Shown piece after piece: positions 1-64,000 of a DNA stretch of 64,000 bases. A program made the translations under genes and the position numbers. How positions within the stretch are numbered: the stretch's first letter is position 1; every line of letters begins with the position of its first letter. Under the pieces are notes generated by a model. The model saw only the letters and a list, made by a program, of their open reading frames with translations. It did not search any database and was not told the DNA's origin. The DNA is from Deltaproteobacteria bacterium (lineage in GTDB: Bacteria > Myxococcota_A > Polyangia > Polyangiales > Ga0077539): contig JACRDB010000023.1 in NCBI GenBank assembly GCA_016218725.1, positions 4,479 through 68,478 of the forward strand. The letters are read 5' to 3'.

Positions 1-98
1 GCGGTGGCCGGCCCACACCTCCACAGGCCCAGGGCCATCCACGCCGACGCCAGCGCCCAGAGGAAGTAGGCGAGGATCCGGCTCCTGCTCGATGTCAT
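1..98 (-). CDS. 5' end of a small hydrophobic (membrane) protein; CDS runs off the left edge of the window
   Basis: Own minus-strand translation from the ATG at 98-96 gives MTSSRSRILAYFLWALASAWMALGLWRCGPAT..., with one hydrophobic helix. Truncated by the window edge; no family recognised. Confidence 0.25.
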   Translation of the reverse strand, partial: MTSSRSRILAYFLWALASAWMALGLWRCGPAT

Positions 99-301
99 GC
101 CACGACTCCTGGGGCTCGGACCTGGTGGTGGAGGCCCCATCATCTCACTCCCCAATTCTCCTGCCTCCCCTTCACAGAGGAAAAAGCCTCCAGCTTGCCG
201 AAAATCGTGCGCAGGGCTCCTGCTTCCCCACGACTCCAGCAACCGAACGCGTGCAGCTCTTGACGGTACCCTCCAGTCGGGTGTTCTCCTGGGCGCGAAC
301 C

Positions 302-3300
302 CTACCGCCGCGCCGGGAGGAAGCGCTCGCGGGACACCGCCGCGGCGACCACCGCGGGCCCTTCGAGCTGGATCGGGAGCGCGCGGTTGCCGAGCCACAG
401 CCGCGCCTGGTCGCTGTAGTTGGGGCTCGTGGTGAGCCCGCTCTGCCCGCCCGGGAGGACGTTCTGGCCCCTCATGGGCATCCCCTCCCGGAGCTGGATC
501 ACCATGCGGAAGTTGGGCCCGCTGCCGTAGGTGAAGCTCTCGCCGCTCAGCCCCGAGTTGGCCGCGTCCACCACCCACTGGTCCCCGGGACGAGGGAAGC
601 CCGGCAAGGTCGCCCGAGGGTCCATCGCGCCGAGGCCCTCGGCCAGCGGCAGGAGCCTCGGGGTGATGGAGAAGCCCTCCACCAGCGGCCGTAGCTGCAT
701 GTTGTCCCCGAGGAAGCTCCGGAGGATGGACTCGAAGCGCATGTGGTGGCGGTGCCCCCAGAGGAGCTGGTCCCACTCGCGCGTGCCGAAGCCCCCCGCG
801 CCAGGACCCGTGGGCGGGCTCCGGAGGAACACCAGCGCGCGCTCCAGGGCCAGCAGCGCCACCTCGTGCGAGGTCTCCACGGCCTCGGTGCCCACCACGT
901 CGAAGAAGGCGCTCTCGTGGGTGGCGGGGTTCCAGCTCGCGAGGCGCGTGGCGTTCATGGGACCACGGCCATCGAGCATCAGGGCCAGCGTGCGCACCCG
1001 CCCGGGGCTCCCCCCGTTGGACCACACCCCGTCGGGCAGCGGCTCGTCATCGAAGACCGCGCGCACAAAGCGCCCCACCCACGCGTTGAAGAGCATGGTC
1101 GCCACGGCGCTCGTGCGCTCCTCGGCGTCGGCCGTGTGATAGAACGTATCCACCCCCGAGCGGGCGTCGGGCCCCGCCATCACCCACGCCCGGACGCGCC
1201 GGGCCACCTCGTCGAAGTCCATCGCGTTGGCCCGGTAGCGCTCCGCCAGCCGAGCCTCGGCGCTGCCCGCCGTTGGGGTCCCCAGGGACGCCGCGCGCGC
1301 CCGGTCAATGGCGTCCAGGAGGCCAGAGGCGAACTGCCCCCCGAGGGGGCTGCGCACGTCCGCCTGCACCGAGGCCATGCGGGCCACGTCGGCCTGGCGG
1401 GCCTCGGTGGCGCCCCGGAGGAGCTCGTCGATGCGATAGGCCCGGTACCCGTCGTTCCAGGGGCCGCCCACATAGAAGGGATCGTTCGTCACCGAATTAT
1501 CGAAGGTGGCCCCGCCCGGATCGTTGTTGGCTGTAAAGACGTAACCCCTTGTGGGATCAAGCGCCGTAGGGGTTCGATCAAAGGGCACCACGCACTGGTA
1601 GGGATCCATACGACCGGGCGCCTCGTCCACCACGCCGTCCCGCAGCGGGATCCGGAAGCCCCCGTAGCGGGTGCCGTCCAGGAGCCTGGTGGGGTCGGAC
1701 CCGGGGCCCCAGGCCCCGGTCATGGTGCGCTCCAGGTACGTGCGGCACGGCACGGTCTGGTAGCTGGTGTAGAGCACCCCCCCGCGGGCGTCCGCCGCCA
1801 CGATGTTCTGCGAGTACCCCACCAGGCCCCGGGTGGCCTCGCGGAACTGCCCCACGTCCCTCGCCCGCCCGAAGCGGTCCAGGGCCTGAAGGAGGTTGCC
1901 CCCGTCAAGGATGGGGTGATCAAAGCTGTACGCGGTGACTACGCCATCGCTGTTGGTGTCGCCCGGGACCACCTCGTTGCGCAGGGTCATCACCCGGGCC
2001 TGGCCGGGCACCACGGGGTCCGTGGGCAGGACCCTGCGGCCCTCGACCTCGGTGATCCAGCGGCCGTCAAAGGTCACGTAGCGCGTGCGCGTCTCCGTGC
2101 GCCCCCGGGACATGAGCGCCGGGAGGTCCGCCACCATGAAGGTCTCGGTCACGCGCTGCAGGGGCCGGGTCTCGCCGCGGAAGCGCGTGGCCATGGGGGC
2201 CCCGGTGGCGTCGAGCACCAGCTCCTCGCGGTACCAGTCGGAGATGTCCCCGGCGAGCTGGGTCTGGCACCAGGCCACGCGCCCGTTGGTGCCCACCGCC
2301 AGGAAGGGAATGCCAGGGATGGTGAGCCCCACCTGCTCGAAGTCCGTCCCTCCAAGCACCTTGGTGTCAAAGCCGATCTGGTAGAAGAGCGAGGGGATCG
2401 AGAGGGGCAGGTGCCCGTCCCCCGCGAGGATCCCGCCCATGTCCGGGGTGCCTCGGGCGCCCACGGCCCAGGCGTTGGAGCCGAAGCCCTCGGTGCGGCG
2501 CAGGCTCTCCTGGAGCACCCGGAGGTTGTCCGTCAGGCGCTCCAGGGCCGGCACCGAGTGCCGCGAGGGCGAGCGGTTCTGCACGCCGTTGGAGGGCCTC
2601 CAGCGCGCGAAGGCGTCGGGCTCGCGGCCGGGGCGGCCCCCCAGGGCCATGGTCATGAGCCCCGTCTCCGTGCCCCAGCCATTGGCCGACGCCGTGGGCC
2701 TGAGGGGCGTGATGCGCTCCCAGATGTCCCCGACGGTGCCTGCCCGTCGCAGCTCCGCCAGGGCCACTCCGTCCCAGCGTCCGGGGAGCCTCTCGGCGGC
2801 CAGGGCCCGCCCCGGGTCGTCGGTCTCGAAGCCGAGGTTGTACACCACCGTGGCCAGCATGGCGGCGACGTCCCGGCGGTTGAACGGGGTCATCAGGTCC
2901 GCGGGGCGCGCGCGCCCGAGGAGCGGCGCCGCCAGCACGTACTCGCTCGGCGGCGGGAGGGCGCGCTCGCGCACCTGGTCGATGTACGCGTTGATGCCCT
3001 CGGCGTAGGCGTCGAGCCAGCGGCCCTGCTCCTCCGAGAGGCCGTCGGCGATGAGCCCCGTGACGTGGTTCATCCCCACGCCGCGGTTGTTCAGGTCCGT
3101 ATCCAGCGCGGCGCTCCCGAGGAGCTCCGACAGCCTGCTCTGCGCGAAGCGCCGGGTGAGGTCCAGGAAGAAGAACCGGTCCCGCGCGATCACGAAGCCG
3201 TGGAGGCGCGACAGGTCCTCGCGGTCGGCCGCGTAGATATGCGGCACGCCCGCCGCGGTGCGAAGGACGTGGGCCTCGGCGCGGAGCCCGGGGATTTCCC

Positions 3301-3478
3301 AGGTCTCCATGGCGGGCACCGTCTCCAGGATGTTCCTCGGGGCCGCGTCCGGCGGCGGGGCGGAGTCCGCCGCGGCGGAGTCGGTCACCGTGGCGTCCGG
3401 CGTGGACGGCGCGTCGGGGCAACCCGTGAGGGCAGCGCCGAGGGCGCCCAGGAGCATCCAGCGAGCGGGAGGGGTCAT
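302..3478 (-). CDS. Penicillin/AHL-acylase family (peptidase S45, Ntn-hydrolase) lipoprotein, ~1058 aa
   Basis: ORF 302..3520. The likely start is Met15 (cat at 3476-3478), giving the lipoprotein signal MTPPARWMLLGALGAALTGC. The family nucleophile motif is present (...EGFGSNAWAVGARG...), and the long two-subunit-like architecture fits. Confidence 0.85.
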   Translation of the reverse strand: MTPPARWMLLGALGAALTGCPDAPSTPDATVTDSAAADSAPPPDAAPRNILETVPAMETWEIPGLRAEAHVLRTAAGVPHIYAADREDLSRLHGFVIARDRFFFLDLTRRFAQSRLSELLGSAALDTDLNNRGVGMNHVTGLIADGLSEEQGRWLDAYAEGINAYIDQVRERALPPPSEYVLAAPLLGRARPADLMTPFNRRDVAAMLATVVYNLGFETDDPGRALAAERLPGRWDGVALAELRRAGTVGDIWERITPLRPTASANGWGTETGLMTMALGGRPGREPDAFARWRPSNGVQNRSPSRHSVPALERLTDNLRVLQESLRRTEGFGSNAWAVGARGTPDMGGILAGDGHLPLSIPSLFYQIGFDTKVLGGTDFEQVGLTIPGIPFLAVGTNGRVAWCQTQLAGDISDWYREELVLDATGAPMATRFRGETRPLQRVTETFMVADLPALMSRGRTETRTRYVTFDGRWITEVEGRRVLPTDPVVPGQARVMTLRNEVVPGDTNSDGVVTAYSFDHPILDGGNLLQALDRFGRARDVGQFREATRGLVGYSQNIVAADARGGVLYTSYQTVPCRTYLERTMTGAWGPGSDPTRLLDGTRYGGFRIPLRDGVVDEAPGRMDPYQCVVPFDRTPTALDPTRGYVFTANNDPGGATFDNSVTNDPFYVGGPWNDGYRAYRIDELLRGATEARQADVARMASVQADVRSPLGGQFASGLLDAIDRARAASLGTPTAGSAEARLAERYRANAMDFDEVARRVRAWVMAGPDARSGVDTFYHTADAEERTSAVATMLFNAWVGRFVRAVFDDEPLPDGVWSNGGSPGRVRTLALMLDGRGPMNATRLASWNPATHESAFFDVVGTEAVETSHEVALLALERALVFLRSPPTGPGAGGFGTREWDQLLWGHRHHMRFESILRSFLGDNMQLRPLVEGFSITPRLLPLAEGLGAMDPRATLPGFPRPGDQWVVDAANSGLSGESFTYGSGPNFRMVIQLREGMPMRGQNVLPGGQSGLTTSPNYSDQARLWLGNRALPIQLEGPAVVAAAVSRERFLPARR

Positions 3479-3563
3479 CGGGAGCGAAGATCCCTCAGAG
3501 GGGTACTCTCGCGCAAGCATGGCGACCCCTCCTCTCCCCGTGGCGGCGGTCCCCTATGCGCTC

Positions 3564-4610
3564 TCAATACACCGCCATGCCCGCGGTGGCCTCGCCCTGG
3601 AGGAAGGCCCCGCCCGGCAGGCCCACGTCCAGGTACGCCCCGCCCGCCCGCACCTGGAACGTCAGCCGCGTGGTGAGCGGCGCCTCCACCTGCACGCCCG
3701 CCTGCACCACGGTGCCCGAGCGCCCGCGGTCCGGCTGCGTGGTGAACGCCGCGGCGAAGCCTGCGTACATGCCCAGGTACGTGAGCGGCATCACCTGGAC
3801 CTCGCCCCCCACGGACGCCACGAGGTTCCCGTTCCCCGCGGCGTTGAAGGTGAGCCCGAGCCCAAGCTGCTGAACGGGGTAGCCCCCGAGGAACACCCTG
3901 CCCCCAAGACCCGCCTCCACCGCGGTCCCCGTGCGGTCGGGCACCGTCGAGAGCCCTACGCCTCCCTGGAAGGTGAACCCCACGCGGTTGAGCGGCGCCC
4001 GACCCCGGAGCTCATAGCGGGCGGTGGAGCCCTCGTACACCGTGGCGGTGTAGGTCCTCGACGCCAGCGCCGGCGTGAGCTCGTTCATCGGCACCGCCAC
4101 GGTGCCCTCGGGCCCTTCGAGGAAGAGCATCTCGTTGGGTGGCAGGCCCACCCAGCCGTCGTAGCGAGCGCCCTCGGTGCCCGCGAGCACGAACACCAGC
4201 AGCACCCCGGCCACCACCACCACCGCGATGGCCGCCGCGTTCCCCGAGCCGCCGCCACCGCCGCCGCTGCCCCCGCCGCTGCCACCGCTACCGCCGCCGC
4301 TCCCACCCCCCACGCCGGTCACGCCCCGAGGCCGCGGGGACCAGCCCACGCTGTTCATCCCGGTGCCGTACTGAAGCTGGAACAGCGGCTGGAGGGCCCA
4401 CCCCTGAGGGAGGTAGGTGACATTGGGTGGAGGTGTGTCCCTGTGGGCGATGGTCTGGACCGCACGCACATGCACCCCACGCTGGTTGGGTGGGAGGGAC
4501 GCGATGCGCAGGAGCTCGTCCGGGGGGATGCGGTAGGAGTTCGAGAGGCACCCCTGGCCGAGGCAGAGCCCTGGCAGGAGGCAGGCGACCAGGCCGCGGC
4601 GGAGCCACAT
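3564..4610 (-). CDS. Hypothetical lipoprotein with poly-Gly/Ser linker, one TM helix and a beta-rich C-terminal half
   Basis: ORF 3564..4865 overlaps tal in its first 85 codons. The internal Met at 4610 gives MWLRRGLVACLLPGLCLGQGC (lipobox). It also has a GGGSGGGSGGSGGGSGGGGGGSG tract and the TM helix AAAIAVVVVAGVLLVFVLAG. No family recognised. Confidence 0.55.
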   Translation of the reverse strand: MWLRRGLVACLLPGLCLGQGCLSNSYRIPPDELLRIASLPPNQRGVHVRAVQTIAHRDTPPPNVTYLPQGWALQPLFQLQYGTGMNSVGWSPRPRGVTGVGGGSGGGSGGSGGGSGGGGGGSGNAAAIAVVVVAGVLLVFVLAGTEGARYDGWVGLPPNEMLFLEGPEGTVAVPMNELTPALASRTYTATVYEGSTARYELRGRAPLNRVGFTFQGGVGLSTVPDRTGTAVEAGLGGRVFLGGYPVQQLGLGLTFNAAGNGNLVASVGGEVQVMPLTYLGMYAGFAAAFTTQPDRGRSGTVVQAGVQVEAPLTTRLTFQVRAGGAYLDVGLPGGAFLQGEATAGMAVY

Positions 4611-4683
4611 GCCCGGGAGGATAGCCCGGCGAGGAACCTGACGCCCGTCGATGGGAGTGCTAGGAGCGCGGGCGGAGGCTCCC

Positions 4684-5324
<641 letters not shown>

Positions 5325-5328
<4 letters not shown>

Positions 5329-5711
5329 TCCGGGACGCGCTCTACGTGGGCGCCGGGGGCTTCCTCGGGGCCGTCGCCCGGTACCTGGTGGGCGCCGCCG
5401 TCGGGCGGCTGTGGTCCGGCCCCTTCCCTCTCGGGACCTTTGTGATCAACGTGAGCGGTAGCTTCGTCCTCGGGCTCTTCGGCACCTGGGTGCTCACCCG
5501 CGGGGGCTTCCCGCAGGGCCTGCGCCTCGCGGTGGCCACGGGCTTCGTGGGGGCGTATACCACCTTCTCCACGCTGGAGTTCGAGGCCCTCGGGCTTCTG
5601 TCCCGCGGGCGCCACGCGCTGGCCCTGGGCTACGTCCTCGGGTCCCTGGTGGCGGGCTTTGGCGCCGTGGCCCTGGGCGCGCGCCTGGCGTCTCCCCACG
5701 TCACGGGATGA
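5325..5711 (+). CDS. crcB: Fluoride ion channel CrcB/FluC
   Basis: A ~128-aa four-TM protein: [15 protein letters not shown]...[10 protein letters not shown]...[15 protein letters not shown]. The GTG start at 5325 overlaps the tal stop (GTGA). Confidence 0.85.
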
Positions 5712-6723
5712 GCAGCACCTTCCCGATGTTCTGCCGGGTCTGGAGCCTGCGGTGGGCCTCCGGGGCCTCGCGGAAGGGCACGCGGACGTCAATCACCGGC
5801 TTGATCGCGCCCTGTTCGTAGAGCGCCAGGAGCGCCGTGAGCTCGCTCCCCAGGCGGTCGATCTCGCCGAAGAGGTGGCCCATGTTCACCCCGAAGATGC
5901 CCTTGTTCTCGTTCATCAAGCGCACCGGGTGCAGCGCCAGGAGCGGGAACCCGAGGAGGCCCTTCAAGACCGCGAAGGGGCTCCAGCGCCCGTCGGGCTG
6001 GAGCGACGCGGCCCCGAAGGCGAAGAGCCTCCCGGTGGGCCGCAGGCACCGGAAGCTCTTCGCCAGCGCGGAGCCCCCCTGGGCGTCGATGCACACGTCC
6101 ACGCCCTGACCGTTTGTCAAACGCTTGACCTCGGCCTCGAAGTCCAGGGTCCGGTAATCGATCGCGTGGTCGAGGCCGGCGCCCTTGAGGTACTCGTGCT
6201 TGCCGGGGGAGGCCGTGCCGTAGGTCTCGCACCCCGCGTGGCGGCAGAGCTGGAGCGCCGCCAGGCCCACGCCCCCGGCCGCGGCGTGGATCAGCACCCG
6301 GTCCCCGCGCTTGATGTTCCCGAGGTACACCAGCATGTGGTACGCGGTGAGGTACACCACGGGGAGCGCGGCGCCCTCGTCGAAGGTCATCGCCTCGGGC
6401 ATGACCATCGCCTGCGTGGCCGGGACGCACACCACGTCGCTGTAGCCCCCGAAGCGCGTCATGCACGACACCCGCTGGCCCACGCGGGAGGCGTCTACGC
6501 CGTCTCCCACGGCGTCGACCTCGCCGCTGACCTCGTAGCCCATCACGCACGGGATGGGCGGGGCGTCGGGGTACAGCCCGATGCGCGCGGAGGTGTCCGC
6601 GAAATTCACCCCGCAGGCGCGCACCCGCACCCGCACCTCGCCCGCCGCGGGCGTAGGGTCCGGGGCCTCGCGGACCTGGAGTACCTCGGGCCCGCCCTTC
6701 TGCGTGATCCATACCTGTCTCAT
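5701..6723 (-). CDS. Medium-chain dehydrogenase/reductase (quinone oxidoreductase / VAT-1-like)
   Basis: MRQVWITQKGGPEVLQVREAPDP...GVNFADTSARIGLYP...VLIHAAAGGVGLAALQL (Rossmann motif). Start at Met41 of ORF 5701..6843 (cat at 6721-6723). Confidence 0.85.
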   Translation of the reverse strand: MRQVWITQKGGPEVLQVREAPDPTPAAGEVRVRVRACGVNFADTSARIGLYPDAPPIPCVMGYEVSGEVDAVGDGVDASRVGQRVSCMTRFGGYSDVVCVPATQAMVMPEAMTFDEGAALPVVYLTAYHMLVYLGNIKRGDRVLIHAAAGGVGLAALQLCRHAGCETYGTASPGKHEYLKGAGLDHAIDYRTLDFEAEVKRLTNGQGVDVCIDAQGGSALAKSFRCLRPTGRLFAFGAASLQPDGRWSPFAVLKGLLGFPLLALHPVRLMNENKGIFGVNMGHLFGEIDRLGSELTALLALYEQGAIKPVIDVRVPFREAPEAHRRLQTRQNIGKVLLIP

Positions 6724-6849
6724 CACGCGGAGACTACACGCTCCTAACGTCCATTGCGAAGGGAGGGAGCTCAGGCTCGCTGTCCGGCACGTTCGAGCTC
6801 CTTCCACAGACTCACCACGCGTCCGATGGGGGTCCGCCGCCACCGGGGG

Positions 6850-7614
6850 CTACGACCGTGACGCCAGGAGCTTGAGCCCGGCCACCACCAGCACCAGGGC
6901 CAGCGCCCGGCGGAGGTAGGGGCCACCGAGGTGGCGGCTGCCGTAACTGGCGCCCAGGGCGCCTCCCAGCAGCGCGGCCACGGCCCACGGAGGGGTCCAC
7001 GGGTGCAGGCCCCGCACGCTGGAGAGGTGCCCCAGGAGCCCCGCCGCGGAGTTCAAGAGGATGAAGGCCGCGGACACCCCCGCGGTCACGGCGAGGCTTG
7101 CCCAGCCCGTGAGCACCAGGAGGGGGCTCAGGAAGATCCCCCCGCCCACGCCGGTCAGCCCCGAGAGGAGCCCGATCACCGCGCCGCTCGCGAGCGCCAA
7201 CGCGCGCGGGGGATCCTCGGCGGGCGGCGCTTCGGGCGCCTTCGGGCTCCACAGGAGCCTCGCCGCGGCGACCACCAGCACCGCCCCGAGGGCGGGCTTG
7301 TACACCCTGGAGGGGACCGCCAGCATGCCCCCGACGAAGGCCATCGGGACCGAGGTCACCGCGAAGGGCCACAGCACTCGCCAGGAGAAGCACCCCGCGC
7401 GGGAGAAGCGCCAGGTGGCCACGGAGGCCACCAGGAGGTTGAGCACCAGGGCCGTGGGCTTCATCTGCGCGGGGGCCACGCCCACCAGGGCCATCGCCGC
7501 GAGGTACCCCGAGGCCCCCGCATGCCCCACCGAGGCGTAGAGCGCCGCGGCGAGGAAGATCAGCGCCGTCAGCGCGGCCAGGGCCCAGGCGTCCACCGGC
7601 GTCGCGCCCGTCAC
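6850..7614 (-). CDS. TauE/SafE family sulfite-exporter-like membrane protein
   Basis: A 254-aa polytopic membrane protein with an internal duplication. The N-terminal ...YASVGHAGASGYLAAMAL... and C-terminal ...LSGLTGVGGGIFLSPLL... halves are typical of TauE/SafE. Confidence 0.75.
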   Translation of the reverse strand: MTGATPVDAWALAALTALIFLAAALYASVGHAGASGYLAAMALVGVAPAQMKPTALVLNLLVASVATWRFSRAGCFSWRVLWPFAVTSVPMAFVGGMLAVPSRVYKPALGAVLVVAAARLLWSPKAPEAPPAEDPPRALALASGAVIGLLSGLTGVGGGIFLSPLLVLTGWASLAVTAGVSAAFILLNSAAGLLGHLSSVRGLHPWTPPWAVAALLGGALGASYGSRHLGGPYLRRALALVLVVAGLKLLASRS

Positions 7615-7620
7615 TCGCGC

Positions 7621-9351
7621 TCAGATGCAGCGCAGCGAGGCGGAGCAGTACCCGGTGCAGCAGCTCGACGTGCTGGAGCAGCTCGACCCGGTGCTCACGC
7701 AGGAGCTGGAGCGGCAGGTGCTCCCGGAGCAGCGCCCCGAGCAGCACGACGACGACAGCGAGCAGCTCCCGCCCGTGGAGGTGCAGCTCGTGGTGCGGCA
7801 CAACCCGCTGGAGCACGAGTAGCCCGTGCAGCAGTCCGCGGTGTAGGTGCAGGAGCTCCCGGAGGAGCGGCAGACGGAGTAGAGCGAGCAGATCCCGCCG
7901 GAGCAGCGCCCGGAACAGCACTCCGACGACAGCGAGCAGGACAGCCCCCCGGAGCGGCATGCGGCGCCGCAGACGCCCCCGGAGCAGGTGCCCGAGCAGC
8001 AATCGCTGGTGGTGGTGCAGCTCCCGCCCGCGGCCTCGCACATGGGGGCCCGGCAGGTGCTCGAAGAACAGGTCCCCGAGCAGCACGACGAGGACACCGA
8101 GCAGCTCCCGCTCGTGGAGGTGCAGCTCGATGTGCAGAACCCGCTGGAGCATGCGCCGGTGCAGCACCCCGCCGGGCCCGTGCAGCTCCCGCCCGAGGTC
8201 CTGCACGTGGACGACCGGCAGACGCCCCCGGAGCAGCGCCCCGAGCAGCACTCCGAGGACAGCGAGCAGGCGTCCCCGTCCGCGCTGCAGGTGCCGGCGC
8301 GGCACAGGCCCCCGGAGCAGGTGAGCCCCGCGCAGCAGTCCGTGGAGGCCGAGCAGGTGCTGCTCGCGGGGCGGCACGTCCCGCAGGAGCCCGCCACGCA
8401 CACCAGCCCCGTACAGCACTCCGCCGCGGTGCTGCAGGTGGCGCCGCTCATGCGGCACGTTGGCGTCGTGGCGCAGCGGCCCGCCTGGCACGAGAGCCCG
8501 TCACAGCACGGCGTCTCCGTCGGGCAGGCGCTCCCCGCGGAGAGGCACGTCGGCGGCGTCATGCAGCGGCCCGTCATGCATGCGAGCCCCGCGCAGCAGT
8601 CCGCGGGCCCCGCGCACGCCACCCCGGCCCCGCCGCAGGCGGGCATGCAGCGCCCCGCGACGCACATCGCCCCGCCGCAGCAGTCCCGGTTCTCCACGCA
8701 GCCGGTCCCCGCCGCCGCGCAGGTGCAGCGCCCGGCGTTGCACAACAGTCCCCCGCAGCAGTCGTTGTGCCCCGTGCAGGTGCCGTTGGCCTCGTTGCAG
8801 CACACCACCCCCGGCGTCCCGATGCTCCGGCACGAGTCCGCCCGGCAGCACTGCCCGAGCGACGTGCAGGGCTGCGCCAGGTTGCGGCACATCGGCGCCG
8901 CCATGCACATCCCGTCCGCGCACGTCAGCCCCCCGAGGCACATCCCCCCGGCGCAGCACATCCTCCCGGGCGTCCCGCAGGGCGGGGCCGTGTCCACCGG
9001 CGCAGCCGTGTCCTCCGGCGGCACCCCCGTGTCCGTGGGAGGCATCCCCGTGTCCTCCGGCGGCACCCCCGTGTCCGTGGGAGGCATCCCCGTGTCCTCC
9101 GTGCCCGTCTCCCCGGTGGTCCCCGTGTCCTCCGTGGAGCCGTCCGTGGACTCATCCATGGCGTCCGTGGGCATGGGTCCACCCCCGCCGCCAACGCCCC
9201 CCCGGGCGCTGCACGCCCCGAGAACCACCAGAAGAATCAACCCCGACCAGGAAAAGTGAACACTGTTCACGGAATACCACCTCGTCGCACTTGGATGCCA
9301 CCGGCCCACCGCGGGTCGCGGGGTACTAGCACACAAGGTGGGATGTTTCAC
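7621..9351 (-). CDS. Cys-rich lipoprotein: ~16 tandem six-Cys modules (C-x6-C-x5-CC-x3/4-C-x4-C)
   Basis: Longest ORF is 576 aa. The probable true start is the GTG at 9270 (AGGTGG 6 nt upstream), giving MNSVHFSWSGLILLVVLGAC (lipobox). An acidic P/T/D linker follows, then back-to-back Cys modules. See findings. Confidence 0.75.
   Translation of the reverse strand: MKHPTLCASTPRPAVGRWHPSATRWYSVNSVHFSWSGLILLVVLGACSARGGVGGGGGPMPTDAMDESTDGSTEDTGTTGETGTEDTGMPPTDTGVPPEDTGMPPTDTGVPPEDTAAPVDTAPPCGTPGRMCCAGGMCLGGLTCADGMCMAAPMCRNLAQPCTSLGQCCRADSCRSIGTPGVVCCNEANGTCTGHNDCCGGLLCNAGRCTCAAAGTGCVENRDCCGGAMCVAGRCMPACGGAGVACAGPADCCAGLACMTGRCMTPPTCLSAGSACPTETPCCDGLSCQAGRCATTPTCRMSGATCSTAAECCTGLVCVAGSCGTCRPASSTCSASTDCCAGLTCSGGLCRAGTCSADGDACSLSSECCSGRCSGGVCRSSTCRTSGGSCTGPAGCCTGACSSGFCTSSCTSTSGSCSVSSSCCSGTCSSSTCRAPMCEAAGGSCTTTSDCCSGTCSGGVCGAACRSGGLSCSLSSECCSGRCSGGICSLYSVCRSSGSSCTYTADCCTGYSCSSGLCRTTSCTSTGGSCSLSSSCCSGRCSGSTCRSSSCVSTGSSCSSTSSCCTGYCSASLRCI
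9008..9101. repeat. Perfect 42-bp tandem duplication (2.2 copies) inside the linker-coding part of the Cys-rich lipoprotein gene
   Basis: 9008-9049 and 9050-9091 are identical (gtgtcctccggcggcacccccgtgtccgtgggaggcatcccc). They encode the repeated DTGMPPTDTGVPPE. Confidence 0.9.
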
Positions 9352-9369
9352 CCCCTTTCGGGAGTTTCC

Positions 9370-10575
9370 CTACCGTGGGGGTGCAGGTAGCTGGATGGGA
9401 AAGCCCTGGGGCAGGGGGATGGGGATCGGGAGGCCGGGGATGGTGCCCGCCTGGGGGCGGATGTTGTTGCGCCAGTTGTTGGCGGCGGCCTGGACCCAGG
9501 GGATGCGCAGGGCGGGCGGGGGGTGCGTCCGCATGATCCCGAGGAGGAGCGTGTCCACGCCCAGGCGGGTCAGGTGGCCGAAGAAGTCCAGGCTCATCAG
9601 CGCGCCCTCTTCGTTCCAGCGGCCACCCTGGCGGCGCGAGCCCGCGTCCAGCACGTTGGTCACGCCCCAGGTGTCGGACTCGAGCTCCAGGGGCTGGTTG
9701 AAGAGCGGCACGGTGTTGGAGAGCACCCGCACCACCTCCTCGGGGGTGACCTCCTGGTCGCTGGCGGGGGTGCCGTTGGCGCAGCCCGTGTGGCCCCGGT
9801 AGTGGTGGGCCAGCTCGTGCCCGAGCACGAAGCCCACCTGCTCGTCGAAGAGCAGCCTCTGCCTGGCGAGCTTGCGCGCGTCCAGCGCCAGGGGCATCGG
9901 GATCACCCCGGGCCCGAGGCCCTGCACCGGCTGCTGCCTGCGCACGTTGGTCGCGGTGTTGGTGTAGTACTGCTCCTGGACCCGCTGGCCCGAGAGGTCG
10001 TCGTAGGCCTTTGCTTCCGCCGCCGCGCCGGAGAGCGTCAGGAGCGCCGAGGTGATCAGCATGAAGGCCCGGCGCCCGCGGGTGCAGCCCGCCGCGGCGT
10101 TGACCTCCCTGGGGCTCTCGGCCACCCGGAGAGGGATGCCCTGGATCTTGGCCCGGTCCTCGGCCGAGAGGTTCTGCACCAGCTCCGAGAACACCTGGAA
10201 GGTCTCCTGCCGGAGGAAGGCCTGGGTCATGGTGCCGGTGTTGTCGTAGGACCCCGCCGGGGCCGGGGCGATGCTCGCGTAGTCCACCGGGGCGTTGGGC
10301 GAGCCGTTGTTGTTGGTCCCCCCCGGAGGGTTCCCGATGGGGAACGGGATCGGGAGCTGCCCCAGGCCCGGGATCTGGATCTGCGGGTTGTTGTTGGGGT
10401 TGTTGTTGGTGGGTGTGTTCGTGGGGGTGTTCGTGGGCGGGGTCTGCGTGGCCGGGGGCGGGTCCCGGTCCCGGGTCTCGTCACGGATCCGGTCCACGAT
10501 CCGTTGGCACCCGGCGGCGCCGAGGCAAAGAATCATCGCGAGGGCCGCCGCGCGGCGGGGAGTGGGCGTCTTCAA
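9370..10575 (-). CDS. M48-family zinc metallopeptidase-like lipoprotein
   Basis: Signal/lipobox MKTPTPRRAAALAMILCLGAAGC, a low-complexity PTNTPTNTPTNNNPNNNP tract, and an HExxH motif (GFVLGHELAHHYRGH). Confidence 0.7.
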   Translation of the reverse strand: MKTPTPRRAAALAMILCLGAAGCQRIVDRIRDETRDRDPPPATQTPPTNTPTNTPTNNNPNNNPQIQIPGLGQLPIPFPIGNPPGGTNNNGSPNAPVDYASIAPAPAGSYDNTGTMTQAFLRQETFQVFSELVQNLSAEDRAKIQGIPLRVAESPREVNAAAGCTRGRRAFMLITSALLTLSGAAAEAKAYDDLSGQRVQEQYYTNTATNVRRQQPVQGLGPGVIPMPLALDARKLARQRLLFDEQVGFVLGHELAHHYRGHTGCANGTPASDQEVTPEEVVRVLSNTVPLFNQPLELESDTWGVTNVLDAGSRRQGGRWNEEGALMSLDFFGHLTRLGVDTLLLGIMRTHPPPALRIPWVQAAANNWRNNIRPQAGTIPGLPIPIPLPQGFPIQLPAPPR

Positions 10576-10645
10576 GGCTGTGTCGCTCCCGGTGAGGGCT
10601 CCGGCGGATCGTACGCCAGACCTACGCCGGGAGGCTACGCGGCCG

Positions 10646-12427
10646 TCAACGCTTCAGGAGCTTGCTGAAGAAGCCCGTGATCTTCCCCTCGACGCTGGCC
10701 TGCTCCCGGCGCTGGTGGGCCCGCAGCTCCGCCAGGCGCACCTCCCGCTGGGCCTCCAGGTGCTGGGGGTTGGCCTCCAGCGCGCTCTTGAAGAACGCGT
10801 AGGACCGCTTGTCGTTCCGGTGCTTGAGCATCAACCCCATGAGGTAGAACGCCCGGTCGTTGTCCTCGGTGCCACGGATCACCGCCGCGCAGTGCCTGAG
10901 CGCCTCGTCGTAGTTCTCCTCGGGCTTCGACTCGAAGAGGCACTGGGCCAGCATCAAGAGCGCCGACATGTCGTCCGGCGAGAGCTCCACCACCCTGCGC
11001 AGGAGCCGCTCGGCCTCCACGTAGTCCTTGCGCTTGAGCGCCACCTCCCCCCGGTGCACGTCATGGACCGTGTCCAGCACCGCCGCGACCTTCTTGTCCG
11101 CCGCGGGCGTGCCGCCACCGCCGTGCATGCTCTCCTCGTACTGCTCCCGGGCCTTGGGGTCCGTCAGCGTCGCGTGGGCCGCGTTGTAGTGCGAGAAGAT
11201 CTCCGTGTAGAGCGCCCGCAGCTCCGCCCCCTGCGCCCGGTCCGGGTGCCACGGCGTCGCGATTTTTGTGAACGCCTGACGGATGTCCTCCGTGGTCGCG
11301 CTCAGCGGCACCCCGAACATCTCCAGGTAGTTCTGGTGCTCCATCTGCCCGAGGTGCCTCAGGGCCTCCTGCACCTTCGGGTCGTTCTTGGCGCCCCCGG
11401 GGTCGGAGGGCACCCCGGAGGCCCTGCCATGGTCTACTGGAGTTGACACAGGCGTCGGCGGAGGCCCGTTTTGTGGCTTTGCCTGCACCACCGGTGTGGC
11501 CGGTGGAGTTGGCGGCGCAGGCGCCGGCGAGGGCGGCGTCTGGCGGTGCGCGGGCACCGGCGGCGGGGTGGGCGGCGTGGCCCTCGCCGGCGCGGGCGAC
11601 GGGGCCGAGGGGAGCACCGAGGCCCTGGGGTCTTCGTACTCCGGCGCGGCGCCGTCGGGCGCGGGGGCCAGGGACACCACCTCGATCTGCCGGGTGAGCG
11701 CCAGGAGGTACACCATGGCCCGGATGGTGTCCGCGTTGCCCGCCAGGCCCGCGAGCTGACCGATGCCGCTCGGGGCCGTGCGCAGCTGCGTGGCCGCGAG
11801 GCCCAGCTCGGCGCCGAACTCGAAGCGGTCGAACTCGTTGACCTCCTTCAGGCGCAGGGCGCGCTGGCCGATCTTGTTTATCACCGGGGCCACGGCGGCG
11901 TCGTCCGGGGGGTGCGCCAGGAGGCCCCTCCAGACGATCGGGAGCACGTCCTCCGGGATGCGCACGCGGTCGGCCCCGTCCAGGAGGTCGCTCTTGGCGA
12001 AGTACTCGTAGGTCCCGTCGCTCATGCCGAAGAGGGCCAGGACCTTGCGGCGGGTCTGCTCGCGCAGGGCCTTGTCCAGGGTGACCGGGTCGCACGCGCG
12101 GAGGCGCAGGAGCGTGGGGATCTCCTCGGCGCCGGGCTTCTCCAGCGCGTCCTGGACCTGCTTGAACTTGGCCTCGGTGAGGGCCCCGAGCTCCCGCAGG
12201 ACCCAGGCCAGCGTGTCGTTGGTCCGCGGGAGCCTCACGGCGGCGATCAAGCCGCCCTCGACCACCAGCACGCTCTCCCCCGCCACGTCGAGCACCGCGC
12301 GCAGCTCCGGGTCCTCCGGCTCGATCCGGATCACGAAGGAACCCGTGAGCTTCTTCTCCCGGGTATAGAGCAGCACGTTGTGAAACGGCGTCTTTCGGAA
12401 GTTGCCGCTGGTGGTCGGTTCAGCCAT
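10646..12427 (-). CDS. J-domain (DnaJ-like) protein with N-terminal DUF4388-like region, Pro-rich linker and C-terminal TPR-like repeats
   Basis: J-domain with HPD: NYLEMFGVPLSATTEDIRQAFTKIATPWHPDRAQG. The N-terminus FRKTPFHNVLLYTREKKLTGSF is typical of myxobacterial DUF4388 proteins (from memory). Confidence 0.8.
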   Translation of the reverse strand: MAEPTTSGNFRKTPFHNVLLYTREKKLTGSFVIRIEPEDPELRAVLDVAGESVLVVEGGLIAAVRLPRTNDTLAWVLRELGALTEAKFKQVQDALEKPGAEEIPTLLRLRACDPVTLDKALREQTRRKVLALFGMSDGTYEYFAKSDLLDGADRVRIPEDVLPIVWRGLLAHPPDDAAVAPVINKIGQRALRLKEVNEFDRFEFGAELGLAATQLRTAPSGIGQLAGLAGNADTIRAMVYLLALTRQIEVVSLAPAPDGAAPEYEDPRASVLPSAPSPAPARATPPTPPPVPAHRQTPPSPAPAPPTPPATPVVQAKPQNGPPPTPVSTPVDHGRASGVPSDPGGAKNDPKVQEALRHLGQMEHQNYLEMFGVPLSATTEDIRQAFTKIATPWHPDRAQGAELRALYTEIFSHYNAAHATLTDPKAREQYEESMHGGGGTPAADKKVAAVLDTVHDVHRGEVALKRKDYVEAERLLRRVVELSPDDMSALLMLAQCLFESKPEENYDEALRHCAAVIRGTEDNDRAFYLMGLMLKHRNDKRSYAFFKSALEANPQHLEAQREVRLAELRAHQRREQASVEGKITGFFSKLLKR

Positions 12428-12493
12428 GAGCGCCCTTCGTGGGTCCGGTCGTGAGTGTATACCCCTTCCGCGCCCCCAACGGGAGCCCCGACT

Positions 12494-14149
12494 TCAAACC
12501 GCGCGCCAGGTGGTCCCCTGCGGGCTGTCCCGGACCTCGATGCCCAGGGAGACCAGCTCCGCCCGAAGCGCGTCGGCCCGGGCGAAGTCCTTGGAAGCAC
12601 GCGCGTTTTCCCGCTGCGTCACGAGCCCCTGGACCTGCCCCTCGACGAGGCCCCGGGCCTTGAGCCTCCGGGCCGTCACCCGCCGGAAGAAGCCCTCCGG
12701 GGGCAGCTCCGCTACGCCCAGCACCCGGGAGACGTGCGCCATGGCCTCGCGGGCCGCCCGGAGGTCCCCGGGAGCGGGCTTCTTCACGTCGCAGAGCCGG
12801 TTGGCCCGCTCGAAGATCCGCGCCACGGGCTCCTGCGTGAGCCCGGTGTTCAAGTCGTCGTCCAGGGCGTCGTCGAAGTCCCGGCGGTGCTGGGCGAAGT
12901 GCTTCGCCTCGGCCCCCGCGGGGCCCTGCTCCCCCAGGAGCGCCGCCCTGGCCGCGAGCCGGACGTAGCTCTCGTGGAGGTACTCCACGCGCTTCTCGGC
13001 CTGCTCCAGCGCCGGGAGGTGCACGGCCCCGTCGCGCTCGGCCACCTCGAAGCCCAGGGGCGCCCGGTAGTGCGTCCCGAGGATCCAGTACCGCACCGCC
13101 TGGGGGTCCACCCGCGCGCAGAGGTTGCGCAGGACGAACACCTCCGCGAAGCGCACCTTGCGCGAAAAGAGCGCCTGGAGCGCGCGCTCTTCGTCCGTGA
13201 GCCCCCCGGCGTCCCGCTCCCGCGCCTGGAGCGCCTCCAGGCGCGCCCGGTCGCTCTTGGAGATCTTGCCCAGGTCCGGGTCGCGCTCCAGGAGCCCTCG
13301 GATGGTGCCGACGGTGGCCTCGTCGAAGTCCGCGTGGCCCAGCACGTCCAGCTCGATGAAGCCGTTGTGCATCCACGCCCGGGCGAAGGGCGCGCCGTGG
13401 ACGGGCTCGGACTGGGCGATCTCGTTCTCGTGGTGGGGGAACTTCAGGTCCATCCCGCCGCCGTGGAGGTCAAAGGCCGGCCCGAGGTGCTTGTGGGCCA
13501 TGGCCGAGCACTCGATGTGCCACCCGGGGCGCCCCTCGCCCCAGGGCGAGGCCCAGCGCACGCTCCCGGGCTCCCCCGGCCGGGAGGCCTTCCAGAGCGC
13601 GAAATCATGCTCGCTCCGCTTGCCCTCGCCGGCCTTCCCCCGGCCGAACTCTCCCTTCTGCCCGAGGGCCCCGCGCTTGGAGAGCTTTCCGTACTCCGGG
13701 AAGCGGGCGACGTCGTAGTACACGTCCCCGTCGGGGGTGCTGTAGGCCACCTCCCGCGCGACCAGGGCCTCGATGTGGGCGACGATCTCCGGGATGGTGT
13801 CCGAGACCCTGGGCTCGGCGTCCGGGGTGAGGCACCCCAGGGCGCGGATGTCCGCCCGGTACGCCTCCACGAAGCGCTCGGCCAGGGCCCTGGGGTCCTC
13901 TCCCGAGGCCTCCGCCGCGGCGATGATCTTGTCGTCCACGTCGGTGTAGTTGCGCACGTAGGTGACCTTGCGGCCCTGGGCCCGCAGGTGCCTGACCAGC
14001 GTGTCGAAGACCACCGCGGGCCGCGCGTTCCCCACGTGGATGAGCCCGTACACCGTGGGCCCGCAGACGTAGAGCGAGGTCTCCCCGGGCTTGCGCTCGG
14101 GCAACGGGATGCGCGCGTCGGTCAGGCTGTCATGCAGGTGGAAGCTCAT
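12494..14149 (-). CDS. cysS: Cysteine--tRNA ligase
   Basis: MSFHLHDSLT...LYVCGPTVYGLIHVGNARP (HIGH region), ...WHIECSAM..., and a KISKS (KMSKS-like) motif. Start at Met20 of ORF 12494..14206. Confidence 0.9.
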   Translation of the reverse strand: MSFHLHDSLTDARIPLPERKPGETSLYVCGPTVYGLIHVGNARPAVVFDTLVRHLRAQGRKVTYVRNYTDVDDKIIAAAEASGEDPRALAERFVEAYRADIRALGCLTPDAEPRVSDTIPEIVAHIEALVAREVAYSTPDGDVYYDVARFPEYGKLSKRGALGQKGEFGRGKAGEGKRSEHDFALWKASRPGEPGSVRWASPWGEGRPGWHIECSAMAHKHLGPAFDLHGGGMDLKFPHHENEIAQSEPVHGAPFARAWMHNGFIELDVLGHADFDEATVGTIRGLLERDPDLGKISKSDRARLEALQARERDAGGLTDEERALQALFSRKVRFAEVFVLRNLCARVDPQAVRYWILGTHYRAPLGFEVAERDGAVHLPALEQAEKRVEYLHESYVRLAARAALLGEQGPAGAEAKHFAQHRRDFDDALDDDLNTGLTQEPVARIFERANRLCDVKKPAPGDLRAAREAMAHVSRVLGVAELPPEGFFRRVTARRLKARGLVEGQVQGLVTQRENARASKDFARADALRAELVSLGIEVRDSPQGTTWRAV

Positions 14150-14204
14150 GGGAAGACCCTGTGGGGTAGCGCACGGACCCCACTCCCTGCAAGATGCCCC
14201 CCCC

Positions 14205-15476
14205 ATGAGAGTGCTGGAGCGAGGAACGGGAGACTACGACAACGCCCTCCGGGCCCTGGCGCGCCGGGGCGACGAGGACCTCCGCCGGGTGGAGCCCCAG
14301 GTGCGGGAGATCCTTGACGCCGTGGCCCGGGACGGGGACCGCGCCCTGCGCGCCCTGGCCGAGCGCTACGACGGCGGGGCCCCTACCCGCCTGGCCCTGG
14401 ACCGGGAGGACTGCGCCCGGGCCTTTGACGCTCTGGAGCCTGCGGCCGCGAGGGCCCTCTCGCACGCCGCGGCGCGCATCCGGGCCTTCCACGAAGCGCA
14501 GCGCGAGGAGGGCCTCACCTTCACCGACGGCGACGGGGTGACCCTGGGCTGGCGCTGCCGGCCCCTTGAGCGCTGCGGGGTCTACGCCCCAGGGGGCAAG
14601 GCCCGCTACCCCTCCAGCGTGCTCATGGCCGCGATCCCCGCCCGCGTGGCGGGCGTCCGGGAGGTTTTCCTGGCCACCCCGAGGCCCACCGCGCTCCTCC
14701 TGGCCGCGGCGCACCTGGCGGACGTGGACAGGGTCTTCGACGTGGGCGGCGCCCAGGCCGTGGGGGCCCTGGCGTACGGCACGGAGACCGTCCCCGCGGT
14801 GGACAAGATCGTCGGCCCAGGCAACCTCTACGTGGCCTGCGCCAAGAAGCTGGTGTTTGGCCGCGTGGCCGTGGACGGCATCGCGGGCCCCTCGGAGCTC
14901 CTGGTCGTGTGTGACGAGAGTGCAAGCGCCGACGTGGCCGCCGCGGACCTGCTCTCCCAGGCCGAGCACGACGAGGACGCCTACCCCCTGGCGGTGGTGC
15001 TCACGAGGGCCCAGGCGCAGTCCCTCGTGGCCTCCGTGGAGCGCAGGCTCCGGGCGCTGCCTCGGGAGGCGATCGCCCGGCGGAGCGTCGAGGCCCACGG
15101 GTATGTGTTTGTCACCGGCGACCGGGAGGAGGCCCTGCGGGTGGCCTCGCGGCTCGCCGTGGAGCATGTGTCTCTCCAGGTCTCGCGCCCCGAGGAGGCC
15201 CTGGAGGCCCTCGGGCCCGCGGGGGCGGTGTTCCTGGGGGGCCACACCCCAGAAGCGGCCGGGGACTACCTCGCGGGGCCGTCGCACGTGCTCCCGACGG
15301 GCGGCGCGGTGCGCTTTGGCTCGCCCCTCGGGGTGTACGATTTCGTCGTGCGCTCGTCGGTGATCCGGTACACGCCGGAGGCCCTGAGACACCACGCCGA
15401 GGACATCACGCTCCTGGCGCGACTGGAGGGCCTGGAGGGCCACGCCCTCGCCGTGGAGGCGCGCACCCGGGGGTGA
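14205..15476 (+). CDS. hisD: Histidinol dehydrogenase
   Basis: ...[17 protein letters not shown]..., ...[11 protein letters not shown]..., ...[11 protein letters not shown].... ATG at 14205, divergent from cysS with a 55-bp gap. Confidence 0.92.
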
Positions 15477-15741
15477 GGGGTCACCTGTTGAATCGCGCGA
15501 GAGTCCCCTCACAGCTCGACATGCCTGGCGGCGGGACGGAACGCGAGAGCGCGTGTGGAAGGCCCTCCACGACACTTTCGATTAACGCCTATGGGGGCCG
15601 GGGGGTGAGGTCGCGATCGGCGACCTTGGTTATCGGCAGACCCTCCGTTACTTCGCGAAGACATTTTTCGGCATGCTCCTGAACACGGACGGCCATACAG
15701 ACACCATGAGCTTATGGTGTCGAGCACAGGGAGGCCCGGTG

Positions 15742-17751
15742 ATGTCGGTAGTCGTCTCGTCCCGGTGGTGGGTGCCGTTCGCTTTGAGCTTCGCGCTCGC
15801 GGGTTGCGGTGGGTCCGTGACCGTCGGGCCGCCGCCGGACGCCGCGGAGGTAGGGCCAGACCTCGGGGTGACGGACGCCGGTAGCCCAGGGGAGGTCCCC
15901 GCCATGGACGCGCCGCCGGAGGAGGAGGCACCGCTGCCGGGGCGCCAGTGTCAGCGCGCCTCGGATTGCCCTCGGGGCTCCGGGAGCGTCCTGTGCGAGC
16001 TGGGCTACTGCGTACTGCTGAACAACGGGGAGTTCCGGCTGTGCGAGACCGCCAGCGCCTACGTCCGGGTGACGGACAACCCTGCCCACTGCGGCCGCTG
16101 CGGCAACGCCTGCGGGCCCCTGGAGTACTGCTCCGGTCGCGCCTGCGTCCCGTGCCCCGCGGGGAGCGGGCGGTGCGAGGTGAGCGGATTCCGCTGCGGG
16201 GTCAACCTCCGCACGGACCCGAGCAACTGCGGCACCTGCGCGCGCCGCTGCGGCCCGGAGGAGCAGTGCGCGGGTGGCGTGTGCGCGGCGTGTCCCGCGG
16301 GCTTCGGGCGGTGCCGCTCGGGGACGTGCATGTTTGACCTCCAGCGGGACCGTAGAAACTGCGGCGCCTGCGATCGAGAGTGCCGCGAGGGTGAGGGCTG
16401 CGTCGCCGGTGTCTGCGGCCCCTGCCCCGCAGGGACCGCGCTCTGCGGGACCGGGAACTGCCAGGACCTCCAGACAAGTCCCACGCACTGCGGCCGCTGC
16501 TGGAACGCCTGCGCCGACGGCTCGCCATGCGTGGGAGGGGTGTGCCAGGCCTGCCCCGCGGGCTCCGGGCGCTGCGGTGGGACCACCTGCCGCGACCTGT
16601 CGGCGGACCCGGACCACTGCGGGAGCTGCGAGACCCGCTGCGATCGCCTCCGCACCGCGCGCGTCCTGGGGATCGCCTGCGAGCGGGGGCGCTGCGTGGC
16701 GACCGCCTGCGCGCCGGGCACAGCGTCCTGCGGGGGCTCGCCGTGCGACACGGCGCTCGCGGTCAGCGAGGCCCACTGCGGCGCCTGCGGCCGGGCCTGC
16801 GGGCGGGACCAGCGGTGCGTGCTCGGGGTGTGCACAACCCTGCCCATCCGCCAGCGCTCGCCCATCTCGGCCACGTCGGTGACGTCCCGGCGGCCGACCT
16901 TCTGGTGGTTCCTCTCGCCCGGGGTCACCGGCGCCCGGGTGCAGCTCTGCGCCGCGCGGGACTGCGCCGTCGTCGAGGCTACCTGGGACGCCGTCGGGGA
17001 CCACCTGCGGGCGCCCACGGAGCTCACCGAGGGGAGGCATTTCTGGCGCCTCTTCGGGCGGCGGGGAGAGGCCGTGGACGCGACCCCGGGGCTCACCTGG
17101 GAGTTCGAGGTCCCGCCCACGCCGCAGGGCATCCGCGGCTTCGGCGGGCCCGACGCCGTCGGAGACGTGAACGGCGACGGCCTGGGCGACCTCGTGACCA
17201 GGGAGGGGATCTCCTACGGCACCCCCACGGGCTTCGTGCCACCGCCGAGGGCGCGCTTCGTGCCGCCGTCGTCGTGGACAAGCTACAGCGCGACCTGGCG
17301 CGTGAGCGCCACGGGCGACCTCGACGGCGATGGCCTGGGCGACTACGCCCACTGGCTCTGGGAGGTGTTCGGGGCGCCGGATGTCCACCTACGGAGGTCC
17401 GCCGGGCTGGTGCTCTCCACCGCGGAGCCCACGGCCCTCCTCTGGGAATTGACGCCCCAATCAGCGTGGGCATGGGGGGATGTCCGCGGTGAGGGGCGTA
17501 CGCAGTTCTTCACCTTGCGCCCCGACGTCCCCGGGCCCTCGTCCCTGGTGACCTCCAGCTGGTCGCCTTCCCTCACTATGACGACCACACCCTACCCGGA
17601 CTGCGGGTTCTTCTCGGCGGACCTTCGCTTCGAGGCGGCCGACTACGACGGCGACGGCTACGACGACCTGCGCGCGCGCTACGGTGGCTCCGCGAGTAGC
17701 ACCCTGCGCGGAGGCCCGATGGGCCTCGGGCCCCAGGTGTGCGCCCCGTAG
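15742..17751 (+). CDS. Lipoprotein with DxxHCGxCGxxC-type Cys repeats, an Ig-like module and FG-GAP repeats
   Basis: ATG at 15742 preceded by GGGAGG; signal MSVVVSSRWWVPFALSFALAGC. About 8 repeats such as TDPSNCGTCARRCGPEEQCAGGVCAAC, then FG-GAP motifs GDVNGDGLGDLV, GDLDGDGLGDYA and ADYDGDGYDDL. Confidence 0.75.
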   Translation: MSVVVSSRWWVPFALSFALAGCGGSVTVGPPPDAAEVGPDLGVTDAGSPGEVPAMDAPPEEEAPLPGRQCQRASDCPRGSGSVLCELGYCVLLNNGEFRLCETASAYVRVTDNPAHCGRCGNACGPLEYCSGRACVPCPAGSGRCEVSGFRCGVNLRTDPSNCGTCARRCGPEEQCAGGVCAACPAGFGRCRSGTCMFDLQRDRRNCGACDRECREGEGCVAGVCGPCPAGTALCGTGNCQDLQTSPTHCGRCWNACADGSPCVGGVCQACPAGSGRCGGTTCRDLSADPDHCGSCETRCDRLRTARVLGIACERGRCVATACAPGTASCGGSPCDTALAVSEAHCGACGRACGRDQRCVLGVCTTLPIRQRSPISATSVTSRRPTFWWFLSPGVTGARVQLCAARDCAVVEATWDAVGDHLRAPTELTEGRHFWRLFGRRGEAVDATPGLTWEFEVPPTPQGIRGFGGPDAVGDVNGDGLGDLVTREGISYGTPTGFVPPPRARFVPPSSWTSYSATWRVSATGDLDGDGLGDYAHWLWEVFGAPDVHLRRSAGLVLSTAEPTALLWELTPQSAWAWGDVRGEGRTQFFTLRPDVPGPSSLVTSSWSPSLTMTTTPYPDCGFFSADLRFEAADYDGDGYDDLRARYGGSASSTLRGGPMGLGPQVCAP

Positions 17752-17839
17752 GGGCTCCGGCGCGCCCCTGCGCCAGGGGGCCTGCGCCGCGGTCCGTCGG
17801 AGGTTCCTTCGGGGCGCGGAATGTGTGTAGACTGGGCCC

Positions 17840-19528
17840 GTGGCGATCGACCTGAGGGTGATCCTGGAGCTGGCGCGGAGCCTCCAGTGCGCGACGGATG
17901 TCCACGCCCTGGTCGTGGCGACCCGTGAGGCCGTGCGCTCGGTGACCCCATACCAGTCCGTCTGGCTGTTCTCCGAGGAGCCCGGAGCGCCTCGCAGGCT
18001 GCGCGCCCTGGCCGCCGTCGGCGACGTGAGCGAGCTCCTGTGGGAGCACGCCCCGGTGCTCTACGTCGAGGGCGACGCGATGCTGGTGGAGCTGTGCGCG
18101 ACGGACCAGCCCGTCGTGGTGGAGGACGCCGGCGCCGACCCCAGGACCGACAAGGCCATGGTCGCGCGCTTCGGCAACCGCACCATCGTGAACCTCCCGC
18201 TGTTCGTGGGCGATGAGCGGGTCGGCGCCTTCGGGACGGGCACCTTCGGCGACGAGGGCATCCGGCCGCCGACCGCCGACGAGCTCGAGCTGCTCCAGGT
18301 GTTCGGCGCCCAGCTCGCCGCGGCGCTGCAGCGCGTGCGGCTCCTGGAGGAGCACCGGACCGCCGCCCGGGAGCGCGACGCGCTGCGCCAGCGCATGGTC
18401 GCGGTGCAGCGCATCGAGAGCCTCGCGCTCCTGGCCGGCGGCGTGGCGCACGATTTCAACAACCTCCTCACGGTCATCTTGAGCAACCTGCGCTTCGCGC
18501 TGGAGGCGCCCCTCCCGGAGTCGCGACGCGAGGACCTCGTCGGCGCGCTGGAGGCGGCCCTGCGCGCGCGCGACGTGGCGCAGCAGCTCCTCGCGGTGGG
18601 CCGCGGGCGGGCGCTTCGCCCCGAGGCGCTGGACCTCAACGCCCGGTTGAGCCTCCTGACGTCGCTCCTGCGGCGGCTCCTGCCGGAGGGTGTGTCCATC
18701 ACCCTGACCCCGACCCAGACCGCGGCGACCGTCCTGGCCGACCCGACGCAGCTCGACCAGGTGTTCATGAACCTGTGCCTGAACGCCCGCGACGCGATGG
18801 AGGGAGGCGGGCGCCTCACCTTGACCACCGAGGTGCTGGAGCTCAACGGCGCCTTTGTCCGCGCCCACCCCTGGGGCCGCGCCGGGCGCTTCGTGCTGGT
18901 CACCGTCGCGGACACGGGGCGGGGGATGCCGCCGGAGGTGCTGGACCGGGTCTTCGAGCCGTTCTTCACGCACGGTCCCAAGGGCGGCACGGGCCTCGGG
19001 CTCGCGGTCACCCACGGCATCGTGCAGCAGCATGCCGGGATGATCCATTGCTACAGCGAGGTCGGCGTCGGCACGACGTTCCGGGTGTACCTCCCGCTCG
19101 CCGAGGGGGCCCGGCCCGCCCCCGCCCCGCCGCCCGAGGAGGCGGTCCCCCGCGGCAGCGAGCGGGTGCTCATCGCCGAGGACAACGTCGGCGTCCGGGA
19201 CGTGGCCAGGCGCATCCTGGAGCGCGCGGGCTATGTGGTCGAGACCGCGCCGGACGGCCTCCGCGCCATCGAGGCCGCCGCCCGCAGTCCCTTTGACCTC
19301 GTGCTCCTGGACGCCGTCATGCCGGGCGCGAGCGGGCGCGAGGCCTACGAGCGCATCCACGCCGCGAGGCCCGAGGCGGCCTTTGTCTTCGCCAGCGGCT
19401 ACCCCGCGGACATGCTCCCGCTGTCGTTCCTGCAGGATGCCGGGATCGAGTGGGTCGAGAAGCCCTACGACCCGGACCACCTCCTGCGGGTCATGCGTCG
19501 GGCCCTGAACGCCCGGCGCAGGGCCTGA
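17840..19528 (+). CDS. Hybrid sensor histidine kinase/response regulator (GAF + HisKA + HATPase + REC)
   Basis: H-box LLAGGVAHDFNNLLTVI; G-boxes VADTGRGMP and GTGLGLAV; receiver ERVLIAEDNVGVRD...FDLVLLDAVMPG. GTG start. Confidence 0.88.
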   Translation: MAIDLRVILELARSLQCATDVHALVVATREAVRSVTPYQSVWLFSEEPGAPRRLRALAAVGDVSELLWEHAPVLYVEGDAMLVELCATDQPVVVEDAGADPRTDKAMVARFGNRTIVNLPLFVGDERVGAFGTGTFGDEGIRPPTADELELLQVFGAQLAAALQRVRLLEEHRTAARERDALRQRMVAVQRIESLALLAGGVAHDFNNLLTVILSNLRFALEAPLPESRREDLVGALEAALRARDVAQQLLAVGRGRALRPEALDLNARLSLLTSLLRRLLPEGVSITLTPTQTAATVLADPTQLDQVFMNLCLNARDAMEGGGRLTLTTEVLELNGAFVRAHPWGRAGRFVLVTVADTGRGMPPEVLDRVFEPFFTHGPKGGTGLGLAVTHGIVQQHAGMIHCYSEVGVGTTFRVYLPLAEGARPAPAPPPEEAVPRGSERVLIAEDNVGVRDVARRILERAGYVVETAPDGLRAIEAAARSPFDLVLLDAVMPGASGREAYERIHAARPEAAFVFASGYPADMLPLSFLQDAGIEWVEKPYDPDHLLRVMRRALNARRRA

Positions 19529-19545
19529 GCGCGCACCGTAGGCCC

Positions 19546-21588
19546 CTACGGGGCTCCGTTGCGCAGGAGGTTGGCGCGCCCCGTGGGCCACGGGAGGCAG
19601 TTCCCCGCGCTCCCCGGCACCGTGAACACCAGCGCCGAGCGCACCCGGTCCACCGCGTCCTTCAGGCTCACCACCACCTCCAGCGCGCCGTCGCCGTCGA
19701 CGTCGGCCACCGTGGGCACGGCCATCGCTCCACGGCCCGGCAGCGCCACCCGATGCAACAGCGCGCCCCGCCCGTCGAGCACGTACAGCGCGCCCGCGCC
19801 GTCGGCGGTGCCGTAGGTGGCGAAGAGCACCTCCGGGCGCCCGTCGCCCGAGAGGTCCGCCACCAGCACTCCCCCGGTGAGCACCGTCCCCAGCGTGGTG
19901 AACGCGTAGCTCCAACGCTCCACGCGGTCCGAGCCCACGCAGTGCACCCGGCCGTCAAAGCCCGCGAAGAGCAGCTCCAGCCCCGGGCTCGAAGCGTCAA
20001 GGTCCGCCACGGTCACCTGGTTGGTGGCCCCCACGATGTTGCCCCCGAGGTCCCAGAGCCCTCCCAGGTACGTGCGCACGTGGAAGGGGTTCACCCACGC
20101 CCCCGGGCGCGTGGCGTCGCTGTGCAGCACCCAGAGGGCCACGCCCCGGAGGCGGTCGGTCTGGGCGGCGTTCTGCACGGAGCTCAGCACCACCAGGTCC
20201 CGCGTGCCGTCCCGGTCGATGTCCGCCAGGGCCGGGGCCGAGTTGGTGAAATGCGCCTGGTTGGCGCTGCGCTCGTCCGGCGCGTAGCCCATGCGCGAGA
20301 GCGCCTCGTCGAGGAAGAACCGCACCCCCGGGGCGCGCGTCACGCCCCGGAAGATGGGCGCCACCGGGAAGGCCTCGCCGCTGCCGCGGTGCCAGGACAT
20401 GTACGCGTTGTCGTGCGGCGCCAGGATGTCCGCGCGGGCGTCCCCGTCCAGGCTCCCCACGGCCACGTTCTGGTCGTAGCCGCCGGTGATGTAGCAGGCG
20501 CTGTCGCAGCGAGAGCTCCGGGTGAGGTTCGGCGGGTACCCCGCGAGCACGCTCCCGTTGCCCCGGAACACCTGCACCAGGTCCCGGGTCCCATCGGGGT
20601 TCGCGCGCTCCGTGGTGACCGCCACCAGCTCCGGGCGCCCGTCGCCGTCTACGTCGCCCGCGGCCAGGCCCCGCACCTCGCTCCTCCACGCCGCGGGGAA
20701 GCCCGGGAGCAGCGCCCCCGCCGCGGAGTACAGGTACACCTGCCCCCCCGCCGCCACGGCCACCTCGCGCTGCGCGTCCCCCACGAAGTCCGCCACCACC
20801 GGCGACGCCCAGATGCGCGAGCGCGACACGTCCACCGCCCAGCGCACGGTCCCGTCGGGCCTCCAGACCACCAGCCTCCCCTCGCGAGGGATCACCACCT
20901 CCCGCACCCCGTCCCGGTCCAGGTCCTCCACCGCAGGGGAAGCGAGCCACGACTCCTGCCAACGATCCGCCAGCGTCCTGCGCAGCACCGGCGCAGCCAC
21001 CCGCGCAGAGCCTCCCCCCGCCGCCGGAGCGCACGCCGTCGGCGGAGGTGAGGTGTCCGGGGGCGGCGCCGTGTCGGGCGGTGTGGTGTCTGGTCGGGCG
21101 GTGTCGGGCGGTGTGGTGTCTGGTCGGGTGGTGTCGGGCGGTGTGGTGTCGGGCGGTGTGGTGTCGGGCGGCGGTGTGGTGTCGGTCCTGGGCGCGTCCA
21201 TGCGCGAGGTGTCGGGCGGTGGCGCGGTGTCCACCCTCGGGGCGTCCGCTCCGGCGTCCGCGCGCGCGTCCGGTGGAGGTAGCGTGTCCGCGGGCGTCAG
21301 GTCCGCGCGAGGGCCGTCCCCGGCGGTGGTGTCCGGGGGCACGAGGGTGTCCTCGGGCGCCAAGTCCTCGGGCGCGTCTTGGGTGTCTGGCGCGCTGGAG
21401 TCCTCGCGCGCCGCGCCGTCGCCGTCCGGGGGCGCGGCGGTGTCCTCTCCCGGCGCGCGGTCCTCCGGTGGCTCCGTGTCCGGCGTGAGCGCGTCGCCGT
21501 CGGGCGCGTCGGGCGCCTCCCCGGAGGGCACGGCCCCGCAGCCCAGACACCACAAGAACACCAGGGATGCGCGCATCGCGCCGAGCAT
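19546..21588 (-). CDS. FG-GAP/VCBS-repeat lipoprotein with PDTTP pentapeptide-repeat linker
   Basis: Start at Met130 of ORF 19546..21975 (MLGAMRASLVFLWCLGC). Repeats AVEDLDRDGVREVV, AAGDVDGDGRPELV, ALADIDRDGTRDLV, VADLSGDGRPEV and VADVDGDGALEVV. Confidence 0.8.
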   Translation of the reverse strand: MLGAMRASLVFLWCLGCGAVPSGEAPDAPDGDALTPDTEPPEDRAPGEDTAAPPDGDGAAREDSSAPDTQDAPEDLAPEDTLVPPDTTAGDGPRADLTPADTLPPPDARADAGADAPRVDTAPPPDTSRMDAPRTDTTPPPDTTPPDTTPPDTTRPDTTPPDTARPDTTPPDTAPPPDTSPPPTACAPAAGGGSARVAAPVLRRTLADRWQESWLASPAVEDLDRDGVREVVIPREGRLVVWRPDGTVRWAVDVSRSRIWASPVVADFVGDAQREVAVAAGGQVYLYSAAGALLPGFPAAWRSEVRGLAAGDVDGDGRPELVAVTTERANPDGTRDLVQVFRGNGSVLAGYPPNLTRSSRCDSACYITGGYDQNVAVGSLDGDARADILAPHDNAYMSWHRGSGEAFPVAPIFRGVTRAPGVRFFLDEALSRMGYAPDERSANQAHFTNSAPALADIDRDGTRDLVVLSSVQNAAQTDRLRGVALWVLHSDATRPGAWVNPFHVRTYLGGLWDLGGNIVGATNQVTVADLDASSPGLELLFAGFDGRVHCVGSDRVERWSYAFTTLGTVLTGGVLVADLSGDGRPEVLFATYGTADGAGALYVLDGRGALLHRVALPGRGAMAVPTVADVDGDGALEVVVSLKDAVDRVRSALVFTVPGSAGNCLPWPTGRANLLRNGAP
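21071..21185. repeat. Tandem 15/30-bp coding repeat (encodes PPDTT/RPDTT units)
   Basis: 21071-21100 and 21101-21130 differ at 1 nt. They are followed by further gggcggtgtggtgtc units. Confidence 0.85.
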
Positions 21589-21658
21589 GCCACGGAGGGC
21601 GCCGCGCACAACGCCGCGGCCCTCGCCGGGGCCCTTTCCGTGACCGGACCCCGGGGCG

Positions 21659-23149
21659 GTGCTACCGTCCTCGGGCGTGTCAGAGTTGTCCGAACCATCG
21701 CCTCGCTCCCTCCGTGCGCTGCCTCCGGCGCACCAGGTCCTGGCGTCGGACGTGGCCCGGAGGCTGTCTGCATCGCTCTCCCCGGAGGCCCTCCTGGGCA
21801 TGGTCCGGGAGGCCCTGGACGGCGTCCGCAGCGAGCTCCTCCAGGGCTCCCTCCCGGAGGACCGCGAGCACCTCACCCTGGTGGCCTCGCGGCGCCTGGA
21901 GGAGCTCAACCGCCAGCGCCGCGTGCCTAAATTACGCCGGGTGTTCAACGCCACCGGGGTGGTGCTCCACACCAACCTCGGCCGCGCGCCCCTCGGCCCC
22001 GAGGCCGCTGCCCGCGTCGCGGAGGCCGCCCAGGGCTACGTCACCCTGGAGTATGACCTCCGCCTCGGCCGCCGAGGACACCGCGACGAACCCCTCAAGC
22101 CCCTCCTGCGTCAGCTCCTCGGCGCCGAGGACGCCCTGGTGGTCAACAACAACGCCGCCGCCGTGCTCCTCGCGGTCACCGCCCTGGCCGCCGGGCGCGA
22201 GGTGCTCGTCTCCCGCGGCGAGCTCGTCGAGATCGGCGGGGGCTTCCGGATCCCTGACGTGCTCGCCTCCTGCGGGGCCCGCCTGGTCGAGGTCGGCACC
22301 ACCAACCGCACCCGCGCCGAGGACTACGCCCGCGCCGTCACCCCCAACACCACCACCCTCCTCAAGGTCCACCGAAGCAATTTCGCCCTCGTGGGCTTCA
22401 CCCGCGAGCCCACCCTCCAGGAGCTCGCCGCGGTGGCCCGGGACCACAAGCTCACGCTTGTGGAAGACCTGGGCTCCGGCGCGCTGGTGGACACCTCGCG
22501 CTTCGGGCTCCCGCGGGAGCCGACGGCGCGCGAGAGCCTGGCGGCGGGCGTGGACCTGGTGACCATCTCCGGGGACAAGCTCCTGGGGGGGCCCCAGGCG
22601 GGGATCGTCGCGGGGCGCGCGGCGGTGGTGGAGCGCCTGCGGGTCCACCCGCTGCTGCGGGCGCTGCGGCCCGGGAGGCTGGTCCTGGCGGCGCTGGAGG
22701 CCACGCTCCAGGCCTACGCCGACGGCCGCGAGGCCGAGCGCGTGCCCGCGGTGGCCGCGCTGGCGCTGTCGGCGGAGGCCGTGAAGGCCCGCGCCGAGGC
22801 GCTCCTGGCGCGCCTCGCGGCGCTCCTGCCGGAGGCGACGCTGGAGCTCGTGCCCACGGAGGCTCGCACCGGGGCGGGCTCGCTGCCCCTCGGGGCGCTG
22901 CGGTCCTGGGCGGTGGCCGTCGGGGGGCGCGCGCCGGACGCCCTGGAGGCAGCCCTCCGCGCGGTGGACGAGCCGGTGCTGGCGCGGCGCTGGAGGGACC
23001 GGGTGCTGCTCGACGCCCGCACGCTGGAGGACCAGGCCCTGGCGTCGGTGGCGCGCGCAGTGAGCGAGGCCTGGCGCCTCGCGGGCGCGCCCCGGAGCGC
23101 GGCGTCGGCGCCCCCGCCGGACCGTGACCATGACAGCGAGGATGCGTGA
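21659..23149 (+). CDS. selA: L-seryl-tRNA(Sec) selenium transferase (selenocysteine synthase)
   Basis: ...FNATGVVLHTNLGRAPLG..., ...VNNNAAAVLL..., ...VTISGDKLLGGPQAGI... (PLP-Lys region). GTG start at 21659; the exact start is uncertain. Confidence 0.88.
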   Translation: MLPSSGVSELSEPSPRSLRALPPAHQVLASDVARRLSASLSPEALLGMVREALDGVRSELLQGSLPEDREHLTLVASRRLEELNRQRRVPKLRRVFNATGVVLHTNLGRAPLGPEAAARVAEAAQGYVTLEYDLRLGRRGHRDEPLKPLLRQLLGAEDALVVNNNAAAVLLAVTALAAGREVLVSRGELVEIGGGFRIPDVLASCGARLVEVGTTNRTRAEDYARAVTPNTTTLLKVHRSNFALVGFTREPTLQELAAVARDHKLTLVEDLGSGALVDTSRFGLPREPTARESLAAGVDLVTISGDKLLGGPQAGIVAGRAAVVERLRVHPLLRALRPGRLVLAALEATLQAYADGREAERVPAVAALALSAEAVKARAEALLARLAALLPEATLELVPTEARTGAGSLPLGALRSWAVAVGGRAPDALEAALRAVDEPVLARRWRDRVLLDARTLEDQALASVARAVSEAWRLAGAPRSAASAPPPDRDHDSEDA

Positions 23150-23793
23150 TGAAGGGTACCTTTCGCGGTCTTGCTTCGCAGGTGCTGGTGGTCAACCGCA
23201 ACCTCCAGGCGGTGCACGTCACGTCGGCGCGCAGGGCCTTCGTACTGCTCTTCACGGACATCGCCCGGGCCCTGGACGAGGCCTGGGCGGCGCACACCTT
23301 CGACGCCTGGAGCGCCCTCACCCCGCGCCCCGAGGACCCGGTGATCGGGACGAGCCGAGGGCACCTCCGGGTGCCGCGGGTGCTGCAGCTCGTGACCTAT
23401 GACCGCCTGCCCCGCACGACCATCCGGCTGACACGCCGCAACGTGTTCCTGCGCGACGCCCACACCTGCCAGTACTGTGGTCGCCGGGCGACGCCTCGGG
23501 ATTTGAACCTGGACCACGTGCACCCGCGCTCCCGCGGCGGGCCCATGAGCTGGGAGAACGTGGTGTGCTCCTGCCGCGTGTGCAACCTCCGCAAGGGGGG
23601 GCGCACGCCCGTGGAGGCCAACATGCGCCTCCTGCGCAAGCCCGTGCGCCCCAGGTGGTCGCCGGTGCTGGCCCTGGCCTTCGCGCCGGACCGCCCGAGG
23701 GAGTGGGACCCGTTCCTGTCCTCGCTGCCCGGGGCCCGGGAGTTCGGCGCCCTCTGGGAGGAGCCCGCGGAGCCCGTGGCGGAGAGCGCGTAA
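23146..23793 (+). CDS. HNH endonuclease family protein
   Basis: ...CQYCGRRATPRDLNLDHVHPRSRGGPMSWENVVCSCRVCNLRKG... (HNH with a CxxC pair). The start overlaps the selA stop by 4 nt. Confidence 0.8.
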   Translation: MMKGTFRGLASQVLVVNRNLQAVHVTSARRAFVLLFTDIARALDEAWAAHTFDAWSALTPRPEDPVIGTSRGHLRVPRVLQLVTYDRLPRTTIRLTRRNVFLRDAHTCQYCGRRATPRDLNLDHVHPRSRGGPMSWENVVCSCRVCNLRKGGRTPVEANMRLLRKPVRPRWSPVLALAFAPDRPREWDPFLSSLPGAREFGALWEEPAEPVAESA

Positions 23794-23799
23794 CGAACG

Positions 23800-24630
23800 C
23801 TAGCGCCGGCGGGGGTGTCGGTGCGCCGGGCGCAGGAGCCTCCGGGGGTGCAGGAGCCTCCGGGGGAGCTGTACGCCCCAGCGACACGCCGCGTCGCCCG
23901 AGGGGCACGGGATGCGCACGTGGAAATGGTTGTCGTGCGGGGACACCCGGGCGGGCTGGGCGAGCACCGACGAGGCCAGGGTCACCAGGCTCCCGCGGGA
24001 GGCGTGGGCGCGGCCGTAGGCCAGGAGCCTGCCGCGCAGGGCGCCGGACACAAAGATGCGCTCGGGGCGCACCTGTCGATCGGACAGGAGGGCCTCGACC
24101 ATGGCCCAGTTGCGGGCGGTGTCGAACTCCAGGCGCCCGTCGGCGGTGCGTCCGGTGGCGGTGAACACCGCGTAGTCCTGGGGGGTCACGGGCTGGCCCC
24201 GGCGGTCCCGGGCAAAGAACGCCAGGTCCGCGTCGCGGCCGCTCTGGTGCGAGCGGTGCCGGGCCACGGGCCCCCCGTTGCGGGCCGACAGGTCCCCCAC
24301 GGTGAGGCGCACCCGGTAGCGCTGGTGGAGCGTCCGGGCCGCGCGCTCCAGGAGCCCGACGAGCTCCTCGGTGCCCCAGTGGAGCGTGCGGCCCGGGAGG
24401 TAGCGCACCGTGGGGCCCTCCTCCAGGCGCCGCCCATGGACCAGCGAGCCGTGGTTGGGGAAGCCCTGGGAGGCGCTGGGCGCGAGCGCTCCTCCCACGG
24501 CGCGGCGCCCGGCCCGGAGCGAGGTCGAGGGTCTCCGAGGGTCCGCCAGGGCGGTGACGGACAGGCACAGCGCCACGGCCAGGAGCCGCAGGGAGCCAGC
24601 GTTCCGGGGCGGGGCGCCGTGTCGCATCAC
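23800..24630 (-). CDS. mepA: Penicillin-insensitive murein endopeptidase (peptidase M74)
   Basis: Signal peptide, then ...RHRSHQSGRDADLAFF... and ...SPHDNHFHVRIPCP..., the characteristic MepA metal-ligand motifs. Confidence 0.85.
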   Translation of the reverse strand: MMRHGAPPRNAGSLRLLAVALCLSVTALADPRRPSTSLRAGRRAVGGALAPSASQGFPNHGSLVHGRRLEEGPTVRYLPGRTLHWGTEELVGLLERAARTLHQRYRVRLTVGDLSARNGGPVARHRSHQSGRDADLAFFARDRRGQPVTPQDYAVFTATGRTADGRLEFDTARNWAMVEALLSDRQVRPERIFVSGALRGRLLAYGRAHASRGSLVTLASSVLAQPARVSPHDNHFHVRIPCPSGDAACRWGVQLPRRLLHPRRLLRPAHRHPRRR

Positions 24631-24686
24631 GGACCCGATAGCACCCTTCGGCGCCGGGCATCAAAAACAAGCCGGTCCCGGAAGAA

Positions 24687-24716
24687 TTGACAAGCTGTCC
24701 GAGCGTTCAGTACGAT
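24687..24716 (+). promoter_or_regulatory. Candidate lexA promoter (TTGACA-18 nt-TACGAT) with a LexA-box-like element (24695-24711) in the spacer
   Basis: TTGACA at 24687-24692 and TACGAT at 24711-24716. CTGTCCGAGCGTTCAGT matches 14/17 positions of the Myxococcus xanthus LexA box as I recall it (CTRHAMRYBYGTTCAGS). It lies 41 nt upstream of the lexA ATG. Confidence 0.45.
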
Positions 24717-24756
24717 ACGTATGAAGACCTGAGCGCCTGCGCTGGAGGAGTCCCTG

Positions 24757-25506
24757 ATGGCCACGCCGAGCAATCACCTACCGTTGACCGAGCGCCAGGA
24801 GAAGATCCTGGGGTACATCCGCACGTCCATCCGTCGCCGGGGCTACCCCCCCACGCTGCGGGAGATCGGCGCGGAGATGAACATCCGGAGCACCAACGGG
24901 GTCAGCGACCACCTGCGGGCCCTGGAGAAGAAGGGGTACCTCAAGCGGGAGGACATGAAGTCCCGGGCCCTGGTGCCCACGCACCCGCGCAACGCCCCGC
25001 TGCCCCCCCTGCCGGACAACGACGGCTGGGAGGATGACGGCGCCTCCCGCGGCGCGCGCAAGGGCTCCGCAGCCCGCCCGGAGCCTGCCAACGTGGTCCG
25101 GGTGCCGCTCCTTGGGCGCGTGGCGGCGGGGCCGCTCACGTCCGCGGTGCAGAACGTGGAGCAGCAGCTCACCATGGACCCGTCGCTCCTGCGCGGCGGG
25201 GGGGAGACCTTCGCCCTGAGGGTGCGGGGCGACTCCATGGTGGACGCGGGCATCCACGAGGGGGACCTGCTCTTCGTGCGGCGGCAGGACACGGCCACCC
25301 GCGGGGACATCGTGGTGGCGCTGGTGGGGGACGAGGCGACGGTCAAGCGCTTCTTCCCGGAGAAGGACCACGTCCGGCTGCAGCCGGAGAACAAGCGCCT
25401 GCAGCCCATCTTCGTGCGCCGGGCGGAGCTGCCCACCTTCCGGATCCTGGGCGTGGCGGTGGGGCTCTTCCGGTCCGTGGGGGGCGTCGGGTCCAAGATC
25501 CTCTGA
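24757..25506 (+). CDS. lexA: LexA repressor
   Basis: N-terminal wHTH LTERQEKILGYIRTSIRRRGYPPTLREIG, cleavage site GRVAAGPL, and the Ser/Lys dyad (GDSMVDAG ... ATVKRF). Confidence 0.93.
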   Translation: MATPSNHLPLTERQEKILGYIRTSIRRRGYPPTLREIGAEMNIRSTNGVSDHLRALEKKGYLKREDMKSRALVPTHPRNAPLPPLPDNDGWEDDGASRGARKGSAARPEPANVVRVPLLGRVAAGPLTSAVQNVEQQLTMDPSLLRGGGETFALRVRGDSMVDAGIHEGDLLFVRRQDTATRGDIVVALVGDEATVKRFFPEKDHVRLQPENKRLQPIFVRRAELPTFRILGVAVGLFRSVGGVGSKIL

Positions 25507-25513
25507 GGGGACC

Positions 25514-26182
25514 TTGTTCGCCCCGCTCCTGCTCGGCGCGGCGGTCACCGGTGCGGCGGCGGCCGGCACCGTGGTGAGCCATTACCGTGAGAGCCTCGGG
25601 CCCTTCACGCTCCGGGAGGTGCGCCTCCTGGCGAAGCTCCCCACCACGCTCATCGGAGACGCGCGGGAGGGCTTCGTGAAGGTGTGCGGCACCGTGGGGT
25701 GTGACACACCCACCCCCGCGGTCTTCGGGGCCATGCCCGTGGCGGTGAGGGAGCTGCGGCACTACGGCATCGAGGGCCGCGGGGCGAGCGCCCACCGGGT
25801 GCTGCGCCGGGTGGAGCGCACGCCCGGGGGCCTCTGGGTGGATGACGGCTCCGGGCGGGTCACGCTGGACCCCACGGAGCTCCGGGTGGACTACGAGGTC
25901 GAGGGCGCCGCGGAGGAGTCCATGGTGGAGGAGCACCGGCTCCGGGTGGGGGAGCGGGTGGCGGTGCTGGGCACCGTACGGCGCGAGGGCGCCCTGGCCG
26001 AGCACCCGCTGCGGGCCTCGAGGGCCCACGGGGACGCGGGGCTGCGCTTCGAGCCCGGGGCGCTCTTGACATGGCGCACGGAGCCCGAGGTCTACCCGAG
26101 GCTCGTCCCGCCGCTCGGGAGCGTCGCGCTGTCGGCGAGCTCCGTGGGCATGGCGGTGCTCGGCGCGCTCCTGCGGCTTTAG
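25514..26182 (+). CDS. Membrane protein with N- and C-terminal TM helices; GIDE-like layout (tentative)
   Basis: TTG start 7 nt after the lexA stop. TM helices MFAPLLLGAAVTGAAAAGTVV and LGSVALSASSVGMAVLGALL. The central VKVCGTVG...WVDDGSGRVTL...GERVAVLGTV pattern resembles the GIDE family (from memory, unverified). Confidence 0.55.
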   Translation: MFAPLLLGAAVTGAAAAGTVVSHYRESLGPFTLREVRLLAKLPTTLIGDAREGFVKVCGTVGCDTPTPAVFGAMPVAVRELRHYGIEGRGASAHRVLRRVERTPGGLWVDDGSGRVTLDPTELRVDYEVEGAAEESMVEEHRLRVGERVAVLGTVRREGALAEHPLRASRAHGDAGLRFEPGALLTWRTEPEVYPRLVPPLGSVALSASSVGMAVLGALLRL

Positions 26183-26194
26183 AGAGCGCGCCCG

Positions 26195-27070
26195 ATGCGC
26201 CTCCTGCGGCTCCCCCCCTGGCGCGAGGCGCTCTTCCATGTGCTCTCGTGGCTGCGCGTGGACGACGCATCGTGCCTCTGGGACGCGGACTACGAGCGCT
26301 GGGCGCGCGAGGCGCTGCCGGCGGCGGCGCTCGATCCGTTGGACGAGGACCGCGCGCTCCTCGGGGCGCTCTACCAGCGCTCGCTCCCGGGCGCGCGGCT
26401 CCTGCACGCGCTGGACCTCCTTCACGGGGACTCCCTGGGCCAGCGCGAGGGCCTGCGTCACACCCTGGCGGAGCTCGCCGGGGGCGCGCTCGCGGGGACC
26501 TGCGACCGGGGGCTCCTGGCGGCGCTCTCGTCGCTGGAGCCGGCGCTGGTGGAGCTCACGCGCGTGGCGCTCGCGCGTGTGCTGCCCGCCTGGGAGCGGG
26601 CCATGGCGGCGCTGGAACCGACGCTGGCGCAAGGGTTTACGGCGCTGGAGAGCGCCCTCCACGAGGCCTCACGTGCGGTGGACCTGCGGGGCGTCACGGT
26701 GTGGGCGGCGCTCCCTCTCGGGCTCCGGGGGCGCAGCCGCGGCGGCGAGGTGCTGGTCGGGCTCCCCGGCGCGTGGGGCGCGGCGTGCGCCCCGCAGGTG
26801 GCGCAGCAGGCGCTTCACGAGCGCGCGGTGGGACTGGCGTCGGAGGCCGTGGGGGAGGGTCTGGGGCCCGAGGCGCGGCACCTTGCGGTGGAGGCGACGG
26901 CGGTGAGGGCGCTGGACCTGGCGCTGCGGGGCACGGGACTGGAGGCGGAGAGGGGGCGCTGGAGGGCGAGGCACGACCTCACGGCGCTAGAGCGGCCGGG
27001 GACGAGCGCGGAGGACGCGGCGCGGGCGGTGGTGCGGCGGCTGCGGCGGAGAGGCTACGGCGAGCGTTGA
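26195..27070 (+). CDS. Hypothetical protein (291 aa, Ala/Leu-rich helical)
   Basis: ORF 12 nt downstream of the previous gene on the same strand. Its composition is less Arg/Pro-skewed than the overlapping frames. No family recognised. Confidence 0.5.
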   Translation: MRLLRLPPWREALFHVLSWLRVDDASCLWDADYERWAREALPAAALDPLDEDRALLGALYQRSLPGARLLHALDLLHGDSLGQREGLRHTLAELAGGALAGTCDRGLLAALSSLEPALVELTRVALARVLPAWERAMAALEPTLAQGFTALESALHEASRAVDLRGVTVWAALPLGLRGRSRGGEVLVGLPGAWGAACAPQVAQQALHERAVGLASEAVGEGLGPEARHLAVEATAVRALDLALRGTGLEAERGRWRARHDLTALERPGTSAEDAARAVVRRLRRRGYGER

Positions 27071-27082
27071 CCGCGGCGGTGT

Positions 27083-27598
27083 TCACTGGGCGTCCGGGTC
27101 GCGGAGCCACGCGTCGAGCGCGGCGCCGTCGAGGTCCAGCACGACGTCCCCGAGGCGGATGGGGCCCACGCGATCGAAGTGTGTTTTGAGGAGCAGCCGC
27201 TCGACGTCGGTGAGGGTACGCCGAAGCTTGCGCTCAAACAGATGCGCCAGGGGTTCGAGGCCCTGTTGGAGGCCCTGTTGGAGGCCCTGTTGGAGGCCCT
27301 GCTGTCGGGTCTGGTTCTCCCACTCGATGATCTCAGACAGGTCTACCACGGGAGGCTCCTCGGACAATAAATCCTGGATGTTGACCCCCACCTCCTTGAG
27401 GCGAGGTCGCAGAAAGAAGAGTAGCAGATGCCAGAGGTGGTCGCGAACGGGACCCGGGGCCATGGCTCTGAACTCGTGTACGGCCTCCCGGAGCGTCACC
27501 CAAGACCACACGAGGAACGAGTCCAGACCTGAGACGGAGCTACCGCGCCGCGGCCCCGCCCAGCACGATGGTGGTGACGCACGCGCCGCCTCGACCAC
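27083..27598 (-). pseudogene. C-terminal remnant of an Rpn-family (PD-(D/E)XK transposase-like) protein / DUF4351-type tail
   Basis: ...EWENQTRQQGLQQGLQQGLQQGLEPLAHLFERKLRRTLTDVERLLLKTHFDRVGPIRLGDVVLDLDGAALDAWL resembles the C-terminal end of the intact Rpn-like gene at 39305..40210 and of DUF4351 proteins. The N-terminal nuclease core is missing. Confidence 0.5.
27257..27304. repeat. 4 x 12-bp tandem repeat (gaggccctgttg) encoding (QQGL)4
   Basis: Direct reading of 27257-27304. Three copies are perfect and the fourth has 1 mismatch. Confidence 0.9.
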
Positions 27599-27691
27599 GG
27601 CGCCCTACCGCCGCGCGACATCGGGCGCTGCGCCGGTAGACCCGAGCAGGCCGGGTGAAGGCCAGCGCCTCGTCGGCCCCGCGCGCGGCGG

Positions 27692-29620
27692 TCACAGCTC
27701 CTCGCGCCAGAGCACCGTCTCCGCGCCGCCGGAGTCCCCGCCGTGGTCCTGACCTGGGCCCCCGGGGCGCGACGACCACTGCGCATCGAGCGCCGCGACG
27801 AGCGCCGACACCCTGGGAGCTTCGCGCGAAGGCACGCGCACGCCGTCGCCGAGCGCGACTCCGCACGCGACCTGGGCCTCCGTGGGGAACACCACCCGGA
27901 GCCGCGTCGGTGACACCCTCCCGATCGCGACGGACTGGTGCCTTCCGACCGTCGGGTCGAGCCGTAGCACGAGGTGCCCCCCGTCGCGCTCGACGACCAG
28001 CGACGGAGGGCCCTCCGCGAGCGTCACCGGCGACGGAGGGTCGCCCTCCAGATAGACGTAGGGGTGGCCAGCGAGCGCGCGCAGCGCGGACGGCGTGTCG
28101 AAGGTGTACGTCGTCTCAGGGTAGCCACGGACGCGCTCCGTGTGCGCCAGGAGAGTCCGAAGAACGTCGCGGTCTTGCGGGTTGAGGTGGGCCATCTTCG
28201 AGGCGCCTTCGTGCAGGCGTTCGAGGGATACACGTCGGCCCTGCGTCCATTGGCCGCGCGCGTCGCGCCGCTGCTCCACCGGTCGGAGGTCGGGCCACGA
28301 ACCGCGCAGCGAGAGCACCCACGCCAGCCGCAGGGGTTCCGCCTCCGCCGCGGGGGTGGAGCGAACGGGCGCGGCCGCCACGCGCTCGAGGGCGCTCAGA
28401 GCGCGGGCCCAGGGCTCCTCTCGTGCGAAAACGCTTCGGAGTCGGCTGACGCTCGCGTCCCCGATCACCGCGGCGTCGAACTCGTCGGCGAGCCAGCGCC
28501 AGCCTGCGGACCGCGCCCGCTCCCCGAAGCGCTCCAGCTCCGACCGCTGGAACTTGTCGGCGAGGCCCGACGCCGCGAGCAGGCACAGCCGGAAGGACCA
28601 CTCCAGGCCCGTGCCGCGCTGCAGATAGCCCCCCACATGGTCCCGGAGGAGATCATCGCCGTCGGTCCAACCTGCGGGCAGCGCCGCGAGGACGGGAAGG
28701 ACGGACCAGCACCGATGCTCGCCGGGCGGGGCCGCACGCTGGAGGTCCTCCGCGCGCTCGGGGTCGCCCGCCTCGACCAGCGCCAGCGCGCAGCCCAGCG
28801 CCCCCAGCTTCGCCGCCAGCGATCGCGGCCGCGCCCCGGCCGCCGCGAACCCCGCGCGCAAGCGCCCGGAGCGCCCCGCGGCTGTGGGGTCCCGCCGCAG
28901 GAACGCGAGCCACGTCGCGGCGGCGAAGGTCTCGGCGTCCTCGGCGCCGTCGAGCCAGCGCGGGGCCTCGTCGGCGCGGCCCCGCAGAGCGAGGGAGACG
29001 GCCAGGAGCGCGCGCAGCGCCGGGCCTCGCGTCCCGTCCTCGGCGCAGGACGCCAGGCACGCGAAGGGCTCCTCCGAGGGCTCCAGGTCGAGCAGCGCAC
29101 GCTCTAGGAGCTGGTCCAACGCCTCGACGAGCAACGGCTCGGGCCAGCCGCGCAGCCACGCCACATCGAGCGGCCCCTCAAGGACCTCGGTGAACGGCCT
29201 CGGGTGCTCCGCCGCCAGGCCCCGCGCGAGCGCCGCGGCCCGAGGGAAGTCCCTCGCGTGCAGGGCGACCCACAACGGCGAGGACGGCAGGTCCGGGCGG
29301 TGGAGCCCCCCGACGGCCTCGCCCACCTCGGCGAGCGCGCCGGTGGACGCCAGGCGCAGCAGCACCGCGTGACCGAGCGCGCGGTCGCAGCGGTAGCGGC
29401 CACCTACCATCGCGATCACGCGATCGCGGACGAGGCCCTGGAGCACGGGGTCAAGGTTGTCGCCCTTGAGCGAGCGGCCGTCGGGGCCGCGCTGGTGCCC
29501 GAGGGCGCGCACCGCGACCAGGATCGTCGTGCGGGCCATCTCCTCGAAGCCGACCGCGAGCACCGCGACCACGGCCCGCTCGACCGGCGTGCGCCCCTCC
29601 CATATGGTCTGCAGGTCCAT
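27692..29620 (-). CDS. Hypothetical 642-aa protein; possibly the helicase-less N-terminal part of an SNF2-associated protein (tentative)
   Basis: Coherent ORF with non-artefactual composition. The C-terminal third (EPLRLAWVLSLRGSWPDLRPVEQRRDARGQWTQGRRVSLERL...NPQDRDVLRTLL...) recalls the N-terminal accessory regions of bacterial SNF2 helicases (memory only). No ATPase motifs are present. Confidence 0.6.
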   Translation of the reverse strand: MDLQTIWEGRTPVERAVVAVLAVGFEEMARTTILVAVRALGHQRGPDGRSLKGDNLDPVLQGLVRDRVIAMVGGRYRCDRALGHAVLLRLASTGALAEVGEAVGGLHRPDLPSSPLWVALHARDFPRAAALARGLAAEHPRPFTEVLEGPLDVAWLRGWPEPLLVEALDQLLERALLDLEPSEEPFACLASCAEDGTRGPALRALLAVSLALRGRADEAPRWLDGAEDAETFAAATWLAFLRRDPTAAGRSGRLRAGFAAAGARPRSLAAKLGALGCALALVEAGDPERAEDLQRAAPPGEHRCWSVLPVLAALPAGWTDGDDLLRDHVGGYLQRGTGLEWSFRLCLLAASGLADKFQRSELERFGERARSAGWRWLADEFDAAVIGDASVSRLRSVFAREEPWARALSALERVAAAPVRSTPAAEAEPLRLAWVLSLRGSWPDLRPVEQRRDARGQWTQGRRVSLERLHEGASKMAHLNPQDRDVLRTLLAHTERVRGYPETTYTFDTPSALRALAGHPYVYLEGDPPSPVTLAEGPPSLVVERDGGHLVLRLDPTVGRHQSVAIGRVSPTRLRVVFPTEAQVACGVALGDGVRVPSREAPRVSALVAALDAQWSSRPGGPGQDHGGDSGGAETVLWREEL

Positions 29621-29751
29621 TCTCCGGCGATACCGCGAACCGCGGCGGAAGGCCAGGGATCCGCCGCGCAGACGTAATGGTCGCCTGCCGTCCCTGGAGG
29701 ACTATCGGCCCGCAGCGTGGTGAGGCGCAGCGCGCACCGCTCGGCAGGTCT

Positions 29752-30609
29752 TCATGGGTCGATGGGGAGGGAGTCGACCAGCGCCAGCAGTGCCTCCCAA
29801 GCATCATCGATAGGGACGAAGAGCGTCCGCGTCGTGGTCTTGAGTTCGGCGTAGTCCTGGGCCGCGCGGCGCTTCACCTCGGGGTCACGAAACGCAGACC
29901 GGGAGACGACGATGCCCCGCGCGACGGCCTTGCGCAGCAGGAAGTCCGCGACCTTGGCGAAATCGAGCGACCGCCGCTGGCATGTCACGGCGACGTCGAG
30001 CAGGTCCTGGCGCCGGTAGCGGTTGCGCACCGGCTGTTGCAGGAGCGAGCGGAGCTTCTCCGCGACGATGTCCTCGCACGAGCTCACGCGCAGCTTGTGG
30101 ACGCCCGCGGTGTCCACCGGCTCATCCTCGCAGACCACCTCGTTGATGCTCACGTCCAAGGGGACGACCAGTGGGCTGGTGCTCCCGGACTCGATGCGTC
30201 GGCGCAGGTTCGCCTCGTCCGTGAGCGCGTATCCGACGGAGACCGCGTAGGTGACGAAGGTCGCGTCCGGAGAAGGGGGTTGGCGCTTGACGCTGTGGAC
30301 GCTGTAGAGCGTGCCGAGCTTCCGGCTCGTCGCGGAGAGGCTATCCTGGAGGAGCTCCTTCAGCGCATCACCCTCCAGCGGATCCGTGGAGGAGAAATCG
30401 AGGTCCTTCGTGCTGCGGTTGGGCGACCACACGAAATCGAGCGCGTTGCCCCCCTTGAACACCAGCGTCGCGCTCAACACACGCGAGTCGGACACGGCGC
30501 GGAGGATGCCATACTGGGCGAACCGCACCCTCGCCTCCTGCACCGTGACCCCGTTCTCCTTCGCCCACCCGCCGATGTCCTGGAAGGTGCGTGGGTACTT
30601 CTCGTTCAT
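29752..30609 (-). CDS. abiEii: AbiEii/AbiGii-family nucleotidyltransferase toxin (type IV TA)
   Basis: ...LVFKGGNALDFVW...STKDLDFS... is the nucleotidyltransferase signature. 285 aa; ATGA overlap with the upstream antitoxin gene. Confidence 0.85.
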   Translation of the reverse strand: MNEKYPRTFQDIGGWAKENGVTVQEARVRFAQYGILRAVSDSRVLSATLVFKGGNALDFVWSPNRSTKDLDFSSTDPLEGDALKELLQDSLSATSRKLGTLYSVHSVKRQPPSPDATFVTYAVSVGYALTDEANLRRRIESGSTSPLVVPLDVSINEVVCEDEPVDTAGVHKLRVSSCEDIVAEKLRSLLQQPVRNRYRRQDLLDVAVTCQRRSLDFAKVADFLLRKAVARGIVVSRSAFRDPEVKRRAAQDYAELKTTTRTLFVPIDDAWEALLALVDSLPIDP

Positions 30610-31511
30610 GGCCCACCTCGTAGCAAGAAATCAGTCGGAGCGTTGAGGGAGAGGCTCCACCGCTCGCTGAACGCCGTCGCGTATGGGGCGCTCGCGCAGA
30701 GCCTGCTGGAGCCGCCGCGCTTCGCCCCCACGCGCCACTGGTCGAGCGCCTCGTGCGTGAGCCCCAGCGTCTCCAGCACGAAACCCACGCGCTGCCGCAG
30801 AACGCCGACGTCGAGTTGTCCGACCACCTGCACGAGCGCGTTCACGTCGAGCAGGTCGCGCGACTTCGCCCAGCCGCGGAGCACCGCACCGATGCCGCCG
30901 CAGGCGTCAGGGTCGAGCAGGCCATCGAGCAGCGTCCGCTCGGGGATCGTGACCCGCAGCGCCCACCCCTCCGGGGCGTACACCCCGACACCCCCAAAGC
31001 GCTGCGGAAGTACGCGGTGCCATCGCACAGGCCGCCCAAGAATCTCTGCAGGGAAGCGGGCCGGCGCGCGCGGCAGGTCGGCCCAATCCTCGGAGGAGGT
31101 CCCGGGAGGCACGCCGAAATCGCCGCGACCGGTGGGCACTACCGCGTGGATACCCTTGGGCAGATCGTCGGTGAGACCGTGGAAGACCATCGCCGTGTGG
31201 TGGCTCGCCGCGACGCACGGCTGCGTCTCCATCAACACTTCCAGTTCGCCGACCTTACCTACGTCCGCGTAGGGGACGATCACCTCGTACACGCCGCCGA
31301 CCCCTGCCAGCGGACGCAGATCGCCAGCGCTGACCATCCGGTCGAGCAGGCGCCTCGCCTCGGCCACCGACCGCGGCGCCTGCGCACGCGAAGTCGGTTC
31401 CGCCGCACGCGCCGCCCGCTGGAGCAGTATCATCGCGCGCCAATCGGAGACTATATGGCGCCTATCGGCCGCGAGACGGTGCAGCAGGTCTCGGACGACG
31501 TTGATTCGCAA
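30606..31511 (-). CDS. abiEi: AbiEi-family antitoxin/transcriptional regulator (type IV TA)
   Basis: N-terminal wHTH-like region (...SVAEARRLLDRMVSAGDLRPLAGVGGVYEV...) followed by a larger C-terminal domain. TTG start at 31511, translationally coupled to abiEii. Confidence 0.8.
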   Translation of the reverse strand: MRINVVRDLLHRLAADRRHIVSDWRAMILLQRAARAAEPTSRAQAPRSVAEARRLLDRMVSAGDLRPLAGVGGVYEVIVPYADVGKVGELEVLMETQPCVAASHHTAMVFHGLTDDLPKGIHAVVPTGRGDFGVPPGTSSEDWADLPRAPARFPAEILGRPVRWHRVLPQRFGGVGVYAPEGWALRVTIPERTLLDGLLDPDACGGIGAVLRGWAKSRDLLDVNALVQVVGQLDVGVLRQRVGFVLETLGLTHEALDQWRVGAKRGGSSRLCASAPYATAFSERWSLSLNAPTDFLLRGGP

Positions 31512-31528
31512 TTGGCCTTCCGGTGCTC

Positions 31529-31571
31529 CTCGTCCTAGACTGTCGTCCTAAGGACGACAGTCTAGGACGAG
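31529..31571. promoter_or_regulatory. Perfect 21-bp inverted repeat (1-nt spacer): candidate AbiEi operator
   Basis: ctcgtcctagactgtcgtcct-a-aggacgacagtctaggacgag, located 18 nt upstream of the abiEi start codon. Confidence 0.6.
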
Positions 31572-31586
31572 AGCCGTAATTGTCAA
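31559..31586 (-). promoter_or_regulatory. Candidate abiE promoter (TTGACA-16 nt-TAGACT)
   Basis: Minus strand: TTGACA (31586-31581), a 16-nt spacer, then TAGACT (31564-31559). The -10 lies inside one palindrome arm. Confidence 0.45.
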
Positions 31587-31735
31587 CCTCTTGCAGCAAT
31601 ATCGTCACGGCGTTCCGGCGTGATCCTCCGTTGGCATCCAACTATAGGATGGAGCACCTGAACGGGGCAAATTGTCCCGCGCCGTGGCGTCAGTCCCAGA
31701 GTTTCCTGGCATTTCGACGGACGCCGATTTTCCTA

Positions 31736-32434
31736 TCAGCCCGCGGCGCCCTCCCGGGCGCTTGCGCGGCGCTCGCGGAGGAACTCGATCACCCCCGGGA
31801 GGATCGAGATGATGATGATCGCCACCAGCACCAGCTCGAAGTGCTTGCGCACGAACTCCAGCTGGCCGAACTCATGCCCCGCCACGGAGCACAGCACCAC
31901 CCACGCGAAGGCCCCCACGATGTTGTACGAGAGGAAGCGCGGGTAGCTCATCTTGCCGATGCCCGCCACGAAGGGCGCGAAGGTCCGCACGATGGGCACG
32001 AAGCGCGCCATGATGATGGTCTTGCCGCCGTACTTCGCGTAGAAGCGCTGGGTCTTCTCCAGGTGCTTCTTGTTCAGGAGCCAGGAGTCGTCGCGGCTGA
32101 ACACCGCGGGCCCGAGGCGATAGCCCACCGCGTAGTTCACCGCGTCCCCCACCACCGCCGCCGTCACCAGGAGCGGGATCACCACCGCCAGCGAGAGCCC
32201 CCCCGTCGCGCTCACGGCCCCGATGGTGAACAAGAGCGAGTCCCCCGGGAGGAACGGCGCCATCACCAGCCCCGTCTCCGCGAAGATGATCGCGAAGAGG
32301 ATGAGGTACAGCTTGAACCCGAGGGCCTGGGCCATCGCGGCCAGGCTGTCCGGCCTCGTGAGGCTCTTCAGGAATTCTATCGCGGCGTGCAAGGTGGGGG
32401 CTCCCTCGGGTGGTGGTGGCGGGCCGCGGAGCAT
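31736..32434 (-). CDS. dedA: DedA family membrane protein
   Basis: ...FAIIFAETGLVMAPFLPGDSLLFTIG...RFYAKYGGKTIIMARFVPIVRTFAPFVAG.... The true start is probably downstream of 32434. Confidence 0.85.
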   Translation of the reverse strand: MLRGPPPPPEGAPTLHAAIEFLKSLTRPDSLAAMAQALGFKLYLILFAIIFAETGLVMAPFLPGDSLLFTIGAVSATGGLSLAVVIPLLVTAAVVGDAVNYAVGYRLGPAVFSRDDSWLLNKKHLEKTQRFYAKYGGKTIIMARFVPIVRTFAPFVAGIGKMSYPRFLSYNIVGAFAWVVLCSVAGHEFGQLEFVRKHFELVLVAIIIISILPGVIEFLRERRASAREGAAG

Positions 32435-32476
32435 ACGGGACTCCGGGCCCCTGGCAAGGCGCCCTCGCGGGGAGGT

Positions 32477-34921
32477 TCACAGCGCCGGACGGAAGCGCAC
32501 GCCGGTGAAGGACCCCGGGGAGCAGGCGCTGCCGCCGCATGCCCCGATGCCGTCGGTGCCCGCGGCGTTCTCCAGGCCCGCGGTGCGGCTCAGCGCGCCG
32601 GACATGAGCGCGTACTGGAACTCCACCACGTTGGTGCCCTCGTGGAGGATGGCCTCGAAGGTCATGTCGCCGGTGCGGGTGCTGTAGTTCCTGGTGCTCT
32701 GCCACTCGACCACCCAGCGCCGCGACGGCGCCGACCCCACCAAAGCCACGCAGAGCCCGACGCCGTTGGTGAGCAGGTCCCCCCAGTGGACGGCCACCAC
32801 GGAGTTCGGTGTCACGGGGCTCGGGAGGGTCCCGCTGAGGGAGGCGTTGGGCATCCCGTCGAGCCCCAGCCAGCCGTTGGAGCAGAGGTTCACCGAGGCG
32901 CCCGCGGCGATGCGCTCTCCCCAGAAGTGAAACTCGAAGGGCAGCGGCGTGGTGGCGAAGCTGTCGTCCACCAGGGGCAGGTAGGTCAGGCGCCCGGGCG
33001 CGGCGCAGGCGTCCACGAAGGCCGATGGGGCGGTCTCCGCCACGTAGCGCCGGAGGGCCACGGTGACGCAGCTCCCAGCGACGCAGGTGGCGCCCGCCCC
33101 GCATGCGCGGCCGCAGCCGCTGCAGTGCGCCGGGTGCGAGCCCACGTCCACGCAGCCGCCATCACACACCGTCTGCCCCGGAGGACACACCCGGAAGGAC
33201 GGCAGCGTGGTGGCCGGGCACCACCCGAGGGTCTCGTCGGAGCCGCCGAACTGGCTGGCTCCCTCGTGGTGGAAGTACCACCGCCCCTGCGACGGCGACA
33301 CCGCGATGGAGCACATGTCCGCCAGGTTCGTGAAGGTCCCGAGCACCGTCACGGTCCCCTCGGGCACCCGCGCCCTGACGACGCTCGTGGCGTCCCTCAC
33401 GTACACCACCGAGGTCGCCCCCGCAGAGAACTCCGCGACCCCCCAGAAGGCCCAGTTCTCACACCCCTGATGCGGCGGGATGGCCATCGCCCCGAGGGAC
33501 GTCACCAGCCCCGTGGTGGTGTCCACCGCCCAGGCCGCGCTCCCATCGAGCAGCACCAGGCGCCCGTAGCCCGCGAACACCCCCGCCCGCCCGTAGCTCA
33601 ACATCACCGCCTGCGACAGGGTCACCGACCGGGAGGTCATCGCCCCGCTGCGCCCGTCCAGCTCCAGAAGATGCGTCACGCTCCCCCCCGTGGAGCCCAC
33701 CGGGTCCGTGGCGCTCGTCCCGAGGCTGTACACCTTGCCCGACTGCAGGTCGCTCACCAGCCCGTCCACCTGCCGCCCAAGGGACATCGCCCCCCCCAGA
33801 GGCTCCAGGTCAAAGCGCGCCGTCACCAGGTCCCCCGTGTAGAACACCGACGTGTCGCTCACCGCGATCCCACCTCGGTCATCCCCGGTGGAGCCAACGT
33901 GGTCAATGGTCCTACATCCGCCTACACCCAGGGAGCTCACCTGGAAGTCCATGGGGGCGCTGGGCGCCACGCAGGAGCCCGCGGCGCAGACCTGGCCCGG
34001 GGTGCATGCGCGCCCGCAGGCGCCGCAGTTGGCCAGGTCCCCGAGGGTATTGACGCACACGGCGCCGCAGAGGGTCTCCGTGGGCGCGCAGGTGCGCGCG
34101 CATGCGCCCATGCGGCAGGCCTGACCCACGGGGCACGCCCGGCCGCAGGCGCCGCAGTGGAGGTCCGAGGTGAGGCGCACCTCGCAGCCGTTGGTGGCGA
34201 CCCCGTCGCAGTTCCCGAAGCCCACGCTGCACGTCAGGCCGCAGACCCCCGACGCGCACACGGGCATGGCCTCGGGCCCCGTGAGGCACACCGTGTCGCA
34301 CCCTCCGCAGTTGAGGGGGTCGCTGGAGACGTCCAGGCAGGAGCCGCCGCAGACCCGCAGGGGGCTCTCGCAGGTGCCCTCGCAGCGACCGCGCACGCAG
34401 CCCATCCCGGCCGGGCATGCGCGCCCACACATCCCGCAGTGCAGCGGGTCCGTGCGGGCGTCCACGCAGCGCCCGCCGCAGTCCACCTGCCCCGCCAGGC
34501 ACGACGACACGCAGCCCCCGGAGACACAGGCCTCGGTCACCGAGCACGCCTGGCCGCAGCGCCCGCAGTGCGAGCGGTCCGACTGCAGGTCCCGGCACCC
34601 ATCGGCGCAGGGGGCGCTCCCAGCGGGGCAGGTCCCCGCGTCGGGGGTGTCCTCGGGCAGGGGGCCCGTGTCCGGCGCGTCCTCCGGGGCGTTGGTGTCC
34701 GGCGAGGGGGCCTCCGGCGGGGCGTCCCCCGGGGCACCGTCCGTGCCGTCCGCGGCGCCGTCCCTGGCGGGCGCGGCGTCGTTGGTGGCGTCCTCGTCCG
34801 CCGCGCCGTCGGCGACGTCGACGAAGGGGAACAGCGATGAGTGCTGGCGGGCGCAGCCGAACACCACGAACAGGGCGACGACAAGGAAGGGTGCGGCGCC
34901 GGGGTACATACCTCGGGTCAT
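32477..34921 (-). CDS. Large secreted protein: N-terminal acidic linker, DxxHCGxCGxxC Cys repeats, and a C-terminal non-repetitive region (~550 aa)
   Basis: Start at Met61 of ORF 32477..35101 (MTRGMYPGAAPFLVVALFVVFGC). About 7 repeats such as SDRSHCGRCGQACSVTEACVSGGC and TDPLHCGMCGRACPAGMGCVRGRC. Confidence 0.75.
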   Translation of the reverse strand: MTRGMYPGAAPFLVVALFVVFGCARQHSSLFPFVDVADGAADEDATNDAAPARDGAADGTDGAPGDAPPEAPSPDTNAPEDAPDTGPLPEDTPDAGTCPAGSAPCADGCRDLQSDRSHCGRCGQACSVTEACVSGGCVSSCLAGQVDCGGRCVDARTDPLHCGMCGRACPAGMGCVRGRCEGTCESPLRVCGGSCLDVSSDPLNCGGCDTVCLTGPEAMPVCASGVCGLTCSVGFGNCDGVATNGCEVRLTSDLHCGACGRACPVGQACRMGACARTCAPTETLCGAVCVNTLGDLANCGACGRACTPGQVCAAGSCVAPSAPMDFQVSSLGVGGCRTIDHVGSTGDDRGGIAVSDTSVFYTGDLVTARFDLEPLGGAMSLGRQVDGLVSDLQSGKVYSLGTSATDPVGSTGGSVTHLLELDGRSGAMTSRSVTLSQAVMLSYGRAGVFAGYGRLVLLDGSAAWAVDTTTGLVTSLGAMAIPPHQGCENWAFWGVAEFSAGATSVVYVRDATSVVRARVPEGTVTVLGTFTNLADMCSIAVSPSQGRWYFHHEGASQFGGSDETLGWCPATTLPSFRVCPPGQTVCDGGCVDVGSHPAHCSGCGRACGAGATCVAGSCVTVALRRYVAETAPSAFVDACAAPGRLTYLPLVDDSFATTPLPFEFHFWGERIAAGASVNLCSNGWLGLDGMPNASLSGTLPSPVTPNSVVAVHWGDLLTNGVGLCVALVGSAPSRRWVVEWQSTRNYSTRTGDMTFEAILHEGTNVVEFQYALMSGALSRTAGLENAAGTDGIGACGGSACSPGSFTGVRFRPAL

Positions 34922-34970
34922 TGCCGAGAACGTAGCACCCGCGCGGGTGTACCGTACCCCCTCGGAGGGG

Positions 34971-36275
34971 ATGTCTTCGATGCAACGGAACTCCACCCTG
35001 GCCGCGCTCCTGGCGACGGCCCTCGCGGCGCGGGAGGTCGCGCCGCAGGTGCCTCCCCCGGGCCCGGACCCCGACGGCGACGACGACCCCGTCGCGGACA
35101 CCGGCTCCGGCGCCCTTCCCCCCGGCGGGCGCTTCGAGCGTGTGGGGCGCGCGCCGCAGGCCCTGCACCGGGTCTGTGACCTTACGGTGTTCCAGGGCGC
35201 CCTCTACGGGGCCCACGCCAACCGCCCCTTGAGCTCCGACGGGGCCACGATCACCCGCTACGACCCCGCCGCCACGCCGCCCTGCACCGTGGCCTTCGAC
35301 TGGAACCGCCCGGGGCCGCCCCGGGGCGGCGGCGGCGCGGGCCAGGGCTTCCTGCGCGTGCACGCCATGGGGGGCAGGCTCTTTGTCCCCGACGCGGACC
35401 CTCCCTACAACGGTTTTGGGATCTCCGAGCACGGCACCGAGGGCTTTGTCTTTGTCTCCGACACCGCAGGGCACTTTGCCCCGGCCCGAGGGCCCAGGCT
35501 CCGCCCTCCCGGGGTTCCCGACGCGGTGAACCGCCCCGGCGCGGCGGTGCTCCCGCGGGCCTACCACGTCCTTGACGCCATCCGTTACCGCGGTCGCTGG
35601 CTGGCCTCGACGGGCAGCGTGCCGCCGAGGGAGAGGGCCTGGTATGGGCCCTCTCCGGGGGCGCTCCACGTGGCGGGGGCGGACCTCTCGCGCTGGACCT
35701 ACGAGGTGGATTATCCCCACCCGTGGCGCCCTGGCGTGTGGCGCCTGGGCTTTCTTGTACGCTTCCGAGGGAGGCTCTACGCGGGCCTCCAGGACTACGA
35801 CGGCCGCGAGCCCAACGACTACGTGTGGCTGGCGCCCGCCCCCGGGGCCGGCGCCCTCTCCCGCGGGGACGTGCACCCGGTGAGGGTGACCGGCACGGCC
35901 CTTACGCTGCGCTGGTGAGCCGACCAGGGGAGGCTCTACTGGCTTGCCTGGAACCGCTCTGGGGGGACGGTGCTCCGGGTCACCGACGACGGGGACACCT
36001 GGCGCGCGATCGTGTTTCCTCCGGAGGCCGGCGCCCCTACGGACATCACCCGCTGGCGCGGCGCCAGGGTGGTGCTCACGGAGCGAGGGCTCTACCGGCT
36101 CGACGGGGACACCCCGGCGCGCGTGGGAGACGTCCCCCTGGACCCCCAGGGGCGCAGCCCCTTCGTCTTCAGCGACGTGTTCTGCGCGGCGCCGCTGGCG
36201 GTCTTCCGCGGGGACCTCTACGCCGGGGGCCAGCGCGACGGCTCCCTCTGGCGCTTCGCGCCCGCCACGCCCTGA
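34971..36275 (+). pseudogene. Secreted beta-propeller-like protein interrupted by an in-frame TGA at 35916-35918
   Basis: ORFs 34971..35918 and 35919..36275 are in the same frame. A blade-like motif ([RF]xGxL[YF]) recurs on both sides of the stop (...TLRW*ADQGRLYWLAWN...). Signal-like N-terminus MSSMQRNSTLAALLATALAA. Confidence 0.55.
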
Positions 36276-36750
36276 CATCGCGGTGGTCTACGTTTAGGCG
36301 TAAGGGATGCGCGTCCGCCTCGGGACCACGGCAGACGCGCAGCTCTCGAAGCGTGGCCTCAGTGCAGAGCCAGAATAGCTGCAACTTCACGAGGTTGCGC
36401 CCGCTGCCGTGGGCCGTCGGGCAGGGACCTGGGCCACACTTCGGGGACACCGCGGGACGCGACGAAATGCGCTTGACAGCGGCAGGACCCAGCGGGACCC
36501 TCCTGGGGGCGCAGATGGGATCGTGTGCACACACGCATCGGTCAGCGGTCGAGGGGGCTCAGCACCCTCAAGGGCCTGCGGTCGCCGGAGTGCGCTTGGG
36601 CGTTCATGGTGCGCGCGCCCTGGTGGCGGGGCTACGCGACGACCTCCTGCTGCGAGAGCGAGGCCGGAAGGTGCGCTGGGCGCCGCGCGAGTTCAAGGCC
36701 GACGAGCGCGGGGGCATCGAGGTCGAGCACAGTCGGGCGGCCGGTTCGGG

Positions 36751-36823
36751 GCGGCCTAACACGCGAATTCCGTGGTTATGCAGCCGGGGTCGGCGGCCCA
36801 ACACGCGGATTACGTGGTTATGC
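36751..36823. repeat. Two 31-bp direct repeats (3 mismatches) spaced 42 bp apart, each holding a CACG-N7-CGTG inverted repeat
   Basis: gcggcctaacacgcgaattccgtggttatgc (36751-36781) and gcggcccaacacgcggattacgtggttatgc (36793-36823), located 70-140 nt upstream of the first island gene. Confidence 0.8.
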
Positions 36824-36893
36824 GGCGGTCGAACACGATGTTAGCCCGACCGAAGGGATATACTGGAACAATGGCATCGCAAGGAGATCGCTG

Positions 36894-38096
36894 GTGAGCC
36901 TGATTGAACTCTGGAAAAAGTCGCCGGACCAGCTCACGGTCAAGCATCTTCATCAGATCATCGCCTTCGCAGGTGAAGGCAAGCTCCGGGACGGAAGTGC
37001 CACATCGTCGGAGTTTCGGTCATTTCTTCTACAGGTGCCGTCGTCGATGCTAGGGCGCTTCGTCGATGAGTGTCTGAATGCTAGTTTTCCAGATTCGGGG
37101 TTCGCGCTCCAAGATGTGATCAATGAGGTGGGGCGCCGTCTGGGATTCGTTGTGACGAATGGGCTCTACCAGGGACGCCAGGGACAGGTTGGTTCCGACG
37201 GCCTCTGGGTGCTACCAACGCAGCATGCTGTGGTGGTCGAGGCGAAAACGACCGATGCATATCGCATAGATACCGCCAGACTTGCGGGATACCGCAAGCA
37301 GTTGACGAGTGCAGGGACGATCAAGGAGGAGGCATCATCTGTACTTCTTGTTGTTGGACGTAAAGACACTGGTGATCTTGAGGCGCAGATTCGAGGCTCG
37401 CGTTACGCGTGGGAGATTCGCCTCATAAGTGCAGATGCACTTCTCCGGCTGATGAAACTCAAAGAGACCCTCGACGATCTAGCGACCATCGGCCGGATTT
37501 GCGAGATCCTGATTCCCCGCGAGTACACGCGACTGGACGACATCGTGGATCTAGTCTTCTCAACCGCCGAGGAGGTGCAGCAGGAGGACACCGAGGAGGA
37601 GGCAGAGAAGCCGGAAGACGAAGTTGGTCTAGTTGAACAGGTCCGGTCAGCCAGGCCAGCTAAGCCCATGGCGTTCCACGAGGCGTGCATCTCCCTCGTA
37701 TCTAGAGCGAAGGCCATCCCGCTCGTTCGTCAGTCTCGCTCCACATTCGCGGCTCCGGACGGCACCGTCCGGGCGGTATGCGCTGTCTCGAAGGTACATC
37801 AGTCTCAAGGACGCGAGTCCTACTGGTTTGCGTTTCATCCTCAGCAAGATGCCTATCTGGAAGGTGCAGCAAACGGTCTTCTTGTACTGGGCTGCGGAGG
37901 TCCCGAGATGGTTCTGGCGATCCCGCATCGAACAGTAAGGACGTGGCTAGGAGATCTCTGGACGACCGAACGCGACAACGGCCGGCGGTACTGGCATATT
38001 CGACTTCACGCGGCTGGCGGAAAACTGATGATGGACCGCAGCGACGGCAAATCGCGAGTGGACCTTAGCCCGTTCCTCGTCAAGCCCGCGGGCTAA
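36894..38096 (+). CDS. PD-(D/E)xK (restriction-endonuclease-like) protein with acidic linker and unassigned C-terminal domain
   Basis: GTG at 36894 with AAGGAG 7 nt upstream. Nuclease-core-like motif ...QVGSDGLWVLPTQHAVVVEAKTTDAY... (D...ExK). Acidic stretch EEVQQEDTEEEAEKPEDE. C-terminal ...GRESYWFAFHPQQ...RRYWHIRL.... Confidence 0.65.
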   Translation: MSLIELWKKSPDQLTVKHLHQIIAFAGEGKLRDGSATSSEFRSFLLQVPSSMLGRFVDECLNASFPDSGFALQDVINEVGRRLGFVVTNGLYQGRQGQVGSDGLWVLPTQHAVVVEAKTTDAYRIDTARLAGYRKQLTSAGTIKEEASSVLLVVGRKDTGDLEAQIRGSRYAWEIRLISADALLRLMKLKETLDDLATIGRICEILIPREYTRLDDIVDLVFSTAEEVQQEDTEEEAEKPEDEVGLVEQVRSARPAKPMAFHEACISLVSRAKAIPLVRQSRSTFAAPDGTVRAVCAVSKVHQSQGRESYWFAFHPQQDAYLEGAANGLLVLGCGGPEMVLAIPHRTVRTWLGDLWTTERDNGRRYWHIRLHAAGGKLMMDRSDGKSRVDLSPFLVKPAG

Positions 38097-38106
38097 CAAG
38101 CCCCTG

Positions 38107-38134
38107 CTGCCGACGCCGCTTCGCGGCGCGGCAG
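38107..38134 (+). terminator. GC-rich hairpin (12-bp stem with 1 bulge, TTC loop) after the PD-(D/E)xK gene; no T-tract
   Basis: ctgccgacgccgc-ttc-gcggcgcggcag, 11 nt after the stop codon. Confidence 0.4.
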
Positions 38135-38199
38135 AGCGGCCATCCGTTGGGCAGCCTCGAACTGCGACGATTAGGTCGTTTGGCCGAGGCCGAACAGGA

Positions 38200-39210
38200 A
38201 TGATCCAGGAAATGAGCGACTCGACTGCCAAGACTCGTGCGATCGTTACAACACGCCTCAACTCGCCTCAGCGTCAGAGGACGATCGCCGCAGTAGATGC
38301 AGACGTCCGTGTCGATCCGGGACTGATGGCTGAACTCAAGAATGAAGGGACACTCGATGACCTGATCCTTCTCGCCGAAAATGACTCCGATAACAGTGTT
38401 CGCCGCGAAGCGCTGCGCCTTCTGAGTTCCGTGGAGATCGGTGCGGACAGGTGTGATCGCCTCATCACGCTCTTGCGCCGAGAAGCGCACAATCGAGTCA
38501 GCAATGTTCTGGGCGAGGCCGTTGCAGCGGTATGGGGACAGGATCGAACTGGTGTTTTCAGGCGCCGTGATCGAAACCTCTTGCTGGGGGAGCTGCTGTC
38601 TCTCGACGTTCCCGAACATGCCCGCGTGACTGCTATTCGTGAGCTGGCGAGGTATGGCGAAATCGACGCTCTGGAACGCGTCGTGATGCTGCCAGTCAGC
38701 AGTGCGGAGGTACGTGATGCCGTGCTGGCTCTCACGACAGCGATCATCGGCCGAAAGCGCCGCGTGGATAGACTTCGTTCGTCGTCGTTCGAGCACCTCG
38801 TTCTCTACATACTCTTGAAGGAGCACCCGACGCTCTGCGGAGACGTGCGCGGACGAAGGAGGGATCGTGGAATCGACATCGTTCTCTATGAACCGCCTCA
38901 CGTTCAGTTGGGGCAATACCCTTCGCGGGGTATTCGGTTCGTGGCGCAATGCAAGAGGTGGAAGCACACGCGCGTACCTGCCTCCGAGGTATCGGAGTTC
39001 ATGGCGATCGCGAAAAGCCGCGGGGCTGGGGCGGTTTTCGTTACGACCTCCGACTTTACGGACGAGACATACGACATGGAACGTGGACGCGATTCTGAGG
39101 GCGCTCTGTTGTCACCCAGGTTGTCCGTGCCGGAACTGACGCTGATTGCTAGGAGCCGACTTCGGGACTTGCTCGACCGGCACGGGCTCGCTGAGACATA
39201 TGAACTCTAG
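38200..39210 (+). CDS. HEAT-repeat / Mrr-type restriction endonuclease fusion protein
   Basis: N-terminal HEAT-like repeats (ENDSDNSVRREALRLL; EHARVTAIRELARYGEIDAL). C-terminal Mrr_cat pattern: FEHLVLYILLKEH...RRDRGIDIVLY...IRFVAQCKRWK...GAGAVFVTTSDFT. Confidence 0.75.
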   Translation: MIQEMSDSTAKTRAIVTTRLNSPQRQRTIAAVDADVRVDPGLMAELKNEGTLDDLILLAENDSDNSVRREALRLLSSVEIGADRCDRLITLLRREAHNRVSNVLGEAVAAVWGQDRTGVFRRRDRNLLLGELLSLDVPEHARVTAIRELARYGEIDALERVVMLPVSSAEVRDAVLALTTAIIGRKRRVDRLRSSSFEHLVLYILLKEHPTLCGDVRGRRRDRGIDIVLYEPPHVQLGQYPSRGIRFVAQCKRWKHTRVPASEVSEFMAIAKSRGAGAVFVTTSDFTDETYDMERGRDSEGALLSPRLSVPELTLIARSRLRDLLDRHGLAETYEL

Positions 39211-39240
39211 GACGATGCCCGGGTTCGCGGCAGAGCTCAG

Positions 39241-39273
39241 CATGCCCAACAAGCCGATGGTGCTGACCGCTCC
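39241..39273. repeat. 33-bp direct repeat, copy 1 (upstream flank of the Rpn-family gene)
   Basis: catgcccaacaagccgatggtgctgaccgctcc versus cgtgcccgacaagccgatggtgccgaccgcccc at 40212-40244 (4 mismatches). Confidence 0.8.
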
Positions 39274-39304
39274 TGATGGTTCCCACGAGGTGTAGAAAGT
39301 TCTC

Positions 39305-40210
39305 ATGCACGCCGTTTTCGCCGACCCCAAGACCGACTTCGTGTTCAAGCGCATCTTCGGTGCCGAGACCCGCAAATCTCTCCTGATCGCGCTGCTCAAC
39401 CACCTACTGGAGTTCGAGGGCGACCAGCGGATTCTCGATGTGCAGCACCTTACGGGAGAGCAGCACGTCGATGTGGCCGAACTCAAGCTCTCGATCGTCG
39501 ATGTGAAGTGCACCGATGCGACTGGCCGCCGCTTCGTGGTCGAGATGCAGGTGCTCAAAGTCGAGGGTTTCGAGAAGCGGGTCGTCTACAACGCCAGCAA
39601 GGCGTATGTGATGCAACTCCGCAACGCCGAGGAGTACCCGACGCTGTGTGACGTGTTCGGCGTCACGATCTGCAACTTCAACCTGTGGGCGGACAAGGAC
39701 ACTCAAGGGCACTTTAGGGTGCCCATGCTGAGTCGTTGGCGCATGCAGGAACAGCACAGCGGCGCCCAGGGGCTGCCACAAGTGCAGTATGCCTTCCTCG
39801 AACTGCCCAAGTACGAAGCGGGTGATGCACCGAAAACACTCGTCGAGAAGTGGGCGTATTTCTTTCGCGAGGCCAAGAACCTGAACGTAGTCCCTTCGTC
39901 CTTGTCGGATGCGCCCTTCCGCGAGGCGCTGGAGGTCTCACGGACAGCAGGCTTCTCCGCCGACGAGTGGGAGGCATACGAACGCGCCAAGATGGCCGAG
40001 CAGGACGCACGAGGCGCGCTCGCGATCGAGCGGCAGGAGGGTAAGCTGGAAGGCAAGCGTGAAGCATTGCTGCTTCTTCTCGCGCATCGAGGCATCAATC
40101 TCATGGAGGAGGACCGCGCGAGGATCTCAGCGTGTACGGATAGTGCCATTTTTAACCGCTGGTTCCAGCGGGCACTAACGGCTACGTCGGCCGCGGAGGT
40201 GTTCGCGTGA
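39305..40210 (+). mobile_element. Rpn-family recombination-promoting nuclease / putative transposase (PD-(D/E)XK)
   Basis: MHAVFADPKTDFVFKRIFG...LSIVDVKCTDATGRRFVVEMQVLK... is the nuclease core. The C-terminal EGKLEGKREALLLLLAHRGINL tail is DUF4351-like. Confidence 0.85.
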
Positions 40211-40211
40211 G

Positions 40212-40244
40212 CGTGCCCGACAAGCCGATGGTGCCGACCGCCCC
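40212..40244. repeat. 33-bp direct repeat, copy 2 (downstream flank of the Rpn-family gene)
   Basis: See copy 1. It begins 2 nt after the Rpn gene stop. Confidence 0.8.
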
Positions 40245-40362
40245 CACCTGCCCCAACGAACACTCACCTGCCCCGCTGCGGCGGCACATCGGCCAGTCGT
40301 CGTCAACCCGCGCGGCGAAGGGCAGCGAGCCCGGTCGGCGGACGGCTGACCCGCCGTCGCCC

Positions 40363-41931
40363 TCACCCACAGACACCCGCCGTGCAGCGCCCGGTGCAGC
40401 AGTCGATCCCCGCCGAGCAGCTCCGCCCGGCCGCCTGGCACTGGCACCGCCCGGTGATGCACAGCGTGGTGCCGCAGCACTCCCGGCTGCTGGCGCAGGG
40501 GCTCCCCGGCGCCGTGCAGCACCGCTTGGCCCCGGAAAGAGTGCTGCACACCAGCCCCCCGCAGCACTGGCTGTCGTTCAGGCACGTGGTGGTGGCCGTG
40601 GGGCCCATGCAGGTGGTGGTCGGCGTCGCGCACACCCCCGATCGACACACCAGCCCCGGGCAGCAGTCCGCGTCGACGCAGGTCTCAGCGGCGCGGCGGC
40701 AGACGCAGTAGCGGTTGGTGGTGTGGCAGGTCATCTGGCCGCAGCAGCCTGCGCCCATGCAGGGGCTGCCGGGGCCGATGCAGCACTGCCGGACCGTGGG
40801 CGCCGGCGCGCACTGCAGCCCCGCGCAGCAGTCGCTCGCGGCGGCGCAGGTGCGGTCCCCGGCCATGCGACAGGTGACCATCGGCGCGCAGACGCCCGCG
40901 CGGCACACGTTGCCCATACAACAATCGGTGTCGTCCGCGCAGCTCCTCCCGGCGGGCTGGCAGACGCACACGCCGCCCGTGCAGGTGAGCCTCCCGCAGC
41001 ACTCCAGCGAGGACGCGCAGGCGGTCCCCTGACGGTGGCAGCACCGCAGGAGCGTGGGGGTGGGGCGGCAGTCGAAGTCCCCGCAGCAGTCCCGGGCGGT
41101 GGTGCATACGGCCCCCGGGGCGCGGCAGGCGGTGCAGGTGCCCGAGGCGCACCCCAGGGCCCCGGTGCAGGTGTTGCCGTCGCAGCACGGCTGGGCCATG
41201 GCTCCGCAGGTGCGGGGCGGGGCCTGGCAGCGCCCGGCGGTGCACACCAGCGAGCCCGTGCAGGTGCTCCCCATGCAGCAGGGCTGCCCCGAGGCCCCAC
41301 AGGAGACGGGCGTCTGACACCGGGACTGCACGCACTCCAGGCCCCGCTGGCAGGCGCTCCCGGTGCAGCACGGCTGGGCCATGGCCCCGCAGGCCCGAGG
41401 GCGCGTGCACGCGTCGTTCTTGCACTCCAGGCCGGCGCCGCAGGTGTTCCCCGGGCAGCATGCCTGGTTCTCCGCGCCGCAGGGGGCGCAGGTGCCCCCG
41501 TCGCAGCGGTAGCCCGCCAGGCACGTGTTGCCCGCGCAGCAGCGCTGGTCGCGGCCCCCACAGTCGTTGGCGCGCTCGCAGACGCCGTCCTCGCAGACGC
41601 TCCCGCGGCAGCAGTCCCCGGCGGAGGCGCACACCCCGCCCACCTCGACGCAGCAGCGCCCGCCGTTGCAGCCGAAGTTGGAGCAGCAGTCCAGGGGGTC
41701 CGCGCACTCGGCCCCGCCCGCGCCGCAACAGACGCCCTGCTCGCACTCCAGGCCCCGGTTGCACGCCAGGCCCCCGCAGCACGGGGCGTGGTTGGCCCCG
41801 CAGCGGGGGGCCGCCTCGCTCCCGGGGGTGGTCCCGTCGGTCCGGGGCGCCACGTCGGGGATGTCCGGCACCTGCCCGAGCGAGCACGCCCCGCAGAGCA
41901 CGGCCAGGAGGAGCACACACCGCAGAAGCAT
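40363..41931 (-). CDS. Second Cys-rich lipoprotein (522 aa) built from two kinds of tandem Cys modules
   Basis: True start at 41931 (MLLRCVLLLAVLCGAC, lipobox). The upstream 354 codons of ORF 40363..42993 overlap the aldehyde dehydrogenase gene in another frame. About 20 modules, e.g. CGAMAQPCCTGSACQRGLECVQSRC and CQPAGRSCADDTDCCMGNVCRAGVC. Confidence 0.75.
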   Translation of the reverse strand: MLLRCVLLLAVLCGACSLGQVPDIPDVAPRTDGTTPGSEAAPRCGANHAPCCGGLACNRGLECEQGVCCGAGGAECADPLDCCSNFGCNGGRCCVEVGGVCASAGDCCRGSVCEDGVCERANDCGGRDQRCCAGNTCLAGYRCDGGTCAPCGAENQACCPGNTCGAGLECKNDACTRPRACGAMAQPCCTGSACQRGLECVQSRCQTPVSCGASGQPCCMGSTCTGSLVCTAGRCQAPPRTCGAMAQPCCDGNTCTGALGCASGTCTACRAPGAVCTTARDCCGDFDCRPTPTLLRCCHRQGTACASSLECCGRLTCTGGVCVCQPAGRSCADDTDCCMGNVCRAGVCAPMVTCRMAGDRTCAAASDCCAGLQCAPAPTVRQCCIGPGSPCMGAGCCGQMTCHTTNRYCVCRRAAETCVDADCCPGLVCRSGVCATPTTTCMGPTATTTCLNDSQCCGGLVCSTLSGAKRCCTAPGSPCASSRECCGTTLCITGRCQCQAAGRSCSAGIDCCTGRCTAGVCG

Positions 41932-41972
41932 CCCCGGAGTGTGCCAGACGCCACGCGCTTTGTGCAGCCCGA

Positions 41973-43457
41973 TCAAGCCGTCGGGACCCAGACGCACCGC
42001 GCCTGGGTGTAGAGCTCCAGCGCGTGCATCCCCTGCTCCCGCCCCCAGCCCGACTGGCGGAAGCCCCCAAAGGGCGCCGCGGCGTCGAAGCCGTTCCACA
42101 TGTTCACCCACACGGTGCCCGCCTGGAGCCTCCGGGCCACCCGGTGGGCGCGGGCCACGTCCCGGGTGAACACCCCCGCCGCCAGGCCGTAGGTGGTGCC
42201 GTTCGCGATACGAACAGCCTCGTCCTCGTCGGTGAAGGTCAGCACCGCCAGCACCGGCCCGAAGACCTCCTCCTGGGCCAGCGCCATCGCGGGCTTCACG
42301 TCCTCGAAGATCGTGGGCTGGAGGAAGAAGCCCCGGGCCTTGTCCCCTTCGGTGTCGCGCTGGCCGCCCGTCACGAGCCTCGCGCCCTCCGCCGTGGCCC
42401 GCGCGATGTGCCCGAGGACCGCGTTCAGCTGCCGCTCGGAAACCAAAGCCCCGAGCTGCGTGCGGACGTTGAGAGGGTCCCCCACGGTCATCCTCCGCGC
42501 CTTCTCCGCGAGCTTCGCCACCAGGGCGTCCTTGACGCTCGCGTGGCACAGGAGCCGTGAGCTCGCCGAGCACACCTCGCCCTTGTTCGAGAATATCCCC
42601 CCCTGCGCCCACCGCGCCGCCTGGTCCAGGTCCGCGTCGGGGAACACCAGCATCGGGCTCTTGCCGCCGAGCTCCAGCGAGAGCTTCTTCAGGTTCGTCT
42701 CGGCGCTGGCCACCAGCAGCCTCCGGGCCGTCCTGGGGCTCCCCGTGAACGCCACCTTGTCCACGTCCGGGTGCCGGGCCAGGGCCTCCCCCGCCACGTC
42801 CCCGTAGCCCGGGACCACGTTCACCACCCCGTCGGGGATCCCCGCGGCCTTGCACAATTCCCCAAGACACAGCGCCGTCAGGGGCGTGAACTCCGAGGGC
42901 TTCAGCACCACCGTGTTCCCCGCCGCCAGCGCCGGAGCCACCTTCCAGCAGGCCATCAGCAACGGGTAGTTCCAGGGTACGATCTGCCCACACACCCCCA
43001 CCGGCGCCCTCTGGGTGTAGCAGAGCACCTCACCCTCCACGGGGATGGTCTCGCCGTGGAGCTTGGTGGCCCAGCCGGAGAAATACCGGAAGACCTCGCT
43101 ACAACCAGGCAGGTCGCCCTTCTGGGCCTCGCGGAGGGTCTTGCCGTTGTTCAGGCACTCCACCGTGGCCAGCTCGTCCCTGCGCTGGTCCAGGAGCTCG
43201 GCCACGCGCCACAGGAGCCTCTGGCGCTGGGCGGGAGAGGTCTTCCCCCAGGCGCCCTCAAAGGCCCCCCGGGCGGCCTTGACGGCCCGGTCGATGTCCT
43301 CCCCGCGGGCCTCGTGCACGGTGGCCAGGGCGGCGCCGGTGGCCGGGTTGGTGACCGTCAGGAGCCCGCCGGCCTCCGAGGGCGCCCAGGCCCCGTTGAT
43401 CCACAAGGGCACCGGCTCGCGGTACCGGGCCAGGAGCTCTTCCACCAGCGTTCCCAT
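41973..43457 (-). CDS. NAD(P)-dependent aldehyde dehydrogenase
   Basis: ...GVCGQIVPWNYPLLMACWKVAPALAAGNTVVLKPSE..., ELGGKSP and GEVCSASSR (catalytic Cys). Confidence 0.92.
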   Translation of the reverse strand: MGTLVEELLARYREPVPLWINGAWAPSEAGGLLTVTNPATGAALATVHEARGEDIDRAVKAARGAFEGAWGKTSPAQRQRLLWRVAELLDQRRDELATVECLNNGKTLREAQKGDLPGCSEVFRYFSGWATKLHGETIPVEGEVLCYTQRAPVGVCGQIVPWNYPLLMACWKVAPALAAGNTVVLKPSEFTPLTALCLGELCKAAGIPDGVVNVVPGYGDVAGEALARHPDVDKVAFTGSPRTARRLLVASAETNLKKLSLELGGKSPMLVFPDADLDQAARWAQGGIFSNKGEVCSASSRLLCHASVKDALVAKLAEKARRMTVGDPLNVRTQLGALVSERQLNAVLGHIARATAEGARLVTGGQRDTEGDKARGFFLQPTIFEDVKPAMALAQEEVFGPVLAVLTFTDEDEAVRIANGTTYGLAAGVFTRDVARAHRVARRLQAGTVWVNMWNGFDAAAPFGGFRQSGWGREQGMHALELYTQARCVWVPTA

Positions 43458-43595
43458 GGGTTCTGTTCCTTTCGGGCAGGAAATCTACACCGCCTGGAAC
43501 CTTTCCCCGAGGGGCGTTGTCCCACCGCTCCGAGACGCCAGCCACAGGGGCCTGCGACCCGAAAGCCTCCGCGCGTCTGAAGGGAAGATACCCCC

Positions 43596-45026
43596 ATGTC
43601 GCACCCGACCTCCGGCGCCCCCCGCGGCGCCCTCACCGCCGCCATGTCTGCGAAGCGCCAGCCTACGGGGCCTCGGGTCCTGAGGGTGGGTGTAGTCCAG
43701 GGTGGGCGCATCACCGACGACCGGATTCTTCGTGAGCGCACGGAGGTGACCGTGGGGTCGTCGGAGCGGGCGACCTTTGTGGTCACGGACCGGGCGCTGC
43801 CCGGGGTGAGCCCGCTGTTTGTCCTTCGGGAAGGGGCGTACGCCCTGGTGGTGACGCCGGAGCTGGAGGGCCGGGTGGTGCTGCCGCTGGGGGTCAAGAC
43901 CCTGGCCGAGTGCCGGGCCGAGGGGCTCCTGCGCCAGGACGACGGTCGGTGGCTCCTGCACCTCTCCGACGGGGCGCGGGGCAAGGTCACCGTCGGGGGC
44001 GTGGGCTTCCTGTTCCAGTTCGTGGCCGCGCCGCCGGTGATGCCCAGGCCGCAGCTCCCGAGCGCCCTCAAGCGCTCCGTGGGGAGCGCCCTGGACTGGC
44101 GCTACAATGCGTGTCTGTCAGGCTTCTTCGCGCTGGCGGTGGGCTCCCTCGGGTGGGTGGAGTACGGCTACGACCCGCTGGTGGGCGAGATTGACCCCTA
44201 CGCCGTGAGGCTCGTGGCCGACGCCTCCATCGCGCCGCCGGACAACCCCGAGCCCGTGGTGACGCCCCGCGAGGCCCTGCGCACGCCGGACCCGACGGCG
44301 CCCCCGAGCACCCACGACCCGCGGCCGACCCCCACGCCCCGCGAGCCCAGCGGCCCCCCGAGGCCCCCGTCCGCGCGAGACGTGCAGGACGCCCGGGACG
44401 CCGCGGACCGCATCGCGGCGACGGCGATCCGGGAGATGAACGCGCAGTTCGACCCGCTCACGTCCGCGGCGGGCGTCGGCGGCGCGAGGGACCAGCTCGC
44501 CCGCAACGCCCTGATGGACGGCACCGCGGAGGACCTCAGGAACACCACGGGCATCACCCGGGACCCCTCGGCGGTGGCCTTCCGGTCGCCGACCACCACG
44601 CCGGTGAACGGCCAGAACCTGTTCCGGACGAACACCACGACCCCGACGCAGGACTTCCGCCCGACGGACCCGACGCGGGAGAACGGCGCCACGCGCCCGC
44701 CCACCATCGGGGTGCCCCGGGAGCCCACGGTGACCACCTGTGACGGGTCCTACACGGCCTCCGTGGCCCGCACCATCCGAGGGCAGCTCGGGGGCTTCCG
44801 GGCCTGCTACGAGCGGGCCTCGCGGAACAACCCCACGCTGGCCGGGCGCGTCACCCTGCACTTCTCGGTCAACGCCTCCGGGCGCGCCACGGGCGTGAGC
44901 GCCCACGGGCTCTCCTCCGAGGTGGACGAGTGCGTCAGCGGCGCCGTGCGCCGGATCGTGTTCCCGGTGTCCACCTGCGAGGACGCCGAGTTCGAGTTCC
45001 CGGTGTCCTTTGACCACGGGCAGTGA
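43596..45026 (+). CDS. AgmX/PglI C-terminal-domain protein (TonB-C-like), Pro-rich middle
   Basis: C-terminal ...IRGQLGGFRACYERASRNNPTLAGRVTLHFSVNASGRATGV...CVSGAVRRIVFP... is typical of this myxobacterial domain (from memory). One TM helix (ACLSGFFALAVGSLGWV). Confidence 0.7.
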   Translation: MSHPTSGAPRGALTAAMSAKRQPTGPRVLRVGVVQGGRITDDRILRERTEVTVGSSERATFVVTDRALPGVSPLFVLREGAYALVVTPELEGRVVLPLGVKTLAECRAEGLLRQDDGRWLLHLSDGARGKVTVGGVGFLFQFVAAPPVMPRPQLPSALKRSVGSALDWRYNACLSGFFALAVGSLGWVEYGYDPLVGEIDPYAVRLVADASIAPPDNPEPVVTPREALRTPDPTAPPSTHDPRPTPTPREPSGPPRPPSARDVQDARDAADRIAATAIREMNAQFDPLTSAAGVGGARDQLARNALMDGTAEDLRNTTGITRDPSAVAFRSPTTTPVNGQNLFRTNTTTPTQDFRPTDPTRENGATRPPTIGVPREPTVTTCDGSYTASVARTIRGQLGGFRACYERASRNNPTLAGRVTLHFSVNASGRATGVSAHGLSSEVDECVSGAVRRIVFPVSTCEDAEFEFPVSFDHGQ

Positions 45027-45047
45027 GCGCCCTGGTGGTGGGGCGTT

Positions 45048-45121
45048 TGGCTCTGGGCCAGGGATTCGAACCCCGATAGCGGGAACCAAAATCCCGCGTC
45101 CTGCCTTTAGACGAGCCCAGA
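45048..45121 (-). tRNA. tRNA-Gln (anticodon UUG), CCA encoded
   Basis: Hand fold of the minus strand: acceptor TCTGGGC/GCCCAGA, anticodon stem CGGGA/TCCCG with loop TTTTGGT (anticodon TTG), T-arm CGGGG-TTCGAAT-CCCTG, 3' GCCA. 74 nt. Confidence 0.85.
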
Positions 45122-45171
45122 ATTCCCGGTGATCCTAGCACACTTCCCGGGCGTTGGTGTAGAACGCCCGC

Positions 45172-46482
45172 ATGCGTCGGAGCGTCCCGGAGCTGCTGCT
45201 CGCCAAGAGGAACGGCCAGGCCCTGGAGCCCGACGAGGTCCGGGGGCTCATCCAGGGCTTCGTCCGGGGCGAGGTGCCGGACTACCAGCTCTCGGCCTTC
45301 GCCATGGCCGTGTACTTCAAGGGCATGACCCGGGAAGAGACCGTGGCCCTCACCCTCGCCATGCGGGACTCCGGCGTCGTCGTGGACCTCTCGGAGGTGA
45401 GCGCCCTCAAGGTGGACAAGCACTCCACCGGCGGCGTCGGGGACAAGGTCTCGCTGGCCCTCGCACCCCTGGTGGCCGCCTGCGGCGTGCCCGTCCCCAT
45501 GTGCTCCGGCCGGGGCTTAGGCCACACCGGCGGCACCCTGGACAAGCTCGAGGCCATCCCCGGCTTCTCCGTGAACCTCCCGCTGTCGCGCTACCGGGAG
45601 ATCGTCCGGGACGTGGGCGCGTGCATGATCGGCCAGACCGCGGAGCTGGCCCCCGCGGACAAGCGTCTGTATGCGCTCCGGGACGTCACCGCCACGGTGG
45701 AGTCCATCCCGTTGATCGTCGCGAGCATCCTGTCCAAGAAGCTCGCCGAGGGCATCGATGGCCTTGTCCTGGACGTGAAATTCGGCTCCGGCGCCTTCAT
45801 GAAATCCGTGGAGGACGCGCGCTCCCTGGCCACGGCCCTGGTGGAGGTCACCCGCGGCGCAGGGAAGAGCTGTGTGGCCTGGCTCACCCGCATGGACCGC
45901 CCCCTCGGCCGCGCCGTGGGCAACGCCCTGGAGACCATCGAGGCCTTCGAGCTCCTCCATGGCCGGGGCCCGGAGGACCTGCGCGAGGTGACCCTCACCC
46001 TCGGGGCGTCCATGCTGCTGCTCGGGGCTAAGGCCCGCTCGGACGCCGAGGCCCGCGAGCGCCTGGAGCGCGCCTTGGGCGATGGCTCCGCGCTCTCCGT
46101 GGCCCGGAGGATGGTCGCGGCCCAGGGCGGCGACCCCCGGGCGGTGGACGACCCGTCGGTGTTCCCGCGGGCGCGGGTGGTGGGCGCGCTCACGGCCACC
46201 CGGGGGGGGTACCTCACCGCCGTAGACACCCACGCGGTGGGCGTGTGCGGCGTGGTGCTCGGGGCGGGCCGCACTCGCGCGGAGGACGTGATCGACCCGT
46301 CCGTGGGCTTCGTCTTCGCGCGCACCGTGGGCGACAGGGTGGAGCCCGGGGACACGCTGGCCACGCTGCACGTGCGCTCCGACGAGGACCTCGCGGTGGC
46401 CCGGGAGCGCCTCGGGCGGGCGTTCACCTACGGCGACCGCGCGCCGGAGCCCGTCCCCCTGGTGCTGGAGCGCGTAGGGTAG
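45172..46482 (+). CDS. deoA: Thymidine/pyrimidine-nucleoside phosphorylase
   Basis: ...VDKHSTGGVGDKVSLALAP..., ...SGRGLGHTGGTLDKLEAIPGF.... Confidence 0.9.
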   Translation: MRRSVPELLLAKRNGQALEPDEVRGLIQGFVRGEVPDYQLSAFAMAVYFKGMTREETVALTLAMRDSGVVVDLSEVSALKVDKHSTGGVGDKVSLALAPLVAACGVPVPMCSGRGLGHTGGTLDKLEAIPGFSVNLPLSRYREIVRDVGACMIGQTAELAPADKRLYALRDVTATVESIPLIVASILSKKLAEGIDGLVLDVKFGSGAFMKSVEDARSLATALVEVTRGAGKSCVAWLTRMDRPLGRAVGNALETIEAFELLHGRGPEDLREVTLTLGASMLLLGAKARSDAEARERLERALGDGSALSVARRMVAAQGGDPRAVDDPSVFPRARVVGALTATRGGYLTAVDTHAVGVCGVVLGAGRTRAEDVIDPSVGFVFARTVGDRVEPGDTLATLHVRSDEDLAVARERLGRAFTYGDRAPEPVPLVLERVG

Positions 46483-46488
46483 CTCCGC

Positions 46489-47286
46489 CTACCTGGGCGT
46501 CCAGGTGTAGCGCGCCGAGAACCCTAGGAACACCTGGGTGTTACCCCCCGCCGCGGGCGTGTACTCCGTGGTGGTGGTGACCGTCTGGTTCACCCCGCCC
46601 ATTTGTATATGGTCGTCCAGCACCGAGGTGGTCCCGGCGCCCACCAGCGGCGTCACCAGGAGCATCACCCCGAAGGCGAGGCCCTGCGTCACCCGGTAGT
46701 CCGCGCCGAAGCCCAGCGGCACGCCCACGTAGCCCGTGGTCCAGACCGCCCGGTCCTGGGCGTCCGCTTCGTAGGTGCGCGTGCGCCGTACGCTCGTCAC
46801 GAAGTCCACCCCGAGGGACCCCCACAGCTCCACCCTCCGCAGGTCCCCCAGGCTGTTGAAGAACACCCTGGGGTTCTGGCGAGACGCCAGGAAGCTCAGC
46901 GGGTACACCCTCACGTGGGCCCCGAAGGCGTACGTACGAAACGCGTCCCGCGCGCCCATGCGCGCCTCCGAGGCGCTGAGCTGCCCGGTGGCCCCCAGCG
47001 CCTGCCAGGAGGCGTGAACCCCCGCGCTCACAAAGGGGAAGAGCCTCCAGCCCACGGCCCCCCAGGCCGCGAAGCCCGTACCGTCAAACGCCCCTAGCGC
47101 GGGGTTGCCCGCGGTGAACTGCCGGGACTCCAGGAACACCTCGTCGGTGCTGTTCCCGAAGAACCCTACCCCCGGCGAGAGCACCAGCTCCAACCCCCGC
47201 TCGCCCTCGTGGTCCGGGTGCGTCGCCCGCGCCACCGAGGGAAAGACCAGGACACCGACAAGAACCCACACCGCGCGCGACTTCAC
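46489..47286 (-). CDS. Putative outer-membrane beta-barrel protein
   Basis: Signal peptide MKSRAVWVLVGVLVFPSVARA. Alternating beta-strand-like pattern ending ...FLGFSARYTWTPR. No family recognised. Confidence 0.55.
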   Translation of the reverse strand: MKSRAVWVLVGVLVFPSVARATHPDHEGERGLELVLSPGVGFFGNSTDEVFLESRQFTAGNPALGAFDGTGFAAWGAVGWRLFPFVSAGVHASWQALGATGQLSASEARMGARDAFRTYAFGAHVRVYPLSFLASRQNPRVFFNSLGDLRRVELWGSLGVDFVTSVRRTRTYEADAQDRAVWTTGYVGVPLGFGADYRVTQGLAFGVMLLVTPLVGAGTTSVLDDHIQMGGVNQTVTTTTEYTPAAGGNTQVFLGFSARYTWTPR

Positions 47287-47308
47287 AAGGCCCGGGACTG
47301 TCGCACAC

Positions 47309-47340
47309 TCCCCCCGGGGTCGTCACCCCCGGCGAGGTCG
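47309..47340. repeat. Degraded copy of the kinase-gene 3'-end repeat (core tccccccggggtcgtcacccc)
   Basis: 47309-47329 is identical to 54995-55015. The following ~10 nt are related with indels. Confidence 0.7.
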
Positions 47341-47420
47341 GCGGGACGGATTGACACGCGGCGGTGGGGGTGGCAACATGTTGGGGGAGCCAACCAAACA
47401 AGCAGTGTTTTCCCACAGCC

Positions 47421-49016
47421 TCAGGGCCGTGAGACACGGCGCAGCGTGGTGCCCTCACCGACGAAGATCTCCGAGGGTCGGTCGCCGTCCAGTACGAGCA
47501 CCTCCTGGGCGGTCCTCGCCACCACCCAGGCGCCGAGCTGACAGCCCGTCAGGGTGACGGGCGGCGCTCCCTCCGGCGATGGGGCCGTCGCAGAAAAGAC
47601 CGAATACCTCGGCGGAGGCGAAGTCACCGAGGGCCGAGGCTCGGCGCTCGAGATCGCTCCGCTGCGCGGCTGGTGCTCGACCTGGAGAAGCGTCAACCCG
47701 GGCGCCGCGGGGGGAAGAGCACCCCGCCCCACGACGCCCGTCGTTGCGTCCAGGATGCATACAAGTCGCTCGCTTGTGGAGCGGCAGTGATTGATCGTCG
47801 CGGCCGTCGCCGCGCCGGATCCCGGCCCCGGCGACGCCAGGACCACGTCAGCCCCCTCCTCCGGGAGGCGGCCGTCTCCGATGTAGGTGTTGTCGAAGCT
47901 GCACCCTTGCACCAACATGCTCCCGGCCTCGGCCCGCAGCATCCAGCGCGCGGAGCCCTCGAAGACACACGACGCGACGCGCACCCCCAGGGACCTGCTC
48001 CCCCTCACTTCCACGCCGTTTGCGGCGATGTTCTGGACGCCCCAGACCACAACCCGGCAGCCATCAAGGGTGAGCCCCGGGACAGCGGTCGAGGCCGCGA
48101 AGGACTCCGGAAAGCTACCTTCCAACGCCTGGGAGTGGTGGCTGTCGCCGTCCGCCCAGAGCACCCTGGCGCCGAGCTGGCGCTCCGTTGCGCCCTCGAA
48201 CAGACACCCGCGGAAGAGCATGTCACGCAGCGGCGCGAAGCGTATACCCTGGCTGTTGACCACAAACGGGAGGTTCAGCACGGCTACGCAGGTCGGCGCC
48301 CGCCGCTCCGCCGAGAAGGACACGCCCTCGACGGTGGCGCCGGAGACGCCCCCAAGCCACAAGAGCGCCGGACCCGTGAAGCCAGGGGCCGCCAGGAGGT
48401 TGGGTCCTCGGCCGTCGGGGAGGCCGCCGCCGTAGGTCCCTCGGAGCAGGAGGCCCTCGGTGGCGGGCCTGCCGTCTCCGGTGTCCCCCTGCACCACGAC
48501 GGCCTCGGTCAGGGCGTAGGACCCGGTCAGGACCACCGGCAGCGGGGGGATGCCCTCAAGGACGCGGCGCCTCCACGCCGTCTCGATTGCGTCGGAGATC
48601 GCCCGAGCCACATTGATGGGCCTCCTCGGGACTCCGCGGGTCGTCGGCTGAACGGCCCCAAACCACTCAGGATATACCTCCCTCGGACCCAGCGATGGGA
48701 ACTCCCTGGAGCCCAGTTGCAGCACGCCAGGGAGCACCTCGTGGTGGAGCTCGAAGAGCTGGTGAAGCCCTGCCTGGAGCGGCCCCTGGATCACCAGACG
48801 CGAGGCGGCGCCGAGCACCACCACGGCCCCAGGCGCGAAGACCAGCTCCAGCCAGGGAGGGAGCACCATCTCTCCAAAGAAGACGTAGGTCCCCGGCTGG
48901 AAGTAGACCAGCAGGGCGCTCGTGGGAGGCGCGCTCGCCGCGAGGGTGAGGAGCCCCGCCCAGTGCGCGTCCGGCGAGAGTAGGAGCGTAGGAGGATCCG
49001 AGACCTGCGCCTCCAT
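47421..49016 (-). CDS. Beta-helix paralogue A (pectate-lyase-superfamily-like), no signal peptide
   Basis: 531 aa. ...ALLVYFQPGTYVF...LVFAPGAVVVLG...GPLQAGLHQLF...REVYPEWFGA..., then a Gly/Val-rich repeat region. ATGA overlap with the upstream gene. Confidence 0.7.
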   Translation of the reverse strand: MEAQVSDPPTLLLSPDAHWAGLLTLAASAPPTSALLVYFQPGTYVFFGEMVLPPWLELVFAPGAVVVLGAASRLVIQGPLQAGLHQLFELHHEVLPGVLQLGSREFPSLGPREVYPEWFGAVQPTTRGVPRRPINVARAISDAIETAWRRRVLEGIPPLPVVLTGSYALTEAVVVQGDTGDGRPATEGLLLRGTYGGGLPDGRGPNLLAAPGFTGPALLWLGGVSGATVEGVSFSAERRAPTCVAVLNLPFVVNSQGIRFAPLRDMLFRGCLFEGATERQLGARVLWADGDSHHSQALEGSFPESFAASTAVPGLTLDGCRVVVWGVQNIAANGVEVRGSRSLGVRVASCVFEGSARWMLRAEAGSMLVQGCSFDNTYIGDGRLPEEGADVVLASPGPGSGAATAATINHCRSTSERLVCILDATTGVVGRGALPPAAPGLTLLQVEHQPRSGAISSAEPRPSVTSPPPRYSVFSATAPSPEGAPPVTLTGCQLGAWVVARTAQEVLVLDGDRPSEIFVGEGTTLRRVSRP

Positions 49017-50863
49017 CAGCGAGGCCTTCGGAGGAGGGGGAGGGCCGGGATCTCCGCGTCCACGCCGACGCCACCCAGACGAAAGAAGGGCGGCGCGAGG
49101 GTGAGCGCGGATCCCAGGGCGCTGGCCCTGCGCAGGACGTGGCCCTCGCGGAAGGACGAGCCGATGTCGGCCACACAGCGCGCGGAGGCGCTGGGGGAGA
49201 GCTGCACCCAGGAGGAGAAGCGACAGCCTACCAGTACCAGGTTCCCGTCCACCGGCGCCAGGCCGCCCCAGCGCACCGAGGGCCCCGCCTCCGTGCCCAC
49301 GGGGGAGTCCCCGAGGTTCACGTCCGAGTGCCTTGTGCCCACCAGCACGGCGTTACGCTGCAGCCGACGCAGGTGCCGCGTCCCCTCCGTCGGCACCGCC
49401 GCCCGAAGCAGCAGGGCCGCGCTCTGGGACTCGCAGCCCAGCATCGTGAGCGCCGCGGGCTCGGGGCTGCGGCGCTCGCTCCAGGCCGTGGTGCCGAAGG
49501 CCTCCAGGAGCGCGTGGTCCTCCGCGGTCGCGCCTCCGTTGGCGCCGAGCACCACGTCCTCGCCGCCGCTCTCGCGGTCCGCGCGAGGTCGGTACGCCAC
49601 GGGCGACGCGGCGTGCAAGTCACACCCGTTGAGCAGCACCGCGCCACCCTCCGCGTGCACGAACGAGCGGAAGTCCCCCGCGGGGTCCGTCGCCGCGAAG
49701 ATGGAAGAGCCCACGTCCACGAAGAGCGACGAGGGGCCCCGCACGTAGAGCCCACGCGGCGTCAGCACCCGGCCCTCCCCGACCGCGTTGAGGCCCCCAA
49801 GGATGAACGCACAGTGGTCAAAGATGTAGCGTGAGGCAGGCTGCGGAGGCGGCTGATCCGGGTCCGAGGGCTCCCCCAGGATGGCCACCGTGGCCACCCG
49901 GCCCCCGTTGAAGGTGCAGTGCGTGAAGCGCCCCGTGACGCTCCGGCCTGGCCCTCCGGCGGTCTGTGCGGGCGGCTCGATCGCCACCGCGGCGGCGAAC
50001 ACCTCCCGCGCGGGCCCCCCCCGTGGGGCGTCCACCAGGAGGGCGATGTGCTGCACGTCAAAGCCACGGCCCGTCAGGATGTTGAGCGCAGGGGGGAGCG
50101 GCTGTGAGGTGGGAGGAGCGCCCGCGCGGGTGAAGAAGAGCCTGCCGTGGGCCTCCCCGGAGGAGCCGATGCCATGGGCGCCGCGCAGCAGGAGCGGGTT
50201 GCCCGGGCTCAGATGCTCTCGCTCCAGCTCAGGGGATAGGGCAGGGCCCTGCCGAGGGACCTTGTCTACGTAGAGGGCTCCTGCCAGCTTGTACTCCCCG
50301 GTCACCATGATCGGGAGGGGAGGGAGCGCGCCACGCAGCACCACCGCGGCGTCAATGGCGGCCTGGAAGCCCTCCTCGGCGTCGAAGCGGCGGGTGGCCC
50401 CGCTGGCCTGCGAGGACGTCGCACCGAACCACTCAGGGTACACCACTGGGATCCGGCGCGACGCGAGGATCACACGCCCATCCTTGGGCGGCCGGTTCGG
50501 CAGCGGGTCCCGCACCTCGCGGCCCTCCTGGGACCCGAAGAGTTGGAAGGGTCCCGCGTCCAGGGACCCCCGGAGCACCAGCGTCACGCCGCCGTAAAGC
50601 TCGATCCGGGCGCCTGGCGCGAACTTCAGCGTGATGTGGTCGGGGATCTCCACGACCGGACCAGCGCTGGCGTCCAAGCGATATGACACGCCATCGCCCA
50701 GGGTCGGGAGGTAGATGATCCCACCGTGAGACAGATCTCGTCCAGGCGTGGGCGGGCCAAGAGCATCTCGGAGGGTTGGAGCCAGATCCTCGAAGGCCTC
50801 CTCCCTGAAGCGGCCACCATCACCATCTGGAAAGAGGACATTTACAAAGGACTTGCCGAACAC
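49016..50863 (-). CDS. Beta-helix paralogue B, no signal peptide
   Basis: 615 aa. ...GGIIYLPTLGDGVSY...LKFAPGARIELYG...GSLDAGPFQLF...PVVYPEWFGATS...FQAAIDAA.... GTG start with GGAGG 6 nt upstream. Confidence 0.7.
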   Translation of the reverse strand: MFGKSFVNVLFPDGDGGRFREEAFEDLAPTLRDALGPPTPGRDLSHGGIIYLPTLGDGVSYRLDASAGPVVEIPDHITLKFAPGARIELYGGVTLVLRGSLDAGPFQLFGSQEGREVRDPLPNRPPKDGRVILASRRIPVVYPEWFGATSSQASGATRRFDAEEGFQAAIDAAVVLRGALPPLPIMVTGEYKLAGALYVDKVPRQGPALSPELEREHLSPGNPLLLRGAHGIGSSGEAHGRLFFTRAGAPPTSQPLPPALNILTGRGFDVQHIALLVDAPRGGPAREVFAAAVAIEPPAQTAGGPGRSVTGRFTHCTFNGGRVATVAILGEPSDPDQPPPQPASRYIFDHCAFILGGLNAVGEGRVLTPRGLYVRGPSSLFVDVGSSIFAATDPAGDFRSFVHAEGGAVLLNGCDLHAASPVAYRPRADRESGGEDVVLGANGGATAEDHALLEAFGTTAWSERRSPEPAALTMLGCESQSAALLLRAAVPTEGTRHLRRLQRNAVLVGTRHSDVNLGDSPVGTEAGPSVRWGGLAPVDGNLVLVGCRFSSWVQLSPSASARCVADIGSSFREGHVLRRASALGSALTLAPPFFRLGGVGVDAEIPALPLLRRPR

Positions 50864-50886
50864 ACTTCACCTCCGATCTCGCCCTT

Positions 50887-52740
50887 TTAGAGCAGACGAG
50901 TCGCTGGCCTCGAAAAAGTACTGACCCTGCGCGCAGTTGCGCCCCCTACACTCTCTGATCCCTCGACGAAGTAGAGGGTGTGAGTTGTGCGGTCCATCAC
51001 AAATACATCGTCTCTCCCGTCCCCATTCATGTCGCCCACGCATGCGAGCTTCCATCCGAACCCCATTTCCCGCTCCAACAGCAGCGCAGGCGTTCGATCT
51101 ACCCCTTCTTCGGTCCCGAGGAAGATCAGGAGCGCCCCGCCACCGAAGTAGTACTGATCCTCAGAAGTTACGCCTCCGTCCGCCCAGCGATCTCGTATCG
51201 GCCAGGCTCCATTGGCCATGGCGAGGTCAAGTCTGCCATCTCCATTGAAGTCCAGACCGCAGCAGTTGTCGCCAAAGTCGAGGCCGAGTTCCCCCGGCGG
51301 TGGAACGAGGGTCGTCCGCGTCGGCAACGGAGGATCCCCAGGACCGCCTCGATACAGATCGATGACGGACTCACCTCCTACGCCAAAATCCGAGTATCCA
51401 TCGGCGTTCCAGTCAACCTGACCAAAGATGGCCATCCCATAGGTCTCGCCTCGGCGCGGGGAGTACAGCATGCTGGGTTGTGCACCCAAGGCGAAAGGAC
51501 CGCCATAGAACACCTTTGCGAACGAGCGCCCATCCCCTCGCCACATGCTCCCAAGGAGGTCCCCATAGCCATCTCTGTTGGTGTCGCCAACCCCCACCAG
51601 TTCATAGCCTACTCGATCGTCATGGTTTCCGCTGAAGACCACCGCGCGGCTCCACGTTAGCCCTCCGGGGCCGCCAAGATAGACTGAAATTTCGGGATTG
51701 GGAGGGTAGTCACTACGAGCGAGATCTGAGAAACCGTCGCCGTTCAAGTCCGACGCAATTGTTCCAGGATAGCCGTAGAAGGACTGCTCTGTTCCATGCT
51801 GAGGAATGATGTTGGTCGGGTCAGGAGAGAGCCCCATTGTCAATCCATGGTAGATAAGCGATGTCTGGTGCCACGGTCCGTCCGGCCGATTCTCCGCAGC
51901 CGCTCCCGTCATTGCGACATCGGCGATCCCGTCACGATTGACATCACCGAACGACAACGAGTCGGCCCTGTATCGCAGCGTGTCCTGCGTGCGCAAGGTG
52001 ATCTGCGGCTCGCCACTCGGGCCACCTGGACCTCCTGTGAAGACAAGGATTTCTGGTGGATTGATGATCCCCACCAGCGCGTCGTCGTAGCCGTCGCCGT
52101 TGAAGTCGCGGAGCCCGCCGTAGGCGAAATCCGTGGGCCTGTCATGGCGGCCCACGACGAACTCCCAGGTTGGCGAGAGGCGCTCTCCGACCTCGCGCTC
52201 GGTGATCCCGCGCAGGCGCCAGAACACCACCCCGGGCGGCAGCCTGGCCGCGGGCCGGAAGGACTCGCCCTCGACGTCCTGGCGCAGGAGCACCCGCTCG
52301 CAGGCACAGTCCAGGCACAGCTCCACCCGCGCTCCGCGCACCCCCGGCGGCAAGGACCACCGCACCGTCGGCCGCTGCGACATCACCTTCATCACCGATG
52401 GTGGGTACAGCGGCCTTGGCGCCGCCAGCGTGGCCCGGACGGCGCGGGGGCGGGTCTCGTCCCGCGTCTCGACCGCCGTCTCACGGTGGCAGTCCGCGGG
52501 CGGCCGCCACACGTCCTCGGCGTCCCGCCACGCGGTCGCGTCCTCTACCCCGCCGCCGAGGTCCTCGGGCGGCGCCTCCTCCGTGACCGCGTCGCGCGCC
52601 GCGGCACGCGGTGGGGTCTCACAGCCCGCGAGCAACGCCATCAACGAGAGCGCGCCTGCCAGGGCGCCGCCACAGGTCGCGGCGCTAGCGTGCACTTCTG
52701 AGCTCTGGGAAGCCATAGACATGGACGGTCCCTGGACCAC
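50887..52740 (-). CDS. Seven-repeat FG-GAP (integrin-alpha-like propeller) lipoprotein with N-terminal Ig-like module
   Basis: Lipobox ...ALSLMALLAGC (start at Met1, Met7 or Met9 is uncertain). Repeats LRDFNGDGYDDALV, FGDVNRDGIADVAM, ASDLNGDGFSDLAR, VGDTNRDGYGDLLG, QVDWNADGYSDFGV, GLDFNGDGRLDLAM and VGDMNGDGRDDVFV. Confidence 0.78.
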   Translation of the reverse strand: MVQGPSMSMASQSSEVHASAATCGGALAGALSLMALLAGCETPPRAAARDAVTEEAPPEDLGGGVEDATAWRDAEDVWRPPADCHRETAVETRDETRPRAVRATLAAPRPLYPPSVMKVMSQRPTVRWSLPPGVRGARVELCLDCACERVLLRQDVEGESFRPAARLPPGVVFWRLRGITEREVGERLSPTWEFVVGRHDRPTDFAYGGLRDFNGDGYDDALVGIINPPEILVFTGGPGGPSGEPQITLRTQDTLRYRADSLSFGDVNRDGIADVAMTGAAAENRPDGPWHQTSLIYHGLTMGLSPDPTNIIPQHGTEQSFYGYPGTIASDLNGDGFSDLARSDYPPNPEISVYLGGPGGLTWSRAVVFSGNHDDRVGYELVGVGDTNRDGYGDLLGSMWRGDGRSFAKVFYGGPFALGAQPSMLYSPRRGETYGMAIFGQVDWNADGYSDFGVGGESVIDLYRGGPGDPPLPTRTTLVPPPGELGLDFGDNCCGLDFNGDGRLDLAMANGAWPIRDRWADGGVTSEDQYYFGGGALLIFLGTEEGVDRTPALLLEREMGFGWKLACVGDMNGDGRDDVFVMDRTTHTLYFVEGSESVGGATARRVSTFSRPATRLL

Positions 52741-54338
52741 CGATGGACTCCATCAAGGTCCGAACACCCGCGAAGGACGGGCCCGCAGCCACGATCGGAC
52801 TACCCCCGGTCACCATGGTCATGAACACTCCTCCGTAGCGCCCTCCAACGACCGTCAACGACGGCTTCCCTCTGTCACTCCGCGCTGCCAGCACGAAGTA
52901 CCCCCACACGATCGATGCCTCCGTGGGGCGCATCTCCGTGCGCTGCCACACATCGATGAGGGTCACCGGGAGGTCCGTACCAACCCTGGCGCGCGGCTCG
53001 AAGTCTCGGTAATAGGTCTCCAGGAAGCGCTTGCTGTGGGTCACGCACTGCATCGCCAGCAGCCCTTGGGGGCGGTGAAGTGGTCGTGGCTCCGCCCTCG
53101 AAGGTCTCGTGGCCCAGGTAGATGTCCGACCCATCCGGCGTCCCGGGGCCCTCGAGCTTCGGCGGGTTCCGAGGCTCCCGGTCATTCCTGAAGCGGCACC
53201 CCTCCACGGTGAAGCTCCCCGCGAGCGCATAGATCATGGCCGCGGCCGTCCCCTCGAAGACACAGCCGGTCACCACCATCGGGAGCGTGTTTCCTGCGCG
53301 AAGCTGAAGGCCGATCCCCTGGTCTTGCACCGGGAAGAACCCACAGCCCTCGAAGCGCAGGCAGAGCAGGTCACCCCCGGAAGGCTCCTTCGCGGGCGGC
53401 GCGCCCTTGGGTCCCCGCGGCTGTCCGACAGCGCCGGCGTTGACCAGCGTGTCCGTCGCGCCCCGGAAGGTGCACCGCCGCAAGGAGCCCGCCTGATCCT
53501 GCCGGGTGGTGCCTGGGCGCGGCGGCGAGATGTCCACCACCACGCAACGCGCGGCGCGGTTCACGGCGTCGAAGACCACGTTCTCAACGGACCAGCCGAA
53601 GACGTCCCGGAGCCGCACAAGCGCCCCGTGGTGCTGCGCCGGGGCTCGGTCCACGAAGCCCGCGCCCGCCACGATGGTACCGACCTCACCGTCCGCGCCC
53701 CGCGTCCCGACGATCTTTGCGCTCGCATTGACCACCTCCGGGAGCTCCGTCGGCTGCGGCAGCGCGTCTCGATAGCCCACCTCGATCGGCGCGCGCACCA
53801 CGTAGCGCCCCGCCAGGGACAGCTCGACGGGCGGGAGCTGGGTCCCGACGCGCGGCCCGAGGCGGCGCAGGTTGCACGCGGCGTCCACGGCGGCCTGGAG
53901 GGCGACGGTGTCGTCTCTGCCAGCACCTGCGCCCCACCACTCCGGGTAGACCCGCGGGAGCTGGTATCCGGTCATGACGACATGGACGCCGTCTGCGTCA
54001 GGAACCCGGAAGAGCTGCCTGGCCCCGTGGGCGATCCCACCTTCGATCTCCAGGATCACCCCTGCGCGAAGGTCCAGGAGCGCCCCGGACTTGAACAACA
54101 TCGTGACGTTGGCGGGCACGTAGACCGTAGGGCGCCAGGCCCGCCCGGCCACGGTCCCCTCCGGCTCCAGGACCAGCGTCTCGGGCACGTAGAGGAAGCC
54201 CCCACCCCGGAAGGTCAGCGCCGCCGCGGCCTTGTTGAGCCGCACCACCGGGGAGTCACCGGGCCGGGGCACCACCGCGGCCGGGCCCTTCCATTCCCCC
54301 AGCACATCAATGAACTCGCGTCGGCTGAAGCCTCCCAC
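52685..54338 (-). pseudogene. Beta-helix paralogue C, split by a frameshift in a C5/G5 run (53068-53072)
   Basis: ORF 52875..54338 carries ...GGFLYVPE...MLFKSGALLDL...GGIAHGARQLF...RVYPEWWGAGAGRDDTVALQAAVDAA.... The C-terminal module conserved in A and B continues in ORF 52685..53230 (LLAMQCVTHSKRFLETYY...). Removing one C from tcaccgcccccaaggg joins them. Confidence 0.6.
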
Positions 54339-54356
54339 CCGCTGCCTCCCGTGTAG

Positions 54357-54755
54357 TTAGAACGACGTGCGGCGCGCGAGCCCCTCGGCGCTGAAGGTGA
54401 GCGTCTCGCCGGTGTTGGCGAAGGTGATCACCCACCGAAGGTACTTCAGGAGCTTTCCGGTGAGGCTCGGCACCGACACCGGATAGAAGCCTGAGACGGT
54501 GATCGTGACCGGGTCCGACGCGGGAATCCAGCTCGACTTGGTCGCCCCCAGGTCGTCGAAGTCCACCTGCATGGAGGTCATGAGCTGGAACGTCGCGTTG
54601 CTCGCGGGCGCCTTCTGGATGAACACCTCGAACTCCATGATCTCGAAGCCGTCCACTCGGGGAGCGCGCGTGATCGACATCGCCCGCACCAGCTCCGGGG
54701 CCGTGGCTCCCGCCGTCACGACCGTCGTCTTCTCCAACAAGAACTCCGTAGCCAT
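54357..54755 (-). CDS. 132-aa orphan protein (all-beta-looking), first gene of the operon
   Basis: ATG at 54755 with AGGAG 9 nt upstream. The ORF-track start at 54815 lies inside the -10 hexamer. MATEFLLEKTTVVTAGATAPELVRAMSITRAPRVDGFEIMEFEVFIQ.... The TAA stop is followed by GGGAGG-6 nt-GTG of the next gene. Confidence 0.6.
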   Translation of the reverse strand: MATEFLLEKTTVVTAGATAPELVRAMSITRAPRVDGFEIMEFEVFIQKAPASNATFQLMTSMQVDFDDLGATKSSWIPASDPVTITVSGFYPVSVPSLTGKLLKYLRWVITFANTGETLTFSAEGLARRTSF

Positions 54756-54810
54756 GATCCCACACTCCTGTGTCCCTGGGAATGGACCGAAGTCCGGGAC
54801 ACCAGAAGCC

Positions 54811-54843
54811 ATCATACCCCCCCCCCCATTGAAATTTTGTCAA
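54811..54843 (-). promoter_or_regulatory. Sigma70-like promoter TTGACA-21 nt-TATGAT whose spacer contains a G11 homopolymer (54817-54827)
   Basis: Minus strand reads ttgaca aaatttcaat ggggggggggg tatgat, within the only AT-rich stretch of the region, ~55 nt upstream of the orf132 ATG. Confidence 0.5.
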
Positions 54844-54902
54844 TACACGCCAAAAAATCTTGCAATTCCGATGTGTTACGCGCATCAATCAGGATATTTT
54901 CA

Positions 54903-54992
54903 CGAGACCTGCGTCTCCACCAGCGAGGCCTCTGGAGGAGGGTGCCGGGACCTCCGCGTCCACGCCGACGTCGCCCAGGCGAAAGAAGGGCT
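54903..54992 (-). pseudogene. ~90-bp ghost copy of the junction between beta-helix paralogues B and A
   Basis: Aligns by eye with 48999-49091 (about 85% identity, one 3-nt indel). It reads ...PFFRLGDVGVDAEVPAP... versus PPFFRLGGVGVDAEIPALP...*MEAQVS in the intact genes. Confidence 0.7.
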
Positions 54993-54994
54993 CC

Positions 54995-55038
54995 TCCCCC
55001 CGGGGTCGTCACCCCTGCCGTCGAGGCTCCACCGGCAC
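54995..55038. repeat. Copy of the 3' end (last 9 codons + stop) of the histidine-kinase gene
   Basis: 55002-55038 versus 56662-56698: 37 nt with 2 mismatches. It would read VPVEPRRQG* on the minus strand. Confidence 0.8.
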
Positions 55039-55096
55039 GCTGTTTGCTTGTGATCCCCGGTTGCCTGCGAAGCTCGTCCGGTCCTGGTCGGTCAAT

Positions 55097-55114
55097 GACT
55101 ATGGCGCCATAGTC
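55097..55114. promoter_or_regulatory. 18-bp perfect palindrome GACTATGGCGCCATAGTC
   Basis: Direct reading; located ~190 nt upstream of ORF 55303. Confidence 0.35.
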
Positions 55115-55302
55115 TTCGGGGCACCGCAGGAGTAGACCCCGCTGGGCGCCAACTGGGGAAGCGTCGGGGCGTTGGACTACGAAGGCAGGCCACCGACATA
55201 AGGCCGCGCAGTAGGGGCAGTGTTGCGCAGGGCGGCAGCGCCTCTGTGGCGGTGCGGCCCGGCGTTGCGAGGGGTCATCGCGAGGGATAGGCTACCGAGG
55301 TC

Positions 55303-56271
55303 ATGCCGTCGGCCCAAAGTGCAGCGCCGCGCCCTGTGTACCCGCGCGCGCCGGAGAGGCCGCGGCTCGCACCCGACGTCGCGCTGACGCGGCAGACGGT
55401 GCGCCGGGTAGCGCTCCTGTTCCCTCCCGCTCGGCGGGCGGCGCTGCGAGCTGCCTTCCGGCAGCTCCGCGACGAGGTCGCGGCGAGGCTGGTGAAGGCA
55501 CGCGACGCTGGCGAGGTGTTCGCGTTGCTCGCGGAGCTGGAGCCAACGTCCTCCGCGCTGTGCTCGTTCATCGGGAGCCTGTTCCAGGACTTCGATCCCG
55601 GCGCCGTCGCCCAGACGACCGACCAGGGCGTCGAGGAGATCCGCGCACTGAGGCGCAGCTCACACCGTCGCATGAAGCCCGCTACCGCCGCCGAGCTCGA
55701 CGACGCCCTGGCGCTCTACGAGGCGTCGGTGCGGGTGCTGGGCACTGTTGACCTCGGGCGCGCGGTGCTCCAGACCGACACGGCGCGGACCTTCACGCAG
55801 GCCGCGGCCGACTCTGACGCCCTACTGGTCACGGTGGCGATGGTGCTCGACGGCGAGCTCAAGACCCGGTCGGCGCGCGGCTTCGCGGCGCTGGTCGGGG
55901 CCCTCCGCGACGTGTGCCTGGCGCGCTACTCGCTCGCGCGAGAGCTCGCCTCAATGGCCTCCCTCGACCCCGGAGCATGCGTCGAGGAGCGGGTCGAGAG
56001 GCTCCACGGCGGGCGTCGCACCTTCGCGCTGCGCGACGTGATGCACGTTGCGTTCGTCGAGGGCGACGGAGGTGTCACTGCGATCCTGCACGCGCTCGAC
56101 CTCAGCGCCGCGGCCCCGACCCGGGCGGAGGCACTGGTGGAGCTCGGCGAGCGCTTCGCCGCGCTGTGGGACGCGGTCGCCGAGGACCACGCGGCGCCCG
56201 TGACGCTCGACGCCGAGGCGCTGCGCTGGCGCCTGCGACGGGTCATCGGCGACGTCGAGGCCAGCGTGTGA
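55303..56271 (+). CDS. Hypothetical protein, helical N-terminal ~230 aa plus a C-terminal HicB-like module (tentative)
   Basis: The C-terminus ...FALRDVMHVAFVEGDGGVTAILHALDLSAAAPTRAEALVELGERFAALWD... resembles the HicB antitoxin N-domain pattern (memory only). Its stop overlaps the next gene's start. Confidence 0.5.
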   Translation: MPSAQSAAPRPVYPRAPERPRLAPDVALTRQTVRRVALLFPPARRAALRAAFRQLRDEVAARLVKARDAGEVFALLAELEPTSSALCSFIGSLFQDFDPGAVAQTTDQGVEEIRALRRSSHRRMKPATAAELDDALALYEASVRVLGTVDLGRAVLQTDTARTFTQAAADSDALLVTVAMVLDGELKTRSARGFAALVGALRDVCLARYSLARELASMASLDPGACVEERVERLHGGRRTFALRDVMHVAFVEGDGGVTAILHALDLSAAAPTRAEALVELGERFAALWDAVAEDHAAPVTLDAEALRWRLRRVIGDVEASV

Positions 56272-56606
56272 CGGCCCTGAAGGCGAAGGACGTCGAGGAC
56301 GCACTAGCAATCAAGGGCTTCGAGGTCGTGCAGGGCAAGCACCGCGAGTTCCGACTGATGGTCGAGGGGCAGCGGACGAGCGTGGCGACCCACACGTCTC
56401 ACAACTCGCAGGAGATCGACGATTTCCTCGCCAGCATGATGGCTCGGCAGCTCCACCTCCCCAAGGCCGATTTCCACCGGCTGGTAGGGTGCTCGCTCTC
56501 CGGCGAGGAGTACCTCAAGCGGATGGTCGCCGAAGGGTGGGTGGTGCTGGCCAGCGCACCGCCGGCGCCGTCGAAGGCGACGAAACCCCGGCGGAAGGGT
56601 CGTTGA
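56268..56606 (+). CDS. HicA-like small protein (tentative) with basic C-terminal tail
   Basis: GTG at 56268 (GTGTGA overlap). LKAKDVEDALAIKGFEVVQGKHREFRLMVEGQRTSVATHTSHNSQEIDDFLASMMARQLHL resembles the HicA pattern (K..l..L...Gf.....G.H..f......v..H....i....l..i.kql.l). Confidence 0.45.
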   Translation: MTALKAKDVEDALAIKGFEVVQGKHREFRLMVEGQRTSVATHTSHNSQEIDDFLASMMARQLHLPKADFHRLVGCSLSGEEYLKRMVAEGWVVLASAPPAPSKATKPRRKGR

Positions 56607-56661
56607 CCGGGGGGCGCCGACGACGGACGGAGCCGTAGCGGGCCGCACCTGCTTCGCCCCG

Positions 56662-56698
56662 GTGGTCGTCACCCCTCCCGTCGAGGCTCCACCGGCAC
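56662..56698. repeat. Master copy of the repeat: the authentic 3' end of the histidine-kinase gene
   Basis: See 54995..55038. Confidence 0.8.
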
Positions 56699-58258
56699 CG
56701 GCTGCCCCGTGGACGGCGACCGCTCGGAGAAGGTCACGAAGCTCAACCGAGGGGTGCGGGCTGGATCCCGCAGGGGGAGCGTGAGCACGAAGCGCGCGCC
56801 GCCTCCCGAGCGCGCCTCCAGGCCCACGTCCCCGTCGTGGTCCAGGGCGATCTTGCGCACGATGGCCAGGCCGAGCCCGGTGCCCTCCGCCCTGGTGGTG
56901 AAATACGGGTCCCACACCTTCCCTCGCTGCTCCGGCGGGATGCCTGGGCCGTCGTCTTCGACCACCAGCCACGCCTGGGCCTCGCCCTCGCGGGTGGTGT
57001 GCAGCCTCGCCCGCACCCACACGGTGCCGCCGGGGCCTCCCTTCTGGGCCCGGGCCTCCAGGGCCTGCACGGCGTTCCTCACCAGGTTCTCAAAGGCCCT
57101 CCGGAGCATCATGCGGTCGATGCGCACGGGGATCGGCTCCGTCGGCGCGTCAAAGACCACCGCCACGTCGTCCCGGCGGGACGCTCCCGCGGCCTCGTCC
57201 AGGAACGCACGGCTCCCGGCCGCGTCCCGCAGGAACTCCGAGAGGTCCCCGGGCGAGGGCTTCACCTCCGGGAGCTTGGCGAAATCCGAGAAGGCCGTCA
57301 CCAGCCTCCGGAGCGTGCCCACCTCCTCCTCGACCACCTCCCGGGCCGTGTCCAGCGTGCGGCGGTAGCGCGCGTCGTCGCCCTGGTACTTCCTCGCGGC
57401 CTCCTGCACCGCGAGCTGGATGGGCGTCAAGGGGTTCTTGATCTCGTGGGCCAGGCGCCGGGCGAACTCCTGCCAGCCCGCCAGGCGCTGGAGGTAGTCA
57501 ATCCGCTCCCGCGAGAGCGCCAGCTCCTCCACCATGAGGTTGAAGGCCCGGATCAGCGCGTCCACCTCGGTGTCCCCGTGGGGCCTCACCCGCACCGAGA
57601 GGTCCCCGGCCCCGACCCTGCCCGCGGCCCTGGCCACCAGCGAGAGCCTCCGGGTGAAGGCCCTCGCCAGGAGCGCCCCCACCAGCCCCGCCCCGAGGGC
57701 CGCCGCGAGGGCCGTGAGCACCACCCCCGGAAGACCCCCAGCGCGCGCCTGGAGCGGCGTTTGCGGCGCCTCGCAGCGCGGCTGGAACTGCACCGCCACG
57801 GTGAGCCCCGAGGACCCGAGCGGCGCCGCGCGGTGCACCCTCGGGCACGCCAGCGAGCGCCCCTCCCGCGGCGCCGTGGTGGCCGTGGCCAGGGCCGCGC
57901 CCTCGGGGGTCACCACCTGCGCGCCGGTCGCGTCCACCGCGGGCCCCAGGGCCGTCACGCTCCGGAAGAGGGCCTCGGTGCACCTCCTCCGCGCGGGGGT
58001 GTCCACCCTGGGGTCCGCGCCGCCCAGGGCCAGGAGGAGCGCGCCCCGGACGCCCTCCAGGGCCTCCCGGTGGAGCGCGCCCAGGGCCTCGTCCCGCGCC
58101 CCCTCGGCGCGGGCGACGCGCGCCCGGGCCTCGCGCTCCAGGCGCTCGCCCGCCGCGCGCTCACGGCGCGCAAGGCCCCCCGCCAGGAGCCCCGCGGGCG
58201 CCGCCGCGGCGAGGCCCACCAGCAACCCCAGCCGGAGCTCAAAGGACGCGCCAGCCAT
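56669..58258 (-). CDS. Sensor histidine kinase (periplasmic/TM region + HAMP + HisKA + HATPase; NtrY-like)
   Basis: HAMP LSLVARAAGRVGAGDLSVRV...IRAFNLMVEEL; H-box FARRLAHEIKNPLTPIQL; N/G boxes LVRNAVQA, VEDDGPGIP and GTGLGLAIV. Confidence 0.88.
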   Translation of the reverse strand: MAGASFELRLGLLVGLAAAAPAGLLAGGLARRERAAGERLEREARARVARAEGARDEALGALHREALEGVRGALLLALGGADPRVDTPARRRCTEALFRSVTALGPAVDATGAQVVTPEGAALATATTAPREGRSLACPRVHRAAPLGSSGLTVAVQFQPRCEAPQTPLQARAGGLPGVVLTALAAALGAGLVGALLARAFTRRLSLVARAAGRVGAGDLSVRVRPHGDTEVDALIRAFNLMVEELALSRERIDYLQRLAGWQEFARRLAHEIKNPLTPIQLAVQEAARKYQGDDARYRRTLDTAREVVEEEVGTLRRLVTAFSDFAKLPEVKPSPGDLSEFLRDAAGSRAFLDEAAGASRRDDVAVVFDAPTEPIPVRIDRMMLRRAFENLVRNAVQALEARAQKGGPGGTVWVRARLHTTREGEAQAWLVVEDDGPGIPPEQRGKVWDPYFTTRAEGTGLGLAIVRKIALDHDGDVGLEARSGGGARFVLTLPLRDPARTPRLSFVTFSERSPSTGQPVPVEPRREG

Positions 58259-58261
58259 CGC

Positions 58262-59380
58262 TCAGCGCTGCGCGAGGAGCCGCGCGAGGACGTTCACCGA
58301 CGCCAGCGTACACACCACCAGGAGCCCGAGGAGCGCCCGCTCCTCCAGGGTGCTCGCCCGCAGGCTCCAGCGCCTCGGAGGCGCCGGGTCCAGGCTCCCC
58401 GAGCGCTCCACCGAGAGCCTCGGGGGCGAGTCCAAGGGCGCAGGCGCGACCACCGCCGCGGGCGTGGGCGCGGGCGTGGGCGTAGACCCGCGGCCCTCCG
58501 TGGGAGGCGCCTCCTGCGCGCGCTCCGGCGCCGGGGCCTCGGCGTGGCCCTCCGCGGGGGGCGCGGCCTTCCTGCGCACGAGGTAGATCTTCACCGTGCT
58601 CTCCACGGCCTCCGTGGGGGGCTTTCCCCCGTCGATGCCCGCCACCGCGTAGGGGCCGGTGGACACGGCGCCGGGCAGGGGCATCGGCGGGAGCGCGTCG
58701 GGCGGCGCGCCGGGCGCATGCATGCTGGGAGGGCGGTACGACGGCGTGCGGCTCCGGAGGCTGCGCTCCAGGATCTCCGCCACGGTGACCTCCAGCGTGC
58801 GCAGGAGCGCGTCCCTCGGCACCGGCGGGGCCGTGCTCGTGCGCTCCTCCAGCACCGTGAACGCGGGCTTCGCCACGATGCTCCAGCGCCCCTCGCGCCA
58901 GTCGAACACCGCGTTGACGCCCTCGTCGTCGCTGCCGTCCAGGGTGATGGAGTCAAGCTCCCCGCGGCGGTAGCGCGCGTCGCAGGTCTCCACCGCCCCG
59001 TCCCGAAGATGCTCCACCGTGAGGTGACCGCTGAGCCCCGTCACCTCGCAGTAGTGCATCAGGTCCCCCATGGTCGCGTCCTCCAGCCTGCCCTCCAGCT
59101 CCAGGTACGATAGCTCCGTACATTTCCCGAGGGGTGGGAGCTTCTGCGACAGTACATAGGTCCCCTCGGTGGCGGCGAGGAAGCGCTCCAGGACGGCGTG
59201 GGTGGGGTCCTCCGGGCCGTGGAGCTCCGGGGCGCCGCCCACCAGGGGGAGCTCCCCGGGCTCCGGGCGGGTGACGCAGAGGGTGCCGGTGAAGCGCACC
59301 TTTTCGCACCAGCGCAGGACCTCCTGGGGGGGCGTCCTGGCGAGGTCCCCGTGGGGCGGCAGGGTCTGGTCGGGGTTCAC
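58262..59380 (-). CDS. DUF4388-like protein with Pro-rich linker and C-terminal TM anchor
   Basis: Two PatA-N-like segments (...RWCEKVRFTGTLCV..., ...CEVTGLSGHLTVEH...) and the C-terminal helix ALLGLLVVCTLASVNVLARLL. It ends 3 nt before the kinase start. Confidence 0.65.
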   Translation of the reverse strand: MNPDQTLPPHGDLARTPPQEVLRWCEKVRFTGTLCVTRPEPGELPLVGGAPELHGPEDPTHAVLERFLAATEGTYVLSQKLPPLGKCTELSYLELEGRLEDATMGDLMHYCEVTGLSGHLTVEHLRDGAVETCDARYRRGELDSITLDGSDDEGVNAVFDWREGRWSIVAKPAFTVLEERTSTAPPVPRDALLRTLEVTVAEILERSLRSRTPSYRPPSMHAPGAPPDALPPMPLPGAVSTGPYAVAGIDGGKPPTEAVESTVKIYLVRRKAAPPAEGHAEAPAPERAQEAPPTEGRGSTPTPAPTPAAVVAPAPLDSPPRLSVERSGSLDPAPPRRWSLRASTLEERALLGLLVVCTLASVNVLARLLAQR

Positions 59381-59408
59381 GGCCCCGAGCGTAGAATGTG
59401 TGGGCGCC

Positions 59409-60674
59409 TCAGGGGAAGATGTCCCGCTCGCGGTACACCGTCTGGATCCGGTCGAGGGCGACGCAGTACGCCGCGGTGCGCAGGTCCACGTCCTTGCTGC
59501 GGGCCATGTCCACCACCTCGCGGTAGGCGTTCTTCATGGCCTTCTCCAGCTTCTCGTCCACCTCCTCGAGGTCCCAGCTCTCGCTGCGCTTGTTCTGCAC
59601 CCACTCATAGTAGCTCACGGTGACGCCGCCGGAGTTGGCGAGCACGTCCGGGAGGATGTCCACCCCGCGATCGAGGAGGATCTTCTCGCCCTCCGGGGTG
59701 AGGGGCCCGTTGGCGCCCTCGGCGATGAGCTTGCAGTCCAGGGCGCGGGCCTCCGCGGCGCCCACCTGCCCCTCGAGGGCCGCGGGGATGAACAGGTCGC
59801 AGCGGGTGGAGAAGAACTCCTCGCGGGAGATGGGCTGCCCCGAGGGGTACCCCTGGATGGTGCCGTGCTGCCGGGTCCACTCGCTGAGCTTGTGGGGGTT
59901 GAAGCCCTCGGGGCTCCGGAGGTACCCGAAATGGTCCCCCACGGCGATGAGAGATGCCCCGTACCGGGACAAGATGGTGGCCGCGTTGGAGCCCACGTTG
60001 CCGAAGCCCTGGACGATGTACGTGCTGCCCTCCAGGTTGAAGCGCCGCTCCCGGGCCCACTCGGTGATGCAGTGCACCACGCCCTGGCCGGTGGCCTTCT
60101 CGCGGCCGACGGTGCCGCCGGAGGCCACGGGCTTGCCGGTGACCACGCCGCGGGCGGCCTGCTTGTTCACGTGGCCCACGGTGTTCATGTACGTGTCCAT
60201 GATCCAGGCCATCATCTGCCCGTTGGTGCCCACGTCCGGCGCGGGGATGTCGTAGTCCGGGCCGATGTTGCCGCCCAGCGCGTGGGCGAAGCGCCGGGTG
60301 ATCCGCTGGAGCTCCGCCGTGGAGTGGTTCCGGGGGTTGAACTTGATCCCCCCTTTGCCGCCGCCGTACGGCAGGCGCATGAGCGCGCACTTCCAGGTCA
60401 TCATGGAGGCCAGGGCCTTCACGTCGTCCAGGGTGACGGACTCGTGGTACCGGATCCCGCCCTTGAAGGGCCCCAGGATGTTGTTGTGCTGGATCCGGTA
60501 GCCCTTGAAGAGCTTGACCTCGCCGTTGTCCATCCGCACCGGGAAGTGCACGATGATCTCGTTCCGCGGCTGCGAGAGGATCGCCTCCACCGCCGCGTCC
60601 AGGTGGACCACCGAGGCGGCCTTGGACAGGTACTCCTGAACAACCTTGAAGAACTCGTACTTGTCGCTCGTCAT
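59409..60674 (-). CDS. gdhA: Glutamate dehydrogenase (Glu/Leu/Phe/Val dehydrogenase family)
   Basis: ...GYRIQHNNILGPFKGGIRYH...KCALMRLPYGGGKGGIKFNP...VQGFGNVG.... Confidence 0.93.
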   Translation of the reverse strand: MTSDKYEFFKVVQEYLSKAASVVHLDAAVEAILSQPRNEIIVHFPVRMDNGEVKLFKGYRIQHNNILGPFKGGIRYHESVTLDDVKALASMMTWKCALMRLPYGGGKGGIKFNPRNHSTAELQRITRRFAHALGGNIGPDYDIPAPDVGTNGQMMAWIMDTYMNTVGHVNKQAARGVVTGKPVASGGTVGREKATGQGVVHCITEWARERRFNLEGSTYIVQGFGNVGSNAATILSRYGASLIAVGDHFGYLRSPEGFNPHKLSEWTRQHGTIQGYPSGQPISREEFFSTRCDLFIPAALEGQVGAAEARALDCKLIAEGANGPLTPEGEKILLDRGVDILPDVLANSGGVTVSYYEWVQNKRSESWDLEEVDEKLEKAMKNAYREVVDMARSKDVDLRTAAYCVALDRIQTVYRERDIFP

Positions 60675-60762
60675 GCGCTCAACCTTCTTCCCTTCGTGAG
60701 TACGCGGCTGCGCGGGGCCCGGACTTGAGCCTACCGGGGCGCCAACGTCAAGACAGGTGCGC

Positions 60763-62028
60763 TCACAGGAGCTCCTCCGGCGGGGCCTCCGGGAGCTCCT
60801 CCGCGTCGGTGCCGTCGATGGCGTCCGGGGCGTCCGAGGCGTCGGGCAGGTCGTCGTCCGCGGTGGGATCCGCGGTGTCCCCGGCGTCCCCGGCGTCCAT
60901 GGCGCCCGCGTCCCCTCCGGCGTCCTCTCCGGCGTCCCCTGGAGCGTCTCCAGGGGTGTCCGCGAGGTCGTCCATGGGGTCCGTCGCCGCGTCGAGCCAG
61001 GCGTCCCCGAGGGCGTCTCCAGGGGTGTCCGAGGGCCGGGCGTCGAGCACCGGGCCCGCGTCCCGCAGGAGGGTGGTGGCCCGGATCCGGTCGCAGGTGG
61101 TGAGCCCCGCGCTCTCCACGCCGTCGTAGCAGAGCACGAAGCCCAGGCCCCCGCCGCGCAGGTCTCCCTCGATGAAGAACGTCGCCCGGCCCGTGCGCCG
61201 GAGGTGCTCGGCCTTGAGGGCGGTGCGCTCGCTGCGCGCCAGCTCGATGCCCCGGGACTCCCTCGCCACGAGCTGCACGGGGATGGGCGTGGGGGACACC
61301 ACGAGCCCCAGCCAGTTGTTCTGACACGCGTAGCCCTGGTTGCCGTTCATCGCCGTGCCGCCGTAGGGCACGCTCTGGGCGAACACCTGCGACAGGATCC
61401 CGTAGCTCAGGGACAGGTCCAGCCGCTCGGACGAGAGCCCGAAGGACCCATGCACCCCTCGCACCTCGGGGACGTTCCTGCCGCACTCCGCGCAGGTCTT
61501 GTCCTCCAGCACGCCCAGGACGCCCGCCGCGCGACCCATGCCCGCGGGCTCCGAGGTGAGAATCAGCGTGGCCCTGGAGCCCGGGTCGAGCCCCACCACC
61601 AGCGAGGCCACGCGGGTGCTCGTACACGCCGCCCCGTGGACCACCGCCACGAACTCCCAGGGCTCGTTCACCCGCGCGGGCTGCGTCCCCGGAGGCCCCA
61701 GGGCGCTCACCTCGCCGTAGGTGAGCCCCGCCACGGGCCAGGAGGCCGTGCCCACCTTGGAGAAGGTCCCCTGGGCGTTCCGGCGGTAGCACAGGTCCAG
61801 GGCCGGGAACCCCGTGGCCATATGGGCCAGGCGCAGCCTCGCGGTGAAGTCCAGCGGACAACCCCCGTCCATTCTTGGAGGGGCCGTGTCCACGGGGGCC
61901 GTATCCGGGCCGACCTCGGCGACATCCATGGGCGTGGTGGTCACCCGGGGCCTGCGAAACGCGTCGAAGTCCAGGGGACAGCCCGACGCCCCGAGCGCCG
62001 CCAGCGCGAGGACCGCGCGCGCCCGCAT
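60763..62028 (-). CDS. Hypothetical lipoprotein with strongly acidic D/A/G/P-rich C-terminal tail
   Basis: MRARAVLALAALGASGC lipobox. The globular middle has no recognised family. Confidence 0.65.
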   Translation of the reverse strand: MRARAVLALAALGASGCPLDFDAFRRPRVTTTPMDVAEVGPDTAPVDTAPPRMDGGCPLDFTARLRLAHMATGFPALDLCYRRNAQGTFSKVGTASWPVAGLTYGEVSALGPPGTQPARVNEPWEFVAVVHGAACTSTRVASLVVGLDPGSRATLILTSEPAGMGRAAGVLGVLEDKTCAECGRNVPEVRGVHGSFGLSSERLDLSLSYGILSQVFAQSVPYGGTAMNGNQGYACQNNWLGLVVSPTPIPVQLVARESRGIELARSERTALKAEHLRRTGRATFFIEGDLRGGGLGFVLCYDGVESAGLTTCDRIRATTLLRDAGPVLDARPSDTPGDALGDAWLDAATDPMDDLADTPGDAPGDAGEDAGGDAGAMDAGDAGDTADPTADDDLPDASDAPDAIDGTDAEELPEAPPEELL

Positions 62029-62031
62029 CGG

Positions 62032-63063
62032 TCAGAACCTCCCCGAGAGCGCGAGGGAGCCCGGACCCACGGAGAGCGAGACCCCGCGGGAGGGCGCGGT
62101 CACGGCCGACGGTCGCGCCAGGAGCCAGGTGACGGCCCCCACGGCGGCGAGGCCCGCTCCGACGCCCAGGGCGAGGTACCCGAAGCGCTGGCGGGTCTCC
62201 GCGGCGTCCACGTCGCCCTGGTTGGGCAGGGTCACGTCCGGGGCGAGGCTCTGCCACTGTCCCGTCAGGGTCTGGTGGTCGTTCCAGGCCCAGAGCCAGA
62301 GGGCGCCCCCGAGGGCCATGGTCACCCCCCCAAGCCCGAGGGTCACCAGCCCCGCGGTGCTCCAGGGCCCCGCGCGCGGAGGCGCTCCCCCACCGGGCGG
62401 CGTTGGCGGCGGCGGCGGCGGTGGGGGCGGCGCCGGGAGCCGCTCGGTACGCAGCTCCACGGTCTCCAGACGCCCCGCGGCGAGGGTCACGGTCTCCCTC
62501 CGGGTGCGCCACCCGGGGCCCGAGAGCGCCAGCGTGGCCTCGCCGGGGTCCAGCGCCAGGGGCACGTCCCAGCCCGCGCGGGGCACCTCGTGGTCATTCA
62601 CCGAGAGCGCCAGCGCTTCGTCTTGCGGGTCGATGCGCACGAGCACCCGGGCCACCAGGGGCTCCAGCGCCGTGGCCTCGGCGCGGGCGCTGTCCCGGGT
62701 GGGCTCGTAGCGCGGCTCCGTCTGCGCGCGCGCGGCGGCGTCCCGGGCGGCCCGGTCCAGGGTGACGTAGGCCTCGGTCACCCGCCCGAGCTGCCGGAGC
62801 ACACGCCCGAGGTACATCCTCGTGTTGGGGCTCTCCACGAGCTGCAACGAAGCCCCGAAGGCCGTCCTGGCCTGCTCCCAGGACTGGAGGTGGTAGCTCT
62901 CCCGCCCGAGGAGGTAGAGCGCCTGGGCCCGTGCCTCCAGCGAGAGCCCCGGCGTCGGTGGCAACGGCTGCGAGGCCACCCCCGCGGGCTGCGCAAAGCT
63001 CTCCGACGCCACCGCGAGCGTCAGGAGAACCCCAAGGAACTTCGCGCGACCACGCTTCACCAC
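62032..63063 (-). CDS. Hypothetical secreted/membrane protein (signal peptide, poly-Pro tract, C-terminal TM helices)
   Basis: MVKRGRAKFLGVLLTLAVASESFA; PAPPPPPPPPPTPP; hydrophobic segments GLVTLGLGGVTMALGGALWLWAW and FGYLALGVGAGLAAVGAVTWLL. It ends 3 nt before the downstream gene. Confidence 0.6.
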   Translation of the reverse strand: MVKRGRAKFLGVLLTLAVASESFAQPAGVASQPLPPTPGLSLEARAQALYLLGRESYHLQSWEQARTAFGASLQLVESPNTRMYLGRVLRQLGRVTEAYVTLDRAARDAAARAQTEPRYEPTRDSARAEATALEPLVARVLVRIDPQDEALALSVNDHEVPRAGWDVPLALDPGEATLALSGPGWRTRRETVTLAAGRLETVELRTERLPAPPPPPPPPPTPPGGGAPPRAGPWSTAGLVTLGLGGVTMALGGALWLWAWNDHQTLTGQWQSLAPDVTLPNQGDVDAAETRQRFGYLALGVGAGLAAVGAVTWLLARPSAVTAPSRGVSLSVGPGSLALSGRF

Positions 63064-63116
63064 GGACCTCTGCGCCAGGGGCAGTGCGGCGTCAACCCCG
63101 CACCCCGAAGGAACCT

Positions 63117-64000
63117 TCAGATGCTGTGGGGATCGTACTCTGTTCCGCCCGGCCTTGCGTGCTCCGGCGCACGATCCTCCACCGGCGCCGGCCGACCGTG
63201 GCGCCCCCGGCCCCGGGACGCTCGCTCCCGATCGCGGTCGCGACCGTGGTCCCGCGAGGAGAGCCCCGCGTCGGAGTCCCGGGTCAGAGCCTCCGAGGTA
63301 GGGGAAGGTAGGGCCACCGGGGCGGGTGTGGGTGTGACATTCTCCGGGTGGATTTCCGGGAGCGCTCTCGGTGGGGTCCGTGGCGTGGGGGCCTCGGGTG
63401 GTGTTGGGGAGGGGGCGACGACGCCCGCGGCGAGGACCGAGGACAGGGCCGAGGGGGTGCTCCCGGGGGGTGTGACGGGTCGCCCGAGGGTCTTCTCCGC
63501 GACGGAGAGGCCCGCCACCAGGGCCACCACGGCGAAGACGCCGGCGAGAGTGCGGATACGGGTCGAGCGTGTGGCGCCGGGGGGGGTCGAGCGCTTGAGG
63601 GGGATCTCCACGCTCAGGCGGCTGGTGTCATCGGGCGGGGTGACGGGCGTCGGCGCGATGGGCTCCAGGGACGCGCCGGGGGTGACGGCGCTGGCGCTGT
63701 CGGGCGGGGGTTCGGGGTGCTCCTCGGGGAGCTTCGGGACACCGATGGGGCGCTGGACGCGCACGGTGGCGCGGCGCTCATCGCGCCGACCGACGGCGCT
63801 GGTGCGGGCGGGGGTGCCTCCGCGGCGACGCTCGGTCACACCATCGAGGCTCTCGGCCAGGGCGGCCACCATGGCGGCGCCCGTGGGGAAGCGCTCGACG
63901 CGGTTGCGCGCGAGGGCCTGGGCCATCCAGTCGTCCACGGCGGGGTTGAGGGAGGGCTCCACGGCGGATGGGGGCGCGATCCGGTGCGTGAGAATCGCCA
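63117..64000 (-). CDS. Ser/Thr protein kinase, C-terminal part (N-terminus beyond the right edge of the window)
   Basis: The reading frame is open to the window edge. ...EPSLNPAVDDWMAQALARNRVERFPTGAAMVAALAE... is a typical end of a Hanks-type kinase domain. It is followed by a Pro-rich region, a TM helix (LAGVFAVVALVAGLSV) and an extracellular tail. Confidence 0.7.
   Translation of the reverse strand, partial: AILTHRIAPPSAVEPSLNPAVDDWMAQALARNRVERFPTGAAMVAALAESLDGVTERRRGGTPARTSAVGRRDERRATVRVQRPIGVPKLPEEHPEPPPDSASAVTPGASLEPIAPTPVTPPDDTSRLSVEIPLKRSTPPGATRSTRIRTLAGVFAVVALVAGLSVAEKTLGRPVTPPGSTPSALSSVLAAGVVAPSPTPPEAPTPRTPPRALPEIHPENVTPTPAPVALPSPTSEALTRDSDAGLSSRDHGRDRDRERASRGRGRHGRPAPVEDRAPEHARPGGTEYDPHSI

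Follow-up and report, generated by a model that had tools for sequence, protein, structure and literature searches.

The gene that we call P1, which lies in the 64,000-nucleotide stretch of myxobacterial DNA analysed here (the window), encodes a predicted lipoprotein built almost entirely of small cysteine-rich modules, and, judged from its alignments, it belongs to an unnamed Polyangiales/Sandaracinaceae lipoprotein family that is collinear and in which the order and number of the modules are fixed. We propose, with a probability of about 0.55, that P1 may be a Sec-exported, lipid-anchored stalk of 17 knottin-like beads that serves as a stable binding scaffold. The binding role is one that we infer from our comparative analysis, and it is weighed below against a passive spacer, a protease inhibitor, a toxin precursor, and a metal or redox buffer.

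The gene and its sequence are as the original prediction described them: the minus-strand translation of positions 40363-41931 gives 522 amino acids identical to the protein quoted there, stop codon included, and all six quoted modules were located in P1, those of type 1 at residues 151-175, 181-205, and 211-235, and those of type 2 at residues 324-348, 411-434, and 498-521. The minus strand had not been stated in that prediction. The start position was set by alignment with the N-termini of the orthologs, and the stop of an aldehyde dehydrogenase gene lies 41 nt upstream of the start ATG. The P1 frame is coding, and its GC3 is 95% vs. 62% for a 601-aa shadow open reading frame on the plus strand, which rules out the plus-strand reading of the same coordinates as an Ala/Arg/Gly-rich shadow frame. 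An 876-aa open reading frame starting at GTG 42993 was also discarded as an artefact that overlaps the aldehyde dehydrogenase (Aldedh) gene. A scan of P1 found neither a sigma-70-like promoter nor an intrinsic terminator, and it is uninformative because of the GC content, given that shuffled high-GC sequence likewise yields almost no such signals. The features of P1 and of its relative P2 are collected in Table 1.

Table 1. Features of P1 and P2 in positions of the window.
Feature	Positions	Strand	P1 residues	Description
P2 gene	7621..9351	minus		576 aa, 98 Cys; lipoprotein related to P1
P1 gene	40363..41931	minus		complete; 522 codons plus stop (40363-40365); start ATG at 41931; from translation
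P1 signal peptide, MLLRCVLLLAVLCGAC	41884..41931	minus		contains lipobox-like LCGAC
P1 tether	41803..41883	minus	17-43	Pro/Asp/Thr/Gly-rich, predicted disordered, ~27 aa
P1 modules 1-3	41578..41802	minus	44-118	type 1, type 2, type 2; CC junctions, head to tail
P1 modules 4-8	41134..41562	minus	124-266	five type 1 (C-x6-CC-x4-C-x5-C-x4-C); linkers of 2-6 residues
P1 triple-module unit A, modules 9-11	40888..41127	minus	269-348	
P1 triple-module unit B, modules 12-14	40630..40872	minus	354-434	
P1 triple-module unit C, modules 15-17	40369..40611	minus	441-521	followed by C-terminal Gly522

P1 contains 105 Cys (20% of its residues), and the 102 that follow the signal peptide parse exactly into 17 six-Cys modules of 24-31 residues each. 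About 20 modules of two kinds had been predicted; the two Cys spacings are indeed present, and the count is corrected to 17, six of type 1 (C6CC4C5C4C) and 11 of type 2 (C6C5CC4C4C, spaced as in knottins). Their types run in the order 1, 2, 2, 1, 1, 1, 1, 1, and then come three triplets of type 2. Five junctions (68/69, 93/94, 297/298, 383/384, and 471/472) have linkers of zero length and therefore account for the CC bridges between units that had also been foreseen. Unit A opens with a type 2 module whose last loop is long; a CC junction ties it to a second type 2 module, which is followed, one residue on, by a third. An indel hot spot lies in loop 2 of module 13, which has four residues in P1 and 11-34 more in close orthologs. 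The three triplets A, B, and C are 47-48% identical to one another, and at non-Cys positions the intra-P1 identity is 35% for type 1 (11% shuffled, z=13.8) and 26% for type 2 (10% shuffled, z=7.9), so that the modules resemble each other well beyond what random Cys/Gly-rich sequence would give.

As to the two module types of the original prediction, they are better read as one 25-residue module in which a single Cys has moved. Both have Cys at positions 1, 8, 14, 20, and 25, with the sixth Cys at position 9 in type 1 or 15 in type 2; MAFFT aligns the type-1/2/2 triplet onto the type-2 triplets with these five Cys unshifted, and the same-register identity between the types is 18% vs. 11.5% shuffled (z=5.2), with G17, L18, and G23 in common. 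On this alignment evidence, both types are one module in one register. An alternative parse, in which type 1 would be a type 2 shifted in register and completed by the last Cys of the preceding module, was rejected given that the linkers vary (2-6 residues) and the intra-module gaps are constant. A shifted alignment of CC on CC gives a similar score over a single four-residue loop (0.29 vs. 0.32), and the same-register alignment is preferred because it keeps the five Cys, G17, L18, and G23 without any indel.

A sequence search for the P1 family gave 47 matches, and 20 proteins were brought into a collinear alignment in which almost every module Cys is either invariant or kept in 90% or more of the sequences; P1 itself matches the family profile (hmmsearch) as one domain over profile positions 4-551, with 401 bits and E=2e-121. 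Around 30 orthologs are collinear with P1 module by module at 33-57% identity, including six in Polyangiales/Myxococcota MAGs with 51-57% identity over residues 3-521 (tblastn). Among 1.84 billion protein-cluster representatives, about 2,200 match the P1 profile at E<=0.001, and some 11 clusters (50% identity) are full-length members of the family. The hosts are soil and marine myxobacteria. Around 15 related loci no conserved neighbours were found, either the aldehyde dehydrogenase or others, and only two marine Sandaracinaceae MAGs among these share gene context. DNA tandem repeats are absent from the module regions of both P1 and P2. Given this fixed module order, the lack of DNA-level repeats, and the lack of conserved neighbours, the module shuffling that had been called likely is not supported.

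The claim that P1 and P2 are members of one scaffold family holds for their modules, which are homologous, but P2 falls outside the tight orthologous group of P1. BLASTP relates the two proteins at E=1e-20, the P1-family profile finds P2 at E=1.7e-31, and the identity of their type-2 modules is 23% vs. 11% shuffled (z=7.0). This last shuffle test was used because small HMMs made from the five or six modules of P1 did not report P2, a failure that we attribute to the composition correction of HMMER. In P2, a single type-1 module is accompanied by one triple-module unit and by another 12 type-2 modules rich in Ser/Thr; P2 has in common with P1 similar signal/lipobox ends, a type-1 module in first place, and the triple-module unit of ~85 aa. 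No full-length ortholog of P2 was found, its best matches being proteins of ~970 aa, one of which is named at its source a WD40-like propeller protein and carries a C-terminal type-2 array. Within the window there are also two Cys-rich repeat lipoproteins of Stig1-like (PF04885)/FG-GAP type, with no cross-match to the P1 profile or the module HMMs. Such lipoproteins of Myxococcota, found here in the same genome, resemble P1 in that they combine acidic/Pro-rich tethers with small disulfide modules in long arrays, but their repeat (CGxCGxxC...) is unrelated to the P1 module.

At the N-terminus, the predicted lipobox is present in an imperfect form. Cys16 is presumed to be the lipidated residue, and it falls in the same alignment column as the Cys of the canonical lipoboxes in the orthologs (..VVAAC|TKG, ..VLGC|TQG). 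Against a PROSITE PS51257-style pattern, {DERK}(6)-[LIVMFWSTAG](2)-[LIVMFYSTAGCQ]-[AGS]-C near the N-terminus, P2 and nine of the ten tested orthologs pass at the aligned Cys, whereas P1 (…AVLCGAC) fails because it has Cys at position -3. The tether that follows is poorly ordered in the AlphaFold2 model (pLDDT < 50 for residues 13-39), and its column entropy is high across the orthologs (2.28 bits). From these features we infer the lipidation and the membrane location of P1.

In the proposed mechanism, P1 would be exported by Sec and anchored by its lipid, and the flexible tether of some 27 residues would lead into 17 disulfide-locked mini-domains, without any enzymatic domain. In each of these, Cys1 would bond to the movable Cys, while Cys8, 14, 20, and 25 would form a two-disulfide hairpin core. 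Periplasmic oxidation would turn the chain into a stalk of beads on a string, resistant to proteases and tens of nanometres in length, which the lipid would hold at the membrane. The membrane-proximal triple module (modules 1-3) may dock to a conserved partner, and the variable distal modules could act as many weak sites for an extracellular or cell-wall polymer. We favour an anchored binding scaffold because, in related bacteria, secreted enzymes carry these same modules appended to their C-terminus. An M23 peptidase and a protein with the source name of WD40-like propeller have type-2 triplets or arrays as their C-terminal part, a type-1 array stands beside RCC1 repeats, and FG-GAP repeats are found in other proteins that share the modules.

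The loops of P1, read in the original prediction as putative binding surfaces, are, as had been predicted, more diverse than those of P2 (Ser content of 5% vs. 16%), but hypervariable loop positions, also raised in the original prediction, did not emerge: variability is spread over all loops with no discrete hotspots. The family alignment has no conserved stretch of 7-10 columns. Mature P1 has only four aromatic residues and a near-neutral pI, unlike typical carbohydrate-binding modules. In wheat germ agglutinin and hevein, too, small disulfide-rich domains that have a knottin-like core stand in tandem and act as a multivalent binder, but wheat germ agglutinin is a weak fold match for the type-1 segment, with a TM-score of only 0.16-0.19, and hevein has eight Cys and an aromatic sugar-binding triad, whereas P1 is almost devoid of aromatics. 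In the wider family, the conserved residues are limited to Cys, Gly, and a few Leu/Pro/Asp positions. This scaffold-only conservation fits equally well a passive spacer or coat, that is, a stalk or surface layer, rigid and protease-proof, for which only length would count and which would have no specific ligand. The strict conservation of module number and order, the lack of an evident aromatic or charged patch in P1, and a pTM of the full-length model so low as to suggest no compact functional head all point in the same direction, and we consider such a spacer unlikely, though the likeliest of the alternatives. What speaks against it is that modules 1-3 are the most conserved part of the protein, with pairwise identities among close orthologs of 0.65-0.80 vs. 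0.39-0.62 in the other modules (non-Cys, non-Gly positions), and that they keep their loop residues (such as ACNRxLECEQGVCC and CCSN[FY]GCN) far better, which suggests a specific contact. In addition, targeting is the usual reason for appending such modules to enzymes, and a spacer needs something at its tip, whereas nothing comes after module 17.

The AlphaFold2 model of full-length P1 (pLDDT 79.8, pTM 0.29) predicts confident beads without a fixed overall shape. Modules 1-3 have a pLDDT of 84-91, and in the segment model of modules 4-8 (pLDDT 83.6), a beta-hairpin closes each module. With Foldseek, the module-sized matches include the knottin toxins 2gx1, 6cei, and 1d1h and the squash inhibitor 1mct_I (target-normalised TM 0.69-0.76), over 25-29 residues, with rmsd of 0.9-1.2 A for the three toxins and 4.0 A for 1mct_I, all at E >= 2.5; the modules are so small that every PDB fold match has E>0.5. 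The knottin framework, C-C-CC-C-C within about 25-40 residues, is present in the 11 type-2 modules and not in the six of type 1 (C-CC-C-C-C). Type 2 shares with the knottins of spiders, scorpions, cone snails, and plants (PF17557; Toxin_12, PF07740) the framework C-x6-C-x5-CC-x4-C-x4-C, and the fold predicted for it lies within about 1 A of 2gx1, 6cei, and 1d1h in these short, statistically weak matches. Knottins, in contrast, are free secreted peptides, whereas in P1, 17 bacterial modules are fused in one chain that would be lipid-anchored, with no indication of a toxin function. A knottin consensus published for scorpions (CX6CX4DCC...) agrees with P1 type 2 both in its spacing and in the acidic residue that precedes the CC (PMC3694633). 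Against Pfam, Conotoxin_I2 (PF17557, cut-off of 27 bits) scores 16.5 with P1, below the cut-off, and 42.6 with P2, summed over six repeat stretches; Dickkopf_N (PF04706, gathering cut-off of 25 bits) scores 16.3 with P1, again below, and 25.0 with P2, exactly at the cut-off. NCBIfam, including its curated Cys-rich repeat models, gave no family match at E<=1 for P1 or P2. The best whole-profile structure matches to P1 are the Dickkopf N-terminal/colipase folds of Dkk4, Dkk2, and Dkk1 (E 0.01-0.035), 5o57 is also its top Foldseek match, and NCBI annotation gives one Polyangiaceae match of P2 the name of Dickkopf N-terminal cysteine-rich domain protein; the Dickkopf domain, however, a eukaryotic Wnt antagonist, packs 10 Cys into ~51 residues, and no more than half of the profile is matched.

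These fold matches also bring in two functions of knottins themselves. In the first, P1 would be a multi-headed protease inhibitor in which each bead blocks a protease and the array shields the surface of a protease-secreting bacterium. Myxobacteria are protease-rich predators, and the matches include the squash inhibitor MCTI-A (1mct_I, 1f2s_I; TM 0.72-0.73) as well as hirustasin. Nevertheless, this seems improbable: there is no conserved reactive-site loop, loop 1 being as variable as the others, the Cys spacing of the P1 modules is unlike that of squash inhibitors, which have no CC doublet, and all these fold matches are statistically insignificant. In the second, P1 would be a toxin polyprotein, a precursor cut into free knottin peptides acting on the ion channels of eukaryotic grazers or prey. 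Spacing and predicted fold do match spider, cone-snail, and scorpion channel toxins, and natural tandem knottins exist, such as the double-knot toxin DkTx, also a fold match here. We regard this origin as very improbable, however, given that the P1 modules cannot be cut apart, because five CC junctions are linkerless and others have 1-2 residues; furthermore, the linkers carry no recurring processing motif, the orthologs are, by their sequences, apparently lipid-anchored, and the orthology of each module, position by position, speaks for a function as one chain.

The pattern of Cys loss across the family bears on how the beads would be closed. Of 510 module-by-ortholog cells from 30 orthologs, 430 keep the full set of Cys, 66 lack both Cys1 and the movable sixth Cys, and 14 show other patterns, so that the joint loss makes up 66 of the 80 deviant module copies; these counts are of sequences and represent at least nine module-level events. 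The core Cys (8, 14, 20, and 25) are absent in just 13 of 2040 cells. Cys1 and Cys9 of module 7 are lost together in 20 orthologs, Cys I and IV are jointly lost in seven different type-2 modules, and in many orthologs modules 3, 7, 11, and 17 keep only the four core Cys. Because Cys1 and the sixth Cys are lost as a pair and the core almost never, disulfides are favoured over metal binding, and the pattern supports a bond of Cys1 to the movable sixth Cys, which in type 2 would be the I-IV bond of knottins; the II-V and III-VI bonds are assumed. Type 1 cannot form the knot-forming ring with I-IV, because one Cys has moved. A thiol metal or redox buffer, an exported metallothionein-like protein whose 102 Cys would bind Cu, Cd, or Zn or absorb oxidants, is accordingly hardly credible despite the high Cys content of P1 and the TauE/SafE sulfite-exporter-family gene that P2 adjoins, since paired loss is expected of disulfide partners and not of cluster ligands, the C-x-C and C-x-x-C motifs of metallothioneins are missing from the spacing (with no C-x-C inside the modules), the beta-hairpin is confidently predicted, P1 has only three His, and exported proteins meet an oxidising periplasm.

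The four-Cys core that is almost never lost recalls the disulfide-directed beta-hairpin (DDH), the proposed two-disulfide precursor of knottins; the DDH is mentioned in PMC3694633. The P1 family differs from it in having two-disulfide, three-disulfide, and alternative three-disulfide versions side by side, with a core connectivity that is deduced here. In the KNOTTIN database, the knottins of bacteria are entered as a family without an experimental structure (PMC5753296), and our literature searches, on bacterial knottins and on myxobacterial Dickkopf domains, turned up no work on proteins of this kind.

In summary, P1 defines an unnamed lipoprotein family together with two recurrent building blocks, a module of 25 residues and a triple module of 85, both of which current domain libraries miss in P1. 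For the organism, P1 adds to the Cys-rich lipoproteins of the surface or periplasm without an assigned role, which limits its immediate importance. Knottins are prized as ultra-stable scaffolds for drugs and imaging and are known almost entirely from eukaryotes. We put forward, quite tentatively and as a rather unlikely extension, that the P1 family may preserve three states of one module in a single chain, namely, the four-Cys core, the six-Cys type 1, whose additional bond would do no more than staple the N-terminal loop, and the true knottin of type 2, as a natural record of how a knot is gained or lost by moving one Cys, and that it may point to an ancient bacterial pool related to the knottin, Dickkopf, and EB-type domains of eukaryotes and giant viruses. 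P1 and its orthologs provide 17 natural variants per chain, position-aligned across dozens of genomes, with and without the knot-forming disulfide, and because the family supplies such aligned variants, the question of which disulfides a knottin-like hairpin needs becomes directly testable.

The protein quoted in the original prediction was recovered by translating the minus strand of the gene under study, P1, into 522 aa followed by a stop codon, and its frame has a GC content of 0.59, 0.73 and 0.95 at codon positions 1, 2 and 3, in line with the GC3 of 0.945 of the neighbouring aldehyde dehydrogenase gene (Aldedh). The plus-strand frame of the same interval, an Ala/Arg/Gly-rich shadow, was ruled out by the GC3 of only 0.63 of its 601-aa ORF, and an 876-aa ORF up to 42993 was rejected as an upstream extension of P1, since it runs into Aldedh. 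By comparison with the orthologs, the start codon is ATG 41931, 41 nt past the Aldedh stop, and P1 is a real, conserved gene.

Cysteine makes up 20% of P1 (105 residues); three lie inside the signal peptide, MLLRCVLLLAVLCGAC, and the remaining 102 fall into 17 six-Cys modules with zero left over. Type 1 (C-x6-CC-x4-C-x5-C-x4-C) accounts for modules 1 and 4–8, and type 2 (C-x6-C-x5-CC-x4-C-x4-C) for modules 2, 3 and 9–17, joined by linkers of, in order, 0, 0, 5, 2, 5, 5, 6, 2, 0, 1, 5, 0, 1, 6, 0 and 1 residues. All six modules first cited as examples were found in P1, the module total being 17 instead of about 20, and the "CC bridges" are present because of the zero-length linkers. Residues 17–43 form a Pro/Asp/Thr/Gly-rich tether, which AlphaFold2 left disordered (pLDDT below 50 at residues 13–39). 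The P1 lipobox, LCGAC, is imperfect and does not match the PS51257-style pattern, which is matched at the aligned Cys by the related protein P2 and by 9 of 10 orthologs (e.g., VVAAC|TKG). P1 starts with a signal sequence, its family has a lipobox, and 17 homologous mini-domains make up the rest; we regard the anatomy as parsed as very probable.

Module identity was scored at non-Cys positions against within-module shuffles. Within P1, type 1 modules share 35% identity versus 11% when shuffled (z = 13.8, reached by 0 of 5000 shuffles) and type 2 modules 26% versus 10% (z = 7.9); between P1 and P2, type 2 modules share 23% versus 11% (z = 7.0). The shuffle tests thus speak against the outcome originally named as fatal, similarity no better than that of random Cys/Gly-rich sequence, and therefore the modules are homologous. 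Both types have 25 residues with common Cys at 1, 8, 14, 20 and 25; the sixth, movable Cys is residue 9 of type 1 and residue 15 of type 2. With the modules aligned in this way, the 18 other positions are 18% identical between types versus 11.5% shuffled (z = 5.2), and G17, L18 and G23 are common to both. A higher-order unit, a triplet of about 85 residues, occurs in three P1 copies (modules 9–11, 12–14 and 15–17; mutually 47–48% identical), built of a type 2 with a long last loop, a CC junction, a second type 2, one residue and a third type 2. P2 modules 2–4 (39%) and the C-terminal end of the M23 peptidase P0033 (37%) repeat this unit, as do P1 modules 1–3 (39%), whose first member is of type 1; this N-terminal type-1/2/2 triplet aligns gap-free with the three type-2 triplets, five Cys in register. 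Judged by this alignment, type 1 and type 2 are one module.

The disulfide pattern was approached through Cys loss in P1 aligned with 30 full-length orthologs, giving 510 module-by-sequence cells. All six Cys are kept in 430 cells, exactly Cys1 and the movable Cys are missing together in 66, and other patterns occupy 14; these counts are of sequences, not of independent events, and imply at least nine module-level events. The paired loss appears as xCCxCC in type 2 (modules 3, 11, 12, 14, 15, 16 and 17) and as xCxCCC in type 1 (modules 4 and 7), and of 2040 cells for the core Cys (8, 14, 20 and 25), only 13 lack the residue. Cys1 is under pairwise constraint with the movable Cys, and since this is how disulfide partners behave, the pattern indicates a putative Cys1-Cys15 bond in type 2, which would be the knottin I-IV bond, and a putative Cys1-Cys9 bond in type 1. 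By elimination and knottin analogy, the core bonds would be 8-20 and 14-25. If this core is right, type 1 is not knottable, because its third bond would merely staple a 7-residue loop. Such a core resembles the disulfide-directed beta-hairpin, which is considered ancestral to knottins. That hairpin fold is mentioned in PMC3694633, where the scorpion knottin consensus (CX6CX4DCC...) has the identical spacing to type 2, with an acidic residue before CC in both.

With a 20-sequence alignment, AlphaFold2 gave P1 a mean pLDDT of 79.8 and a pTM of 0.29, predicting confident beads, each with a terminal beta-hairpin, in an overall shape that is not fixed; five type-1 modules by themselves reached a pLDDT of 83.6. 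Foldseek of the full model against the PDB gave no match at E below 0.5, with Dickkopf domains at the top of the list and module-sized knottin matches (target-normalised TM 0.69–0.76) to the toxins 2gx1, 6cei and 1d1h (rmsd 0.9–1.2 Å) and the squash inhibitor 1mct_I (4.0 Å). The type-1 segment gave weaker matches, to DkTx and, at TM 0.59, to conotoxin TVIIA, and the P1 profile found Dkk4, Dkk2 and Dkk1 among PDB sequences (E 0.01–0.035). In Pfam, P1 stays under threshold for Conotoxin_I2 (16.5 vs 27 bits) and Dickkopf_N (16.3 vs 25), P2 scores 42.6 and 25.0 bits, respectively, and NCBIfam returned nothing for either. Against BFVD, the full-length model (mc7c33fe336a9) matched Cys-rich "transmembrane" or "EGF-like" proteins of Pithovirus, Cedratvirus and iridoviruses (E 1e-12 to 1e-7), with the low TM-scores expected of flexible repeat chains; amoebal giant viruses have anchored chains of small disulfide-bonded modules resembling this one.

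A word-indexed search with P1 found 47 relatives, about 25 of them full-length lipoproteins of 540–640 aa (33–38% identity), none with a name other than "hypothetical" and one of them from a Sandaracinaceae MAG; six nearer orthologs (51–57%) lie in Polyangiales/Myxococcota MAGs. With Polyangiales/Sandaracinaceae MAGs as its relatives, the window comes from a member of the Myxococcota. The full-length relatives are collinear with P1, nearly all module Cys are invariant, and outside the Cys, conservation falls almost entirely on Gly, with a few Leu, Pro or Asp positions. A profile run against 1.84 billion cluster representatives matched 2243 proteins at E<=1e-3, a number that falls to 384 at E<=1e-10 and to 43 at E<=1e-30; full-length proteins among them number only about 11. 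Modules are shared with an M23 peptidase (type-2 triplet at its C-terminus), a protein named WD40-like propeller in its source (C-terminal type-2 array), an RCC1-repeat protein (type-1 array) and proteins with FG-GAP repeats or PSI domains, several reaching Pfam threshold for DUF7107, EB or Dickkopf_N. The closest database protein, P0001 (L003 8001-9626; 54% identity), turns into Arg-rich nonsense past about residue 378, the remainder being found by tblastn in another frame, which looks like a metagenome-assembly frameshift or a pseudogene. Several type-2 arrays closer to P2 than to P1 (E down to 1e-32) lie on a contig labelled "MAG: archaeon isolate DeMMO2_26" (L015 1016-2146, 5751-7019 and 7539-8000); knottins are absent from archaea according to the KNOTTIN database paper (PMC5753296), and this contig is either mis-binned or a counter-example.

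The proposed module shuffling found no evidence, module order being fixed across the P1 family; no DNA tandem repeat was found in the module regions of P1 or P2, and therefore the module duplications are old. Hypervariable loop positions were likewise not seen, column entropy being alike in all loops (1.6–2.2 bits). Among close orthologs, the membrane-proximal modules 1–3 are clearly best conserved (pairwise identity 0.65–0.80 vs 0.39–0.62 elsewhere, at non-Cys, non-Gly positions). An indel hot spot lies in loop 2 of module 13: P1 has four residues (392–395), and the close orthologs L007, L008, L010 and L012 have 11–34 extra low-complexity, Ala/Asp/Gly/Ser-rich residues (e.g., TADAGVSDAGPRDASMDAAADAGTALSNP), and this knottin loop tolerates large insertions.

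Module, triplet, lipobox end and a leading type-1 module are common to P1 and P2 (BLASTP E=1e-20, 32% identity), and the P1-family profile scores P2 at 104 bits, the term for composition bias being very large. No full-length P2 ortholog was found; its best matches are proteins of about 970 aa (42–45% identity over about half of P2), and in the top one, P0189, a type-2 array at the C-terminus comes after a long N-terminal region. The "paralogous family" thus holds as members of one module superfamily, by common module and triplet, and fails as recently diversified paralogs, P2 being outside the P1 orthologous group. The 42-bp repeat in its tether is the sole recent duplication seen in P1 or P2, and P2 may form an operon with its M48-like and TauE/SafE neighbours, the latter beginning just 6 nt past its end.

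Features of the window (GC ~72%) around P1 and P2
Feature	Position	Strand	Remarks
P1	40363-41931	-	
Module 13 loop 2 of P1	40798-40809		MGAG
Aldedh	41973-43457	same as P1	upstream of P1
Low-GC stretch	36000-40210		GC 0.60-0.63 vs ~0.72; directly downstream of P1; probably horizontally acquired
Mrr_cat restriction-endonuclease-like gene	38200-39210	+	in low-GC stretch, convergent to P1
PDDEXK_2 (PD-(D/E)XK) transposase-like gene	39305-40210	+	in low-GC stretch, convergent to P1
476-aa ORF	43596-45026	+	divergent from Aldedh/P1; long Pro/Thr-rich middle, two Cys pairs in C-terminal region; no Pfam match
Cys-rich lipoprotein	15673-17751	+	CGxCGxxC... repeat, Stig1 (60 bits); FG-GAP repeats
Cys-rich lipoprotein	32477-35101	-	CGxCGxxC... 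repeat, Stig1 (92 bits)
P2 run	6850-10575	-	three same-strand genes
M48-like lipoprotein	9370-10575	-	
P2	7621-9351	-	
42-bp repeat in P2 tether	9006-9101		perfect tandem, 2.3 copies, 100% match; encodes TGMPPTDTGVPPED motif of the acidic tether
TauE/SafE family membrane protein	6850-7614	-	

Four lipoproteins with Cys-rich repeats are encoded in the window, and their modules are of two unrelated kinds. No neighbour of P1 is conserved at 15 related loci, where only two marine Sandaracinaceae MAGs have a context in common, and no operon-based hint to its function was found.

P1 would be exported by Sec, lipidated and oxidized in a Dsb-dependent manner into a stalk of beads on a string that resists proteases and is held by a flexible tether, its conserved proximal triplet (modules 1–3) touching a conserved partner and its variable distal beads providing multivalent binding, a role suggested by secreted enzymes that carry such beads as appendages. 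By this analogy a binding scaffold is a tentative function; for anatomy and scaffold combined, we would put the probability at roughly 0.55. That P1 is a passive spacer or coat is somewhat less probable still, and an array of protease inhibitors is improbable. A toxin polyprotein is very improbable, given the zero-length module junctions and the presumed lipid anchor, and a thiol metal or redox buffer equally so, given the paired Cys loss.

Annotation pipelines already pick up Cys-rich knottin- or Dickkopf-like repeats in some Myxococcota proteins, and the KNOTTIN database acknowledges bacterial knottins, without structures (PMC5753296); in the literature on bacterial knottins and myxobacterial Dickkopf domains, we found no paper on such proteins. 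What is new is a collinear 17-module lipoprotein family, unnamed so far, the unification of two module types as one, and evolutionary evidence on which disulfide is dispensable.

Follow-up and report, generated by a model that had tools for sequence, protein, structure and literature searches.

An insert of ~9.35 kb separates a sensor histidine kinase gene from the gene of a secreted, outer-membrane beta-barrel-like protein in an uncultured Myxococcota-type bacterium, and it consists of two blocks, each bounded by copies of the 3' end of the kinase gene. That the DNA between the kinase stop codon and position 47308 represents a lineage-specific insertion is well supported by sequence comparison (positions refer throughout to the 64-kb stretch of DNA analyzed here, hereafter the window). 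On balance, it probably arose by tandem accretion through site-specific integration, the elements having since decayed to a CIME-like state, and we hold this reading with moderate confidence.

The kinase gene (56669-58258, minus strand) encodes a 529-aa protein with HAMP, HisKA, and HATPase_c domains (Pfam), and its ORF is intact, ending in a stop codon at 56669-56671. An NCBI MAG protein has the same sequence (100% identity), and no homolog of the kinase exceeds 75% identity. A metagenome scan with the kinase alignment returned a best match of 50% identity, the patterns LAHEIKNP and GTGLGLAIV being generic to histidine kinases. Since ortholog P0020 ends in SEPVRREG, similar to the VPVEPRREG of this kinase, the tail appears to be native to the gene. 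The attL-like repeat copy A (56652-56704; conservatively 56657-56698, ungapped) comprises this tail, the TGA stop, and the downstream sequence ACCGGGGCGAAG, so that its left part corresponds to the last 9 kinase codons plus the stop. A second copy, B, lies at 54993-55042 and is a hybrid, its left part being the kinase tail as in A and its right part, CCGGGGGGAG, being as in the third copy, C. Copies A and B are identical at 39 of 42 positions (56657-56698 vs. 54997-55038, ungapped), and with two short indels permitted, their likeness reaches across 56652-56704 and 54993-55042. Of the A/B repeat, 30 nt belong to the coding part of the kinase gene, and the B copy translates as VPVEPRRQG with the stop codon kept, compared to VPVEPRREG and stop in A.

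Copy C (47308-47334), which is attR-like, reads GGGG-TGA-CGACCCCGGGGGGAG on the kinase strand, i.e., the stop-codon core followed by what appear to be native downstream bases, and the neighboring 265-aa gene starts 22 nt downstream of it. It is 93% identical to B over 27 nt (54994-55020 vs. 47308-47334), including an exact 22-mer (54994-55015 and 47308-47329). This 22-mer and a 21-mer common to A and B are the longest exact repeats in the window (repeats of ≥16 nt, barring local tandem and coding-internal ones). In shuffled sequences, 0.05 copies of the core with ≤3 mismatches and 0.00 copies of the 34-nt kinase tail were expected, and two of each were seen. A blastn-short search found no fourth copy in the window, the next best match being 12 nt. 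The first-pass annotation, made from the sequence alone, had described much of this correctly: the last 37 nt of the kinase gene do recur at 55002-55038 with exactly two mismatches, and the 21-nt core that it placed at 54995-55015 and 47309-47329 is real and extends to the 22-mer above. Its more degraded copy at 47309-47340 stands as far as the core is concerned, while the supposed likeness of 47330-47340 to the kinase tail does not differ from chance (p = 0.42-0.58, local alignment vs. shuffles). Its view of the middle copy as a hybrid is borne out by a three-way alignment, in which B equals the left half of A joined to the right half of C. Left of AGGGGTGACGACC, A has G where B has C; right of it, B equals C, and A has one extra base and two substitutions. 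These polymorphisms would place the crossover for block 1 inside AGGGGTGACGACC.

The three copies were also claimed to delimit two accessory blocks, and A, B, and C do coincide exactly with the edges of two blocks whose composition is atypical. Relative to 27 flanking genes (GC3 of 0.944±0.017), six of the seven block genes have a GC3 that is lower by 3-13 standard deviations; the values are 0.73-0.90, apart from a single gene at 0.93. Block 1 (55039-56656, about 1.6 kb) is made up of 264 nt of non-coding DNA, which holds a perfect 18-nt palindrome (55097-55114), and two overlapping ORFs on the plus strand with GC3 of 0.90 and 0.87. The upstream ORF (55303-56271) encodes a 322-aa ORFan for which no homologs, family match, or PDB sequence match were found, and its single-sequence AlphaFold model (pLDDT 40) was unusable. 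The downstream ORF (56271-56606; 111 aa) is HicA-like, matching HicA_toxin at 23.2 bits (E = 7.5e-5), under the Pfam cut-off of 27, and a PHROG "toxin" family at E = 0.003. The first reading of the two genes as a hicBA-like pair is thus weakened on both sides: the HicA match stays below the cut-off, and the partner is the ORFan without family match. Together, a HicA-like protein and an ORFan are typical accessory cargo. At the ends of block 1, a search for terminal inverted repeats gave only chance-level pairs of 18-20 nt with 75-78% complementarity.

Block 2 (47335-54902, minus strand, 7.7 kb) consists of a leader and a five-gene operon, all on the minus strand. The leader (54816-54902) is AT-rich (43% GC) and holds an 11-nt G run (54817-54827). 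The genes encode a 132-aa jelly-roll protein (54357-54755), a 487-aa beta-helix-like protein (52875-54338), a 617-aa FG-GAP lipoprotein (50887-52740), and paralogs of 615 aa (49016-50863) and 531 aa (47421-49016); GC3 is 0.73-0.86 in four of the five. The model of the 132-aa protein was of good quality (pLDDT 92) and showed a generic jelly-roll beta-sandwich. CBMs, viral coat proteins, Ena pilins, and PirA matched it at TM-scores of only 0.4-0.66; therefore, the protein was not assigned by fold. The entire operon is collinear at another locus (L209), where the flanks are unrelated and the only direct repeats around it are a 34-nt pair of 74% identity, probably a chance pair. A further copy of block 2 (L210) has 86.5% DNA identity, the identity at which JGI contig Ga0494960_00313822 matches block 2, whereas no kinase homolog is above 75%. 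An origin as phage DNA was considered and rejected, as there were no PHROG matches, no relatives in IMG/VR, and no occurrence of the att sequence among viral contigs. Between the leader and copy B lies a ghost junction (54903-54991, minus strand), which repeats, at 87-90% identity, the stretch where the 615-aa gene stops and the 531-aa gene starts (48999-49091). Both of its sides are truncated, it adjoins copy B, and its identity to L210 is only 73%.

No recombinase was found in the seven block ORFs by searches of Pfam, PHROGs, and NCBIfam, and neither block encodes a transposase. The statement that no integrase is visible holds for all scanned ORFs of the window, among which the sole near candidate is a gene of a PD-(D/E)XK "transposase" family (39305-40210). 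We also looked for an autonomous element with the same att, and viral contigs contained no exact match to the att or core. Integron gene cassettes were rejected as well, given that the scanned ORFs include no IntI or other tyrosine recombinase and the direct repeats are without attC-like structure.

The proposal that accessory DNA was inserted at the kinase 3' end agrees with the state of this site in relatives. Just beyond copy C, the 265-aa secreted protein (omp265; 46489-47286, minus strand) is encoded, and in relatives it is conserved as the neighbor directly downstream of the kinase. In five independent relatives, a kinase ortholog is followed after 22-111 nt by an omp265 homolog (tblastn E-values of 8e-68 to 7e-24 in the five lineages; gene order compared at L002, L203/L204, L206-L208, L211, and L212), with a weak OMP_b-brl match in the homolog at L211. 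None of the block genes had a tblastn match at any of these five kinase-omp265 loci. The relatives are distant lineages and not sister strains, their kinases being ~64-75% identical in amino-acid sequence over the C-terminal part. When the left part of A was joined to the right part of C, the rebuilt junction matched the uninterrupted spacer at L212 at 22 of 27 positions (shuffle p = 0.009). Copy C should therefore carry the native sequence due after the kinase stop.

Site-specific recombination, two separate events, their order, and a former integrase are what we infer from this arrangement. In the ancestor, roughly 40 nt would have separated the kinase gene from the omp265 gene downstream. 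A circular element with the five-gene operon (block 2) would first have integrated at the core over the kinase stop, GGGGTGACGACCCCGGGGGGAG, and a second, small element (block 1), which mimicked the kinase 3' end over roughly 50 nt, would later have entered the kinase-proximal att site. Each integration would have restored the last kinase codons and the stop, and the kinase would be intact and copy B hybrid because every event regenerated the kinase end. With no recombinase gene in either block, the elements would be decayed (CIME-like) and now either fixed or movable only via an integrase supplied from elsewhere. Beside B, the ghost junction may be the scar of a deletion or rearrangement at this end of block 2, the usual place of an integration module. 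Observations that count against integration include, besides the missing integrase among the scanned ORFs and the missing autonomous element in viral contigs, that dyad symmetry like that of recombinase core sites is not convincing in the core, and that the B-side end of block 2 is a truncated gene fragment with no recognizable attP arm.

A Campbell-type, RecA-dependent insertion, in which a circle carrying a 25-60-nt copy of the kinase end, e.g., one excised or derived from a related donor genome, entered by a single homologous crossover and needed no integrase, would account equally well for the direct repeats, for the restored end of the gene, and for the missing integrase. The A/B homology of roughly 50 nt comes close to the minimal length for RecA-dependent exchange. 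However, the B/C homology of just 22-27 nt is very short for RecA, the source of circles with a kinase tail is left unexplained, and the use of one short core in both events is a better fit to a fixed site; we consider this route unlikely, though not negligibly so. Somewhat more doubtful is a single composite insertion, of the blocks together or of block 2 alone, with B and the ghost junction produced by later local rearrangement (duplication, gene conversion, or break repair with templated filler). The ghost junction adjoining B does indicate past rearrangement here, and a CIME-ICE composite can travel as a single unit (PMC5704250). Against this, B is precisely the left part of A plus the right part of C with clean boundaries, which would not be expected from random rearrangement, and the blocks differ in GC3 and gene content.

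The remaining explanations appear far less probable. If the core were a dispersed REP-like or terminator-like intergenic repeat at gene ends, and the blocks unrelated variable DNA, its sequence should recur widely; indeed, the 18-mer pattern GGGGTGACGACC(N)CCGGGG sits in terminator-like hairpins in Streptomyces, and a contig scan gave at least 119 single matches to it in unrelated high-GC genomes, which we read as chance. Yet there are only three copies in 64 kb with dozens of intergenic regions, all exactly at the three borders of inserted DNA; 30 nt of the A/B repeat are coding, the core folds no more stably than shuffles (z-scores of -0.15 to +0.96), and a terminator scan of the window flagged none of A, B, or C. 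A dispersed repeat is accordingly given very little credence. The same low probability attaches to an artefact of metagenome assembly, whereby alternative strain haplotypes 3' of the kinase were joined via a short repeat. The source is indeed a MAG contig (74 kb), and the smallest k-mer of some assemblers is as long as the exact repeats (21-22 nt), but the repeats are imperfect and far below the final assembly k-mer size, NCBI locus tags run consecutively across the region (HY909_03435, HY909_03455), and nothing is broken in the kinase, in either block, or in omp265, whose order makes sense. Transposition with target-site duplication would account for direct repeats around each block and is scarcely credible, considering that target-site duplications of known transposons are about 2-15 bp and the repeats here are 22-50 nt, with no significant terminal inverted repeats at the block 1 ends and no transposase in the blocks.

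Integrase-less islands arranged in tandem between copies of a target-gene 3' end are known, and both CIMEs and accretion have been defined (PMC5704250). Three features of a CIME were found at this locus: direct repeats that include the target gene's 3' end, with the gene itself intact (39/42 for A/B, the 22-mer for B/C), an unoccupied site in five distant lineages, and seven block ORFs without integrase or transfer genes. The closest parallel is with the ICESt1/ICESt3-related elements at fda of Streptococcus thermophilus, which include CIMEs and tandem accretion (Pavlovic et al., 2004, in PMC5704250). The Streptococcus CIMEs are likewise bounded by direct copies of the target-gene 3' end with the gene end regenerated, their arrays have hybrid internal att sites between tandem elements, and decayed members keep attL and attR and have lost integrase and transfer genes. 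The present locus differs in having no related autonomous ICE, IME, or integrase known for the site, and in its setting: a Myxococcota-type MAG, a sensor histidine kinase as target, and very small blocks (1.6 and 7.7 kb). Islands at ssrA of Dehalococcoides, some without integration modules, are flanked by 20-bp repeats and likewise lie in tandem 3' of one gene with roughly 20-bp direct repeats of the gene end, and there too the crossover is marked by a fixed polymorphism that sets the repeat copies apart from the one in the gene (PMC3146451). In contrast to our locus, the Dehalococcoides target is a tmRNA, the serine recombinase DsiB adjoins attL in most islands, and dozens of examples occur across strains, compared to one instance with no recombinase found here (PMC3146451).

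By inspection, the core was rejected as a dif/Xer site, having no 11-6-11 dyad and no AT-rich center. Xer-dependent IMEX elements and the pdif modules of Acinetobacter plasmids (often with toxin-antitoxin genes) are integrase-less and moved by host recombinases. The blocks resemble them as small modules with short, here putative, recombination sites and no recombinase in cis that build up arrays; unlike those sites, the core here lacks the dif-like dyad and AT-rich center, and its direct repeats include coding sequence. It is conceivable that the kinase stop still recruits small integrase-less cassettes, which a host recombinase or one encoded elsewhere would stack there, an idea to which we assign a very low probability. 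The 1.6-kb toxin-like module and the 7.7-kb surface/beta-helix operon could then be cassettes of a Myxococcota platform, which could be likened in function to pdif/IMEX arrays, the site itself being unrelated. A bolder version would have the 322-aa ORFan itself supply a new recombination function.

Returning to tandem accretion followed by decay, the overall pattern would, rather more probably than otherwise, be an ordinary scar of serially integrated mobile DNA that lost its integrase. Accretion and CIMEs are already well described, and the locus opens no new question in that respect. The repeat copies nevertheless mark out the five-gene operon, with its jelly-roll, beta-helix-like, and FG-GAP products, as a unit that is portable, and A, B, and C supply exact primers and junction sequences with which excision or empty sites could be detected in the source metagenome. 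If the accretion reading is true, the 3' end of a sensor histidine kinase gene would join the protein-coding integration targets, in this case in an uncultured Myxococcota-type bacterium, and the locus would be a clean, small case of accessory operons and toxin-like modules that were stacked and then stranded integrase-less.

The window has a base composition of ~72% GC and carries a sensor histidine kinase gene (HAMP-HisKA-HATPase_c; 56669-58258, minus strand), whose database relatives are labelled Polyangiales, Sandaracinus or Myxococcales and whose product ends in ...VPVEPRREG*. The gene order 5' of the kinase is kept in relatives (glutamate dehydrogenase, a DUF4388/PatA_N-like protein, then the kinase), and since the product of an ortholog, P0020, ends in ...SEPVRREG, the kinase tail is native. 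Copy A of the repeat (56657-56698) encompasses the kinase stop codon; copy B (54997-55038) matches A at 39/42 positions and still translates as VPVEPRRQG*; and the farthest, copy C (47308-47334), is 93% identical to 54994-55020 over 27 nt, including an exact 22-mer. The similarity of A and B reaches ~50 nt once two short indels are allowed. Shuffling put the expected number of core matches at ~0.05 and that of kinase-tail matches at 0.00; when all exact repeats of at least 16 nt were tallied, no dispersed direct repeat in the 64 kb was longer than those formed by A, B and C. On the kinase strand, a three-way alignment reads ...GTGCCGGTGGAGCCTCGACGGGAGGGGTGACGACCACCGGGGCGAAG... for A, ...GTGCCGGTGGAGCCTCGACGGCAGGGGTGACGACC-CCGGGGGGAGGAGCC... 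for B and ...(unrelated)CCGGGGGTGACGACC-CCGGGGGGAGTGTGCG... for C. Therefore, B joins the left of A to the right of C, as the first-pass annotation had described in calling the middle copy a hybrid. Its repeat coordinates and mismatch figures were likewise correct, except that the degraded kinase-tail similarity it placed left of C was at chance level (p = 0.4-0.6).

We then compared the locus with relatives, where an empty site had been predicted to join the kinase end directly to the sequence beyond C. Such a site was found in five independent relatives (L002, L203/L204, L206-L208, L211, and L212), in which the kinase is followed after 111, 28, 55, 22, and 63 nt by a 253-272-aa gene homologous (BLASTP 4e-36; tblastn 8e-68 to 7e-24) to that of the window's 265-aa secreted, beta-barrel-like protein (46489-47286), which starts 22 nt beyond C. 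With the seven block proteins as queries, tblastn returned no match in these five kinase loci. When A-left was joined to C-right, the rebuilt junction (TGACGACCCCGGGGGGAGTGTGCGACAGTCC) showed 22/27 identity, with one 4-nt gap, to the uninterrupted L212 spacer TGACGACGCCTGGGCGTGCGAGAGTCC (shuffle p = 0.009). The relatives' gene order thus strongly supports that the DNA between the copies is an insertion, relative to every examined lineage retaining the 265-aa neighbour gene. The genes 3' of the kinase differ in two further lineages, L001/L003 and L205; therefore, this flank is variable in the family and apparently a site of recurrent variation. In L001/L003 (11535-11810), an 84-86-aa antisense ORF overlaps the kinase end and is followed by an ABC transporter, and in L205 (11654-15293) small ORFs follow the kinase, then a BrxC/BrxD-like ATPase.

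Block 1, between A and B (55039-56656), holds a 322-aa ORFan, whose sole database match was itself, and an overlapping 111-aa ORF that scored 23.2 bits against HicA, below the cut-off of 27, and matched a PHROG 'toxin' at E = 0.003. The 322-aa ORF is preceded at a distance of ~190 nt by a perfect 18-nt palindrome, GACTATGGCGCCATAGTC (55097-55114), which may serve as an operator of the toxin-like pair; folded as RNA, its stability is unremarkable (z = -0.76). Block 2, between B and C (47335-54993), is a five-gene operon (genes 47421-54755, minus) encoding, in order, a 132-aa protein (true start 54755 by homology), a beta-helix-like protein of 487 aa that bears a YPEWWGA motif, a 617-aa FG-GAP lipoprotein, and two paralogs of the 487-aa protein, of 615 and 531 aa; besides FG-GAP, the five proteins had no Pfam, PHROG, or NCBIfam match. 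Logan contig L209 (1989-9616) carries counterparts of all five genes in unchanged order, at 34-42% identity, in an unrelated context flanked by a YchJ-like and a radical SAM gene. The 132-aa family is rare (13 representatives among 1.8 billion), and its predicted structure is a generic jelly-roll beta-sandwich (pLDDT 92). A 1.8-kb JGI contig (L210) has 86.5% DNA identity to the 615/531 junction region, whereas no kinase homolog of >75% identity was found anywhere in the database searched. GC3 was 0.944±0.017 across 27 flanking genes and 0.73, 0.82, 0.85, 0.86, 0.87, and 0.90 in block genes, i.e., 3-13 standard deviations below the flanks; only the small 132-aa gene was typical. The operon leader (54816-54902) has 43% GC vs. 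72% for the genome and bears, on the minus strand, TTGACA and an 11-nt G tract (54817-54827) some 60 nt before the start that homology supports for the 132-aa gene; this could be a promoter or a tract prone to slippage.

Elsewhere in the window, a second accessory-looking stretch (27083-40210) contains an AbiEii/AbiEi toxin-antitoxin pair (29752-31511), an Mrr_cat restriction-endonuclease-domain protein (38200-39210), a PD-(D/E)XK 'transposase'-family (PDDEXK_2) gene (39305-40210), and several ORFs of reduced GC3 (0.78-0.82). Short-period tandem or near-tandem exact repeats of up to 54 nt occur at 9006-9101, 21071-21165, and 27257-27301, the first two inside ORFs 7988-9259 and 19546-21975, and probably encode repetitive peptide motifs. 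Transfer RNA genes are classic integration targets; a tRNA-Gln(TTG) gene (45048-45121, minus) lies 2.2 kb beyond C, between a 476-aa ORF without a family match and a thymidine phosphorylase gene, and no repeat of its 3' end was noticed.

Successive Campbell-type integrations at one site yield the order seen here: attL-like A, block 1, hybrid B, block 2, attR-like C. The crossover that brought in block 1 would have fallen at a fixed point within AGGGGTGACGACC, consistent with the polymorphisms: to its left, a G/C difference would set chromosomal copy A apart from incoming copy B, and to its right an extra A, then C for G and A for G, would distinguish incoming A from chromosomal B and C. The last kinase codons and stop would be restored at every integration. 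Neither block, nor any ORF scanned across the window, yielded a recombinase gene, in agreement with the first-pass annotation, and the NCBI locus tags (HY909_03435, HY909_03455) run without a break in increments of five and therefore leave no room for an overlooked gene. The locus fits the published definition of a cis-mobilizable element and a three-step accretion, i.e., integration, decay, and entry of a second element into the att site holding the gene end (PMC5704250). A further parallel is offered by the tandem ssrA islands of Dehalococcoides, which are bounded by 20-bp repeats and in some cases lack integration modules (PMC3146451).

RecA-mediated single crossover of a circle carrying the kinase tail would produce the same picture without an integrase; however, the homology of B and C, at just 22-27 nt, speaks against it. 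One composite insertion followed by local rearrangement may also account for the arrangement. It is unlikely that the copies represent a REP-like or terminator-like repeat: no fourth copy occurs in the 64-kb window, the repeat includes 30 nt of coding sequence, and its folds are no better than those of shuffles. An assembly artefact is similarly unlikely, given repeats that are imperfect and short. Transposition was rejected, as significant terminal inverted repeats are lacking at the ends of block 1, neither block has a transposase, and the repeats are too long. Serial integration at an att-like site is the best available explanation, one to which we give slightly better than even chances; of the serial att-like insertion originally proposed, it is the insertion itself that stands on firmer ground.

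A ghost junction (54903-54991) directly abuts copy B and separates it from the AT-rich leader of the operon; its 89 nt are cut off on both sides and 87-90% identical to 48999-49091, where the 615-aa gene end overlaps the 531-aa gene start. It shows that the end of block 2 nearest B was rearranged. We infer that it could be a deletion scar at the usual location of an integration module; it may stem from deletion of a second operon copy or from templated repair.

Such a locus is an ordinary kind of genome scar; what is new is the putative integration target, the 3' end of this kinase gene, which was previously unreported and belongs to an uncultured lineage.
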